A program made the translations under genes and the position numbers. Source: Candidatus Omnitrophota bacterium (GTDB lineage Bacteria > Omnitrophota > Gorgyraeia > Gygaellales > Profunditerraquicolaceae). Taken from it: DNA of 41,913 nucleotides. Where the stretch lies: contig JAFGET010000109.1 of the NCBI GenBank assembly GCA_016931435.1, positions 1 to 41,913 on the forward strand, given 5' to 3'. This document shows positions 1-41,913 of this stretch, one piece after another. Numbering within the stretch: position 1 is the stretch's first letter; the number at the start of each line of letters is the position of its first letter. The notes under the pieces are model-generated. The model ran no database searches and had not been told where the DNA came from. It saw nothing but the letters and a program-made list of their open reading frames with translations.

Positions 1-455
1 AACTTATAGAAGTAGGTTATTAAAAAACCTACGTCAAAATAATGCCCGGTACTTAATTCTTCAAGTTTCTTCCACCGCGCCTCATCCAATAATTTTTCAG
101 CTTCTACGACCGAGGGCGTTCTTACTGCCTGCTGCGCGATCTGCTCAAAAAATACCCCTTCTTCCTGCCCGGGGCGCAGATATACTGTTGCATCAATATG
201 CTTGCGGCTTGCGCGCGCCTTAGCCAAAGCATTACGTAGGGCAACATCAAAAACAACCCATTTCCCTGTTATCGGATGCCGAAAAGTTTTCTTTGCATAA
301 TCATCACTTTCAGGCAGATCCCTCAATATATCGGAATCGCTATCAGGGATGAACTCCGAACATAGCCTTAAGAAACTGCTTTTTAAAAACGGGGGCTTCA
401 TTCCAAAATTAAGCATGGGGAGACTTGAAATCAAATAAGGATAAAAATCAGCCAT
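1..455 (-). CDS. V-type ATPase operon-associated protein, DUF2764-like (3' end cut by window edge)
   Basis: Absent from the ORF track because it runs off the window. Minus-strand ATG at 455..453, directly after the stop of the upstream subunit-E-like gene. My translation starts MADFYPYLISSLPMLNFGMKPPFLKSSFLRLCSEF and stays open to position 1. The N-terminal Y-x-L-x-x-LP-x-L pattern and the position after subunit E recall DUF2764 proteins of bacterial V-ATPase operons. Confidence 0.45.
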   Translation of the reverse strand, partial: MADFYPYLISSLPMLNFGMKPPFLKSSFLRLCSEFIPDSDSDILRDLPESDDYAKKTFRHPITGKWVVFDVALRNALAKARASRKHIDATVYLRPGQEEGVFFEQIAQQAVRTPSVVEAEKLLDEARWKKLEELSTGHYFDVGFLITYFYK

Positions 456-456
456 T

Positions 457-1062
457 CTATTTTATCGCTTGCTCCAATAGGTCTTTGAGTTTTGGCTTAA
501 GGTAACTGCCTATATATTCAGAGATAGCCTTATCGGTAAACTCAAACTGGGATTTACCCGCGTCAAAACTTATCAAAAAACCCTTATTTACCTGTTGCGA
601 AGGGCGCAAAATAATCTCTTTTTTAACCTGCTCTTTTAATTTAGCCAGCGCGCCTTTTTCCAGAGCCTGAGCGTCTTTTTCATTCAAGGTAATAGTTACT
701 CCTTGCATAGTAGTGTTTTGATTTTTCAATAGCTCGGAAATCACTTTTATGATTATCTCCGGAGTAAATGCGGATTCTGTTTCCTGACGGATTATTTTAT
801 CCAGCGTAAGGCCGATCTCCTGCCTAAGCGCTAAAAGCATGTCCCTGGCCGCCTGAGCCAAAAGCGCCTTTTCTTTGGCGTCTTCCTGGGCAATTCTATC
901 TTTTGCCTCATCCAAAAGGCGCTGACTTTCTTTTTTAGCCTGCGATATTATTTCCTCAGAGCCCTTTTTAGCCTCGGCTATGATCACAGCCGCTTTTTCT
1001 TCTGCTGCCTTTATTCCTTCCTGGTTTATCTTTTCAATCAAGCCCTTGATATCCTCTGCCAT
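457..1062 (-). CDS. V/A-type ATP synthase subunit E-like protein
   Basis: 201 aa. The N-terminal half is a Lys/Glu/Ala-rich coiled coil (IEKINQEGIKAAEEKAAVIIAEAKKGSEEIISQAKKE) followed by a globular C-terminal half. This is the typical layout of V-type ATPase subunit E. It is followed immediately by a DUF2764-like gene. Confidence 0.55.
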   Translation of the reverse strand: MAEDIKGLIEKINQEGIKAAEEKAAVIIAEAKKGSEEIISQAKKESQRLLDEAKDRIAQEDAKEKALLAQAARDMLLALRQEIGLTLDKIIRQETESAFTPEIIIKVISELLKNQNTTMQGVTITLNEKDAQALEKGALAKLKEQVKKEIILRPSQQVNKGFLISFDAGKSQFEFTDKAISEYIGSYLKPKLKDLLEQAIK

Positions 1063-1071
1063 ATTTTACTC

Positions 1072-1764
1072 CTATGGATTAAGCTGCCGCTTTATCGCTT
1101 CTATCGCCTTAAGCGGTTCTTTTGCTTTTAAGACCGGACGGCCCACGACAATATAATCAACTCCCGATGAGGCCGCAAAACCAGGTGTTGCGCTACGGCT
1201 CTGGTCGTCTCTCGAATCACCTTTCATGCGTATCCCGGGGCAGACTATAAGAAAATCCCTTCCCAGATGCTTTCTCATCAATACTGCTTCGCCAGCGGAA
1301 CAAACTACCCCTGACAAACCGCATCTTTTAGCCATGCGAGCCAGATAAAGCGCTTCTTCGGCCAAGCTGCGGGTAATCTTTAGATCTTTTAAGAAGCGCG
1401 CGCCGATACTGGTCAATATAGTAACTCCCAAAGCCTTAGTTTTATTTTTTGCGCAAGCCGAAGCTACTGCTTCCAGCGCCGCGGGACCTGATAAAGTATG
1501 CACGGTAAACATCGAAACCTTGTATTTAAGAAGCTCTTTCGTCGCATCAGCCATGGTGTTAGGTATATCATTAAACTTAAGGTCTAAAAATACCCTTGCG
1601 CCTGTTTTTTCTATATCGCGCACAATCGAAGGCCCCCCGGCAGTATAAAGTTTAAGGCCGACCTTAAATATTCCGACTTCAGGATAAAGCCTTTTTACCC
1701 AGCGCATTGCCTCAGCGCGAGTATCCACATCCAGGGCCAGGATGATCTGCGGTGTTTTTTTCAT
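1072..1764 (-). CDS. pyrF: orotidine 5'-phosphate decarboxylase
   Basis: ILALDV near the N-terminus and the LDLKFNDIPNT motif. 230 aa. Its start overlaps the pyrD stop by 4 nt. Confidence 0.9.
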   Translation of the reverse strand: MKKTPQIILALDVDTRAEAMRWVKRLYPEVGIFKVGLKLYTAGGPSIVRDIEKTGARVFLDLKFNDIPNTMADATKELLKYKVSMFTVHTLSGPAALEAVASACAKNKTKALGVTILTSIGARFLKDLKITRSLAEEALYLARMAKRCGLSGVVCSAGEAVLMRKHLGRDFLIVCPGIRMKGDSRDDQSRSATPGFAASSGVDYIVVGRPVLKAKEPLKAIEAIKRQLNP

Positions 1765-2687
1765 ATGTTAAGGGCTCCTGTAATTTTACGGATATCCCTG
1801 ATCTTATTTGCGGATAAATATTTTTTGATTCCCTCGATGATCTCTAGGCTAGTCTTAGGATTTATAAAGTTCCCTGTACCTACTGCCACAGCAGATGCGC
1901 CGGCTAAGAAAAATTCAATGGCGCTTTCAGTATCAATAATTCCGCCTAAACCAATAAGAGGTATTTTAACTTTCCGGTAAGCCTCCCAAACCATACGCAG
2001 CGCAACCGGCCGTATCGCCGGGCCGCTTAAGCCTCCGGTGATCGCAGCGAGCTTAGGCTTCTTGTTTAAAATATCTATGCTCATGGCGCCGAGCGTATTG
2101 ATCAATGAAAGCGTATCAGAACCGGCATTTTCTGCGGCCATTGCGATCTTAGTAATATCCGTGACATTGGGAGAAAGCTTTGTGATCAGGGTCTTTTTGG
2201 TAGCCTTACGCACTTTCTTTACCAGGTCGTAGGTAGCCTTGGGATCCTGGGCGATCAACTTTTCACTTTTCCTTTTTGATCCTGCTTTTTTGATGTTCGG
2301 GCAGGATATGTTCAGCTCTATTGCCGAAACAAAATATTCTTTATCCAGTCTTTTTGCTAAAGTTATGAATTCATCCGGACTATCTTCTGAAGCTATGCTT
2401 ACGATAATAGGGACTTTTAATTTTTTAAGGTAATCGGATTTCTTTTTTAAAAAATCCTCTATCCCGGGATTTTCAAGCCCGATAGAATTAAGCATGCCTG
2501 CGGGAGTTTCGCAGGTGCGCGGCATAGGATTGCCCGGCCTTGGCTTTAAAGTAATAGTCTTTGTAATAACAGCTCCCAGCTTCCTTAAATCCATGAAACC
2601 AGAGAACTCTTCGGCGTAACCGAAAGTACCCGAGGCAACCATTACCGGATTTTTAAGCTTTAATTTTCCTAAATTGACCGCCATCAT
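1761..2687 (-). CDS. pyrD: dihydroorotate dehydrogenase, class 1B catalytic subunit
   Basis: NPVMVASGTFG, LNSIGLENPG and ELNISCPN (catalytic Cys of class 1). 308 aa. A PyrK partner is present in the same gene string. Confidence 0.9.
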   Translation of the reverse strand: MMAVNLGKLKLKNPVMVASGTFGYAEEFSGFMDLRKLGAVITKTITLKPRPGNPMPRTCETPAGMLNSIGLENPGIEDFLKKKSDYLKKLKVPIIVSIASEDSPDEFITLAKRLDKEYFVSAIELNISCPNIKKAGSKRKSEKLIAQDPKATYDLVKKVRKATKKTLITKLSPNVTDITKIAMAAENAGSDTLSLINTLGAMSIDILNKKPKLAAITGGLSGPAIRPVALRMVWEAYRKVKIPLIGLGGIIDTESAIEFFLAGASAVAVGTGNFINPKTSLEIIEGIKKYLSANKIRDIRKITGALNI

Positions 2688-2772
2688 ATCATTTCCAGAG
2701 TTTCCAGTAACCCCACCTCTGGGGCTACTGTATATTCAACGAGTTCCTGGGACGGAACCCGGCAACCGTAGC

Positions 2773-3132
2773 CTATTTGGCGAAAATCATGCGCAAAGAA
2801 ACAAATAGAAGAAAAATACCGAACATTCTTTTTAGTAAAGGGTCGGATATGTTCTGCGCCCAATTGGCTCCGATCAAGCCGCCGATGAAAAAACCTATGC
2901 AGATAAAAACGGCTAAGTTCAGTTTTATATTCCCGGCATAATAATAACGCAAGGCGGCCAATAATCCAATAGGGGGAACCATGATCGCCAGGGTTGTCCC
3001 CTGCGCCTGATGCTGTGTCAGGCCAAAAAGAAAAACCAAAGCCGGGATCAAAATTGTCGCTCCTCCAATACCGAACAATCCGCCGCAAATACCCGCGGCC
3101 AACCCTAATAGAATATACAGCAGTTGATTCAT
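2773..3132 (-). CDS. TauE/SafE (DUF81) family small membrane protein
   Basis: Gly-rich TM helices: LLGLAAGICGGLFGIGGATILIPALVFLFGL. I prefer the ATG at 3132 (MNQLLYIL), which is preceded by GGGAGGG-tatat. The ORF-track start at 3162 reads into the repeat spacer. Confidence 0.65.
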   Translation of the reverse strand: MNQLLYILLGLAAGICGGLFGIGGATILIPALVFLFGLTQHQAQGTTLAIMVPPIGLLAALRYYYAGNIKLNLAVFICIGFFIGGLIGANWAQNISDPLLKRMFGIFLLFVSLRMIFAK

Positions 3133-3278
3133 ATATACCCTCCCGTGAATCTCAAATATCAAAATCCAAATGACAAATGAATCTTAAAAATCCCAATAAC
3201 AAATATTAAAATAAATCATTTTAAAATTTGGAATTAAAGAATCGGCTTGGATTTTTGTATTTGACATTTGGATTTTCA
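3133..3278. repeat. AT-rich inverted pair of heptanucleotide-periodic arrays (spacer A)
   Basis: caaaatccaaatgacaaa (3160..3177) is the reverse complement, with 1 mismatch, of tttgacatttggatttt (3260..3276). There is 7-nt phasing on both arms (tatcaaa|atccaaa|tgacaaa; ttggatt|tttgtat|ttgacat|ttggatt). The 17-mer recurs exactly at 31548..31564. Confidence 0.8.
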
Positions 3279-4427
3279 TTAGAAACTGGGCTCTATGCAT
3301 AATATCTTATATTTCTTAAAGTCCTTTAAGCCCCCCTGGATAAAACTCAAATTAGTAAGGTATTTCATCTTACCCCAGACCCAGAACTTATCCTTTGGCT
3401 CCATATCAAAGTTCCATTTTACATACTGAAAAGAATAATGCACAGCCAGGACCAAAAACGCAAGAGTAACCGCCTTCCATAATATTCCCGGCAGGATAAA
3501 ACTAAGGGCCAGGCCCAAGATGAAGAAGATCGCATATATATGCATAAGATAAAAATTTCCTATATACACAAAGCCCTTCATAGGAAAAGGCAGGATAAAA
3601 GAGGGCGTGCCTTTTAGATTCTGGAATATGACCTCAAGTCCGTTCTTCTTGACATATTTTTCGATCAAAGGAAGATGCGCCTGGCCATAGGTCACCCAGA
3701 CCTTTCGTAAGGCCTTTAAGTCCGCGCGGTGCATATGGTCTACTTTTGCCTTGGGAGCAAAATAAAACTTATAGCCGTGCCTCCTGCATTCATAGCTTAG
3801 ATTCATATCTTCGCCTGTTGGCCTATCCCAAAATTTCACTCCGATATCTTCCATTGCTTTGCGCCTATAAGCGACATTGCAGGTGCCGAAGAAATACCCT
3901 TTATGCCCTCCGATATCCGAGGGCAGGGGCTCCTTAGGGAAATCCGGATAATAGCCTTCCTTGATAAAACCGTAGCGGGGTGAGACCATATTGAACCTGA
4001 AGTGCTGGCACCATGCCTCAACCAGATTATCAGGGTCAACTTTTAAGGTATAAACTTCTCCGCCTACTGCCGCGATATTCGGATCGGCGTCAAAATGCTT
4101 AAGCATCTCCTTGAGCCAATCCGAACAGGGGGCGCAGTCTGCGTCAGTAAAGAAAAGGAATTCGCCCTTGACTACTTCCAGGGCTTTATTTCGCGCAAAG
4201 CCCGGAGAGGGGCAATTAGGGATCTCTACCAACTTTATGAAAGGATATTTCTTTTGCCAATCTTTAATAATAGGTATAGTTTTATCGTTTGAGCCGCCGT
4301 CTGCGATCACCCATTCCCAGGATGCACGCGGGTAATCTACGTTCAGCAGGTATTCAAAAGTCTTCTCGATAGTACGCTCAAAATTTTTCACCGGGATGAT
4401 GATTGAAACAAACGGCACCGTAGGCAT
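3279..4427 (-). CDS. family 2 glycosyltransferase with C-terminal TM segments
   Basis: VSIIIPVKNFERTIEKTFEYLLNVDYP...ADGGSNDKT and FTDADCAP (DxD). Hydrophobic C-terminal third. I prefer the ATG at 4427 (MPTVPFVSIIIP) with AGGAGG 6 nt upstream. The track's GTG at 4451 lies inside the upstream hairpin element. Confidence 0.8.
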   Translation of the reverse strand: MPTVPFVSIIIPVKNFERTIEKTFEYLLNVDYPRASWEWVIADGGSNDKTIPIIKDWQKKYPFIKLVEIPNCPSPGFARNKALEVVKGEFLFFTDADCAPCSDWLKEMLKHFDADPNIAAVGGEVYTLKVDPDNLVEAWCQHFRFNMVSPRYGFIKEGYYPDFPKEPLPSDIGGHKGYFFGTCNVAYRRKAMEDIGVKFWDRPTGEDMNLSYECRRHGYKFYFAPKAKVDHMHRADLKALRKVWVTYGQAHLPLIEKYVKKNGLEVIFQNLKGTPSFILPFPMKGFVYIGNFYLMHIYAIFFILGLALSFILPGILWKAVTLAFLVLAVHYSFQYVKWNFDMEPKDKFWVWGKMKYLTNLSFIQGGLKDFKKYKILCIEPSF

Positions 4428-4439
4428 CTTAACCCTCCT

Positions 4440-4587
4440 AAATGAGGCCACAACTTATGGAGCGAACAAAGTGAGCTAGCACCCGGCTTTATTAGATCAG
4501 CCGGTGCGCCGCTTACCGCAAAGCGGACACCCCCTGATGTTACGGGTGGGGTGTTTCTGTGACGACATAAGTTGTTGGGCCGAATTT
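4440..4587. other. structured non-coding element, copy P (closing stem plus three internal hairpins); related to 39979..40041
   Basis: Closing stem ggccacaacttatg (4446..4459) pairs with cataagttgttgggcc (4566..4581). Internal hairpins: gcacccggc/gccggtgc, ccgctt/aagcgg and acacccc/ggggtgt. Flanks aaatgaggc and gccgaattt are shared with the gyrA-upstream copy. No ORF is conserved between the copies. Confidence 0.55.
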
Positions 4588-4589
4588 AT

Positions 4590-4639
4590 ACATTACCTGC
4601 GAGAAAATTCCCATAGAATTTTCGAGCGTTAGGTAATGT
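4590..4639. other. long imperfect hairpin in the pyrK-GT2 spacer
   Basis: acattacct (4590..4598) pairs with aggtaatgt (4631..4639). Inner stem gagaaaattc/gaattttcgag around the loop ccata. No U-tract on either strand, so this is not a canonical terminator. Confidence 0.5.
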
Positions 4640-4719
4640 ACTATCTTATTGCCATAACTTACTCCTACCGACAGGCAGGCCGCGCTAGTGGGAACTCCGA
4701 GCATGCGAAGAGATATCTC

Positions 4720-5553
4720 CTACCACACTACTTCCCTTGCATCAAAAACCGGCCCATCCTTACATACTCTTCTATATTCAAAATCGATTTTACCTTTTGA
4801 CTTTTGCGTTTTAAGTTTCACAACGCAGCCTAAGCATGCGCCTATCCCACAGGCCATATGCTCTTCTAAAGAAACCTGGGTATTTATATTACGCCGCGCA
4901 GATAGTACGGAGAGCGCTTTCAGCATAGGCCTGGGGCCGCAGGCATAGATGATCGATGGCCGAAGGCCGAAGTCCGATAACATTTTTTTTAATAACTCCG
5001 TAACGGTACCCTTAAAACCGCCAGAGCCGTCATCAGTAGCGATCCTTACCTCATAACCCATCTTCTTAAATTCTTGCTCGCAAAGAACCTGTTTCTTGGT
5101 CTTGGCGCCGATCAAAACTAAATTTTTGATTTTTGATTTTTGATTTTTGATTTCCTTTATTTTTCCTGCAAGGAAAAATAAAGGAGCGACCCCCATGCCT
5201 CCTGCAACTAAAATTATTTTCCCCTGTGACAGCTTAGGCTGATAACTGAAACCGTTGCCTAGCGGCCCGATTATATCAAGGTAATTACCTGCGCGGATGC
5301 GCGAAAGTAGCCGCGTGCCTTTCCCCTTGATCTCATAAAGGATTTCGATATGCTTTCCGGAAATCCGATTTATGCTAAACGGCCTTCTTAAAAACGGCTC
5401 TATCTTCTCGGTAACCTTGATTTCTAAAAACTGTCCAGGCAAGGCTTCTTTTACGATCTGGGGACAGAATAAGATTATTCTATAATATTTTGGCGCAACT
5501 TCAATATTTTTAATTACTTTTGCTTTTGTTTGCATAATCTTGCCCAAGGGCAA
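4720..5553 (-). CDS. pyrK: dihydroorotate dehydrogenase electron-transfer subunit (FAD / 2Fe-2S)
   Basis: RRPFSI (FAD-binding), GGMGVAPL, and the C-terminal cluster motif CGIGACLGC...C. An alternative start at 5535 (MQTKAKV) is possible. Either start overlaps the upstream gene's end. Confidence 0.85.
   Translation of the reverse strand: MPLGKIMQTKAKVIKNIEVAPKYYRIILFCPQIVKEALPGQFLEIKVTEKIEPFLRRPFSINRISGKHIEILYEIKGKGTRLLSRIRAGNYLDIIGPLGNGFSYQPKLSQGKIILVAGGMGVAPLFFLAGKIKEIKNQKSKIKNLVLIGAKTKKQVLCEQEFKKMGYEVRIATDDGSGGFKGTVTELLKKMLSDFGLRPSIIYACGPRPMLKALSVLSARRNINTQVSLEEHMACGIGACLGCVVKLKTQKSKGKIDFEYRRVCKDGPVFDAREVVW
5123..5150. repeat. perfect 4x tandem heptamer (tttttga) inside pyrK coding sequence
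   Basis: tttttga x4 at 5123..5150, followed by ttt. On the sense strand atcaaaa x4 encodes EIKNQKSKIKN. Confidence 0.95.
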
Positions 5554-6244
5554 CCGTCCTTTTGCTCAAATAAATGGCTAATATTAGAAACAATATAAAT
5601 ATAAGGACGATGATCACAGTCTCCTGGAAATATGTCCTTAGCCCATTATTTACGATATCTTCCCAAGATTCAACAAAAATAGTCATTAATAACACGATTA
5701 ATATGGGAGCGATCTCTTTCTTTAGCCAAGAGACTTTTAAAGGCAGATACTCTGCTATATCTTTATCCAGCAATAAAGATAAAGAAGGAAGCAAACGAGG
5801 GACGCGCTTTTTATAATCCCGGTAATCTTCAGGAAAAATATCCATTAATTTCTTTTCTTCTTTAATAATCAAAGCCGCATACCTAAAAAGGAAGGCCGCA
5901 AGAAAAATGGACGATACCCACCACTTAAATAATACCAGCACTATACCCAGGCCGATCAAAATTATCCCCAGATACATGGGGTTACGCACAAGCATATAGG
6001 GGCCGTCTTTGATCAAAGAGCGGCCGTTAGCTGAATGCTCGGCCTTAAAGCCCCTGGCTGAAACCCTGATTAATTGGCCCAGAAGAAGAAAAGTAAACCC
6101 TGCTATTTCTGCAATCTGATCGAAAGAGCGCAGCGAGGTGTGGCGGATGAAGACTTCCGGGAAAACCACTACCAATAATAAAGCGCAAAACATCACAAAT
6201 CCGTTTACCTTGATCCGTTTTTTCATTATGATTATCTTTGGCAC
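5510..6244 (-). CDS. isoprenylcysteine carboxyl methyltransferase (ICMT/PEMT-like) family membrane protein
   Basis: GPYMLVRNPMYLGIILIGLGIVL matches the GPY-x-x-R(N/H)PMY-x-G signature of this family. Multiple TM helices. There is an extra C-terminal TM region. The start may instead be MKKRIK at 6226. Confidence 0.65.
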   Translation of the reverse strand: MPKIIIMKKRIKVNGFVMFCALLLVVVFPEVFIRHTSLRSFDQIAEIAGFTFLLLGQLIRVSARGFKAEHSANGRSLIKDGPYMLVRNPMYLGIILIGLGIVLVLFKWWVSSIFLAAFLFRYAALIIKEEKKLMDIFPEDYRDYKKRVPRLLPSLSLLLDKDIAEYLPLKVSWLKKEIAPILIVLLMTIFVESWEDIVNNGLRTYFQETVIIVLIFILFLILAIYLSKRTVALGQDYANKSKSN

Positions 6245-7032
6245 TTAGGGCAAAAATAGGTGCCTCTTCCTCCCAGGGCTATCCTTTTTATCGGAGTCTT
6301 ACAAATAAAACAAGGCTTTCCTAAACGGTCATATACCCTATGGAATTTTACATAATTACCGGGCTTACCCGTAACTCGCACGTACTGATCAACCGAAGAG
6401 CCTTTATGTTTTATGGCGTCCTTCAATATCCCTATTATGGTTTTATAAAGCAGCCGTTTTTCTTTATCGGATAGGCTAAAAGCCTGTCTGCCCGGATAGA
6501 TCCCGGCTCTAAAAAGAGCCTCTGCCGCATAGAGGTTGCCTATTCCGGAAATAAAAGACTGGTCCAATAAAAGAGGCTTGATTCTGGCTTTTTTCCCTGA
6601 GACCATTTTTATAAATTCTTCTTCGCTTATGGCAAAAGGTTCAGGGCCTAAGTTTTGGATAAATTTAAGCTCTTTCCAATCATCCAGGAGCCTTAACTCA
6701 GCGAATAACCTCTGGTCATTAAAATCCAGGTATTTGCCGCCCGATAGAAGAAAGCTTACCCGGCTCGATTTTCCGTCTCCCGGATAGACTAATTGCCCGG
6801 TCATCTTCAAATGAATTACCAGCGATTTTCCGTTTGATAGCTCCAGTATCAAGACCTTCGCCTTACGTAATATATTTTTGATAAGCCGGCCTTCGACGCC
6901 TTTTTTGAATTGATCCGCAGGAGGTTCTCTTATGACAACGGGGCGATGGATACATACTCGCGTTATTCTTTTCCCCAGAACAGTTTTTTGTAATTCCCGT
7001 TTGATTGTTTCAACTTCCGGCAGCTCAGGCAT
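6232..7032 (-). CDS. mutM: formamidopyrimidine-DNA glycosylase
   Basis: MPELPEVETI N-terminus (catalytic Pro2), an H2TH region, and the C-terminal zinc finger CFICKTPIKR...CPKCQ. Confidence 0.9.
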   Translation of the reverse strand: MPELPEVETIKRELQKTVLGKRITRVCIHRPVVIREPPADQFKKGVEGRLIKNILRKAKVLILELSNGKSLVIHLKMTGQLVYPGDGKSSRVSFLLSGGKYLDFNDQRLFAELRLLDDWKELKFIQNLGPEPFAISEEEFIKMVSGKKARIKPLLLDQSFISGIGNLYAAEALFRAGIYPGRQAFSLSDKEKRLLYKTIIGILKDAIKHKGSSVDQYVRVTGKPGNYVKFHRVYDRLGKPCFICKTPIKRIALGGRGTYFCPKCQR

Positions 7033-7077
7033 CGCTTCGTTCTCCTCGTCGATTGGATCTAAATCTTAAGGCTCAAA

Positions 7078-7139
7078 ACTAAAAACTTTCGGCCCCGTAT
7101 CTTCATTTTTACTTTTACCTTTTGCCTTTTGCCTTTTTA
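7078..7139. repeat. heptamer-periodic T-rich run and small inverted repeat spanning the carB stop (spacer D)
   Basis: cttttac|cttttgc|cttttgc|cttttta at 7112..7139 covers the carB stop (7115..7117) and encodes the last residues, KKAKGKR. aaaactaaaaac (7077..7088) is an imperfect inverse of atttttactttt (7105..7116). Confidence 0.7.
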
Positions 7140-10100
7140 TGGTACTGCTGTAAGGATTGTACTTCCAGGTCTTTTTTAATAAGCGCCTCTATCCCGCTTA
7201 CAGTAGCCTGGGCCCCCGAGATCGTAGTAGTATAAGGGACATTATACAGTACCACGTGTGAGCGGATTTTGACCTCATCCTGCCGGGGAATTCTTCCTGA
7301 AGGCGTATTTATAACGAGTTGGATCTTGCCGTCCTTCATCAAATCCAGGAGATTCGGCCTGCCTTCCGCTATTTTAGGCAATATTTTTACAGAGACGCCG
7401 CTTTTTTCTAAAGAGACGGCTGTCCCGGAAGTAGAATAAATGGAAAAGCCTAAATCCTGGAGCTTCTTTGCGATCATAATCACTGCGCGCTTATCTCTAT
7501 CTCTTACCGAGATAAAAACATTGCCTTTTTTTGGAAGATTCTGTCCGGCTGCTATTTGGCTTTTGATATAAGCGCGCGCAAAATCAGTATCAATACCCAT
7601 AACTTCTCCGGTAGAACGCATCTCAGGCCCTAAAATAATATCTACGCCGGGGAATCTGGCAAAAGGAAAAACCGATTCTTTTATCGCCACGTGTTTGGGG
7701 ATAATCTCCTGAGTGAAGCCTAAACTCTTCAGCTTTTTCCCCAACATTACCTTGGTAGCAAGTTTTGCCAGGGGCACGCCGATGACTTTTGAAACAAAAG
7801 GCACTGTCCGTGAAGCGCGAGGGTTCACTTCTAAGATATATACCTTATCGTCCTTAACCGCGTATTGCACGTTCATCAGTCCTAAAAGGTTCAATTCTTT
7901 AGCCATTTTGTAAGTAGCTTCCCTGATCTTATTCAATATATCCGAAGATAAACTGTAGGGAGGCAGGACCATTGCAGAATCTCCGGAATGTATCCCTGCT
8001 TCTTCAATATGCTCCATGATCCCTCCGATGACAAAGGTATCTCCATCGCCGATCACATCCACGTCTGCCTCAATGGCGTCCTCAAGGAATTTATCGATTA
8101 GGATCGGGTGTTCGCCGGAAACACTGGCTGCTTCATGGATGAATTTCTCCAAGGTCGACTCATCGTAGACGATCTCCATCGCCCGTCCGCCTAAAACATA
8201 AGAAGGGCGCACCAAAACCGGATATCCTATTTTTGCTGCCACCTGTTTTGCTTCCTGGAAAGTAAAGGCTGTGCCGCTTTCAGGCTGCAGGAGTTTTAAC
8301 TTTTCAAGCATTTGCTTAAAACGCTTTCTATCTTCGGCGATATCGATATTCTCCGCGCTTGTGCCCAAGATATGCACTCCGGCATTACGCAGGGCAACGC
8401 TTAAGTTAAGCGGGGTCTGGCCTCCGAACTGCACGATTGCTCCCATTGGCTTCTCAAGCTCGATCACATTTAGAATATCCTCTAAGGTGAGTGGCTCAAA
8501 ATATAGCCTGTCTGAGGTGTCGTAATCGGTCGAGACAGTCTCGGGGTTACAATTGATCATGATGCTATCAATGCCTTCTTCGCGAAGCGCGTAAGCGGCA
8601 TGGCAGCAACAATAGTCAAACTCTATCCCCTGGCCGATGCGGTTGGGGCCGCCGCCTAAGATCACTACTTTTTTGTTTTTGCTCGGCCGGCCTTCTTCCT
8701 GTGTTTCGTAGGTAGAATAAAAATATGGCTGCTTGGCGGTGAATTCTCCGGCGCAGGTATCGACAAGTTTATAGACGTTCTTGGTATTATTTTTCTTGCG
8801 GAATTTACGCACTGCCTCCTCCTTGGAATTCAATAGATGGCTTAATTGCCGGTCAGAAAAACCGTCTTTTTTGGCCTCAAGCAATAATTCAACGGGGATC
8901 TTTAATTCGTCTTCGGAATGCTTATTCCGGAACTTTTTGATTTCTTCTTCCGTCTCAACTAATTCTTTCATATTATCTATAAACCAACGGTCTATGCGCG
9001 AGAGATGATAGATATCTTCGCAGGATAACCCGGCCTTTAAAGCATACCTGATATAAAATAATCTTTCGTCGTTAGGTATACGTATTTTGTCTTTGATTAA
9101 TTTCATCAATTCATTACCAGGCCTTAGCAGTTCTTCATCGGTAATTTTATCCTTTCCGTCTGCTCCGAAGCCAAACCTTCCGGTTTCGATAGAGCGGATG
9201 CCTTTCTGCAAGGCTTCCTTAAAATTCCTTCCTATGGACATTGCCTCTCCCACAGCCTTCATAGAGGTATTTATGAGGCGTTCGCATTTGGGGAATTTTT
9301 CAAAAGTAAACCTGCAGATCTTAAAAACGCAGTAATCTACCGTCGGCTCAAAAAAAGAAGTCGTCTTGGCGGTGATCTGGTTCATCACTTCGGGCAGGCT
9401 TAAGCCTACTGCCAGTTTGGTAGCGACTCTTGCGATAGGAAACCCGGTGGCCTTTGAGGCCAAAGCAGATGAGCGGGAAAGCCGGGGGTTGACTTCAATG
9501 ATTACGATTTGCCCGTTATTAGGATTTTGCCCGAATTGAATATTAGCTCCGCCTCCCGATACCCCTATGCGGCGGATAATTTTTTTAGAAAGATTGACGA
9601 AATTCGTATATTCTTCCGCAGTCAAAGTCTGCGCGGGAGCGACAACAATACTATCTCCCGTATGCACTCCCATGGGGTCTACGTTTTCCATCGAGGTGAT
9701 CATGATCACGTTATCCGCGCAATCACGCATGACCTCAAACTCGATCTCCTTCCATCCTAAGACCGACTGCTCCACCAAAACCTGGTGCACGGGGCTAGTG
9801 TCTAGGCCCTTATCAAGGAACTTTCCCAATTCTTCTTTGTTATAAGCAGTCGCTCCGCCGCTTCCTCCCAAACAGTAAGCGGGCCTTAAGATCAAAGGAA
9901 AACCGATATTTGATCCTATCCTTAATCCTTCTTCTACAGAAGTAGCAATCCCGCTCTTAGGGACATCGATCCCTATTTCTTGCATGGCTTTTTTAAACAA
10001 TAGCCGGTCTTCTGCGCAGGATATCGCCTCAACCGATGCCCCGATCGATTCAACGCCGTATTTTTTTAAAATCCCTTCTTTCATCAAAAAGAAAGCCAGG

Positions 10101-10390
10101 TTTAAACCGGTCTGGCCTCCTAAGGTCGGCAAAATCGCATCCGGCCGCTCTTTGGCGATAATTTTAGTCACCATTTCAACATTCAACGGCTCGATATAGG
10201 TGACATCGGCCATTCCCGGATCAGTCATAATGGTGGCGGGGTTAGAATTTACAAGAATGGTATAATACCCTTCTTCTCTTAGTGCCTTGCAGGCCTGGGA
10301 ACCGGAATAGTCGAATTCACAGGCCTGGCCGATAACGATAGGGCCCGAGCCGATCATTAAAATCCTTTTAATATCTTTTCTTTTTGGCAT
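7115..10390 (-). CDS. carB: carbamoyl-phosphate synthase large subunit
   Basis: Duplicated ATP-grasp halves ([22 protein letters not shown]; [22 protein letters not shown]) and a C-terminal MGS-like domain. I prefer the ATG at 10390 ([11 protein letters not shown]) with GGAG 8 nt upstream. Confidence 0.95.
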
Positions 10391-10454
10391 TATTTTCTCC
10401 TTCAATGAGCACATAATTTAGGCCTGCCGGCAGGCAAGCCGCGGATCGCCCTTG

Positions 10455-11531
10455 CTACTTCAACATCTTCGCAAACCTTTTAAAGATGTTATTTGTCTCA
10501 CCCAATCCCGGACTACACGGATAATACTGTGCTCCGATAACTTTAAGTTTTTTGCTCTCTATTTCTTCCACGCTGCGGTCATTTAAATTATGCGCGGTAA
10601 TTTTAATATCTCTGATTTTTTCCAATGATTCGGCATCTACGGTATACGCGTGGTTCTGCGTGGTGATCTCGCCTTTATAAGAAGCGGGGTCAGCGATAGG
10701 ATAATTGACTCCGCGGTGGCCGATCTTCAATTTACTCACCGTCCCTCCCAACGCTTTAGCTAACACCTGATGCCCGCAAGATATGCCTAATATCGGAAGG
10801 CGCCCGATCAAGGCTCTTATATTATCGGCTACTTTATCTAATCCCGCCTGCTCTTCCGGGCCTCCGGATAAAACCAGGGCTATGGGCCTATGGCGCAAGA
10901 TATCCTTAGGTTGAGTATTATATGGAAAAATCTCCAGGTTAAATCCCATGGCCTCAAGTTGATGGGTAATACTTTTCGTTATGCCCAGATCTAAAACCGC
11001 GATATTTCTTTTTTTTGATCTTCCCTTCCTAAGAATAACGGGGTTCTTGACTGAAACCTGCGGCAGAAAACTTTCCTTTTGGTTTTTGCGGAACGCCTCG
11101 ATTTTAGATAGGAGCCGCTTGGTTTCAAAATCTTCTGTGGAAACAATCCCTAAGAGTTCTCCTTTTTGCCTTAAGTGTACCATAAGGGTCCGCGTATCCA
11201 ACTCGTAGGCCACAAATAATTTATTTTCCTTAACATAATCATCAAAGCTTTGGCGAGCCTGCCAATTGGAAGATATGCGGGTTTTTTCTTTAATTACCAG
11301 CGCCGCCGGCCAGATTTTTTTTGACTCATTGAATTTAGGGGCGCAACCGTAATTTCCGATCAAAGGATAAGTAAGGACCAGGATCTTCCCGGCATTGGCA
11401 GGATCGGTAAGCATCTCCTGATAACCTACAACTGCGGTATTAAAAATAACCTGGCCTATCCTTTCACCGCAAGCGCCCATTGCTTCGGCCGTAAAGCTCT
11501 TTCCGTCTTCTAATAACAAAATCGCCTTCAT
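10455..11531 (-). CDS. carA: carbamoyl-phosphate synthase small (glutaminase) subunit
   Basis: N-terminus MKAILLLEDG..F.G; GIxTR-like DTRTLMVHLR; a class-I amidotransferase with GISCGHQ (catalytic Cys) and HNH..D. Confidence 0.95.
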   Translation of the reverse strand: MKAILLLEDGKSFTAEAMGACGERIGQVIFNTAVVGYQEMLTDPANAGKILVLTYPLIGNYGCAPKFNESKKIWPAALVIKEKTRISSNWQARQSFDDYVKENKLFVAYELDTRTLMVHLRQKGELLGIVSTEDFETKRLLSKIEAFRKNQKESFLPQVSVKNPVILRKGRSKKRNIAVLDLGITKSITHQLEAMGFNLEIFPYNTQPKDILRHRPIALVLSGGPEEQAGLDKVADNIRALIGRLPILGISCGHQVLAKALGGTVSKLKIGHRGVNYPIADPASYKGEITTQNHAYTVDAESLEKIRDIKITAHNLNDRSVEEIESKKLKVIGAQYYPCSPGLGETNNIFKRFAKMLK

Positions 11532-11534
11532 AAA

Positions 11535-11990
11535 TCAGCTCCTCTTTAAAATGGTTTTTGCCGTATCTATCGCCTCGTCAATCGTGCCTGCCTTGATTAC
11601 CCCCGGAATATCCCAGGAATTAAGACTGACTACGGGGATACTAAATTGCAAACAATAGGCTATTTCGGAGAGGGTTCCAGATTCCCCGGGTAAAGCGATT
11701 ACAAAATCCGCGCTTTTTACTACTAACACATTCCTTGCCAATCCTAAGCCGGTAGGAATTACGATGTCTATAAAATTATTTGCGCTTTTTTTGTCGTAAC
11801 TTGGTATAATACCTAGAGTTATATTATTATTTGTTTTGAATCCTTTACATACCGCCCTCATTACCCCACTTAATCCACCACAAACTAAAATGTCAACCAC
11901 TTTATTAAGTTTTTTGCCTAATTTTTGGGCTAAATGCTCCACTTCTTTAGAACAATCATGCCCGCCTATAATACCTACAATCTTCTTACG
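11535..11990 (-). CDS. TIGR00725-type LOG/SLOG-like Rossmann protein
   Basis: IVGIIGG...LVCGGLSGVMRAVCKG...GIIP...IPTGLGLARNVLVVKSADFVIALPGESGTLSEIAY matches the pattern I recall for TIGR00725. The start MRKKIVG at 11990 is preferred over 12020. Confidence 0.7.
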   Translation of the reverse strand, partial: RKKIVGIIGGHDCSKEVEHLAQKLGKKLNKVVDILVCGGLSGVMRAVCKGFKTNNNITLGIIPSYDKKSANNFIDIVIPTGLGLARNVLVVKSADFVIALPGESGTLSEIAYCLQFSIPVVSLNSWDIPGVIKAGTIDEAIDTAKTILKRS

Positions 11991-12177
11991 CATTATAATA
12001 TCTTTTCCCCTCGCCAACATCTGAACCGTGAAATTACCCGGGGTAAATTCGCTAATTACGAGGACCGATGCGAATTTATGCGCCTGGACAGAATTACCGC
12101 TCAGCTACCTAAATCTAGGGCGGTATCCCGACTGCTATTACAGAGCTTGTCGGGAGAACTGTCATTTTGAATATTCT

Positions 12178-12249
12178 TGCGCCTGACAGGAATCGAACCT
12201 GTATCACTAGCTCCGGAGGCTAGTGCCCTATCCGTTGGGCCACAGGCGC
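12178..12249 (-). tRNA. tRNA-Arg (anticodon CCG)
   Basis: The reverse complement GCGCCTGTGGCCCAACGGATAGGGCACTAGCCTCCGGAGCTAGTGATACAGGTTCGATTCCTGTCAGGCGCA folds as a cloverleaf. It has a 7-bp acceptor stem, anticodon stem CTAGC/GCTAG, loop CT-CCG-GA, and T-loop TTCGATT. No CCA is encoded. Confidence 0.9.
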
Positions 12250-12253
12250 GTCA

Positions 12254-12544
12254 TCAATACCCTCCCTCAAAATAAGTTTCGTATCCTGTGACTTTATTTA
12301 TAGCTTCGCTATAGGTCATCCTATAAAGCGTCTTTTCAAAATGCCTGAGACGCCCCCTATTAAAGCCGTTTATCGTAATCATCACGTGCCCTAAAGGAAT
12401 TTCTTTAGAAAGGATCACCAGCCTAAAGACCACAGAACTATAATCCCTATTTGAATTATTAGTTATATCTCCGGAAACAGCCAAGGCATCCTCAGAACTG
12501 TCTCTTTTAAAAACCACATTATCAAAATTAAACTTTTGCAGCAT
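12254..12544 (-). CDS. hypothetical small protein (96 aa)
   Basis: The ORF fills the gap between the EndoQ-like gene (9-nt spacer) and tRNA-Arg in the same orientation. No motif recognised. Confidence 0.4.
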   Translation of the reverse strand: MLQKFNFDNVVFKRDSSEDALAVSGDITNNSNRDYSSVVFRLVILSKEIPLGHVMITINGFNRGRLRHFEKTLYRMTYSEAINKVTGYETYFEGGY

Positions 12545-12553
12545 AATGACCCT

Positions 12554-13792
12554 TTAAAAAAGGCTTAGTTGTTTTTCTTCTTTAGGCTCTTTTCCTTCGT
12601 CTCCAAAAATCGAAATAATCCCGTATTCCCCGTCATAACCTGCCTGGATACTGACTTTTGCCTCTCTCACCCTGATTATGCCTTCGGCGATACGCCTTGG
12701 TAATTTTTTCAATAGATCTTCCTGAGAAAACTTTAATAAAATATCGAACTCTGCCCCGAATTGGCTTATCAGGCTGCGGTATTCTTTCTCTACTCCCACC
12801 GAAGTCTTAGACACCCCTTTTGCCTCAGCGATGATCTCATCTAAAGGTATAAGGCTTTTAAAGGGGATGCTGTTAGAAGGAACATACCCTTGCGGACGGT
12901 CTGCCAGTTGCTCTATCCTGTTCATCACCCCTACAGTCACTGCCTTTCCGCACTCAGGGCACCTGCCTTGATATTTACGGGTCTCCTGCGGAGATAGGCG
13001 TACTTTACATAAACGATGGCCGTCAAAGTGATATTTCCCCTCTTCCGGATAAAATTCAACGGTATATAAAAATCTTTCTTTGTCTTTCGTCTTCAATACA
13101 TCCCGGATAGTCATGTAATCTAAATCGCAGTTAAAGACATTGGCTTCGCGCCCTATCTTGGCAGGAGAGTGCGAATCGCTGTTTGAAACCAGGGTAAAAC
13201 GGTCAAGCTTACTTAACCGCCAGTTCATCGCCGGATCCGAAGAAAGGCCCGTTTCCAAAGCAAATATCTTGGGCGTCTGTTTTTCAAAACAATCTTCTAT
13301 CTTATTGAACCCGGACATGGAGCCAAAAAGAGAAAACCATGGGGTCCAGATATGCCCTGGGATGACCATGCAATTTTCATCTATATCAAAAATGATTTCC
13401 GCCAGGTTTTCGGCGTCCATGCCTAATATAGGCCTGCCGTCAGAAGCAAGGTTACCGTAGCGCGATAATGTATCGTTTATTTTATCCGTTGTTTTAAAAG
13501 AAGGGCTTAAGACTACGTTGTGTATACGGTAACCCCTGCCGTTCTTTGAATATATGCTGCTTATCTCGGCTGACAAAATAAAATACACCCCTTGGTACTT
13601 AAAAAGGCCGTTTCCTAAGTCTTCTAAATTATGTTTTAATTCTTCCAGCCAAAGGTGGTGGGTGAAATCACCCGTACCCATCAGGGTAATGCCCTTAGAT
13701 TTAGCCCACTGGGCGATATGGACGATATCCATATCTTTGGAAGTAGCGCGGCTGTATTTGGAATGAATGTGAAAATCGGCTATAAATTCCAT
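12554..13792 (-). CDS. endonuclease Q-like PHP-domain nuclease (TIGR00375 family)
   Basis: ADFHIHSKYSRATS, GTGDFTH, DGRP, GHIWTPW, ETGLSSD, SNSDSHSP, IGREAN, EEGKYH, the Zn ribbon CKV...CPECGK, and C-terminal GYDGEYG. These line up with the motifs I recall for archaeal/Bacillus EndoQ. Confidence 0.75.
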   Translation of the reverse strand: MEFIADFHIHSKYSRATSKDMDIVHIAQWAKSKGITLMGTGDFTHHLWLEELKHNLEDLGNGLFKYQGVYFILSAEISSIYSKNGRGYRIHNVVLSPSFKTTDKINDTLSRYGNLASDGRPILGMDAENLAEIIFDIDENCMVIPGHIWTPWFSLFGSMSGFNKIEDCFEKQTPKIFALETGLSSDPAMNWRLSKLDRFTLVSNSDSHSPAKIGREANVFNCDLDYMTIRDVLKTKDKERFLYTVEFYPEEGKYHFDGHRLCKVRLSPQETRKYQGRCPECGKAVTVGVMNRIEQLADRPQGYVPSNSIPFKSLIPLDEIIAEAKGVSKTSVGVEKEYRSLISQFGAEFDILLKFSQEDLLKKLPRRIAEGIIRVREAKVSIQAGYDGEYGIISIFGDEGKEPKEEKQLSLF

Positions 13793-13823
13793 TTTCCCTC
13801 GCTTTGCCCGGGGAGATTATAGA

Positions 13824-14276
13824 TCAAGTTATCTCCTCCAGCGTCTTGGCAACATTGCCCCAATGCGTACCTTGCCAATAGATACGCCGGCATTGCGGGC
13901 AACCGATAAAGTCTTCCTGTGTTTTAAACACATATTCCGGGACCTTATCTTTGATCTTTGCCTTCGCTACGCTCTCAAGCGGCTTATTACAAAGTATGCA
14001 GCGCGTAAACATCTCTTGGGGCTTGGGCCTTATATCTAAAGCCTTTAAAACCTCTACCACTTGGTCCTTGATCTTCTGGCTATGTATAAACAGGATCTTA
14101 ATCGCAGTTGCTTTAGGTAAACGGTGGTTACGGGTCAAGATTATCCGCTCGTCTTTTAAGGCGGCGATAAGCAGGGAACTTAAATTATCCTGTTTAAAAT
14201 ATTCGGCGTCATAACCTAAAATCCTCAGCCACTTCAAAAGCCTGCCTAATTCTTTAGTGACGATAAACTTCATCAC
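13824..14276 (-). CDS. Mut7-C (DUF82) PIN-like RNase domain protein with C-terminal Zn ribbon
   Basis: MKFIVTKELGRLLKWLRILGYDA is a typical Mut7-C N-terminus. The C-terminus has CILCNKPL...CPQCRRIYWQGTHW. Overlaps the pyrC stop by 23 nt. Confidence 0.75.
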   Translation of the reverse strand: MMKFIVTKELGRLLKWLRILGYDAEYFKQDNLSSLLIAALKDERIILTRNHRLPKATAIKILFIHSQKIKDQVVEVLKALDIRPKPQEMFTRCILCNKPLESVAKAKIKDKVPEYVFKTQEDFIGCPQCRRIYWQGTHWGNVAKTLEEIT

Positions 14277-15555
14277 TGTACACCACTTCTCCCCGGCAAA
14301 CGGTATATTCTACGACTACCGGTAAATCCAATCCCAGAAAAGCCGAATTTTTAGACTTAGAGACCAGGTTGTCTTCGCTGACTTTCCATTTTTTATCGGC
14401 AGAAAAAATTACGATATCCGCATCTTGCCCAAGGCTAAGCGTCCCTTTATTGATACCTAAAATCTTTGCCGGGTTAAGGGACATTTTTTCTACCAGCTGA
14501 GGCCAACTCAATATCCCTTTATGCACTAATTCGCGGGCGCTCACTGCAAGCTCCGTTTCAAGCCCGATTACGCCGAATTCCGCTTGTTCAAACTCAATAT
14601 CTTTTTCATTTTTTGTGTGTGGGGCGTGATCGGATGCGATTATATCGATTACCCCATCAGCCAAACCCTGCTTTATCGCGGCAACGTCTTCTTTTCCCCT
14701 TAGGGGAGGGTTCATTTTCATGTTCGTATCATAACCCAATACTGAATCTTCGGTTAAGGCAAAATAATGAGGCGCGGTTTCTGCTGTGATCTTTAACCCT
14801 TTTTTCTTCGCCTGAAATATCAGCTCTACGGACTCGCGGCAGCTGACATGGGCGATATGAAGGCGAGCTTTGGATTTTTGCGCCAAGAATATATCTCTTT
14901 TTACTCGCCCGTATTCAGACTCGCGCGAAATCCCCCTAAGCCCCATGCGCGTTGAAGTCAACCCTAAATTCACTACGCCGTTCTTAGAAAGGCCCTTGTC
15001 TTCGCTATGGCAGATCACTAAAACCTTCTCTTCCCTTGCCTTTGATAGAGCCTTCAACATTAATTTATCGCAATCTACGGAAGAGCCGTCGTCTGAAATA
15101 GCCACTACGCCTTCTTTTTTTAACTTTGCTATATCGGTTAGCTCCTCACCTTTTCTACCCTTGGTGACCGCCGCGCAAATAAATACTCTTACCGCTGCGC
15201 TATTTTTTATGCTTTCTTTTAAAAGCCTGACGTTTTCCGGGCAATCTATCGCCGGCTGGGTATTAGGCATCGCCAAAACCGAAGTAACCCCGCCTTTAGC
15301 AGCAGCCTTTGTGCCGGAAGCTACGGTCTCTTTATCTTTTCTTCCCGGCTCTCTAAGATGCACGTGCATATCCACGAGCCCAGGCACGATAATTCTCCCG
15401 GAGGCATCTATCACTAAAGAAGAATTTACTTTGATATCCTTCCCCACTTGAATGATCTTGCCTGCGCCTATAAGGATATCCCCGATATCATCAAGTTTGT
15501 TCGCTGGATCAATCAGCCGTCCGCCCTTGATCAAAATCTTATTATTTTTATTCAT
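14254..15555 (-). CDS. pyrC: dihydroorotase
   Basis: PGLVDMHVHLREPG metal-binding motif, the amidohydrolase fold, and ASDHAPH. Confidence 0.9.
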   Translation of the reverse strand: MNKNNKILIKGGRLIDPANKLDDIGDILIGAGKIIQVGKDIKVNSSLVIDASGRIIVPGLVDMHVHLREPGRKDKETVASGTKAAAKGGVTSVLAMPNTQPAIDCPENVRLLKESIKNSAAVRVFICAAVTKGRKGEELTDIAKLKKEGVVAISDDGSSVDCDKLMLKALSKAREEKVLVICHSEDKGLSKNGVVNLGLTSTRMGLRGISRESEYGRVKRDIFLAQKSKARLHIAHVSCRESVELIFQAKKKGLKITAETAPHYFALTEDSVLGYDTNMKMNPPLRGKEDVAAIKQGLADGVIDIIASDHAPHTKNEKDIEFEQAEFGVIGLETELAVSARELVHKGILSWPQLVEKMSLNPAKILGINKGTLSLGQDADIVIFSADKKWKVSEDNLVSKSKNSAFLGLDLPVVVEYTVCRGEVVYSDEVYRH

Positions 15556-16492
15556 GCGCTTCTGTTTTCCGGCTGTCCGAGGCTTGCGCTACTAAAAATA
15601 ATACCGCCATCCTCACGGCAATGCCGTTTGTCACCTGCTCCAATATCACCGAATTCGCACCATCCGCTACTTCGCTGGACATCTCAATGCCGCGGTTGAT
15701 CGGTCCGGGATGCATCACTATTATATCTTTCTTGGCTTTTTTAAGCCTCTCTTGCGTCACCCCGAAAGCTTCCAAATATTCGAATTGGTTAGGAAAGGCT
15801 TTTTGTTCATCGCGCTCAAACTGCATCCTTAAGACATTCACCGCATCCGCATCGTGCAGGGCTTCATCGATATCATAGCTTATGCGCGCGCCCATCTCTT
15901 CTATACCCGGAGGCATAAGTATTCTTGGTGCGCAGACAGTTACCTGTGCCCCCAATTTAGCCAAGCCCCAGATGTTAGAACGCGCAACCCGTGAATGCGC
16001 TATATCCCCGACAATGCTGACCTTTAATCCTTCGATCCTGCCGAGTGTTTCCTTAAGGGTAAAAATATCCAGGAGCGCCTGGGTAGGATGTTCATGCCAT
16101 CCGTCTCCGGCATTGACCACGCTGATATTGACATTGCGGGCTAACATCGCAGCTGCGCCTGAAGCATTATGCCTGACTACAATAATATCCGCTTTCAAAG
16201 CCTCGATATTTCTTCCGGTGTCGATTAAGGTCTCTCCTTTGCGGGCGCTGGAGGCCTCTGCTGCTATATTAATCACATCCGCCGACAGCCTCTTTGCCGC
16301 TACTTCAAAAGAAACGCGGGTGCGGGTGGAAGGCTCATAAAAAAGGTTTACTACGGTCTTGCCGCGCAGCGCAGGGACTTTTTTTATCTCGCGCGTAGAG
16401 ACTTCTTTAAAAGATTCGGCGGTAGAAAGGATCAACTCCAGCTCTTCCTTACTCAGCTCCTCTAACCCTAACAAGTCTTTTCTAATCCACAT
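15548..16492 (-). CDS. pyrB: aspartate carbamoyltransferase catalytic subunit
   Basis: FYEPSTRTR, HPTQALLD and HPGP motifs. I prefer the ATG at 16492 (MWIRKDLLGLEEL). The track start at 16573 would overlap the pyrR 3' end. Confidence 0.9.
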   Translation of the reverse strand: MWIRKDLLGLEELSKEELELILSTAESFKEVSTREIKKVPALRGKTVVNLFYEPSTRTRVSFEVAAKRLSADVINIAAEASSARKGETLIDTGRNIEALKADIIVVRHNASGAAAMLARNVNISVVNAGDGWHEHPTQALLDIFTLKETLGRIEGLKVSIVGDIAHSRVARSNIWGLAKLGAQVTVCAPRILMPPGIEEMGARISYDIDEALHDADAVNVLRMQFERDEQKAFPNQFEYLEAFGVTQERLKKAKKDIIVMHPGPINRGIEMSSEVADGANSVILEQVTNGIAVRMAVLFLVAQASDSRKTEAHE

Positions 16493-16508
16493 TTTTTGTA
16501 ACAGGTAA

Positions 16509-17108
<600 letters not shown>

Positions 17109-17134
17109 TTACTGTTTTTATATTTCATTCTTTT

Positions 17135-17170
17135 AACCTTGCCGGTTTCACAAGAACCAGCTTAAAGGTT
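17135..17170 (-). promoter_or_regulatory. candidate PyrR-binding hairpin
   Basis: Minus strand: AACCTTTAAGCTGGTTCTTGTGAAACCGGCAAGGTT. Lower stem AACCTT/AAGGTT, a UAA-containing internal loop, and upper stem GCTGGTT/AACCGGC. The flanks UUUAA...GCAAGG resemble what I recall of PyrR binding loops. The terminal loop differs from the Bacillus CCAGAGAGG. Confidence 0.4.
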
Positions 17171-17176
17171 ATATTA

Positions 17177-17205
17177 ACTATACCATCCGCCTCCGGGATT
17201 GTCAA
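17177..17205 (-). promoter_or_regulatory. sigma70-type promoter of the pyr operon
   Basis: Minus strand: TTGACA (17205..17200), 17-nt spacer, TATAGT (17182..17177). Confidence 0.65.
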
Positions 17206-17267
17206 GTAAAGTTTCTTCGTTTTCTGCCGATATCGGTTTAGTTACTTTAAGCCCCGGCGACCCGTGG

Positions 17268-17340
17268 CCCATCGCCGGGGGACAATTCTATCAGAACTTT
17301 TTGTGTCACAATATGATATCCGAAAACGTTCCTGTTTGTT
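17268..17340. repeat. ~73-nt direct repeat, copy 1 (3' of the 486-aa gene)
   Basis: cccatcgccgggggacaattctatcagaactttttgtgtcacaatatgatatccgaaaacgttcc aligns with 18857..18930 at roughly 85% identity by eye. It is preceded by the 9-bp GC hairpin ccccggcga/tcgccgggg (17252..17280). Confidence 0.8.
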
Positions 17341-17354
17341 GATATCTGCCTTAA

Positions 17355-18815
17355 TTAGGGGTCAATATGTTGGAATACGTCATAAGAAGCAGTAACGTTA
17401 CCATTGACTATATATGCATCTAAAAATTCCTGTTCTGGCATAATGTTTGGGGTTACCTGTTTTAACGGATCCATCACCATCGGTCCTTCAGCAGTATCAA
17501 AAACTACCCATACGTGGTTTAATGGTGTGCCTTCAGGAACACCCATTCGTTGCGCAGTCTCTGGGTTAATTACTCCTATTTCAACATGTGCATCATAACC
17601 CGCCATTTCAAGCAGGGCCTCTGCAAAAAATGCGGCTTCAATGCAAACAAATTCTTCTCCTAATAATTCTCCGAAAGTCTGAAGGCCATTCCATAGCATA
17701 TCGTAGCTTGCTGCCCTCTGAGCATCCCTATCAGGTTCATATCCATCGGTTCCTCTCCAAAATATTTTTCGCGCCGAAACAATATCTTGGATCTGCTCCG
17801 GGACGTTCCCGTGGAAATCAACCTGCGCTATCGCAGCGGAAACGCTATCCATAAAAAAAACGTCATTTTCTACAAGTCGAAAAGATTGAGGATTGGGACG
17901 TACGCATAAAAAACTGGTGGGCCGAATCACCTCATCCGAAACAACGGCCAGGGTATAATATTGCGGCCCAAAGTCGTAAGTGAACTTATAGTCTTGGGGG
18001 CTGGCAAGGCCTATTTCGGGAGGCAGAAAGACATCGGAAGAAGGCCTCTCTAACCAGTTAATCCCCGAACCCGCAGACAGCATGGAAGCGTCTGTGCGCC
18101 CTTCTTCAAAGTCTACAGCTAAACCCGAAACATCAATAAAAATTCCGTCATTACTTACCACCATCAGTCCTTTTGCGGAATCCACGCTGTATACCGCAAA
18201 GGCAGCGCCGTTATTAATGGCTTGGATAAATTCGTTATCGACTTGTTCTACCCGGAAGCCATCCCCATCTTTTACTATTCGATAAGCCTTGACTTCTCCG
18301 CCGCTTACAGTAGCCCACCCCGAAGGTTGAGGATTGCCTTGCGTATCCAAGGTCCCTTTTGCAGCTTTGGCGTTATTTACTTGGAGGCTGGCGGGATCCA
18401 TGAACTGGAAGCTAATTGCGCTATTGAACATGGCATCTCCACCGCGTGTATAACCTCCTACGGCGTCACCCGGCAGTGTTTGCCCAATCTGAACTACTAT
18501 TAAATCACCCTGGCCGTCTCCATTAAAATCCGGCCCCCAAACTACACTATAAATCCCCGCTCCATTAGGCGTTATATATTCAAAAGGAGCGGGAGGGTCT
18601 ATTATTGACTGGTCTATTTTCGACTCTGCAGCCGTAAGTGTATCTGTAGATATTAAATCCTTGGTAGGCTTCCAATCTCCCCCTTTGTTTAACTGGGGCA
18701 ACGTCCGATAGCTACAGATACTCCACCCTTCTTCGGCCGGTGCCGACAAAAAGTAAGAAAAAACTAATAGCACCGTGATCAAACAAATTTTCTCAACCGA
18801 TCTTTTATCTTTCAT
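17355..18815 (-). CDS. secreted protein with C-terminal transglutaminase-like (Cys-His-Asp) core
   Basis: Signal-peptide-like N-terminus MKDKRSVEKICLITVLLVFSYFLSAPAEE. FNGDGQGDLIVV (FG-GAP/VCBS-like). C-terminus FVCIEAAFFAEALLEMAGYDAHVEIGV...NHVWVVFDTAEGPMVMDP fits the G-x-C..A..G...H-x-W...D-P transglutaminase-like pattern. Confidence 0.6.
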   Translation of the reverse strand: MKDKRSVEKICLITVLLVFSYFLSAPAEEGWSICSYRTLPQLNKGGDWKPTKDLISTDTLTAAESKIDQSIIDPPAPFEYITPNGAGIYSVVWGPDFNGDGQGDLIVVQIGQTLPGDAVGGYTRGGDAMFNSAISFQFMDPASLQVNNAKAAKGTLDTQGNPQPSGWATVSGGEVKAYRIVKDGDGFRVEQVDNEFIQAINNGAAFAVYSVDSAKGLMVVSNDGIFIDVSGLAVDFEEGRTDASMLSAGSGINWLERPSSDVFLPPEIGLASPQDYKFTYDFGPQYYTLAVVSDEVIRPTSFLCVRPNPQSFRLVENDVFFMDSVSAAIAQVDFHGNVPEQIQDIVSARKIFWRGTDGYEPDRDAQRAASYDMLWNGLQTFGELLGEEFVCIEAAFFAEALLEMAGYDAHVEIGVINPETAQRMGVPEGTPLNHVWVVFDTAEGPMVMDPLKQVTPNIMPEQEFLDAYIVNGNVTASYDVFQHIDP

Positions 18816-18856
18816 AATTTATCCCTGCAAATCTTTTGCCGAACGGATATCCGAGC

Positions 18857-18930
18857 CCCATCGCCGGGGAACAATTTTGTCAGAACTGGTTGTGTCACAA
18901 AATGATATCCCGGAATGTTCTTTGTATTGT
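18857..18930. repeat. ~73-nt direct repeat, copy 2 (between the two secreted-protein genes)
   Basis: cccatcgccggggaacaattttgtcagaactggttgtgtcacaaaatgatatcccggaatgttc. See copy 1. Both copies contain ttgtgtcacaa, an 11-nt odd palindrome. Confidence 0.8.
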
Positions 18931-18952
18931 TATTATTACAACTACCATTGGG

Positions 18953-21900
18953 CTATTGACCTGATCCATATTGCCAATTTAAAAACTCCATGTAATCTGC
19001 AGGACTATTTATATTCTGAATGGTATTTACATACTGGCCTATATTCGTTTCATTAATCGTAAAGGGTTCATAACCGTACCGCATCAAAATCCAATTCACA
19101 ACAAGATATCCGGTCCTATCATTGTAGTCATGGAATGGGTGGGTATATATATATCTGGAATAGAAATTAGCGGCTAACTGGAACACTTCTTCTCTCGTTC
19201 TGTTAGGATCAGCATCTAATCGTTCAATACCTTCTTCTAAGGAAGCATATATTCCTTCCATCCTGGGTCTTACTTCATTTACTGGAGCTAACCATTCTGG
19301 GTGGGCGACTCCGGCGCCAGCATCACCCAGGCGGTAATACTGATTAAAAACCGTAACTAAGTCATGCACCATGGGGTTTGGGCTGGCTTCGGCTAGAATA
19401 CGATAAACAGATTCTATTGTGCTTTGATCAGGCGCCACCCCTTGCTCTACATATTGATTCACTAATGCTGCTGCATCTTGTAGCGCTTGGACTTCTGCCG
19501 GACGAAACCTTCCTTCGTTAGTTATCCCAATAGCAGCAGTATCAAACTGCGGGGAAGGAGCAAGCATCCCGCCTGACCAAACACCTACAGATCCATCATT
19601 AGGATTATAGAATCCACGTATGGTAGAGTTCTGTGCATCTTGAATCGGAATCAACCCTTCGGCAGTGACTGTTTCGTTGGGACTACGTATCCATCCTGCC
19701 GGAATCGCAATCGCCTCCGTAGTATTACCCCTGGCCTCAACCGTTGTTTCTGCCGGCATGATCTGTGCCCCTAATAAAGGCGTATTTAAAGCGCGGACCT
19801 CAACAGCACTTGCAGATGTATCCGCGGGAATAATAGAAAGCGGGTCAAATCCCATTTCAGTCGGCACAACCATGGCATTTTCTACGTTAATGGGGCGGCC
19901 ACCTGACATATTGTTCAGTTCAAAAATAGCTAAAATGGCAGCATCATTACCAAGTGTAGTGCCTTCGTAAGCAGCTCCTATCTTTACTTGAGTCAAAATA
20001 TTTTCGCCGCTTGCAGGATCTACAAGAGAGATACCGCGCGCGATGACAGTGCCATCTGTAGGATTTCTGAATTCAATTGCATACCCCTGTACGGTTCTGC
20101 CGCCATATTCTATGTTTCTTTGGGCGCTTTCTACTTCAAAACGAGGCCCCTCGGCAACAATATCAGTACCGGTTGATCTTGTTGCCTGGCCAAAGTGAGG
20201 ATATGCCAACATGGCAATCAAAGCGCCTGCTTCGGGGCTACCTATTAATTCTTCGGTAAGAACCGCACTACCTATAAAGACAAACTCCCGCACACTATTA
20301 TTTCCTACTCTCTGTAATACTTCACTGCCGCTATCGCCGGCGCTTACCCTGGTATAGGCAACCATGAGATTGCTTGCCCCTACAAGAGAGAAAACATCGC
20401 TTAAAAATAAAGCTTGCTCTGCCTGAGAAAGGTCTCCGGATATAAATTCACCTGCTCCTTCGGCAATTTGCCCATAGAACTGCAGCATCATCAGCTTGGG
20501 AGCGCCGTTAGCAACCATGTACCCCGCCAGCTGCCTTCCTGAACCGCTGGCTAGCGCCGCATTTAAGCTGGTAGGAGCAGTGCTGCCTCCGCTGATCGCC
20601 TTTCCGGCAAAGCCAAATGCCATATTAAAAGCATACATATCAGCAAAAATCAAAGAACCCTTGATCACGGTACCGCCTATTGTCACCGCTAAATCTCCGT
20701 CTGTTCCCAGTATGGTATAATTGACTGCATTAGTAATATTGTAATTTAGTCTATTATAAACAAAGAAATCGTTTGGGTTTATCTGAAAACCTGCAATGCT
20801 TCTTGTGTCTTCTGGCTCAATGCCTAAAAGAGCCCCCACCCAAGTACTTCTCATTTCTTCGGCTCCAATAAAAGCGGTCATCCTACCACTATCTACTCCC
20901 AGTAAATCTAACCCCATACCGCCATCTACCATTAAGCTCCCTATAACAAATCTGCCCGGGCCGGTAATAAGACTCGACACAAAGCCTAATGCGCCTTCAT
21001 TATTATTGTATATATCCACTCCATATTGATTAAACAGCATAGCTTCTACTGACAAGGGCGAAGCATCAGTCTGGGCTATCGCCACCCAGCCATTTAATTC
21101 AGGGACATATCCATAAACATTACGGAGGCCAGTAATAGGTTCTGCCGGCCCTAAGGTTACTTGCGCCACATGGATCTCTACCCCTTCTGCCAGCGTCACT
21201 CCGGCTGACTCTACTCCTACCACGGTTGCTTTCACCCCGGGCGCATATCCGTCCGGAGAGTAAGCAAGGTAGCCTTCTGGGAGTTTTTCGTAAGCAAATA
21301 CCTGGCAAGTGAAATCTGCTGCCGTGGCGTTGGGATCGCTTAAAGAAGAAAGCCCTTCAAGCTCAAAGAAAACCGTGCCGCCGTTTTGCCTTGTATAGTC
21401 ATTAAGATCAAGGAAGGTGAAAAAAAGAGCACTGAGAGCCTCCTCGCGCCAGGCGGTGTTATCGGGCAGAGAGCCGGTGCCATTAGTGATAATATCCAGC
21501 GCTAATTGATAGTATTCTGTGGGCCCTTCTCCTGAATCAATAAGAGCCTGGATCCCTTCCTGAGCAATAGGAAGCGCTGCAGGGTCGATGCTAATTTGCA
21601 AACTCCCGATTTCCTTACCCGTAGTAAGGCCGCCGGTAAGATTACCAAAACTGCCATCTAAAGGTAAGATAGCATTTCCGGAATTACGGCCAGGGCCCTG
21701 CCGATAAGGCTCATCCATATATTCCAGAGGAATTTCTTCGCTCTCAGTTATCAGGTTCACAACTTCTACGCTGGGCTCATTGGAATATTCCAGGGTAGTC
21801 TCAGCGGTAATTACGCCTGGTATAGTAGAGTTATCTCTTGCCGGAACAAGATATACCACATCCGAGTTCTGCAATCCAACTACTGCGACAAATTCTGCGC

Positions 21901-22756
21901 CATTATCCAAGGTTACTGCGCCTAGAATAATCATCCCGTTCTGCCGCATACCTTCTTCTGCGTAATCCGCGGGAGTCAAATTAATCGTTCCCCCTGCTGT
22001 AGATAGATGCGCCCCTTCGCTATCCTCGGTAATGGCGGCACTGAATTCCTCAAAAGTCATGCCGGTAGAAAATACTGTTGCGCCCTCAGGCAGTTCTGTA
22101 ACCTCAACTGCAGGTAAATAATATTCTCCTTCTGTGCCAAATGTCTTGAGCAAAAATGGATTATCGGTTACTTCTACTATCAGATATCCGCCGGTCAATG
22201 TTTGTAGCGCGCCAAGCTCATCCTGGGCAGAAATAGGACCCATGGCCTGGCCGGCCTGGTTACAGATCATCCAATCAGATGAAACCTGCGCCGGGTATAA
22301 GATTTTCTGCTGGCTATCCGGATTATTTGCCAACTCTGTCATCGACCAGCCAAGAACCAAGGCTAATCCGGGAGCGTTCTCCAAACGCGCATCAGCCGAA
22401 ACCGCGGACTCAAGCAAGCCTTGTAACTGATCGGCTGATATCCCTTTTTGATCTAAAAACGCTACGAGGTTATCATATTGTTCTTCGGGCATGCTCAGTA
22501 TTGTCCCTTGGTTAAAACCGGCTAAGGCAAAAATACTGTCAAGTTGCGCGCGGGTAAAAGTAGTGGAAGTGGTATCAGGAAGATTGTCTGTATCTATAGC
22601 TACCGGCTTAAAATCAAACTGCCCTGAATAAGGCATCGTCTTTTGCCCGCTGGATGTGCCATAGGGAGAACTACCCCAGCTTGCCTGCACTATACTCATG
22701 GTTAAGATAAGCGTGCAGATTAAAATCCTATTTATATAATTATTTGTGTTTTGCAT
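18953..22756 (-). CDS. large secreted protein (about 1267 aa) with a C-terminal Fic/Fido-like domain carrying a degenerate motif
   Basis: The start MQNTNNY at 22756 has GGAGG 5 nt upstream. Signal-like ILICTLILTMSIVQASWG. A Gly/Ala-rich hydrophobic central region. The C-terminus ends FYSRYIYTHPFHDYNDRTGYLVVNWILMRYGYEPF (motif at 19106..19141), compared with canonical HPFx(D/E)GNGRxxR. Confidence 0.75.
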   Translation of the reverse strand: MQNTNNYINRILICTLILTMSIVQASWGSSPYGTSSGQKTMPYSGQFDFKPVAIDTDNLPDTTSTTFTRAQLDSIFALAGFNQGTILSMPEEQYDNLVAFLDQKGISADQLQGLLESAVSADARLENAPGLALVLGWSMTELANNPDSQQKILYPAQVSSDWMICNQAGQAMGPISAQDELGALQTLTGGYLIVEVTDNPFLLKTFGTEGEYYLPAVEVTELPEGATVFSTGMTFEEFSAAITEDSEGAHLSTAGGTINLTPADYAEEGMRQNGMIILGAVTLDNGAEFVAVVGLQNSDVVYLVPARDNSTIPGVITAETTLEYSNEPSVEVVNLITESEEIPLEYMDEPYRQGPGRNSGNAILPLDGSFGNLTGGLTTGKEIGSLQISIDPAALPIAQEGIQALIDSGEGPTEYYQLALDIITNGTGSLPDNTAWREEALSALFFTFLDLNDYTRQNGGTVFFELEGLSSLSDPNATAADFTCQVFAYEKLPEGYLAYSPDGYAPGVKATVVGVESAGVTLAEGVEIHVAQVTLGPAEPITGLRNVYGYVPELNGWVAIAQTDASPLSVEAMLFNQYGVDIYNNNEGALGFVSSLITGPGRFVIGSLMVDGGMGLDLLGVDSGRMTAFIGAEEMRSTWVGALLGIEPEDTRSIAGFQINPNDFFVYNRLNYNITNAVNYTILGTDGDLAVTIGGTVIKGSLIFADMYAFNMAFGFAGKAISGGSTAPTSLNAALASGSGRQLAGYMVANGAPKLMMLQFYGQIAEGAGEFISGDLSQAEQALFLSDVFSLVGASNLMVAYTRVSAGDSGSEVLQRVGNNSVREFVFIGSAVLTEELIGSPEAGALIAMLAYPHFGQATRSTGTDIVAEGPRFEVESAQRNIEYGGRTVQGYAIEFRNPTDGTVIARGISLVDPASGENILTQVKIGAAYEGTTLGNDAAILAIFELNNMSGGRPINVENAMVVPTEMGFDPLSIIPADTSASAVEVRALNTPLLGAQIMPAETTVEARGNTTEAIAIPAGWIRSPNETVTAEGLIPIQDAQNSTIRGFYNPNDGSVGVWSGGMLAPSPQFDTAAIGITNEGRFRPAEVQALQDAAALVNQYVEQGVAPDQSTIESVYRILAEASPNPMVHDLVTVFNQYYRLGDAGAGVAHPEWLAPVNEVRPRMEGIYASLEEGIERLDADPNRTREEVFQLAANFYSRYIYTHPFHDYNDRTGYLVVNWILMRYGYEPFTINETNIGQYVNTIQNINSPADYMEFLNWQYGSGQ

Positions 22757-22769
22757 TTTTACCTCCAAT

Positions 22770-22806
22770 AAAAAAGCCCTGGCAAACGCTTGGGTTTACC
22801 AGGGCT
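22770..22806 (-). terminator. intrinsic terminator T2, immediately 5' of the SD of the giant gene
   Basis: Minus strand: AGCCCTGG-taaacccaagcgtttg-CCAGGGCT followed by TTTTTT, then ATTGGAGGTAAAAATG. Confidence 0.65.
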
Positions 22807-22814
22807 CTATAAAC

Positions 22815-22844
22815 CAAAAAACCCTAAAAAGGCTTTTTTTAGGG
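22815..22844 (-). terminator. intrinsic terminator T1
   Basis: Minus strand: CCCTAAAAA-aagcc-TTTTTAGGG followed by TTTTTT. Confidence 0.6.
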
Positions 22845-23093
22845 TGGACGGACTTCTTTTGGCAACGCAGCCTCCCTTTTACAGACTTAGGGACTGTCGT
22901 TTTGCGCCCTAGCATTACTACTAGTTTGCCTTTTTCAAAAAATATTGATATTTAGTCAGGCCTCTGGCGGTCTACTTAATATTCAGTCTCTATGCTTTTG
23001 CCAAAGCGCTGACTTTTACAAAGAACAATAATGCATACTTTCGATAGAAGAGCAATTTTTTGTAAAACGAATCAAATACTTATTTCTACATAA

Positions 23094-23121
23094 AGTATAC
23101 AACATGCAGGCATGCTTTCAA
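23094..23121 (-). promoter_or_regulatory. sigma70-type promoter for the leader / giant gene
   Basis: Minus strand: TTGAAA (23121..23116), 16-nt spacer, TATACT (23099..23094). Confidence 0.5.
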
Positions 23122-23282
23122 GGGTAAAACTGGGAATTTGGGAAAACGCTTTCTTTAAGCACAAATCGTGCTTATTTAGAGGCGGAAGGGCTTAAATAGA
23201 TTGGTAAATGTAATCAAAAGTTAGATTGATTTATTTATTTGTAGATGTTTACGCGGAATTAAGGAAGGAGGGGGTGATTTTT

Positions 23283-25163
23283 TCAGTCGTAGGAAAACAT
23301 TACTGTAAAAGCCTCTTCTTGACTATCTATAAATTTAGGAAAAGGGGGAAAGGGCGAAGCTTCCTTTACGCTTTTTAAGGCTACTAGGTCCAGAAGGTTA
23401 TTTGTTGAGGCAAGGACTTTTGGCCATTCTTTAAGCTGCCCGCGGGAATCCAGAATAAAGGAAACATGGACCCTGCCTTTATATACTTCGTCTTCGCCGA
23501 TATAGCCGGAGGCGATCTGGCTGATCTTCTGCCAGATAAAGTTGCGGTATTCTATGATATTGGCAAACTCGCGGCGGTTTACTCTGGATGTCTGGTCTGA
23601 ACTGATATTTTCACTGACTATATTTCCGCCTACCATCTTCATTACGGCTCCGTCTTTGGGTTTTATTTGCAGAAGTTCGGTATAAGCGCTGTCTCCGGAC
23701 ATAATATGGGGGGTGAGCAGTATCACTAATTCTGTTTTCTTTACTTCTTTGGATTTATTGCGAAAAAGCGCCCCTAAAAATGGGATATCCCCGAAAACAG
23801 GTATGGATTTCCTCGTTTCAGACTTCTCCTCCTTGCTTAAACCGCCGATGATAATAGTCACGCCGTCTTTTAGCATCACCGAAGTCTCTGCTTCGGAAGT
23901 AGTAACGATGGGTATTTGCTCTCCCTTTGCGGTAGTATACCTTTCCGCGGCCGAGCTGATCTCGGGGCGTATCTTCATCGTCACAAAATCGTCTTTGTTG
24001 ATAGTGGGGGTAACATGTAGTTTTATACCTACGTCCACAAAATTGATCGTTTCTGAAGTAGTCACTGTCCCCCCTTCGCCAGTGACCGTTGTCTGTGACG
24101 CATAAGGCTCTTTCGTTCCTACCAGTATTTTCGCCTCCTGGTTGTTCAAGGCCATGATCCGCGGGCTTGAGAGTATCTTAGTATCTCCGATCGTGCGTAA
24201 CAAGTCGATGATACCCTTATATTGCTCTTTTCCGGTCAGGCTTAAATTATCTGTTGCCATGCCAAATGTCAGCCTATTCGCGGCGGTTGCGGTAGGAATG
24301 GAAGTGACAAACCTGAAGTTTTTGGTGATCCAATAATCCCAATCCAGGCCTGCCTCGAATTTATGCGAAGGCTTTATTTCGATGATCTGCGCGTCAATCA
24401 GGACCTGCGAAGTCTTTTCATCAAAAGCCTCGATTATCTTTGAGATCTCTTCCAGTTTTTCAGGATAATCGGTTACGATTATTTTATTTGTGCGCTCATC
24501 TATTTTAATGGAGCCTACGCCCTTGGTGATCGCTTCCTGGACCTTGGCGCTTATTTTATCCGCCTGGGAGTAATTTAATTCAAAAATTTTAGTCTGCACA
24601 AGCAAATCCGTGCTGTCGATAAAATCCTCCATTTCCTTCAGCTTTTCTTCTGTATCGATAAGTACCATGGTGTTAGACCCTTCATCTACGATGATCCTGC
24701 CGATATTGGTCTTCATCTGGGTCAGGGCGCGCGCCAGATCTATCGCCTTGGCATATCTTAAAGTGACTACTTTTACCCGGGTCTTTACCTGATGTCGCTG
24801 CCCGTAGAGAAGTTCATAGTCGCGCTGGGTCATTACATTGATGATGCCGCCTTTTTTATCATAAGCCAGGTCATTGGCTAAAAGGATTATCTCAAAGGCG
24901 TCCCAGATATCCACGTCTTTAAGAAAAAGCGTGACTCTTCCGGTTACATTTTTACCTACTACGATGTTCATCCCCGAGCGGGAAGCTATCATTTTCATAA
25001 CATCAACGACATCCATGCCTTTTATGTCTAAGGAAATCCTGCTGGGGTCCTGGGGCGGTGATGATTGAGCCGGAGCATTTGCGCGGAGATTTTCCTGCGC
25101 AAAAATTGTCCCTGTTAAAAAAATAAAAAACGCGGTTAAAACAAAAATTAATTTATTTTTCAT
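23283..25163 (-). CDS. pilQ: type IV pilus / MSHA-type secretin with C-terminal TonB_C-like extension
   Basis: The start MKNKLIFVLTAFFIFLTGTIFAQ at 25163 has GGAGGAGG upstream. N-terminal STN/secretin_N-like region (ISLDIKGMDVVDVMKMIASRSGMNIVV). Secretin core (ILSSPRIMALNNQEA...IPVFGDIPFLGALFR...LVILLTPHI). Then about 95 aa of TonB_C-like tail. Confidence 0.85.
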   Translation of the reverse strand: MKNKLIFVLTAFFIFLTGTIFAQENLRANAPAQSSPPQDPSRISLDIKGMDVVDVMKMIASRSGMNIVVGKNVTGRVTLFLKDVDIWDAFEIILLANDLAYDKKGGIINVMTQRDYELLYGQRHQVKTRVKVVTLRYAKAIDLARALTQMKTNIGRIIVDEGSNTMVLIDTEEKLKEMEDFIDSTDLLVQTKIFELNYSQADKISAKVQEAITKGVGSIKIDERTNKIIVTDYPEKLEEISKIIEAFDEKTSQVLIDAQIIEIKPSHKFEAGLDWDYWITKNFRFVTSIPTATAANRLTFGMATDNLSLTGKEQYKGIIDLLRTIGDTKILSSPRIMALNNQEAKILVGTKEPYASQTTVTGEGGTVTTSETINFVDVGIKLHVTPTINKDDFVTMKIRPEISSAAERYTTAKGEQIPIVTTSEAETSVMLKDGVTIIIGGLSKEEKSETRKSIPVFGDIPFLGALFRNKSKEVKKTELVILLTPHIMSGDSAYTELLQIKPKDGAVMKMVGGNIVSENISSDQTSRVNRREFANIIEYRNFIWQKISQIASGYIGEDEVYKGRVHVSFILDSRGQLKEWPKVLASTNNLLDLVALKSVKEASPFPPFPKFIDSQEEAFTVMFSYD

Positions 25164-25338
25164 TTTATCCTCCTCCCCCAGAAAAGGGGGGACACCCAGT
25201 ACTCCGATAAACTGGGGTGCTATCCCCAGAAAAGGGGGACACCCAGTACTCACCTCAGATAAAGGTGCACTTTGCCATCCTATAGGCAAAGGTGCATGAT
25301 AAACTGGGGTGCTATTCCCAGTAAAGATGAAAGAGTAT
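25164..25338. repeat. interleaved direct repeats and hairpins upstream of the secretin gene
   Basis: Unit X, ccccagaaaagggg(g)gacacccagtact, at 25176..25203 and 25224..25250. Unit Y, gataaactggggtgctat(c/t)ccca, at 25206..25228 and 25298..25321. aaaggtgca at 25261..25269 and 25288..25296, flanking the hairpin ctttgcc-atcctata-ggcaaag. Confidence 0.8.
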
Positions 25339-25974
25339 CTATAGATAAAGTTCTAGCCTTTGCCCTTTATAGTTTAAAATAATCTTCCCTTCCTGGATAT
25401 CTTCAAGCAGTAATTCACCTAGCGCCTGGCCGCGCGATAAATAGTAGGTCTTCTGGGCCTTTTTATCCTCTAATACTGCCTGCGTATTTTCTCCGGTGAT
25501 GATCCCTACCAGGCTGATATCTTTAATCAAATCCGCGCTCTCTTTGATTACATTACTAACGGGTTTTTCTTGGGATACCGAAGAGCTACTAAAGACTTTT
25601 CGGCTGTTTATCGCCTGGGCGTAAAACTCATAAGGCTTAATCTTATTTTCGGCTTCGGGCTTTATTTCATCGATGCCGTCTTCTTTAAGTATTGTCTTTT
25701 TATGGTCATCAAGCTTAAAAAGGGGAAGGAATAAAGAAAAAATCAAATACACGCAAGAGACTATAAAAAAAGCCATAACCACCCGTCGCAATAACGGAAG
25801 CGAAAACTCCTCGCTCCGGCTCAAGGCGCCGGAAGGGGCGGGGTAAGATTGCTTTGTTTCTTCTCTTAAGACAGGTAGCTCAAGAGTTTTTTTTATAGCC
25901 TCCGCCGGTGACTTTTTGGGGGTCCGGATCAATTTAAGCAGTTTTTCTTCAGGAGAAACGTAATTTTCCGCCAT
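25339..25974 (-). CDS. PilP / GspC / MshK-like secretin-associated protein
   Basis: One TM helix (VVMAFFIVSCVYLIFSLFLPLF). The C-terminal beta domain ISLVGIITGENTQAVLEDKKAQKTYYLSRGQALGELLLEDIQEGKIILNYKGQRLELYL is typical of PilP/GspC HR domains. It sits directly upstream of the secretin. Confidence 0.5.
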   Translation of the reverse strand: MAENYVSPEEKLLKLIRTPKKSPAEAIKKTLELPVLREETKQSYPAPSGALSRSEEFSLPLLRRVVMAFFIVSCVYLIFSLFLPLFKLDDHKKTILKEDGIDEIKPEAENKIKPYEFYAQAINSRKVFSSSSVSQEKPVSNVIKESADLIKDISLVGIITGENTQAVLEDKKAQKTYYLSRGQALGELLLEDIQEGKIILNYKGQRLELYL

Positions 25975-25975
25975 A

Positions 25976-26794
25976 TCAAACTTCTTTTAGATCCTGCCTC
26001 AAGCTTTCAATAATCCGAGCGTCCACCACAGAAAGGTCCCGCATAACTATAGACTCTAGCGCATCGTGGCATAACATCGCGATCTTACGGGGATACCCCT
26101 GGGTGTACTGATAGACCAACTGGACAGCTTCGTCGTTAAAAAGACTGTGAGGATTATTTAAACCTGCCTGCCTAAGGCGAAAACCGATCATCTCTTTAGT
26201 CTCCGCTTCATCCAGGGGGTTAATCGTATATTTTAAGGCGATCCTGTCTATAAAATTACGGATGCGCTTTATGCGCGGCATAAGTTCAACCTGCGCCATG
26301 ATCACCAATTGCAGCAATTTAAATTCATTTGTCTCGTAATTAAGGAGCATGCGCAAGACCTCCAGGTTTTCCGGGGTCATCTTCTGCCCTTCATCAATAA
26401 GCAGGATAATGGTCTTATTCTCATCGATGCTTTTTTGGAATAAATATTTCTGAAGGGCTTCTTTGAAATCAAGGGTCGACTTAAAGGCCGGGGTGATCCC
26501 GAACATGCGCACAAGGCTTAATAAAAACTGGTATTCCGATTTATAATGCGGGTCTAAAATCATATGGAATATAAAATCGCTTTCGTCCTTGAAGATCTGC
26601 AGTAACGCGCGCGAAAGCGTAGTCTTTCCCGTACCCACATCCCCTAAGATAAGGTTTAGTCCTCGTCTTAAACGCACAGAGATCTCAAGGCGTTTTAAAG
26701 CGGTATCGTGGCTTGCTGAACGGTAAAAAAATTCCGGGTCAGGGCTTGTAGAAAACGGCTCTTTCTCTAATCCTAGCGCATTAAAGTAACTCAT
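25976..26794 (-). CDS. ExeA / GspA / MshM-type AAA ATPase
   Basis: YFNALGLEKEPFSTSPDPEFFY N-terminus, Walker A GDVGTGKTT, Walker B ILLIDEGQ. Confidence 0.8.
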   Translation of the reverse strand: MSYFNALGLEKEPFSTSPDPEFFYRSASHDTALKRLEISVRLRRGLNLILGDVGTGKTTLSRALLQIFKDESDFIFHMILDPHYKSEYQFLLSLVRMFGITPAFKSTLDFKEALQKYLFQKSIDENKTIILLIDEGQKMTPENLEVLRMLLNYETNEFKLLQLVIMAQVELMPRIKRIRNFIDRIALKYTINPLDEAETKEMIGFRLRQAGLNNPHSLFNDEAVQLVYQYTQGYPRKIAMLCHDALESIVMRDLSVVDARIIESLRQDLKEV

Positions 26795-27002
26795 TCTTTA
26801 TCTCTTTTATAGATTTGCCTTTTTTTCTTAAATTATGTATTGCCTCCAGGTGCGCCAGGGTAGAATCGTCAAAATAACGAAACCTGGTTTCCGGACTACG
26901 GCCGACTTCCTTGATCAGGCCTATTTTGAGGTAAAATTTTAGAGTGTGTATAGAATAACCGCTTAAACGCGCTAAATCCTTTATTAAGTAAATATTTGAG
27001 AT
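26781..27002 (-). CDS. small MerR-type HTH protein (73 aa) lacking any in-frame ATG/GTG/TTG
   Basis: Absent from the ORF track. My translation: (I)SNIYLIKDLARLSGYSIHTLKFYLKIGLIKEVGRSPETRFRYFDDSTLAHLEAIHNLRKKGKSIKEIKNELL*. An in-frame TAA lies at 27017..27015. AAGGAGG sits 5 nt before the ATC at 27002 and there is an ATT at 26993. The stop overlaps the exeA-like start by 14 nt. Confidence 0.5.
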   Translation of the reverse strand: MSNIYLIKDLARLSGYSIHTLKFYLKIGLIKEVGRSPETRFRYFDDSTLAHLEAIHNLRKKGKSIKEIKNELL

Positions 27003-27021
27003 TTTAACCTCCTTTTATGGC

Positions 27022-27097
27022 TACTCTCTATATAGAGAGTATACTATTTTATCAATTTTTGTCAAGGAAAATATGCTGCTCTCTATATGTAGAGTAG
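27022..27097 (-). promoter_or_regulatory. promoter flanked by two palindromic operators
   Basis: Minus strand: TTGACA (27065..27060), 16 nt, TATACT (27043..27038). A perfect 20-bp palindrome tactctctatatagagagta (27022..27041) overlaps the -10. An imperfect copy ctgctctctatatgtagagtag (27076..27097) lies upstream of the -35. Confidence 0.6.
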
Positions 27098-27115
27098 ATT
27101 TAACTAAGACTGGTT

Positions 27116-27655
27116 CTAGAAAGAGGCTTGTGAAATAGAAAAGCTGGAATCAAGGAGTTGTTTATTAGGTTTTGCGGTCAATTGCAGTTTTTTAATTTTT
27201 AATAACAGGGGTGAGTTTTCCAGGTCGTAAATAAATTTCAGATAATCCTCTAAAGTAGCTTCTGCTTTTAAGTCAACGGATATCTCCTGATATGATCCGG
27301 AACTCCTGGGGGCCTGAGGCCGTATATCCAGGATATGTATTGCTGATTTCTTAGCCATATTTTCTAATAAGGCAAGCGTCTTGACTATAGTCGGTTTCTC
27401 CAAAAAAGAGAGCCCTTCTGCTGAAAGTTTATCCTCTTGATGCTTCAAGGAATCTTTTTGCGCCAAGAGGCGCGCGTATTTATTAAGCCTCGCGTTAACA
27501 AGCGCAATCTCCTTATTTAAAGAATCGTGTTTTTTAAACGCGGGCATAAGTACGCTGTTAAAAATAAGGCTTAAGGCTAACGCCGCGGCCGTAAACATCA
27601 GAATCATTTTTTCTCTGGCGGACAATACTTTTTGCATATTTATCGCCTCAGGCAA
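27116..27655 (-). CDS. PilO / MshJ-like pilus assembly protein
   Basis: N-terminal TM (MILMFTAAALALSLIFNSVLM), then a coiled coil and a small C-terminal domain. Position after the PilM-PilN fusion. Alternative start MQKVLS at 27637. Confidence 0.5.
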   Translation of the reverse strand: MPEAINMQKVLSAREKMILMFTAAALALSLIFNSVLMPAFKKHDSLNKEIALVNARLNKYARLLAQKDSLKHQEDKLSAEGLSFLEKPTIVKTLALLENMAKKSAIHILDIRPQAPRSSGSYQEISVDLKAEATLEDYLKFIYDLENSPLLLKIKKLQLTAKPNKQLLDSSFSISQASF

Positions 27656-29067
27656 TCGATCTCAAAATCCACTATTTCACCGCTTTCAGCGGCTCTTTTT
27701 GTAGCGTGTTTTAATTTAATGGTATAATCTCCCATTACTGCCGACTTCTCAAGCCCGGTAACCAAGGATAACACAGCATTCATATCTTGTGATTCCCCGT
27801 ATAGTCCGACCCATTCGCCTTCTTCATAAATAAAATTGTTCAGGGATGCCCGTGGAGGCATCAAGCGGCTGATCTCGCTCAATAAATCTAAAACTGCGGC
27901 GTTAACCTTCCTGCGGCTGTTAAGCAGCTTAAGCCGCTTTTCCATAGCTTCAAGGGGCTGCGCTTCGGTCAATACTTTACTCAACTTTATGTTCTGTTTT
28001 CTTAAATACCTTCCTTTTGCCATTAGGCTTAAGTTGATGCCTAAAGCCAAGGCTAAAGCCGCCCCCAAAACATATAGAAATATCTTGCGGTATTCTTGCC
28101 GCCTGAAGAAATTCTTTGCTTCTTCCTTTTTTTCGGGAAGCGCCAGATTTAAAAACTTGGGGGCATCTTCTAGCGTAAAACCTAAAGCATTGACCAGGGA
28201 GACCTCGGGATCGGCTATCCGGGATAAAAGACTTTCGGAGAGCTCCATCTTGCTCTTATAAGGCAAAACCTCGACGGGTAATTTCACCTGTTCTGACAGG
28301 GCCTTCGTCAATCCCGGATGAAACATGCCGGTTTCGCCGAATAAAACAACCCTCTCCGGAGGCAGGCCTGGTATCTCTTTTGTATAGACGCCCAGGGTTT
28401 TATTGGCCTCTTCCGCAAAAACGTTCTCACGCTGGGGGAGATCTTTGCCGACCTTAAAATAACGGCTAAAAAGGAGTTTTTTATCCTGAGTAAACGCTAT
28501 TTCGGTATTCGACAGATCCGTATCTACCAACATAACCGGGGCGCTCTGCTGCCTGCTAAGGTGCGCGTATAAAACACAGAGACTGAAAGAACTTAAAACT
28601 ACAGAGATATTTTTTGGGTTTAATCCTTGAAAAAAATCAAGGTAACGCTCAAGGACCTCCCGCCTGACGATAATAAGATTTATGCTGCAGTAGCCCTGAC
28701 TATCGGAAGAAATGATATCGTAGGCAGTGACCAGTTCCTCCGGAGGATAAGGCAGGAAGCGCCCTGCCTGTAAATTGGCGATCTTATCAATCTCATGCGG
28801 ATTTTGCGCCGGGACTTTTAAATAACGGCAGGTAGCTTGATTGCGCGGCAAAGAAATAATAAGGGGGTTATCTTTATAGGCAGATTGCACCAGCGCCTTT
28901 TTTAATTTTTCTTTTAGTTCCTGCCCGCTCGTGCTAAGCTCAAGCGGCTGAACAACAAGATCCAGGATTTCTCTTTTTGCGCCTAAGCCGTATTTTAATA
29001 GCTTAAAAGAATTCTCCGTAAAAGAACAAACAAAGCCGGCTTTCTTGTTTTTATTAGACTTCGTCAT
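27640..29067 (-). CDS. PilM-PilN fusion (MshI-like) pilus assembly protein
   Basis: An actin-like PilM region over the first roughly 320 aa, then a TM (IFLYVLGAALALALGINLSLM) and a PilN-like C-terminal domain. Overlaps the ATPase gene stop by 14 nt. Confidence 0.65.
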   Translation of the reverse strand: MTKSNKNKKAGFVCSFTENSFKLLKYGLGAKREILDLVVQPLELSTSGQELKEKLKKALVQSAYKDNPLIISLPRNQATCRYLKVPAQNPHEIDKIANLQAGRFLPYPPEELVTAYDIISSDSQGYCSINLIIVRREVLERYLDFFQGLNPKNISVVLSSFSLCVLYAHLSRQQSAPVMLVDTDLSNTEIAFTQDKKLLFSRYFKVGKDLPQRENVFAEEANKTLGVYTKEIPGLPPERVVLFGETGMFHPGLTKALSEQVKLPVEVLPYKSKMELSESLLSRIADPEVSLVNALGFTLEDAPKFLNLALPEKKEEAKNFFRRQEYRKIFLYVLGAALALALGINLSLMAKGRYLRKQNIKLSKVLTEAQPLEAMEKRLKLLNSRRKVNAAVLDLLSEISRLMPPRASLNNFIYEEGEWVGLYGESQDMNAVLSLVTGLEKSAVMGDYTIKLKHATKRAAESGEIVDFEIDCLRR

Positions 29068-30781
29068 TTTTTAACTGATGCTCTAACTGCGTAACGCGCA
29101 TAACTTCGGCGTAAGTAGTAAGTCCGGCTAAAACCTTCTCCAGGCCGTCGTGGCGAAGGGTACGCATGCCTTCATTTAACGCCTGTTTTTTAATCTGCTG
29201 GCTGGAAGCGTGATTAAGTATTAATTCCCTTATCGGTTCGCTTATCGGCAGGATCTCATATATACCCGTGCGGCCACGATATCCTGTAAACCTGCATTCC
29301 TGACACCCTTTCCCTTCATAAATCTCTGCCTGCCTTATGCCGCATGGGATCTCTTTATAAATAAAGTTTAAGGTCTCAGCTGGATTTTTTACCGGCACTT
29401 TGCATTTAGGGCAAACCAGGCGCACCAGCCTCTGCGCAATCAGACATTCTAAAGAAGAAGAAACTAAAAACGGCTCAATGCCCATATCTAACAGGCGGGT
29501 AATTGCTCCGGCGGCATCATTGGTATGCAAGGTTGAGAACACCAGGTGCCCGGTAAGCGCAGACCTGATAGCGATCTCTGCGGTCTCGGCGTCCCTGACC
29601 TCGCCTACCATCATCACGTCGGGGTCATGTCTTAACATATGCCGAAGGGCCGCGGCAAAAGTCAAGCCGATCTGCGGATTAGCCTGGATCTGGTTTATCC
29701 CGCGCATCTGATATTCAATAGGGTCTTCGATTGTAATGATCTTATTGGCGTCGGAATTGATGCGGGCTAAAGCCGCATATAAAGTAGTGGATTTTCCTGA
29801 TCCGGTTGGGCCGGTGACGAAAACCACCCCATGGGGCTTTATGATAAAACTTTCTATCAACCTCAGGTCCTCCTGGCGCAGCCCTAGTTTTTCCAGCTCC
29901 AGAAAAAATGACAGGCTTAGAATCCTGATCTGCACCGCTTCTCCGAAGATAGTGGGGATGATGGAAACGCGCAAATCCAGCTCCTGCTGTCCTACTTTGA
30001 CTTTGATCCGGCCATCCTGCGGAAGCCTGCGTTCGGCAATATTCAAATGCGCCATGATCTTAATACGCGAGACTATGGCCAAATGGAAATATTTGATGCT
30101 TTCGGGAGTATTGATATCATAAAGTACCCCGTCGATGCGAAAACGCGCGCGTAACTCATTGGCAAAAGGCTCCAGGTGCACATCGGTAGCCCTCTCTTTA
30201 ATGGCTTCCGATAATATCTGGTTGACTACCTTGATTACCGAAGCGTCTTCCGCCAGGGCTTCTACGTCTTCGGCTTTTTCCAGGGGGATGCTTAATTCTT
30301 CAAAAGGCCCTTTTTGGGAGACCATTCTTTCTATAGTCTCGGCGCCCACGCCATAATACCTGCGGATAGCCTCCTGGATCTCCCATTCGCTGGATAAAGC
30401 ACCCTTTATTTCCAGGCTTAAAAGTAATTTAAGGTCATCGATGGTGCGGATATCCAAAGGATCGGCCATCGCAATAACTAAAATATTGTCTGTAAATTCT
30501 ACCGGCATGATCTTATAATGGCTGGCGAACTTTGCCGGGACTTTTTGGATAACCTCCAAGGATATTTCGCAGCCTCTCAATTTTATATAGGGGGTGTGCA
30601 GCTGGCGGGACAAAACGTTAAAAATTTTATCTTCCGGGGCAAAACCCAGCTTTACTAAAGTTGCGCAGATAAAATTACCGGTCTTTTTCTGTTCGATAAG
30701 ACCGGCTTCCAGTTGCTCAGGCGTAATCACGCCTTCTTTGATTAACATCTGGCCGATAAGGATATCGTCTTTGATTGGCAT
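29054..30781 (-). CDS. MshE / PilB / GspE family secretion ATPase with MshEN-like N-terminal domain
   Basis: Walker A GPTGSGKST, Asp/His boxes, and the tetracysteine CPKC...CQEC. The N-terminus carries two 24-residue MshEN-like motifs separated by 5 residues. Confidence 0.9.
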   Translation of the reverse strand: MPIKDDILIGQMLIKEGVITPEQLEAGLIEQKKTGNFICATLVKLGFAPEDKIFNVLSRQLHTPYIKLRGCEISLEVIQKVPAKFASHYKIMPVEFTDNILVIAMADPLDIRTIDDLKLLLSLEIKGALSSEWEIQEAIRRYYGVGAETIERMVSQKGPFEELSIPLEKAEDVEALAEDASVIKVVNQILSEAIKERATDVHLEPFANELRARFRIDGVLYDINTPESIKYFHLAIVSRIKIMAHLNIAERRLPQDGRIKVKVGQQELDLRVSIIPTIFGEAVQIRILSLSFFLELEKLGLRQEDLRLIESFIIKPHGVVFVTGPTGSGKSTTLYAALARINSDANKIITIEDPIEYQMRGINQIQANPQIGLTFAAALRHMLRHDPDVMMVGEVRDAETAEIAIRSALTGHLVFSTLHTNDAAGAITRLLDMGIEPFLVSSSLECLIAQRLVRLVCPKCKVPVKNPAETLNFIYKEIPCGIRQAEIYEGKGCQECRFTGYRGRTGIYEILPISEPIRELILNHASSQQIKKQALNEGMRTLRHDGLEKVLAGLTTYAEVMRVTQLEHQLKNDEV

Positions 30782-30788
30782 ATAACCC

Positions 30789-31442
30789 TTAAATTATCAC
30801 CACAAATTCTCCGCGGGGCTTATGAATCTTAAAATGGCTCACGATTTCCCTGGCGCTGCAGCGCTTAATTTCTTCAAACTTCTTCGTCAATTCTCTGGCG
30901 CAGGTGATTTCTTTCTCGCCAAAAATATCCTGTATATCTTCGAGGGTAGCTAAAATCCTATGGCAGGATTCGTAAAAAATCACAGTCTGTCTGTAAGCGG
31001 CGATCTCTTTGAGGCGGTTACGGCGGGCAATCTTACGATTAGGCAGAAAGCCTTCAAAGATAAATCTATGCGCCGGCTTTCCGGAAAGGACCAGGGCATT
31101 TACAAAAGCCGCGGGGCCCGGGATAACCGTGATTTCAATATTATTCTTTATCGCAAGGTTAATCAGGTGGTAACCCGGGTCCAATATCCCCGGCATCCCG
31201 GCATCTGAAACCAGGGCTACGTTTTTACCCTTTTTAAGCTGGTCAATTATATATTCTCCCTTGGTGAAACGGTTGTGCTGAAAATAACTCGTCGTAGGTG
31301 TTGCGATATCATAGTTTCTAAGCAGGATCTGGCTGTGGCGGGTATCCTCGCAGGCGATTAAATCCACGCCCTTTAGGACCTCCAGGGCCCTTAAGGTGAT
31401 ATCCTTGAGATTCCCTATAGGAGTGGCAACGATATAAAGCAT
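30789..31442 (-). CDS. rsmI: 16S rRNA (cytidine1402-2'-O)-methyltransferase
   Basis: MLYIVATPIGNLKDITLRALEVLKGVDLIACEDTRHS. The true start is the ATG at 31442. The track's extra 19 N-terminal residues translate the repeat spacer. Confidence 0.9.
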   Translation of the reverse strand: MLYIVATPIGNLKDITLRALEVLKGVDLIACEDTRHSQILLRNYDIATPTTSYFQHNRFTKGEYIIDQLKKGKNVALVSDAGMPGILDPGYHLINLAIKNNIEITVIPGPAAFVNALVLSGKPAHRFIFEGFLPNRKIARRNRLKEIAAYRQTVIFYESCHRILATLEDIQDIFGEKEITCARELTKKFEEIKRCSAREIVSHFKIHKPRGEFVVII

Positions 31443-31577
31443 GGCAAATTCAAATGTCAAAGCACAAATGAAAAAATAATGCCAAAGCACAAATGACAAA
31501 TAACAAAACTTTTGGTTTTATATTTGACATTGGGATTTTGGATTTATTTTGACATTTGGATTTTGTCATTTGACATT
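31443..31577. repeat. AT-rich inverted pair of heptanucleotide-periodic arrays (spacer B)
   Basis: Right arm tgacatt|tggattt|tgtcatt|tgacatt (31550..31577) abuts the glmS stop. Also tgacatt|gggattt|tggattt (31525..31545). The left arm has NNNCAAA units (tgtcaaa|gcacaaa|tgaaaaa ... caaagca|caaatga|caaataa). The 17-mer tttgacatttggatttt (31548..31564) is identical to 3260..3276. Confidence 0.85.
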
Positions 31578-33416
31578 TTATTCAACTGTTACGGACTTGG
31601 CTAAATTCCGCGGCTGGTCCACATTACAACCGCGTTTTACCGCTACATGATAGGCTAATAACTGCAGGGGAAGAGCTGCAATCAAAGGTGAGAATAATTC
31701 GTTTATTTTTGGTATAAAAATAACCTCTTGCGATAAATCTTTTATCTTTTTGTTGCCTTCGCTTGCGATAATCATAAGCTTTCCCCGACGAGAATGTATT
31801 TCCTGTATATTAGAGATCATTTTTTCATAAAGGACGGATTCCGTAGCGATGCAGACCACGGCCCGGTATTCATCGATTAATGCGATGGGGCCATGTTTCA
31901 TTTCACCGGCAGCATAGCCTTCTGCGGGGATATAAGATATCTCTTTAAGCTTTAGCGCCCCTTCCAGGGCGGAGGGATAATTGATATTCCTTCCTAAAAA
32001 TAAAAAAGATCCGAAATTAGAGTGTTTGCGCGCCCAAGATTTGATGCTGCCTTGTGCCTTAAGGACCTTTTTCATAAGCGCAGGGCACAGCCTTAACGCC
32101 GTAATAAGCCTGCTTATGGTTGGGTTAGCCTGTGCGCCTTTTAATTGAACCAAGTATATCGCTAATAGATACAAAACGGCAAGCTGAGCGGTATAGGCCT
32201 TGGTTGAAGCCACGCCTATTTCAGGCCCGGCATGGGTATAGATCACCCCGTCTGACTCCCGCACCAGGGTAGAACCTAATACATTACATATCGCCAATAC
32301 CGAAGCTTTTTTTCGCCTGGCTTCTTTCGCCGCGGCTAAAGTATCAGCGGTCTCTCCCGACTGGCTGATAGCCACGACCAATGTATTTTTACTTAAAATA
32401 GCATCACGATAGCGGAACTCGCTGGATAAATCCACGTTTACCGGGATACGGCAAACCCTTTCCAAAATATATTTACCGCATAAACCGGCATGATAGGCAG
32501 TTCCGCAGGCTATGATTGTGATGTTCTTTACAGAACAAAGTTCTTTTTCTTTTATTTTTAACTCTTCAAAAAATACCCGCCTTTTATCTTTTTTAATCCT
32601 TTGGCTGAGGATATTTTCTAAAACTTTCGGCTGCTCATTTATTTCTTTGAGCATAAAATGCGGCCAACCTTGCTTCTGAGCTTCTGAGGCGCTCCAGGTT
32701 ATGCGCGTAGGGCTTCTTTTGACGGCCCTTCCTGAAAGCTCGCTTAATTTTATCGTATCACGGGTTAAAACCGCCATTTCCTTATCATTTAAGAAGATCA
32801 CGTCTTTAGCAAAATCTAATAATGCCGGAACATCCGAGGCGAGGAAATTTTCATTATTCCCTACCGCGGCTACCAGGGGGCTTCCCAGGCGCGCCCCGAT
32901 CAATTTATCCGGTTCGCGCTTAGAAATTACGCCGATAGCGAATGAACCTTCGAGCTTAAGCAAGGCTTTTCTTACCGCCTCTTCTAACGGGATATTACGG
33001 TAATATTTCTCAATCAGGTGCACGATGACTTCGGTATCGGTCTGGCTACTGAATCGATGACCTTCTTTTATCAACCCCTGTTTTAATTTAGCGTAATTTT
33101 CGATAATGCCGTTATGCACGATTGCGATCTCGCCTTTACAATCCAGGTGGGGATGGGCATTGGTTTGATTAGGGGCCCCGTGGGTGGCCCAGCGGTTGTG
33201 CGCCAGGCCGACATTGCCCGAAAGAGGATTTTTGTGAATGAGGCGCTCCAGGTCTTTGATCTTTCCCGGGAGCTTACGTAAAGAAATGGCGTTTTTATCG
33301 GAAGAAACCGTGCAGATGCCGGAAGAATCATATCCGCGGTATTCCAGGCGCCTTAGCCCGCTTAAAAGTATTGGCTGCGCTTCTTTTTCCCCGATATATC
33401 CTACTATCCCGCACAC
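31578..33416 (-). CDS. glmS: glutamine--fructose-6-phosphate aminotransferase
   Basis: MCGIVGYIG N-terminal nucleophile, two SIS domains, and the C-terminus ending KSVTVE. Confidence 0.95.
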   Translation of the reverse strand: MCGIVGYIGEKEAQPILLSGLRRLEYRGYDSSGICTVSSDKNAISLRKLPGKIKDLERLIHKNPLSGNVGLAHNRWATHGAPNQTNAHPHLDCKGEIAIVHNGIIENYAKLKQGLIKEGHRFSSQTDTEVIVHLIEKYYRNIPLEEAVRKALLKLEGSFAIGVISKREPDKLIGARLGSPLVAAVGNNENFLASDVPALLDFAKDVIFLNDKEMAVLTRDTIKLSELSGRAVKRSPTRITWSASEAQKQGWPHFMLKEINEQPKVLENILSQRIKKDKRRVFFEELKIKEKELCSVKNITIIACGTAYHAGLCGKYILERVCRIPVNVDLSSEFRYRDAILSKNTLVVAISQSGETADTLAAAKEARRKKASVLAICNVLGSTLVRESDGVIYTHAGPEIGVASTKAYTAQLAVLYLLAIYLVQLKGAQANPTISRLITALRLCPALMKKVLKAQGSIKSWARKHSNFGSFLFLGRNINYPSALEGALKLKEISYIPAEGYAAGEMKHGPIALIDEYRAVVCIATESVLYEKMISNIQEIHSRRGKLMIIASEGNKKIKDLSQEVIFIPKINELFSPLIAALPLQLLAYHVAVKRGCNVDQPRNLAKSVTVE

Positions 33417-33520
33417 ATTCGCCTCGCTTCTCTCGGCTAAATTTAAAAGTCAAAACGAAAAAGTTGAAATGAATCTTTAAAACTTTTGCCTTTTACGCTT
33501 TGACTTTTGACTTATTAATG
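33417..33520. repeat. AT-rich heptamer-periodic inverted repeat (spacer C)
   Basis: aaaagtcaaaacg (33445..33457) against cgctttgactttt (33496..33508). Heptamers cttttgc|cttttac|gctttga|cttttga|cttatta (33483..33517). The 11-mer aaatgaatctt (33467..33477) is identical to 3175..3185. Confidence 0.8.
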
Positions 33521-33595
33521 TGTCCCCACGGGGATTTGAACCCCGGTCGAGAGCTTGAAAAGCTCTTGTCCTAGGCCAGACTAGACGATGGGGAC
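33521..33595 (-). tRNA. tRNA-Glu (anticodon UUC)
   Basis: Reverse complement: GTCCCCATCGTCTAGTCTGGCCTAGGACAAGAGCTTTTCAAGCTCTCGACCGGGGTTCAAATCCCCGTGGGGACA. Acceptor GTCCCCA/TGGGGAC, anticodon loop TT-TTC-AA, T-loop TTCAAAT. Confidence 0.9.
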
Positions 33596-33778
33596 AAGTA
33601 TCTTTCTGACTTTAGAAAAGTAGCATATAATAAAACAGGTGTGAAATCAAGAGGATTTTAAAACATCTGCCCCGTAAGGAAGAGGGCATGACAAGAATAT
33701 CCCCCGGCCTATCAAGTTTGTCGTTTAAAAGGCAAGCGTACGCCGAGCATCATATAGAGAAGTTACAAAACAAAGGCT

Positions 33779-34861
33779 TTATGCGGCAATCCTTCTCTCT
33801 AATACCATCGGGGAGGTTAGCCGATTTTTATAAACAGGGCTTTCTTTAAAACCTAACCTTTTAAAAAGCATGCGGCTAAGGAAGTCTTTTTTAAAAACGC
33901 TGGCAAAAATCAAAGATACCCCGAATGCTTTCAGTAATTCATCGGATTTACGCACTAACCCTTCTTCCAGGCGGCTACCCCAGAATAGGGGATGAATCTT
34001 TACTTGAGCTAACCACCATCCGGGATAAAGACAACTTTTTGGCTTTAATATAAAAGACAGGCTGGCTGTCGTTTCTGTCCCGGCTTTGACAGTAAGCGTC
34101 CATTTTTTTATTTTATCTTCGTTTTGCCGGCACATAGAACTAAACAATTCCCGGAAGGAGATATCAGTATTAAATAAAGAATCTATATTGTTGTTTAGCG
34201 GCATCTGAACGGAAAATTGCATGCTTTTGGGAACAGGGAATAATATCCGAAATGCCTTCCGAAATAAAAAAGATTGGAGTACAAAAGCCTCTATATAAAG
34301 CCAGACTACCGCTAATATCCATTTAGACTTATGCAGGGCAAAAAAAGCCTTTAGATAGAATTTTTTTAGCGCGGAATAAGGCCTTTTTTCTACGCTCACA
34401 AGCCGCCCACCTCTTTCGGCGGCCGTAACTACACCTATGATATCTTCGTCAAAGCTCGGGCCATCATCTCTGCCTTTGGCATTATCCGGGCGGGTGACAA
34501 TAAAAGGCGCGCCGTTCTCATTCCCCTTTTTGATAGTGCGGTGGGCAAAAAGATGGTTGTTACGACGGTAAAGGGCGACTTCCCCTATTTGTATATCTTC
34601 TGTCCTTTTTAATTCTACGCGCAGCTTATCCGTGGGGCGAATGCAAGGATACATACATAGCCCCTTAGCGGATAAATTAACCTTGTTATTTTGTATTAAC
34701 ACCTCTTTAAACTCAACTAGTTTCGCTAAGGTCCCGCCTTCCTCTTTTAACCAGGAAAATGCCGCCGTATATCTAAAGCTATTTTGTATATCGGCGCAAG
34801 TAGGGATATAATTATAGTTCCGGAAGCAAAATTTCTTATTTTGTGGGTTAGCGCAAGACAT
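33779..34861 (-). CDS. fusion protein: SipW/Sec11-type (S26B-like) peptidase domain with Cys in the nucleophile position, TM segment, GNAT-like C-terminal domain
   Basis: AKGLCMYPCIRPTDKLRV fits G-x-S-M-x-P-x-x-x-x-GD with Ser replaced by Cys69. HLFAHRTIKK is the HR(V/I) His motif of S26B. TM: WILAVVWLYIEAFVLQSFLF. C-terminus WWLAQVKIHPLFWGSRLEEGLVRKSDELLKAFGVSLIFASVFKKDFLSRMLFKRLGFKE is GNAT-like. The start overlaps the PqqD-like stop by 14 nt. Confidence 0.55.
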   Translation of the reverse strand: MSCANPQNKKFCFRNYNYIPTCADIQNSFRYTAAFSWLKEEGGTLAKLVEFKEVLIQNNKVNLSAKGLCMYPCIRPTDKLRVELKRTEDIQIGEVALYRRNNHLFAHRTIKKGNENGAPFIVTRPDNAKGRDDGPSFDEDIIGVVTAAERGGRLVSVEKRPYSALKKFYLKAFFALHKSKWILAVVWLYIEAFVLQSFLFRKAFRILFPVPKSMQFSVQMPLNNNIDSLFNTDISFRELFSSMCRQNEDKIKKWTLTVKAGTETTASLSFILKPKSCLYPGWWLAQVKIHPLFWGSRLEEGLVRKSDELLKAFGVSLIFASVFKKDFLSRMLFKRLGFKESPVYKNRLTSPMVLERRIAA

Positions 34862-35153
34862 GGACTATTTTTCTCTTGAGAAGCTCTTTTAAAAAACTTC
34901 GGACATCTTGTTTGATGGTATCGGGGGGCGCGCTGAATTCTTTGGATAGCTCTTCTACAACTGCCTTTAAGCTCTTCTTTTGAGCCAATTGATCCCAAAC
35001 TGCCCTGCCGGTTTCATTAGCGCTGAATATCACCTCTTCTTCGTTTGACCCCACGGCGCTAATGGGGATAAGGATAAGCTCCCCCTGTACGTCTCTTGCC
35101 ACCACATCTTCCGAGGGGACATAGGTCTTGTTTAAGTCAATTTCTACTGTCAC
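34848..35153 (-). CDS. PqqD-family RiPP recognition element (RRE) protein
   Basis: 101 aa, GTG start with GGAG 7 nt upstream. VVARDVQGELILIP....IFSANETGRAVWDQLAQKKSLKAVVEELSKEFSAPPDTIKQDVRSFLKELLKRKIV matches the PqqD pattern (vlln..tg.y.LN.tg..iW.l..g..tl.eiv..l...y.v....DV..fl..L...gl). Confidence 0.7.
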   Translation of the reverse strand: MTVEIDLNKTYVPSEDVVARDVQGELILIPISAVGSNEEEVIFSANETGRAVWDQLAQKKSLKAVVEELSKEFSAPPDTIKQDVRSFLKELLKRKIVHVLR

Positions 35154-35317
35154 TATACGCTCCTTTTTATAAATTATTTATTCTATCGACGCGTTTCCCG
35201 GCTCCTCTTACAATCGGCTGACGGATTCAATCGCTTTTCCTAATCTTCTATTCTCGGCTCTGTCTACAGCACCTTTACATTGTAGCCTTGAAATCGTTCT
35301 TTGTAACGCAAGAAATG

Positions 35318-37327
35318 CTACCTAAATATTAAAAAAAGGCGCCTAAGGTGCTTATGTTTTACATAAAATTGGGTGCGTATAAACGGCTTCCTTGATTTAA
35401 GTAAAGCCTTATGTAATTCTTCTTTGGATAATTTAATCTCAACGTTTTTTTTGAGGCATCTGGCAAGTGAAATATTGATCAGAGGGTCCGACGGGTCGAT
35501 TTTTTCGGCCTTTTTAAGTTCAATTATAGCCTTGGAAAACTCCCCTATCCCCATATAGGCTCTTCCTAAAAAATGCGGGATATTATGAAACCTGCGGAAT
35601 ATATCATTTAGGGCAGAAGATTTATTGATCTCGCTTATGGCACCGGAATATTGTTTGTTTTTAAAAAGGATCTCTGCTTTCTGGATGATAAAGAGGGCTT
35701 TTTCTTTACCAGCCAAATATTGAAAAAAGATTTTTTTAAATTCGGCCTTGCTTTTACGGGGCATTTTTTTTCTCAGCGCTCTAATCTCTTGGTATAGATC
35801 TTGGGTCTTTTTAAACAATTGTTGCTCTCTGTGGCTTAAGCCTACGGAGAAATAATTATAAATTTGCTTGCAGCTGAAATCAGGATTCCAATCATAAAGG
35901 TTAATCAGGGATTCGACCGCGGATTGAATATTGCCTCGCATCTGATAACAGTAGGCGAGATTTACAATACAGAAGGAACGGATCTCTGCTTTTTCGGCTG
36001 GTTCCAAATATTTTGTTCTACTTAAGGCTTTCCCCGTATTCAAGAAATATGAAATTGCTTCATCAAACCGTGATTGACGCCGAAGATAAATTCCTTGATA
36101 AAACCAGTAAATAGCCTGATTCGGCCTATCTTTTTTGCAGGCTATGCTTATATATTTTGCTGCGCCCCCGTAATTTTTAGTTATCAGGCTTTCGAGAATA
36201 AGCCCTGCCCAAAGATTGCGATATCTCGTCCTCTTATGAAAAAGCCTGCATTGTGGGATATATACATACACACAAGGTATGTTCAAGGTTTTATCTGTCG
36301 CGATAATAAAAAAAACACGCATTGGTTGTTTGTCTAATAATTCTTTGATTCTTTTTATTTCCAAAAACATGTTCGGGTCGGAGATATTAGGGATATCTTC
36401 CATAGAGATAGTTTTATCGTGCCTAAAGTGAAACTTAACCGAAGGGGTCTTTCTGACTACATCTCTATTGCCTTCAACCTGTGAATTTTCTGTCAGGGCC
36501 CTCATCAGCGCCTCGTAGCGATCAGTAGCCGCACCTGCGGTAATCACGCAATAATCTTCATCTATTTTTCTTATTGCTGCGATTATGGGCATGCCTAACC
36601 CGAGCGAAAAATCTTTAATGTAAACTTTTTGGCCAAGCGCATCAACCTTCTTGATTAAATCTTCGGCGGCGGGAAGGTTTATTGTGGTTTTATCGATAAA
36701 CGGGGTTTTTATTTGTTCTGATTCTATTAACGCCAGAAAATGCCTTTCTAGAACCTCGCAAATTCCGTGCAATAATGCTTCTTCCAAAGAATTACCGGCT
36801 GCCATACCATTAGTACTCTCCAAGAGATACCGTATTAAATTCATCGGAAGATATGCCTTTTCCCCTTCCAGGGTATAGCCCTGATACCAGGAGATCTTGG
36901 CAGTTTCTAATTCTTTTACGGATTCCGGATCGCTCAAATGAGGATATTTCAAAATATCTTTTAAACAAAATAAATTATTCCTTAACTGCACTTTAGCAAA
37001 AGAAGACTCAAGGCTTACGTTGTTTTGCAGATATTTACTGCAAGAATACCTTTCAATAAACTCCATCAAGCCGCTTGCTAAAGCTTGCGCCTTAGAATGC
37101 CCTTTTCCATTTTGTCCTATAGACATAGTAAGTTTCTGGTAATCTTCTGTACCCAGGACTCTGACTTGCGGGCTCCTTAACGGTGTTTGCACCTCTAGGT
37201 ATTGCGCTAAAATTGGGGGGGTGAGATTCTTTATTTTTTTTAAAACAATCTCGCAGGTTTTTTCTGGAGCAATGGCCTTGCCGATTGCTTGATCCTTATA
37301 ATTTTTGAAAGAGTCTCTTAAAATCAT
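35318..37327 (-). CDS. YcaO-domain protein with C-terminal TPR-like repeats
   Basis: GQNGKGHSKAQALASGLMEFIERYSC and STNGMAAGNSLEEALLHGICEVLERH are the YcaO ATP/Mg-binding signatures. The last roughly 280 aa are helical repeats (AISYFLNTGKAL..., AVESLINLY..., GRAYMGIGEFSKAIIELKKAEKIDPSDP). Confidence 0.8.
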   Translation of the reverse strand: MILRDSFKNYKDQAIGKAIAPEKTCEIVLKKIKNLTPPILAQYLEVQTPLRSPQVRVLGTEDYQKLTMSIGQNGKGHSKAQALASGLMEFIERYSCSKYLQNNVSLESSFAKVQLRNNLFCLKDILKYPHLSDPESVKELETAKISWYQGYTLEGEKAYLPMNLIRYLLESTNGMAAGNSLEEALLHGICEVLERHFLALIESEQIKTPFIDKTTINLPAAEDLIKKVDALGQKVYIKDFSLGLGMPIIAAIRKIDEDYCVITAGAATDRYEALMRALTENSQVEGNRDVVRKTPSVKFHFRHDKTISMEDIPNISDPNMFLEIKRIKELLDKQPMRVFFIIATDKTLNIPCVYVYIPQCRLFHKRTRYRNLWAGLILESLITKNYGGAAKYISIACKKDRPNQAIYWFYQGIYLRRQSRFDEAISYFLNTGKALSRTKYLEPAEKAEIRSFCIVNLAYCYQMRGNIQSAVESLINLYDWNPDFSCKQIYNYFSVGLSHREQQLFKKTQDLYQEIRALRKKMPRKSKAEFKKIFFQYLAGKEKALFIIQKAEILFKNKQYSGAISEINKSSALNDIFRRFHNIPHFLGRAYMGIGEFSKAIIELKKAEKIDPSDPLINISLARCLKKNVEIKLSKEELHKALLKSRKPFIRTQFYVKHKHLRRLFLIFR

Positions 37328-37404
37328 TTTATGAGGCTCAAAGAGAGATACTTACAAAAGATCCAAGCTTATGCTACAGGGGTAATATTATCATTCGCCA
37401 AATA

Positions 37405-37433
37405 ATATTACTATAACTATAATCATAAGTCAA
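37405..37433 (-). promoter_or_regulatory. sigma70-type promoter for the YcaO module
   Basis: Minus strand: TTGACT (37433..37428), 17 nt, TAATAT (37410..37405). About 75 nt upstream of the YcaO ATG. Confidence 0.55.
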
Positions 37434-37548
37434 TCCGGGTAAAATCTCCCCCTGAGGAATACTTCGGTGGCGATAAAAAGATTTTCTTCGGGTGATCGGC
37501 CGGGAACGTAGGTAAATTAATGCGGTTATGGCTGGGCGGAATACTTTT

Positions 37549-39978
37549 CTATTCTACTTCGGCGATTACGGGGGCGACACAGGAGACGTGGTCTTTAGAA
37601 TCAAGCTTTATCAGGCGCACGCCCTGGGCAGAGCGGCCGGTCTCGCGGATATCTTTTACCGCGCAACGTAAAAATACTCCGTTTTGAGTGATCACCATCA
37701 GCTCATCCTTATCTCCGACGGCTTTGATACTTACTGCCTCGCCGTTTTTATCGGTGACCTTGATATTAATCACCCCCTTGCCGCCGCGGCTGGTCAGGCG
37801 GTATTCGTCAATGGTCGTGCGCTTGGCAAAACCTAAAGCGGTGACTGTTAGGATATTGGTGCCCTTGCTGGCTACTACCAAAGCGATCACTACATCCTTT
37901 TTATCAAGTTTAACTGCGCGCACGCCTTTTGCCCCCCGGCCCATATCCCGGACTTTTTCTTCCTGGAAACGTATGGCTTTGCCCTGGCGCATGCCGATCA
38001 AAAGCTCCTGCTTACCGTCAGTCAGTTCAACGCCGATCAAGGCGTCTCCTTTTTCCAAGTTGATGCCGATGATGCCTCCCTTACGCGGGTTGCTATAAGC
38101 ATCCAGTTTGGTTTTTTTGATCAATCCCTGCTTAGTGATCATCACCAGGAACTTGTCCGGCGAGAACTCCTTCACCGGAATAGTAGCACTGATGTTTTCA
38201 CCTGAAACCATCTGTAAAAGATTGATGATCGCTTTGCCTTTTGCCGCGCGGCTTGCCTGCGGGATCTCATAGGTCTTCAGCCAATAAACCCGGCCTTTGT
38301 CGGTAAAAACAAGGAGATAATCCTTGGTGGAGGCCACAAACAGATGCTCGATAAAATCCTCGTCTTTGACTTCCGCGCCCGTGACCCCCCTGCCTCCGCG
38401 CTTTTGCTTGCGGTAAGAACTTACCGGCAGCCGCTTGATATAACCTCCGTGGCTGATAGTCACTACTACGTCTTCTTCGGCAATAAGGTCCTCTATTTCC
38501 AGCTCTTCTACTTCTCCTACGATATCCGTGCGGCGCTCATCCCCGTACTTTTTCTTTAAATTTTCGAGTTCTTCCTTGATAATGCTTTCCACCTTTTTTT
38601 CGGAAGCAAGTATAGAGCGGCATAATTCGATCTTCTTAAGGAGTTCCTTGTATTCGGCGTCTATCTTATCGCGCTCCAGGGCAGTCAAACGCTGCAGCTG
38701 CATCTCCAAGATGGCCTGGGATTGGATCTCGGAAAGCTCAAACTCCTTCATCAGGCGGCGTTTAGCCTCTTCGGTATTTTTGGAAGTCTTGATCGCCTTG
38801 ATAATGCGGTCAATGAATTTCAACGCGATCTTTAAGCCTTCCAGGATATGCGCGCGCTTAAGCGCTTTATCAAGTTCAAACTGGGTGCGGCGGCGGATGA
38901 TCACCTTGCGGTGTCCGATATAATATTCCAGTATCTGGCGCAGGTTCAAGACGCGCGGGCGGTTATCCACTAAAGCCAACATGATGATACCGAAGGTAGT
39001 CTCAAGCTGCGTATGCTTAAAGACCTGGTTTAGAATAATCTGGGGTTCGCTGTCACGTTTTAATTCTATGACCACCCGCAGCCCGTCTTTATCGGATTCA
39101 TCGCGTATATCTGATATGCCCTCGATTTTCTTATCGTCAACCAGCTCGGCGATAGCCTCGATGAAGGCTGCTTTCTGGACCTGATAAGGGATTTCAGTAA
39201 TAACGATCAAATCTTTGCCGTTCTTCTGGTGCTCTACCGTAGCTTTGGCGCGCACGGTCAATTTTCCTCTTCCCGTAGTATAAGCGTCCTTTATGCCGCC
39301 CTTGCCGCAGATTACTCCGCCCGTAGGAAAATCCGGGCCCTTTACATAACGCATCAGGTCTTTTATCTCAGCCTGTGGATTATCTAATAGATAAATAATG
39401 GCATCGGCTACTTCACTTAAATTGTGCGGGGGAATATTGGTGGCCATCCCAACGGCAATACCGCTTGAGCCGTTGACCAGCAGATTAGGAAGCGTAGCGG
39501 GTAATAACAATGGTTCGCTTAGCGAAGAATCAAAATTCGGCCCAAAATTGACCGTATCTTTATCAATATCGGAGAGCATCTCTTCGGAAATAGAAGACAG
39601 GCGCGCCTCTGTATAGCGCATAGCCGCAGCGGCATCTCCGTCAAGCGAGCCGAAATTACCCTGTCCTTCTACAAGAGGATAACGCAGGGAAAAATCCTGG
39701 GCCATTCTTACCAAAGTATCATAAACGGCTACATCTCCGTGCGGGTGGTATTTTCCCAAGACTTCACCGACGATACGGGCGCATTTTTTGTAGGGTTTAC
39801 TGTGCTCTAACCCCAGCTCCTGCATCGCATAAAGAATCCTTCTGTGCACGGGCTTAAGCCCATCGCGCACATCCGGCAGGGCACGGCCCACGATTACGCT
39901 CATGGCGTAATTTAAGTAAGAATCCTTGACCTCTTCCTCGATATAAACCGGGATTACTTTTTCGTTACGAGTATACAT
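37549..39978 (-). CDS. gyrA: DNA gyrase subunit A
   Basis: [36 protein letters not shown] (catalytic Tyr), and a C-terminal beta-pinwheel with GyrA-box-like QKRGGRG. Confidence 0.95.
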
Positions 39979-40041
39979 AAATGAGGCTATAACTTACGAA
40001 ACGAATGAAATGAGCAAACGTAAGTTATTAAGCCGAATTTT
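39979..40041. other. hairpin element, copy G, abutting the gyrA start codon; related to 4440..4587
   Basis: ggctataacttacg (39985..39998) pairs with cgtaagttattaagcc (40019..40034) around a 20-nt loop, aaacgaatgaaatgagcaaa. It has the same flanks (aaatgaggc / gccgaattt) as copy P. Two stem positions differ from copy P with compensating changes. Confidence 0.6.
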
Positions 40042-40096
40042 GAACACCTGATGCTTTTGTTTAGTGAAATCACGCAAGGAGCTATGCTCAACCTAT

Positions 40097-41913
<1,817 letters not shown>

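What the first reader, a model, noticed from the sequence alone, without database searches (positions are those of the whole stretch)
18953..22756. ~1267-aa secreted protein ending in a Fic-like domain with a degenerate catalytic motif
The architecture reads like a delivered toxin or effector. There is a signal peptide and about 600 aa of non-repetitive, probably beta-rich sequence. Next comes a roughly 250-aa Gly/Ala-rich hydrophobic stretch (GSLMVDGGMGLDLLG...FNMAFGFAGKAISGG...LAGYMVANGAPKLMMLQFYG...) that could insert into membranes. Further domains follow, and then a Fido-type C-terminus. The motif HPFHDYNDRTGY keeps His, Asp, Asn and the first Arg of HPFx(D/E)GNGRxxR. It replaces both Gly of the anion-hole loop (Tyr, Asp) and the last Arg (Tyr). 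This argues for a non-AMPylating chemistry (compare Doc kinase and AnkX phosphocholinase variants) or a pseudo-enzyme. No adjacent antitoxin-like small gene is present. The gene lies immediately downstream of a pilus/secretin cluster and behind an elaborate leader.
Basis: partly seen in the sequence, partly recalled or inferred. Interest (0 to 1): 0.7.

Follow-up and report, generated by a model that had tools for sequence, protein, structure and literature searches.

The report
Riboswitch-gated secreted effector with Fic head
An uncultured Omnitrophota bacterium encodes a large exported, almost lysine-free protein that sits behind a c-di-GMP riboswitch and carries an atypical Fic enzyme domain on a carrier body whose C-terminal "head" is swapped for other modules in its only known relatives, which looks like a new small family of modular effector proteins.

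Summary
A 1,267-aa ORF lies on the minus strand (18953-22756) with a Sec-type signal peptide. It ends in a real Fic-fold domain whose motif, HPFHDYNDRTGY, lacks both Gly residues and the last Arg. Fic support comes from Pfam (35.7 bits, cut-off 24), FICD in the PDB (3e-8), a 190-residue alignment to canonical Fic proteins, and Foldseek, where all top hits are Fic/Doc. GenBank already calls it "Fic family protein" but starts it 40 codons late, which removes the signal peptide.

New findings:
1. The "elaborate leader" is a c-di-GMP-I-class riboswitch aptamer (22857-22939) followed by a weak and a strong terminator hairpin.
2. The ~900-aa body has only two other known versions among 1.84 billion representatives. 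All are Omnitrophota-type sequences in the same chromosomal slot. Their C-terminal modules are cleanly replaced, one by a kinase-like module and one by an unknown module.
3. The family is almost lysine-free (0.2-0.9% K against 6-13% in most neighbouring proteins).
4. No antitoxin or immunity gene was found, and the inhibitory-helix motif is not intact.

The Gly/Ala-rich segment is not a classical transmembrane domain. The adjacent pilus/secretin cluster is not conserved in the relatives.

Best reading: a c-di-GMP-regulated, exported modular effector whose Fic head is unlikely to be a canonical AMPylator. Delivery, target and chemistry are inferred, not shown.

The parts
23094..23121 (-). Sigma-70-like promoter candidate (TTGAAA-16-TATACT) about 155 nt upstream of the aptamer
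   Evidence: Consensus scan, 10 of 12 matches. The number of such sites in the region is not above the shuffle expectation, so this is only a candidate. Read-through from the secretin gene is not excluded.
22857..22939 (-). c-di-GMP-I-class (GEMM-I clan) riboswitch aptamer in the 5' leader of the gene
   Evidence: Rfam RF03167: 64.5 bits against a gathering score of 59, E 4e-13, full-length match 1-80/80. The P1b helix keeps 6 of 6 pairs with a GUAA tetraloop. The ligand-contact equivalents of Vc2 G20, A47 and C92 read G, A and C (position mapping from PMC11218506).
22815..22845 (-). Terminator-like hairpin T1. It is weak: a 10-bp AU-rich stem followed by a U6 tract.
   Evidence: Terminator scan. 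It forms with probability 0.998 in the folded leader.
22767..22808 (-). Terminator-like hairpin T2. It is strong: a 15-bp stem followed by a U6 tract, ending 1 nt before the SD.
   Evidence: Terminator scan; pair probability about 1.0. Before its 3' arm is transcribed, its 5' arm can pair with the aptamer core UGCUAGGGC, and this alternative is 8 kcal/mol more stable than the intact aptamer.
22762..22766 (-). Shine-Dalgarno GGAGG, 5 nt before the ATG
   Evidence: Read directly from the sequence.
18953..22756 (-). Coding sequence of the 1,267-aa protein (stop codon included). GenBank MBN1913614.1 annotates a 1,227-aa version starting at Met41.
22679..22756 (-). Sec-type signal peptide (aa 1-26, MQNTNNYINRILICTLILTMSIVQAS). 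It has no lipobox.
   Evidence: Translation. It holds one of only three 19-aa windows in the protein that reach KD 1.6. Equivalent N-termini occur in L001, P0004 and P0005.
22319..22678 (-). N-terminal region (aa 27-146) specific to this protein and not shared with the relatives
   Evidence: Alignment A1.
19862..22318 (-). Family-specific carrier body (aa 147-965). It is acidic, nearly Lys-free and non-repetitive, and it ends at the conserved junction ...VP-x-x-x-(F)DP(L/F)(S/A)I(I/A).
   Evidence: Exhaustive HMMER search: P0002 2.8e-89, P0003 3.3e-82. Alignments A1 and A2. No Pfam, NCBIfam, PDB, PADLOC or PHROGs match. No internal repeats.
20177..20989 (-). Gly/Ala-rich, moderately hydrophobic segment inside the body (aa 590-860). 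Most of it is predicted, at low confidence, as long helices.
   Evidence: Translation, composition and hydropathy, small-xxx-small density 12.2 against about 6 per 100 aa. AF2 secondary structure for body residues 515-710, i.e. protein aa ~661-856, comes from a model with pLDDT below 50 there. The segment is conserved in the relatives.
19544..19861 (-). Linker or pre-module region (aa 966-1071). It is shared with P0002 but not with P0003 and contains no Lys.
   Evidence: Alignment A1, translation.
18956..19543 (-). C-terminal Fic-fold module (aa 1072-1267), with no Lys
19106..19141 (-). Fic signature motif variant HPFHDYNDRTGY (aa 1206-1217)
   Evidence: Translation; alignment to FICD and to three plasmid Fic proteins.
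17355..18815 (-). Downstream 486-aa acidic protein with a signal-peptide-like N-terminus, probably co-transcribed. It has weak FG-GAP and transglutaminase-like-core similarity.
   Evidence: ORF and translation. Pfam hits are weak, E 0.008-0.23. No terminator-like site lies in the 137-nt spacer. The gene is absent from the relatives' loci.
23283..30781 (-). Upstream pilus / type II secretion-like cluster. In transcription order: MshE-type ATPase with an MshEN domain, PilM/PilN fusion, T2SS-M-like, AAA_22 (ExeA/MshM-like), T2SS-C-like, and a secretin with a TonB_C tail.
   Evidence: Pfam and NCBIfam. The T2SS-C and T2SS-M hits are below Pfam cut-offs. The cluster is absent from this position in the relatives.

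Best explanation
This is an exported modular effector gated by a c-di-GMP riboswitch.

Shown:
- The mRNA leader carries a c-di-GMP-I-class aptamer followed by a weak and a strong intrinsic-terminator-like hairpin.
- The protein has an N-terminal signal peptide of the Sec / signal peptidase I type.
- It has a ~900-aa acidic, almost lysine-free body that exists in only two other known versions.
- It ends in a ~200-aa Fic-fold module.
- In the relatives, which sit in the same chromosomal slot (TP_methylase ... pyrR), the body is conserved. The C-terminal module is cleanly replaced, in one case by a kinase-like module and in the other by an unrelated module.
- The Fic module keeps the catalytic His, the Mg-binding Asp, the Asn and the first Arg. 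It has Tyr and Asp side chains at the two anion-hole Gly positions and Tyr in place of the last Arg. It has no intact inhibitory-helix motif and no antitoxin gene.

Inferred:
- c-di-GMP controls read-through into the gene. The direction is unresolved, with a slight lean towards OFF at high c-di-GMP.
- The protein is exported by Sec. It may pass the outer membrane through the neighbouring secretin system.
- The body is a carrier or delivery scaffold and the C-terminus is an exchangeable enzymatic head that acts on another cell, a host or prey of this ultra-small bacterium.
- The Fic head does not bind ATP in the canonical AMP-transfer mode. It may use an inverted or different substrate as Doc does, remove a modification as proposed for Bep8 with Glu at G2, or act by binding only.
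- Lysine avoidance is a selected trait of a protein that has to survive or travel in a foreign compartment.
For: Fic fold: Pfam 35.7 bits against a cut-off of 24; XopAC profile aligned over aa 1089-1252; FICD 3.4e-8; 30 of 30 plasmid tblastn hits annotated Fic, the best covering 83% of the module; ~190-residue alignment including the flap-like YR...H-PP segment, the motif and GYPP; all top 50 Foldseek hits are Fic/Doc, with FICD at probability 1.0.

Motif deviations. A side chain at G2 is reported to block triphosphate binding in Bep8 (Glu) and goes with inverted ATP binding in Doc (Lys) (PMC8401265). The last Arg binds the gamma-phosphate (PMC4454073). None of the five catalogued Fic/Doc motif groups matches HxxxDYNDRxx[not R]. 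The exact motif variant gave 0 hits in the metagenome collection.

Riboswitch: RF03167 at 64.5 bits against 59, E 4e-13; two terminators; a weak-strong dual-terminator precedent in Bc1 (PMC11218506).

Export: SD plus ATG and conserved signal peptides.

Modularity: only 3 relatives among 1.84 billion representatives. The P0002 and P0003 bodies are 67-93% identical per 100-column block, and their tails 14-26%. At DNA level identity is 71-88% through the body, 27-53% for about 900 nt, then 70-87% again from the pyrR leader onward. Synteny is conserved.

Lys avoidance: 12 of 1267, 2 of 1093 and 2 of 1091 residues, against 6-13% K in 27 of the 29 proteins tabulated from this contig. The single Lys in P0002's tail lies at a kinase beta3-like position.

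No antitoxin. No alpha-inh motif in the module.

Context: Omnitrophota are suggested to be host-dependent or predatory (PMC10066038). Their giant secreted proteins are typically preceded by T2SS/T4P-like loci and followed by c-di-GMP-binding pilZ genes (bioRxiv 10.1101/2023.11.21.568195).
Against: - Nothing shows delivery into another cell. There is no known trafficking domain, no immunity gene and no orphan cassettes.
- The family has only three or four sequences, so 'polymorphic' rests on three tail types.
- The body could not be assigned a fold (AF2 pLDDT 40).
- The Gly/Ala-rich segment has no TM-grade helices.
- The riboswitch and the secretion cluster are absent from the relatives' loci. 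Regulation and export route may therefore be specific to this one genome.
- At thermodynamic equilibrium both terminators form whether or not the aptamer is folded, so ligand-dependent control is not demonstrated.
- The Fic structure model is mediocre (pLDDT 63.5). The active-site loop is its least confident part, so nothing can be said about pocket geometry.
- Lys depletion could reflect constraints of secretion or extracellular life rather than a foreign cytoplasm.
Confidence: 0.5

Rival explanations
1. It is a secreted or surface-exposed structural or adhesive protein. The Fic-like C-terminus is then a catalytically dead binding module (a pseudo-enzyme), as described for BepC-type FIC domains that act by binding a partner.
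For: Three positions of the signature motif are replaced, including both anion-hole glycines. No inhibitory helix or antitoxin is needed. Non-catalytic FIC effectors are documented (PMC8401265). c-di-GMP riboswitches commonly control surface and adhesion factors (general knowledge). Omnitrophota large secreted proteins have been proposed to act as adhesins.
Against: The catalytic His, the metal-binding Asp, the Asn and the first Arg are all retained, which is unexpected for a decayed site. The orthologous tails look enzymatic: one is kinase-like and keeps a lone Lys at the beta3 position. No adhesin-type repeats or known binding domains occur in the body.
Confidence: 0.2
2. It is a self-directed envelope regulator. 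A periplasmic or cell-surface Fic enzyme would modify or de-modify the producer's own proteins, for example components of the neighbouring pilus/secretion machine, in response to c-di-GMP. On this reading it is not an inter-cellular effector.
For: The gene sits among housekeeping genes rather than on a mobile island, and the slot is syntenic in the relatives. It is adjacent to an MshE-type ATPase with an MshEN domain in a pilus/secretion-like cluster. An acidic residue at G2 has been proposed to support deAMPylation (PMC8401265). The lack of an antitoxin fits a non-toxic role.
Against: The C-terminal module is exchanged for unrelated modules in the orthologues, which is hard to reconcile with a fixed housekeeping target. 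The periplasm lacks ATP for transferase chemistry (general knowledge). Extreme Lys avoidance and a 900-aa orphan carrier body are not features of known regulatory Fic proteins. The pilus cluster is absent from the relatives' loci.
Confidence: 0.12
3. It is a conventional AMPylating (or other NMP-transferring) Fic toxin despite the odd motif. It would be one member of an interbacterial polymorphic toxin system whose immunity gene lies elsewhere or was missed.
For: The closest relatives by sequence and structure are AMPylators such as FICD, IbpA and class II Fic proteins. The conserved-body, variable-tail pattern is typical of polymorphic toxins. Backbone amides, not side chains, form the anion hole (general knowledge), so bulky residues might be tolerated.
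Against: Published structures indicate that a side chain at G2 is incompatible with canonical triphosphate binding. The gamma-phosphate-binding Arg is missing. No immunity-like gene follows the gene in any of the three loci. No known polymorphic-toxin trafficking domain is present.
Confidence: 0.08

Closest known systems
Fic/Fido superfamily, closest to class II Fic proteins (FICD/HYPE and plasmid-borne 'Fic family proteins' of Bacillota)
   Same: Same fold by profile, sequence and structure searches. The alignment covers about 190 residues and includes the flap-like YR...H-PP segment, the alpha4-loop-alpha5 motif and the following GYPP. His, Phe, Asp, Asn and the first Arg of the motif are retained.
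   Different: G1 is Tyr, G2 is Asp and the last Arg is Tyr. The S/T-x-x-x-E-G/N inhibitory motif that the aligned relatives carry is not intact here. The domain sits at the C-terminus of a 1,070-aa exported carrier and contains no lysine.
Doc (P1 phage toxin, a kinase) and Bep8-type Bartonella FIC domains, i.e. Fic variants with a side chain at G2
   Same: Like Doc (HxFxDANKRTAL), it deviates at G1, G2 and the last Arg. Like Bep8, it has an acidic residue at G2. In both cases the literature concludes that canonical ATP binding is excluded.
   Different: Doc has Lys, not Asp, at G2. The Doc model scores below its cut-off (22.5 against 38.65). Bep8 has lost the His in half of its members and is a T4SS substrate with a BID domain. 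Tyr at G1 is not in any catalogued motif group.
Polymorphic toxin / effector systems (conserved N-terminal carrier, exchangeable C-terminal toxin)
   Same: The body is conserved, and the C-terminal module is sharply replaced between conserved flanks after a conserved junction motif. The heads are enzyme-like (Fic, kinase-like).
   Different: No recognised trafficking domain (TPS/FHA, Rhs/YD, PAAR, LXG, MafB and so on). No downstream immunity gene or orphan cassettes. Only three tail types are known. The locus lies among housekeeping pyrimidine-biosynthesis genes.
c-di-GMP-I (GEMM-I) riboswitches, in particular Bc1 of the Bacillus cereus group with its dual terminator
   Same: The aptamer scores above an Rfam gathering threshold and has G/A/C at the three ligand-contact positions. 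The expression platform has a weak upstream and a strong downstream terminator, as in Bc1.
   Different: The best-scoring Rfam model is the GGC variant (RF03167), yet the position that is G in that model's consensus is A here. The regulated gene encodes a Fic-domain protein. The organism is an Omnitrophota bacterium. No conserved homologous leader exists in the relatives.
A chains of AB toxins (cholera toxin, ricin, Shiga toxin, CDT)
   Same: Extreme arginine-over-lysine bias. In those toxins it protects the translocated chain from lysine-directed ubiquitination (PMC4030972).
   Different: In this family the bias covers the whole ~1,100-1,270-aa protein, not just the enzymatic part. No B subunit or receptor-binding domain is identified. 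The likely partners of Omnitrophota are other microbes rather than animals.

Membership tests
Fic/Fido superfamily (PF02661) | Profile match above the curated threshold, and Fido fold | tested here: met
   Pfam 35.7 bits against a cut-off of 24; FICD 3.4e-8; all top 50 Foldseek hits are Fic/Doc; 190-residue alignment to canonical Fic proteins.
Fic/Fido superfamily (PF02661) | Catalytic His at the start of the signature motif | tested here: met
   His1206 in HPFHDYNDRTGY.
Canonical AMPylating Fic enzymes | Complete motif HxFx(D/E)GNGRxxR: both anion-hole Gly residues and the gamma-phosphate-binding last Arg | tested here: not met
   G1 is Tyr, G2 is Asp, the last Arg is Tyr. The roles of these residues are taken from PMC8401265 and PMC4454073.
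Canonical AMPylating Fic enzymes | Inhibitory helix motif (S/T)xxxE(G/N), in cis or on an adjacent antitoxin | tested here: not met
   No match within aa 1072-1267. The four matches elsewhere (aa 205, 220, 243, 1029) are close to my own rough chance estimate of about 2 per protein. Where the aligned relatives have SNAIEGN, this protein does not. No small neighbouring ORF.
Canonical AMPylating Fic enzymes | Target-docking beta-hairpin flap | tested here: inconclusive
   A segment YYRLGDAGAGVAHPE aligns with the relatives' flap region YRxxNVxISGSxHxPP. The AF2 model has pLDDT below 50 there and predicts no hairpin.
Doc toxins (TIGR01550) | Motif HxFx(D/N)(A/G)NKR with Lys at G2, and a score above the family cut-off | tested here: not met
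   Asp at G2. TIGR01550 scores 22.5 bits against a cut-off of 38.65.
AnkX-type phosphocholine transferases (NF043028) | Family-level profile match | tested here: not met
   E 0.085, 11 bits against a cut-off of 1400.
Polymorphic toxin systems | Conserved N-terminal region with unrelated C-terminal modules among homologues, and a sharp junction | tested here: met
   There are three tail types. DNA identity drops from 71-88% to 27-53% and recovers in the pyrR leader.
Polymorphic toxin systems | Recognised secretion or trafficking domain (TPS/FHA, Rhs, PAAR, LXG, etc.) | tested here: not met
   Only a Sec signal peptide was found. The body gives no hits in Pfam, NCBIfam, PDB, PADLOC or PHROGs.
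Polymorphic toxin systems | Cognate immunity gene immediately downstream | tested here: not met
   The next gene is pyrR in L001 and L002. In the window it is a 486-aa exported protein, with no plausible small ORF in the spacer.
c-di-GMP-I riboswitch clan (CL00126) | Covariance-model score above the gathering threshold over the full aptamer | tested here: met
   RF03167 at 64.5 bits against 59, model positions 1-80 of 80.
c-di-GMP-I riboswitch clan (CL00126) | Ligand-contact nucleotides equivalent to Vc2 G20, A47 and C92 | tested here: met
   G at model position 10, A at position 37 and C in J2/1. The 27-nt spacing between the first two matches G20/A47 in Vc2 and G11/A38 in Bc1.
c-di-GMP-I-GGC variant (RF03167) specifically | G at the A47-equivalent position. 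This definition of 'GGC' comes from my recollection of Weinberg et al. 2017 (PNAS), which could not be retrieved. | tested here: not met
   The model consensus is G at position 37 and the window has A. The paper look-ups failed.
c-di-GMP-I riboswitch clan (CL00126) | Ligand binding, and ligand-dependent switching of the expression platform | not testable with these tools
   Terminators are present. Equilibrium folding does not discriminate between states. A kinetic competitor helix exists.

The most novel reading that the evidence does not exclude
This would be the founding member of an AB-toxin-like class of translocating effectors from ultra-small, host-dependent Omnitrophota bacteria. A c-di-GMP-gated, nearly lysine-free carrier would use its Gly/Ala-rich helical region to move an exchangeable enzymatic head (Fic, kinase or other) across the membrane of a host or prey cell. 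Lysine avoidance would protect it there from lysine-directed tagging and degradation (ubiquitin, SAMP or Pup-like systems). The Fic head, with Asp at G2 and Tyr at G1, would carry out a chemistry not yet described for the Fido fold.
Probability: 0.12. Interest if true: 0.85.

Novelty: new variant of a known kind. Interest (0 to 1): 0.6.

Why it matters
If the reading is right, it offers a tractable handle on how uncultured Omnitrophota nanobacteria interact with other cells. The handle is a small effector with a defined regulatory input (c-di-GMP), a defined export signal and swappable enzymatic heads.

It would also add a Fic active-site variant (H-P-F-x-D-Y-N-D-R, no last Arg) that none of the five catalogued motif groups covers. 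The variant has an acidic G2 residue, which bears on the open question of which Fic proteins are transferases, de-modifying enzymes or pseudo-enzymes.

The near-total avoidance of lysine across a 1,100-1,270-aa protein, in a contig whose other proteins are lysine-rich, is an unusually clean compositional signal that calls for an explanation.

Practically, the GenBank record starts the gene 40 codons too late and so hides the signal peptide. The riboswitch also shows why a family label should be checked before a ligand is inferred from it: the best model is the 'GGC' variant, yet the contact nucleotides are canonical.

Tried and rejected
- The k-mer-prefiltered homologue search with the full protein found only the protein itself. 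With the C-terminal 225 aa and then 196 aa it found nothing, even at E up to 10 (one search was a parameter error). No deep alignment could therefore be built for the Fic module.
- The metagenome scan with the family alignment found no relative. The genome scan found only the STA_54 MAG that was already known.
- A degenerate DNA pattern for HPFxDYNDRT in metagenome contigs gave 0 hits.
- AF2 of the body with a 3-sequence alignment gave pLDDT 40 and is unusable. I ran no further search on it.
- A family profile of the body against PDB sequences gave nothing. PADLOC and PHROGs matched only the Fic region.
- The tail of P0003/P0005 has no PDB, Pfam or NCBIfam match. My impression of a caspase/CPD-like His...Cys pattern (VITLHGG...FNSCNS) is unsupported by any tool.
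- Riboswitch search in the relatives' leaders found none.
- The Weinberg 2017 paper that defines the GGC variant could not be retrieved.
- ON/OFF direction of the riboswitch: equilibrium folding has both terminators formed with or without the aptamer, so it stays undecided.
- I considered and rejected the idea that the Gly/Ala-rich region is a transmembrane anchor. I also rejected the idea that the 486-aa downstream protein is an immunity protein, because it is large, has an export signal and is absent from the relatives. A lipoprotein signal was rejected too, since there is no lipobox.

Full report
OBSERVATION

The ORF exists on the minus strand. It runs 18953-22756 from an ATG and encodes 1,267 aa. 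A GGAGG Shine-Dalgarno lies 5 nt upstream of that ATG. The public record is MBN1913614.1, 'Fic family protein', from a Candidatus Omnitrophica/Omnitrophota MAG. The window is its whole 41,913-bp contig. That record starts the protein at Met41 (1,227 aa), which cuts off the N-terminus MQNTNNYINRILICTLILTMSIVQAS. This segment has the n-, h- and c-regions of a signal peptidase I signal and no lipobox. Equivalent N-termini (...IAIVL..FL..QQ(S)SWAYF) occur in all relatives for which the 5' end is available. The longer start, and therefore export, is the better model.

THE FIC DOMAIN IS REAL

- Pfam PF02661 scores 35.7 bits against a gathering cut-off of 24 (aa 1173-1224).
- NCBIfam's XopAC model aligns aa 1089-1252. 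Doc and AnkX models score far below their cut-offs.
- phmmer against PDB sequences gives human FICD at 3.4e-8 over about 95 residues. BT_2513, C. elegans Fic-1 and IbpA follow.
- tblastn against plasmids returns 30 records, all annotated Fic. The best covers 83% of the module.
- An alignment with three of these covers about 190 residues. It includes the flap-like YR...H-PP segment, the signature motif and the following GYPP.
- A single-sequence AlphaFold model is mediocre (pLDDT 63.5, with 60-94 in the C-terminal half). All of its top 50 Foldseek hits in the PDB are nevertheless Fic or Doc structures: FICD at E 4e-3 and probability 1.0, BT_2513 over 119 columns at 4.0 Å rmsd, and Doc with a TM-score of about 0.53 when normalised by the length of Doc.

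THE MOTIF

HPFHDYNDRTGY (aa 1206-1217, window 19106-19141) aligns with FICD HPFIDGNGRTSR and with HPFxDGNGRTxR in the plasmid Fic proteins. His, Phe, Asp, Asn and the first Arg are kept. G1 is Tyr, G2 is Asp and the last Arg is Tyr.

Published work states that the last Arg binds the gamma-phosphate. It lists five Fic/Doc motif groups, and none has this pattern (PMC4454073). Other work reports that a side chain at G2 makes canonical triphosphate binding impossible, as with Glu in Bep8. There the acidic residue was proposed to support deAMPylation. In Doc, a Lys at G2 goes with inverted ATP binding and kinase activity (PMC8401265).

The aligned relatives carry the class II inhibitory motif (SNAIEGN). 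This protein does not have it at the corresponding place. No (S/T)xxxE(G/N) occurs in aa 1072-1267. The four matches elsewhere in the protein are close to my rough chance estimate of about two. A degenerate DNA pattern for HPFxDYNDRT found no match in the metagenome contig collection. The head is thus a Fic-fold domain that very probably does not bind ATP in the AMP-transfer mode. What it does instead is not known.

THE LEADER

Rfam finds a full-length c-di-GMP-I-clan aptamer at 22857-22939 on the coding strand. It matches RF03167 at 64.5 bits against a gathering score of 59, with E 4e-13. RF03167 is the 'GGC' variant model. At the position where that model has G (model position 37), the window has A. 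Model position 10 is G and the J2/1 C is present.

The Bc1 paper maps G11/A38/C81 of Bc1 to G20/A47/C92 of Vc2, with the same 27-nt spacing (PMC11218506). G20 and C92 pair with the two guanines of c-di-GMP (PMC5888326). By its contact nucleotides the aptamer therefore looks canonical, and c-di-GMP is the expected ligand. The meaning of 'GGC' as G20/G47/C92 comes from my memory of Weinberg et al. 2017, which I could not retrieve.

Downstream lie two terminator-like hairpins. The first is weak and AU-rich (22845-22821, plus U6). The second is strong with a 15-bp stem (22808-22773, plus U6) and ends just before the SD. Bc1 has the same weak-strong arrangement.

Folding shows both hairpins formed at equilibrium whether or not the aptamer is enforced. 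However, while only the 5' arm of T2 has been transcribed, that arm pairs with the aptamer core (UGCUAGGGC with GCCCUGGUA). This alternative is 8 kcal/mol more stable than the intact aptamer. That is a possible kinetic antiterminator and would make c-di-GMP an OFF signal. I rate this only as a lean.

A sigma-70-like promoter candidate lies at 23121-23094.

THE BODY AND ITS RELATIVES

The k-mer search found only the protein itself. An exhaustive HMMER search of 1.84 billion cluster representatives with aa 1-1080 found three others:
- P0002, 1,093 aa, E 2.8e-89, from a JGI metagenome contig.
- P0003, 1,091 aa, E 3.3e-82.
- P0004, a 155-aa N-terminal fragment.

P0003 and P0004 come from one Omnitrophota MAG, STA_54. 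A full-length version of the P0003 type is P0005, 1,186 aa. Genome and metagenome scans added nothing.

The body (our aa ~147-965) is 21-46% identical to P0002 per 100-residue block of our sequence. It has no internal repeats and no match in Pfam, NCBIfam, PDB sequences, PADLOC or PHROGs. The AlphaFold model built from three sequences is unusable (pLDDT 40).

C-TERMINAL MODULE EXCHANGE

The P0002 and P0003 bodies are 67-93% identical per 100-column block. Their tails are 14-26% identical.

At DNA level, the two loci are 71-88% identical up to the codons for ...QQDPFAIA. They are unalignable (27-53%) for about 900 nt. Identity returns to 70-87% from the PyrR-binding leader through pyrR.

Our protein shares the junction (...GFDPLSII...). 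It also shares about 100 further residues with P0002 and then carries Fic.

P0002's tail collects weak but concordant kinase-class hits in four searches:
- Pfam APH, E 0.013.
- PDB ROP5 and Ser/Thr kinases, E from 0.03.
- NCBIfam LanL, LanKC and Bud32.
- A PHROG 'kinase' family, E 0.009.

The P0003 tail matches nothing.

All loci sit in the same slot. In the relatives it is gyrA-glmS-TP_methylase-[gene]-pyrR-pyrB-pyrC. In the window the order is the same, with two insertions. A pilus/secretion-like cluster and the riboswitch lie upstream, and a 486-aa exported protein lies downstream. No immunity-like gene follows any of them, and the 137-nt spacer in the window has no credible ORF. The relatives' leaders have no riboswitch.

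LYSINE AVOIDANCE

The protein has 12 Lys in 1,267 aa (0.9%) and none in the last 302 residues. Its pI is 4.1. Of the 29 proteins I tabulated from the contig, 27 have 5.7-13.4% Lys. The two exceptions are this protein and the downstream 486-aa protein, which has 3.1%.

P0002 and P0003 each have two Lys in about 1,090 aa. One is at a conserved body position. The other is in the tail, and in P0002 it lies in GTVLKRY, where a kinase beta3 catalytic Lys would be. Arg is kept at 2.6-3.3%.

Such an arginine-over-lysine bias is the known signature of AB-toxin A chains. There it prevents ubiquitin-dependent degradation after translocation (PMC4030972). Whether the cause is the same here is speculation. 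Secretion-pathway or extracellular constraints are alternatives.

THE GLY/ALA-RICH SEGMENT

In aa ~590-860 the composition and the conservation in the relatives are confirmed. Small-xxx-small motifs are twice as dense as elsewhere. Only one 19-aa window reaches KD 1.6. Charged residues interrupt every stretch of 20 aa or more except a low-complexity patch. It is not a constitutive membrane anchor. A conditional, amphipathic insertion or translocation role can be neither supported nor excluded.

CONTEXT

The upstream cluster (23283-30781) encodes, in transcription order:
- an MshE-type ATPase with an MshEN domain, a domain type known to bind c-di-GMP (my own knowledge);
- a PilM/PilN fusion;
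- T2SS-M-like and T2SS-C-like proteins (both hits below Pfam cut-offs);
- an ExeA/MshM-like AAA_22 protein;
- a secretin with a TonB_C tail.

A preprint on Omnitrophota giant proteins reports the same theme. T2SS/T4P-like loci lie upstream of large secreted proteins, and c-di-GMP-binding pilZ genes lie downstream (10.1101/2023.11.21.568195). Omnitrophota are proposed to be largely host-dependent or predatory nanobacteria (PMC10066038). Because the cluster is missing from the relatives' loci, I treat secretion through it as possible but not established.

VERDICT

The finding is real and richer than described.

What is shown:
- an exported protein with a genuine but non-canonical Fic head;
- a c-di-GMP-class riboswitch with a dual terminator;
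- a tiny orphan family with C-terminal module exchange;
- near-absence of lysine.

What is inferred:
- that the protein is an effector acting on another cell;
- how it is delivered;
- the sign of the riboswitch;
- the chemistry of the head.

I file it as a new variant of known kinds (Fic effectors, polymorphic-toxin-like modular proteins, c-di-GMP-I riboswitch regulons) and not as categorically new. Interest is about 0.6.

Noticed in passing
window 22637-22756 (minus strand): The GenBank record MBN1913614.1 starts the protein at Met41 (1,227 aa) and so omits the signal peptide. The upstream ATG at 22756 has a GGAGG SD, and the signal peptide is conserved in the relatives.
   Followed up: yes
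window 17355-18815 (minus strand): A 486-aa acidic protein (pI 4.2, K 3.1%) with a signal-peptide-like N-terminus lies directly downstream and is probably co-transcribed. It has weak FG-GAP hits (E 0.008) and a weak transglutaminase-like core hit (E 0.23). By eye, its C-terminus has a Cys...His...Asp pattern (FVCIEAAFF...NHVWVVF...VMDP). A paper reports tandem c-di-GMP-I riboswitches upstream of COG1305 transglutaminase-like genes in Bacillota. The gene is absent from the relatives' loci.
   Followed up: partly
window 29054-30781 (minus strand): The secretion/pilus ATPase carries an MshEN domain (Pfam 4.6e-19). By eye, its N-terminus also resembles the MshEN c-di-GMP-binding motif (LIGQMLIKEGVITPEQLEAGLIEQ). 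c-di-GMP may therefore act on both the machine and the downstream gene. No GspF/PilC platform gene and no pilin genes were seen in the cluster within the window.
   Followed up: partly
window 23283-25289 (minus strand): The secretin has a C-terminal TonB_C-like domain (aa 604-666, Pfam E 3.4e-4, TIGR01352 5.4e-5), which looks like an unusual fusion. It scores just below the cut-offs of the PilQ, GspD and MshL models, so its system type is undecided.
   Followed up: no
L001 5120-5874 (P0002 tail) and L002 about 2500-3276 (P0003 tail): The alternative C-terminal modules are a ~150-aa minimal kinase-like domain, whose only Lys is at the beta3-like position, and a ~290-aa module with no database match that contains VITLHGG...IFNSCNS.
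   Followed up: partly
L001 5995-6097, and the aligned stretch of L002 (alignment A3, columns ~1505-1620): A PyrR-binding-site-like leader (RF00515, 38.9 bits, below the gathering score of 54) precedes pyrR in L001. The aligned stretch of L002 is 80-87% identical and marks where identity between the two loci resumes. In the window, Rfam reported no such element between 17052 and 17354 at gathering level.
   Followed up: no
window aa 1166-1256 of the target (about 18990-19260): The Fic region also matches PADLOC candidate defence family PDC-S04 (E 1.9e-8) and an uncharacterised PHROG family (phrog_11900, E 4.5e-9). These are presumably generic Fic similarity.
   Followed up: no
window 35318-37327 (minus strand): A YcaO cyclodehydratase-domain protein fused to TPR repeats, followed by a 360-aa ORF without any Pfam match (33779-34861). 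Neither gene is present between gyrA and glmS in the STA_54 relative (L003).
   Followed up: no
window 12178-12249 and 33521-33595 (minus strand): Two tRNA genes were found by Rfam. The rest of the contig is a pyrimidine-biosynthesis neighbourhood (pyrR, pyrB, pyrC, and Pfam matches for OMP decarboxylase, dihydroorotate dehydrogenase and its Fe-S subunit) plus an Fpg-type glycosylase, glmS and gyrA. There are no signs of a mobile element around the gene.
   Followed up: partly

Follow-up and report, generated by a model that had tools for sequence, protein, structure and literature searches.

What are three genes with the look of peptide-modifying machinery doing among housekeeping genes, with no substrate gene beside them? 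The genes lie, co-oriented, on the minus strand of a 41.9-kb stretch of Candidatus Omnitrophota DNA (a contig of 41,913 nt analysed whole, hereafter the window), and encode a YcaO-TPR protein, a PqqD-type RiPP recognition element (RRE) and a third protein, here called Prot3. A sequence-only reading of the locus had proposed a compact peptide- or protein-modifying module with the logic of a RiPP pathway, perhaps of foreign origin, and we have followed up its claims by comparison with homologous loci.

The locus and its surroundings

The sizes and coordinates of the three ORFs, the 14-nt overlap between the PqqD and Prot3 genes and the flanks described for them, gyrA upstream (37549..39978) and tRNA-Glu and glmS downstream, were borne out exactly by ORF calling and ARAGORN (Table 1). 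The PqqD gene is preceded by a strong Shine-Dalgarno sequence, and the 164-nt spacer in which this lies holds no small ORF of interest, no radical SAM (rSAM) remnant and no Rfam match. The promoter assigned to the trio fared less well: the motif is present, but sites of this kind occur as often as shuffled sequence would lead one to expect (10 found as against 9.1 ± 3.2), and it is a candidate only, not significant. The argument for a foreign origin from low G+C is likewise weak and not significant, as the dip is modest (38.7% in the YcaO gene, with 41.6% for Prot3 and 46.1% for PqqD, against 44.6 ± 2.7% for the other genes) and two unrelated genes in the window also stand at 39–40%.

Table 1. 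Features of the trio and its boundaries, in window coordinates.
Feature	Coordinates	Strand	Basis
Promoter-like site TTGACT-17-TAATAT, upstream of YcaO gene (candidate)	37405..37433	-	Scan and sequence; score 9/12
YcaO-TPR fusion gene, 669 aa	35318..37327	-	ORF; PF02624 and TPR families
YcaO ATP/Mg2+-binding domain, aa 73-360	36248..37111	-	Pfam envelope 73-360
TPR region of YcaO protein, aa ~376-643	35399..36202	-	Pfam TPR families; profile matches
Spacer YcaO-PqqD, 164 nt, with Shine-Dalgarno AAGGAG before PqqD GTG start	35154..35317	-	Sequence
PqqD gene, discrete RRE, 101 aa	34848..35153	-	ORF; PF05402
Prot3 gene, 360 aa: Cys-rich N-terminus, Sec11/SipW-fold peptidase, hydrophobic helix, GNAT-fold domain	33779..34861	-	ORF
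Prot3 N-terminal segment, aa 1-45, with Cys3, Cys12, Cys22	34727..34861	-	Family alignment
Prot3 peptidase domain, aa 46-160, putative Cys69-His107-Asp126 triad	34382..34726	-	Profile vs PDB; Foldseek
Prot3 helical linker, aa 164-207, one hydrophobic segment aa 182-200	34241..34372	-	AF2; Kyte-Doolittle
Prot3 GNAT-fold domain with degenerate motif A, aa 213-357	33791..34225	-	Foldseek; Pfam in relatives
tRNA-Glu(UUC), downstream boundary, outside the module	33520..33595	-	ARAGORN and Rfam

The YcaO-TPR protein and the RRE

Profile searches supported the earlier domain assignments for both the YcaO protein (PF02624, E=1.9e-49, together with several TPR families) and the PqqD protein (PF05402, E=1.5e-15). 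The start codon of the YcaO gene is consistent with its homologs in the clade alignment, across which E89, E92, R93, E183, E191, E194 and R195 are invariant; the window copy keeps all seven, in agreement with the intact ATP/Mg signatures claimed for it. In the C-terminal part of the protein, TPR_16/TPR_12 match at residues 385–428 and TPR_1/2/8/14 at residues 586–623, and profile positions 370–640 match TPR proteins. We found 236 homologs of the YcaO-TPR protein, its architecture being common in Omnitrophota and Desulfobacterota.

The best relative of the YcaO domain among solved structures is M. jannaschii MJ1094 (PDB 6pe3/6peu; E=1.1e-30, profile positions 17–304), which we take to be a thioamide-forming YcaO that works without TfuA, and its best NCBIfam subfamily match is TIGR03266, the McrA-glycine thioamidation protein (104.8 bits against a cut-off of 365). 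Scores against all NCBIfam subfamily models, including the E. coli-type and McrA-type ones, fall far under the cut-offs. Judged from sequence similarity, our first guess at the chemistry would be thioamidation, and our second azoline formation. The closest relatives, P0018 (62% identical) and P0017 (56%), are both on short contigs without visible RiPP genes, and a UPF0004 gene (MiaB/RimO N-terminal) starts 3 nt after P0018 in a housekeeping context.

Might the YcaO-TPR protein then be a housekeeping modifier, acting on a cellular protein or together with a MiaB/RimO-type enzyme, with its position next to the PqqD–Prot3 pair only secondary? McrA-type YcaOs modify a cellular protein, and E. coli YcaO modifies uL16. 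The surroundings of P0018 would fit such a role, as would the matches to MJ1094 and the McrA-thioamidation model, the gyrBA and glmS genes around the trio, and the more distant YcaO-TPR loci (L051–L107, 24–34% identical), which have essentially no cluster partner genes, a few having a weak rSAM- or ABC-like neighbour. The YcaO-TPR protein DVU2210 has no known native or peptide substrate (PMC7774982). We nevertheless consider a housekeeping role quite unlikely, given that genes of the Omnitrophota clade sit within a RiPP cluster in at least eight distinct loci, that in the window the gene is followed directly, on the same strand, by genes for an RRE and a leader-type peptidase, that the window contains no MiaB/RimO gene, and that the E. 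coli-type and McrA-type models score so poorly.

Prot3, a peptidase fused to a GNAT-fold domain

Prot3 has no Pfam match of its own, and its NCBIfam match, to archaeal-type signal peptidase I, is sub-threshold (35 bits against a cut-off of 51.85). Its homologs can be aligned across the full 360 residues, the family being fused to NTP_transf_5 in some proteins, and its AF2 model has a pLDDT of 78.9. When the profile of the N-terminal domain was compared with the PDB, human SEC11A was matched (E=4e-6) and the catalytic motifs coincided, Cys69 falling on the Ser of GSMEP, His107 on HRV and Asp126 on GDN, and Foldseek with the peptidase-domain model alone matched only clan SF (LexA/Sec11/SpsB-type folds). 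The SipW/Sec11-type fold proposed earlier therefore stands, but not with its usual nucleophile: the putative nucleophile is Cys, replacing Ser. Cys69, His107, Arg108 and Asp126 are all retained in the window copy; across the family the nucleophile position switches between Cys (106 members) and Ser (11), and the short sister peptidases retain Ser.

In the linker that follows, AF2 predicts helices at residues 164–196 and 198–207, and residues 182–200 have a Kyte-Doolittle 19-residue mean of 2.04. Foldseek with the C-terminal domain returned GNAT structures at E ~1e-5 (2r7h at E=9e-6, NatD, RimI), and Pfam Acetyltransf_1/7 match some family members, so that the peptidase/GNAT fusion holds for both parts at the level of family and structure. 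The suggestion that the GNAT domain caps the newly formed N-terminus is doubtful for the window copy, because its acetyl-CoA motif (motif A) is degenerate, reading LFWGSR where the family consensus is RYRGTG.

At the other end of Prot3, almost all family members share C3, C12 and C22, and residues 1–45 have low AF2 confidence (pLDDT 39–62) and are predicted to be flexible. These features, and the lack of another substrate gene nearby, would suit the idea that the pathway modifies this Cys-rich segment itself and sets it free as a peptide. We regard that as highly improbable. The idea is not needed, because the N-terminus is equally conserved in Prot3 homologs that adjoin genuine precursor genes; moreover, the segment lacks the [Y/W]xxPx[L/V/I] RRE-binding motif, reading Y16-N-Y-I-P20, and three conserved Cys residues would suit a metal site or a regulatory element no less well.

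Homologous loci and what the window lacks

One family of Omnitrophota gene clusters repeatedly contains PqqD–Prot3 pairs and YcaO-TPR genes of the Omnitrophota clade. Homologs of all three proteins share one cluster in L017/L018/L026/L029, L027 and L034, and in L038 and L047/48 a YcaO-TPR gene has PqqD and rSAM genes as neighbours. The sequence-only reading had named absence of synteny elsewhere as the finding that would count against it; because the trio does recur together, we read it as RiPP machinery. Besides one to four precursors, the parent clusters contain a fusion of rSAM and HprK-like domains, two further rSAMs, and genes for an ABC exporter, NTP_transf_5 and PMT_2; they carry core genes of the type known from linear polyphosphorylated peptide (LPP) pathways; no TfuA or E1-like domain is among the Pfam families listed for L017. 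PqqD and Prot3 genes are adjacent, and usually overlap, in nine of the 11 other distinct Prot3 loci, the exceptions being L004/L005, without any PqqD, and L011, where an rSAM gene stands between the two. The window PqqD is 56–62% identical to those of precursor-bearing clusters, including the strand VVARxVQGEFIIIPI.

The precursors of these clusters, whose genes adjoin PqqD/Prot3/YcaO-family genes, have a leader of the form KWGKPKL…PEExVLxxCK followed by a Cys-rich core and a C-terminal Ser/Thr. Among 33 unique sequences K5, W6, L11, L14, E20, E21, L24, C27, K28 and three core Cys are invariant, and the cores are alike in clusters with and without YcaO. A family HMM run against the six-frame translation of the window found no precursor gene (best E 0.61), and the three spacers of the trio contain no Cys-rich or long small ORF, in keeping with the earlier statement that there is no precursor in cis. 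The usual YcaO partners reported as missing are indeed so, as searches of the window gave no gene for an E1-like protein, TfuA, a dehydrogenase or an exporter, and there is no rSAM, kinase-like, NTP-transferase or ScmC gene anywhere in it either. What does not survive is the picture of a self-contained module: every other Prot3 locus found has rSAM genes and most have precursors, and among the loci found there is no second YcaO/PqqD/Prot3 locus without rSAM. Cluster components can be dispersed within a genome: an orphan precursor (L024) and a cluster (L025) from one MAG are on separate contigs, and in FW104_bin.10 a second YcaO (L013) lies apart from the cluster (L027).

The trio could also be an evolutionary remnant from which the precursor, rSAM, kinase-like and exporter genes were deleted, one that makes no product now and whose ORFs have yet to decay. 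Besides the missing genes themselves, this would account for the 164-nt and 183-nt spacers that stand where, in canonical clusters, rSAM_A overlaps the start of PqqD and rSAM_B the end of Prot3, and perhaps for the degenerate GNAT motif. However, that motif is equally degenerate in P0002/P0003, both of which have rSAM neighbours, and the spacers contain no rSAM pseudogene fragments. With three intact, full-length ORFs, conserved YcaO and peptidase catalytic residues, and the Shine-Dalgarno sequence and translational coupling retained, we think it unlikely that the trio is a relic.

A proposed role for the trio

The reading that we prefer, and consider reasonably probable, is that the trio is a satellite of a RiPP pathway specific to Omnitrophota, a reduced copy of the part that tailors and processes the peptide. 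PqqD would serve as a discrete RRE and bind the leader of a precursor whose gene lies at another place in the genome, a substrate in trans being assumed here; the family leader, K-W-x-x-P-x-L...PEExVLxxCK, fits the [Y/W]xxPx[L/V/I] motif of lasso and LPP RREs. The RRE would then hand the peptide to Prot3, whose Sec11/SipW-fold domain, with Cys69-His107-Asp126 as its putative triad instead of Ser-His-Asp, would cut the leader off in the manner of LppB/LppS in Bacillota. The TPR-fused YcaO would use ATP to activate a backbone amide in the Cys-rich core, its TPR tail probably standing in for the absent E1-like or TfuA partner in docking. In most family members the newly exposed N-terminus may be acylated by the GNAT-fold domain, which in the window copy, with its degenerate acetyl-CoA loop, may serve only for binding or as a scaffold. 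Of the RiPP logic set out earlier, the machinery itself is thus upheld by the homologous clusters and by the LppB/LppS precedent, and N-terminal capping is the part in doubt. Points that speak against the reading are the cluster genes missing from the 41.9 kb, the absence of a second rSAM-free trio among the loci found, the two closest YcaO relatives with no visible RiPP genes nearby, and precursor cores that do not differ with the presence of YcaO.

Comparison with known systems

SynChlorMet (SCM) and other rSAM/SPASM–PqqD cassettes (ScmC/D/E/F, GeoRSP, ranthipeptide PapB) resemble the sister clusters of the trio, in which a PqqD-type RRE and an ScmC-like domain occur together with SPASM-type rSAMs, but the sister-cluster scores, including weak NCBIfam matches to ScmD, ScmE and ScmF, are all far under the equivalog cut-offs, and the window has neither rSAM nor ScmC gene. 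With the archaeal YcaOs of the MJ1094/TIGR03266 type the window YcaO shares its best structure and subfamily matches and the lack of a TfuA or E1-like partner encoded nearby; its subfamily score marks it as no ortholog, however, and it differs in its ~300-aa TPR extension and in a context that is that of a RiPP peptide rather than of methyl-coenzyme M reductase. The DVU2210-type proteins of Desulfobacterota likewise have a YcaO domain followed by TPRs and are homologs at 24–34% identity, but form a separate clade in a neighbour-joining tree whose base is poorly resolved, and the L051–L107 sample differs in its near-total lack of nearby partner genes. Lasso B1/B2 systems, a PqqD-like RRE and a transglutaminase-fold Cys protease, also place an RRE immediately upstream of a cysteine leader peptidase and use the same type of leader motif, and the best NCBIfam match of the window PqqD is the lasso PqqD chaperone, though at 38.2 against a cut-off of 80; the fold of Prot3 belongs to clan SF (LexA/signal peptidase), not to the transglutaminases, and there is no lasso cyclase.

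The closest known system is the LPP pathway, described from Bacillota in 2026 and said to be restricted to that phylum, which comprises a discrete RRE (LppB), a SipW-like signal peptidase I (LppS), an HprK-like kinase (LppK), an NTP transferase (LppN) and an MsbA-like exporter (LppD), and in which LppS was shown experimentally to remove the leader only when LppB is present (PMC13381572, Nat Commun 2026). As in that pathway, a discrete PqqD-type RRE is encoded beside an archaeal/Sec11/SipW-type peptidase, the leader motif is matched in the Omnitrophota sister clusters (K-W-G-K-P-K-L), and these clusters have an HprK-like domain (a weak Hpr_kinase_C match), a PF14907 NTP transferase and an ABC exporter. 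The window copy, in contrast to LPP loci, is without kinase, NTP transferase, exporter or precursor; the phylum is Omnitrophota, and the sister clusters add two or three rSAM enzymes and sometimes YcaO-TPR. The claim that the combination is without precedent must therefore be narrowed, the pairing of RRE and SipW-like peptidase having been described already. What is new is the Cys nucleophile in place of Ser, the fusion of the peptidase, through a hydrophobic helix, to a GNAT-fold domain, and the TPR-fused YcaO partner without TfuA or an E1-like protein, and the parent pathway is a larger, undescribed peptide natural-product pathway across Omnitrophota.

Organization of the trio and its surroundings

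The three minus-strand ORFs recognized in the sequence-only reading lie exactly at the positions proposed for them (see the table), with gyrB and gyrA upstream and tRNA-Glu(UUC) followed by glmS downstream, on a contig of a Candidatus Omnitrophica MAG with the locus-tag prefix JW788_. The genes for the RiPP recognition element (RRE) PqqD and for Prot3, the peptidase/GNAT-like fusion, overlap by 14 nt; the PqqD gene is preceded by a strong Shine-Dalgarno sequence (AAGGAG), and the start codon of the YcaO-TPR gene is consistent with its homologs. The deposited version of Prot3 (P0001) has 291 aa and starts at Met70; the 69 residues lost in this way are conserved among homologs, and they include the putative catalytic Cys69 as well as a Cys3/Cys12/Cys22 motif. 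Since homologs align from residue 1, we consider the 360-aa reading to be the right one.

Two further proposals about the locus fared less well. The hexamers of the suggested promoter, TTGACT-17-TAATAT, are present, but such sites are no commoner than in shuffled sequence. The case for foreign origin from low GC is weak: no gene of the window has a lower GC content than YcaO (38.7%, z=-2.2), yet values of 39-40% occur in two unrelated genes, PqqD is above the mean, and there are no flanking repeats. Insertion as a mobile island was also considered and rejected, given the weak GC deviation and the lack of att-like direct repeats and of any duplicated tRNA fragment.

Pfam scans of 20 other ORFs of the window identified housekeeping, pilus and Fic genes only. 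The Fic gene is a long ORF in which Pfam detects nothing but a Fic/DOC domain, at the C-terminal end (aa 1177-1228); downstream of it lies a 486-aa ORF with no Pfam match, and both have low GC3 (about 0.41). A type IV pilus/type II secretion gene set is followed by a tetrapyrrole-methylase-family gene, and a GT2 glycosyltransferase gene and tRNA-Arg(CCG) break up a run of genes for pyrimidine biosynthesis, which encode OMP decarboxylase, dihydroorotate dehydrogenase B and its Fe-S/NAD subunit, carB, carA, dihydroorotase and aspartate carbamoyltransferase. Between the glmS start and tRNA-Glu is an imperfect inverted repeat that may be a tRNA terminator or processing signal, or else a glmS regulatory hairpin.

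Coordinates of features in the window and at homologous loci
Feature	Sequence	Position	Strand	Remarks
YcaO-TPR gene	window	35318..37327	minus	ORF, 669 aa
PqqD gene	window	34848..35153	minus	ORF, 101 aa, GTG start
Prot3 gene	window	33779..34861	minus	ORF, 360 aa
tRNA-Glu(UUC)	window	33520..33595		
Inverted repeat	window	33440..33513		24 nt, 83% complementary, 26 nt between arms
Tetrapyrrole-methylase-family gene	window	30789..31499		
Type IV pilus/type II secretion set	window	23283..30781	minus	
T2SSE/MshEN ATPase	window	29054..30781	minus	
PilM-like protein	window	27640..29067	minus	
Secretin	window	23283..25289	minus	
Fic ORF	window	18953..22768	minus	1271 aa, TTG start
ORF without Pfam match	window	17355..18815		486 aa
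Pyrimidine-biosynthesis run	window	457..16573	minus	
tRNA-Arg(CCG)	window	12178..12249		
GT2 glycosyltransferase	window	3279..4451		
Precursor family	L001	3819-4022		
Precursor family	L005	5701-6702		
Precursor family	L006	9294-9470		
Precursor family	L017	9759-9938		
Precursor family	L019	6090-6947		
Precursor family	L022, L023, others			
Two YcaO-TPR genes	L017	5631-9564		tandem
Two YcaO-TPR genes	L030	3053-10977		
Two YcaO-TPR genes	L038	9995-18664		
276-aa protein	L017	4558-5388		between PqqD and YcaO genes
Recurrence of the 276-aa protein	L027	11973-12362		at cluster edge
P0018 gene (YcaO) with the UPF0004 gene after it	L013	4729-6689		SCRK01000084.1

A discrete RRE beside a putative cysteine peptidase

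The assignment of PqqD is straightforward, as the stand-alone 101-aa protein matches PF05402 with E=1.5e-15 and 57.7 bits (gathering score 23.4). It is 56-62% identical to PqqDs encoded beside precursors with a WxxPxL leader, a degree of identity that suggests that it may bind a cognate leader peptide. Lasso-type RREs recognise [Y/W]xxPx[L/V/I/A/F/Y] (PMC13381572), and the K-W-x-x-P-x-L of the family leader conforms to this motif. Window PqqD does not reach the lasso B1 chaperone model NF033536 (38.2 bits vs 80), and neither a lasso cyclase nor a transglutaminase-type protease was detected in the window.

Prot3 as a single sequence has no Pfam match and stays below the cut-off of the TIGR02228 equivalog for S26B archaeal/Sec11/SipW signal peptidase I (35 bits vs 51.85). 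A profile of its N-domain family does match human SEC11A and SEC11C (E=4e-6), and a model of the N-domain predicted on its own by AlphaFold (pLDDT 85.6) matches solely members of clan SF (LexA, SEC11A/C, SpsB, SipA and UmuD), with a TM-score of 0.65 to SEC11A, so that the beta-fold of the clan is present. The Ser-His-Asp set of S26B is altered in one residue: in the SEC11A alignment His107 falls on HRV and Asp126 on GDN, both kept, and Cys69 falls on the Ser of GSMEP. Among 25 aligned family members the motif reads G-x-C-M-Y-P; its Cys varies hardly at all, as does Asp126, and His107-Arg108 is invariant. The short (~160 aa) peptidases that replace Prot3 in sister clusters retain Ser, in GSSMLP or GFSMWP, and across 148 representatives from a search of the full library (P0136–P0283) the position is occupied by Cys in 106 and Ser in 11. 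As interchange of Ser and Cys at one aligned position is what would be expected of a catalytic nucleophile, we take Cys69 to be the putative nucleophile. In four proteins of 745-750 aa (P0194, P0238, P0239 and P0274) the whole Prot3 architecture is naturally fused to a PF14907-type nucleotidyltransferase (NTP_transf_5), and in three of these fusions, among them P0239, P0274 and probably others, the nucleophile position is occupied by Ser, not Cys.

A long helix with a single hydrophobic stretch (aa 182-200) links the peptidase-like domain to a C-terminal domain that adopts a GNAT fold in the full-length model (pLDDT 78.9 overall, mostly 75-93 over aa 210-340). Foldseek places this domain among many GNATs with a probability of 1.00, including 2r7h (E=9e-6), NatD and RimI. 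Window Prot3 has no significant GNAT match in Pfam or NCBIfam, and a few of its homologs match GNAT Pfam models directly. GNATs bind the pyrophosphate of acetyl-CoA through motif A, Q/R-x-x-G-x-G/A, which lies between strand 4 and helix 3. The consensus of the family, R-Y-R-G-T-G, agrees with it, whereas the window copy, L-F-W-G-S-R, retains the Gly alone. The earlier suggestion that the domain caps a newly exposed N-terminus is thus plausible for most of the family but doubtful for the window copy.

A parent cluster with its own precursor family

Prot3 homologs are almost wholly confined to Omnitrophota MAGs and metagenomes, where they occur in a recurrent cluster that contains one to four small genes, a ~650-aa radical SAM (rSAM)/"ScmC" fusion, a ~400-aa rSAM_A, PqqD, Prot3 or a short S24/S26 peptidase in its stead, a ~375-aa rSAM_B, an ABC exporter, a PF14907 nucleotidyltransferase and a PMT_2 glycosyltransferase-like protein. 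PqqD adjoins Prot3 in nine of the 11 other distinct Prot3 loci, the exceptions being L004/L005, which shows no PqqD, and L011, where an rSAM gene lies between the two. The ScmC-like domain has a weak match to Hpr_kinase_C (E=3.3e-4). For the sister clusters, all NCBIfam equivalogs of named rSAM RiPP families score far under their cut-offs, and a search of the literature on SynChlorMet/ScmC and on Omnitrophota RiPPs found nothing specific.

The small genes form a precursor family of 33 unique sequences, with up to four copies per cluster. Its members share the leader KKKWGKPKLIxLxRGKPEExVLxxCK and have a variable, Gly/Ser-rich core with three invariant Cys and a C-terminal Ser or Thr. No NCBIfam model describes them, the only matches being insignificant ones to lasso peptides. 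We also compared precursor cores from clusters with and without YcaO for a clue to the YcaO target, and no feature distinguished them. At locus L017 a 276-aa protein with an N-terminal signal-like segment and weak matches to Leptospira lipoprotein N-terminal domains is encoded between PqqD and YcaO; it recurs at L027 and has no counterpart in the window.

Set against this cluster, the window is conspicuously bare. An HMM of 10 precursors, run against every six-frame segment of 15 aa or more in the 41.9 kb, gave a best E-value of 0.61, and a family-independent listing of intergenic ORFs in the three spacers contained no small ORF with at least two Cys or of at least 35 aa, which together uphold the earlier claim that no precursor is encoded in cis. 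Comparison by blastx with labelled references found no rSAM, ScmC-like, NTP_transf_5 or cluster-type ABC gene in the window, relaxed blastx found no rSAM remnants in the spacers, and Rfam identified no structured RNA there other than tRNA-Glu. Among the ~100 loci examined, there is no other that has YcaO, PqqD and Prot3 but lacks rSAM. With precursor, rSAM and partner genes missing, two readings are left for the trio: a satellite module whose substrate is encoded elsewhere, or a reduced remnant. Dispersal of the system is seen in relatives: MAG STA_64 carries an orphan precursor (L024) and a cluster (L025) on different contigs, and in FW104_bin.10 the full cluster (L027) includes a YcaO-TPR gene of its own, while a second YcaO (L013) is encoded on a different contig.

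The YcaO-TPR protein and its link to the cluster

The window YcaO is a clear member of its superfamily (PF02624, E=1.9e-49, 169.2 bits against a cut-off of 25.7; TIGR00702, 98.9 bits, above the 75.65 cut-off), and the ATP/Mg2+-site residues, as defined in PMC7774982 (E89, E92, R93, E183, E191, E194 and R195), are invariant in an alignment of 19 clade sequences that includes it. It reaches no curated subfamily model: not SagD/TIGR03604 for azoline-forming TOMM cyclodehydratases (74.9 bits vs 219.25), not NF040716 for E. coli-type YcaO (81.3 bits vs 700), and not the McrA-glycine thioamidation equivalog TIGR03266 (104.8 bits vs 365), which nonetheless gives its top subfamily score. The usual YcaO partners are, as had been claimed, missing from the window: there is no E1-like/Ocin-ThiF gene, a discrete PqqD being found instead, and no TfuA gene, nor is TfuA among the Pfam families listed for L017. 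Of the solved structures, M. jannaschii MJ1094 matches best (E=1.1e-30) and outranks TruD, LynD and E. coli YcaO; we regard MJ1094 as a YcaO that forms thioamides, in an organism not known to have TfuA. Judged from these similarities, thioamidation would be our first guess at the chemistry, with azoline formation on core Cys as the second, and the TPR tail may serve as a docking surface.

In the Omnitrophota clade YcaO-TPR often belongs to the RiPP system. It shares a cluster with PqqD and Prot3 at L017/L018/L026/L029 (as two tandem copies), L027 and L034, and adjoins rSAM, PqqD, S24 or precursor genes at L030, L032, L033, L038, L040 and L047/48; distant YcaO-TPR proteins (24-34% identity) have essentially none of the cluster partners, apart from a few loci with a weak rSAM- or ABC-like neighbour. 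Several Omnitrophota clusters have two YcaO-TPR genes, which suggests either that YcaO chemistry is used for two different modifications or that the enzyme is heteromeric. (A partial ORF upstream at L009 was considered as a YcaO C-terminus and rejected, as it has no similarity.) In a neighbor-joining tree of the YcaO domain, the window protein falls inside the Omnitrophota radiation, where it groups with P0018 and with P0017. It is these two relatives that keep alive the rival explanation that YcaO-TPR has a housekeeping role, as both are on short contigs with no visible RiPP genes. P0018, the closest homolog (62% identity, 540 aa; MAG FW104_bin.10), has a housekeeping context, and the gene that follows 3 nt later encodes a UPF0004 domain, which in MiaB/RimO forms the N-terminal part.

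A possible minimal pathway and its relation to known systems

How might the three proteins work together? In the Bacillota linear polyphosphorylated peptide (LPP) pathway, the SipW-like peptidase LppS, which needs S29, H68 and D93, has been shown experimentally to remove the leader solely when the discrete RRE LppB is present (PMC13381572). From this precedent, the identity of PqqD to its cluster counterparts and the leader motif, we infer that PqqD would bind the leader, Prot3 would act as an RRE-dependent leader peptidase and YcaO-TPR would be an accessory tailoring enzyme. A bolder proposal, which we put forward tentatively and consider rather less likely than not, is that the trio is a working minimal pathway in trans: the RRE would recruit WxxPxL-leader peptides made elsewhere, the TPR-docked YcaO would add a backbone modification, most likely a thioamide, without a TfuA or E1-like partner, and the fusion of a Cys-nucleophile signal-peptidase fold to a GNAT-like domain would release the product. 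If this were true, cysteine leader peptidases that depend on an RRE would form a new class, the widespread and functionally unassigned YcaO-TPR proteins would have their first substrate, and the trio would belong to an undescribed Omnitrophota RiPP family joining LPP-type, radical SAM and YcaO chemistry.

The combination had been thought undescribed, and that view needs to be narrowed. The pairing of an RRE with a SipW-like peptidase was published in 2026 and called restricted to Bacillota (PMC13381572), but the libraries and papers searched contain no description of the Cys-nucleophile peptidase-GNAT fusion or its pairing with YcaO-TPR, nor of the Omnitrophota precursor family or its rSAM-rich parent cluster. 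For RiPP and protease specialists, interest is tempered by the incomplete state of the window copy, whose substrate is not seen in the window; what it offers is thus a lead to the family, and a naturally rSAM-free system in which the steps of YcaO and the peptidase could be isolated. The switch from Ser to Cys in a signal-peptidase fold, combined with fusion to a GNAT domain, is of interest for protease evolution and RiPP engineering, and the parent cluster represents an unexplored biosynthetic family of an uncultured, possibly host-dependent phylum.

Known systems invite comparison. The window protein joins a YcaO domain to subsequent TPR repeats in a single chain, the architecture of DVU2210-like proteins, but it falls in a separate Omnitrophota clade. 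For DVU2210 itself, the one YcaO-TPR protein studied genetically, from D. vulgaris, no native target has been established (PMC7774982). No substrate is assigned to YcaO-TPR proteins, common though they are among anaerobes (Omnitrophota, Desulfobacterota), and their repeated embedding in the Omnitrophota cluster offers a concrete one that can be tested. As in LPP, the genes for an SpI-like peptidase and a discrete RRE lie together in the window, but it lacks the HprK-like kinase, NTP transferase and MsbA-like exporter of LPP, as well as a precursor with the [Y/W]xxPx[L/V/I] leader. The sister clusters come closer, with K-W-x-x-P-x-L leaders, NTP_transf_5, ABC and ScmC-domain genes, and the likeness of the parent cluster to LPP extends to the Hpr_kinase_C match of the ScmC-like domain and to the fusion of Prot3 with NTP_transf_5 in some proteins. 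The PqqD-Prot3 pair carries the logic of an RRE acting with a SipW-like leader peptidase to a phylum distant from Bacillota.
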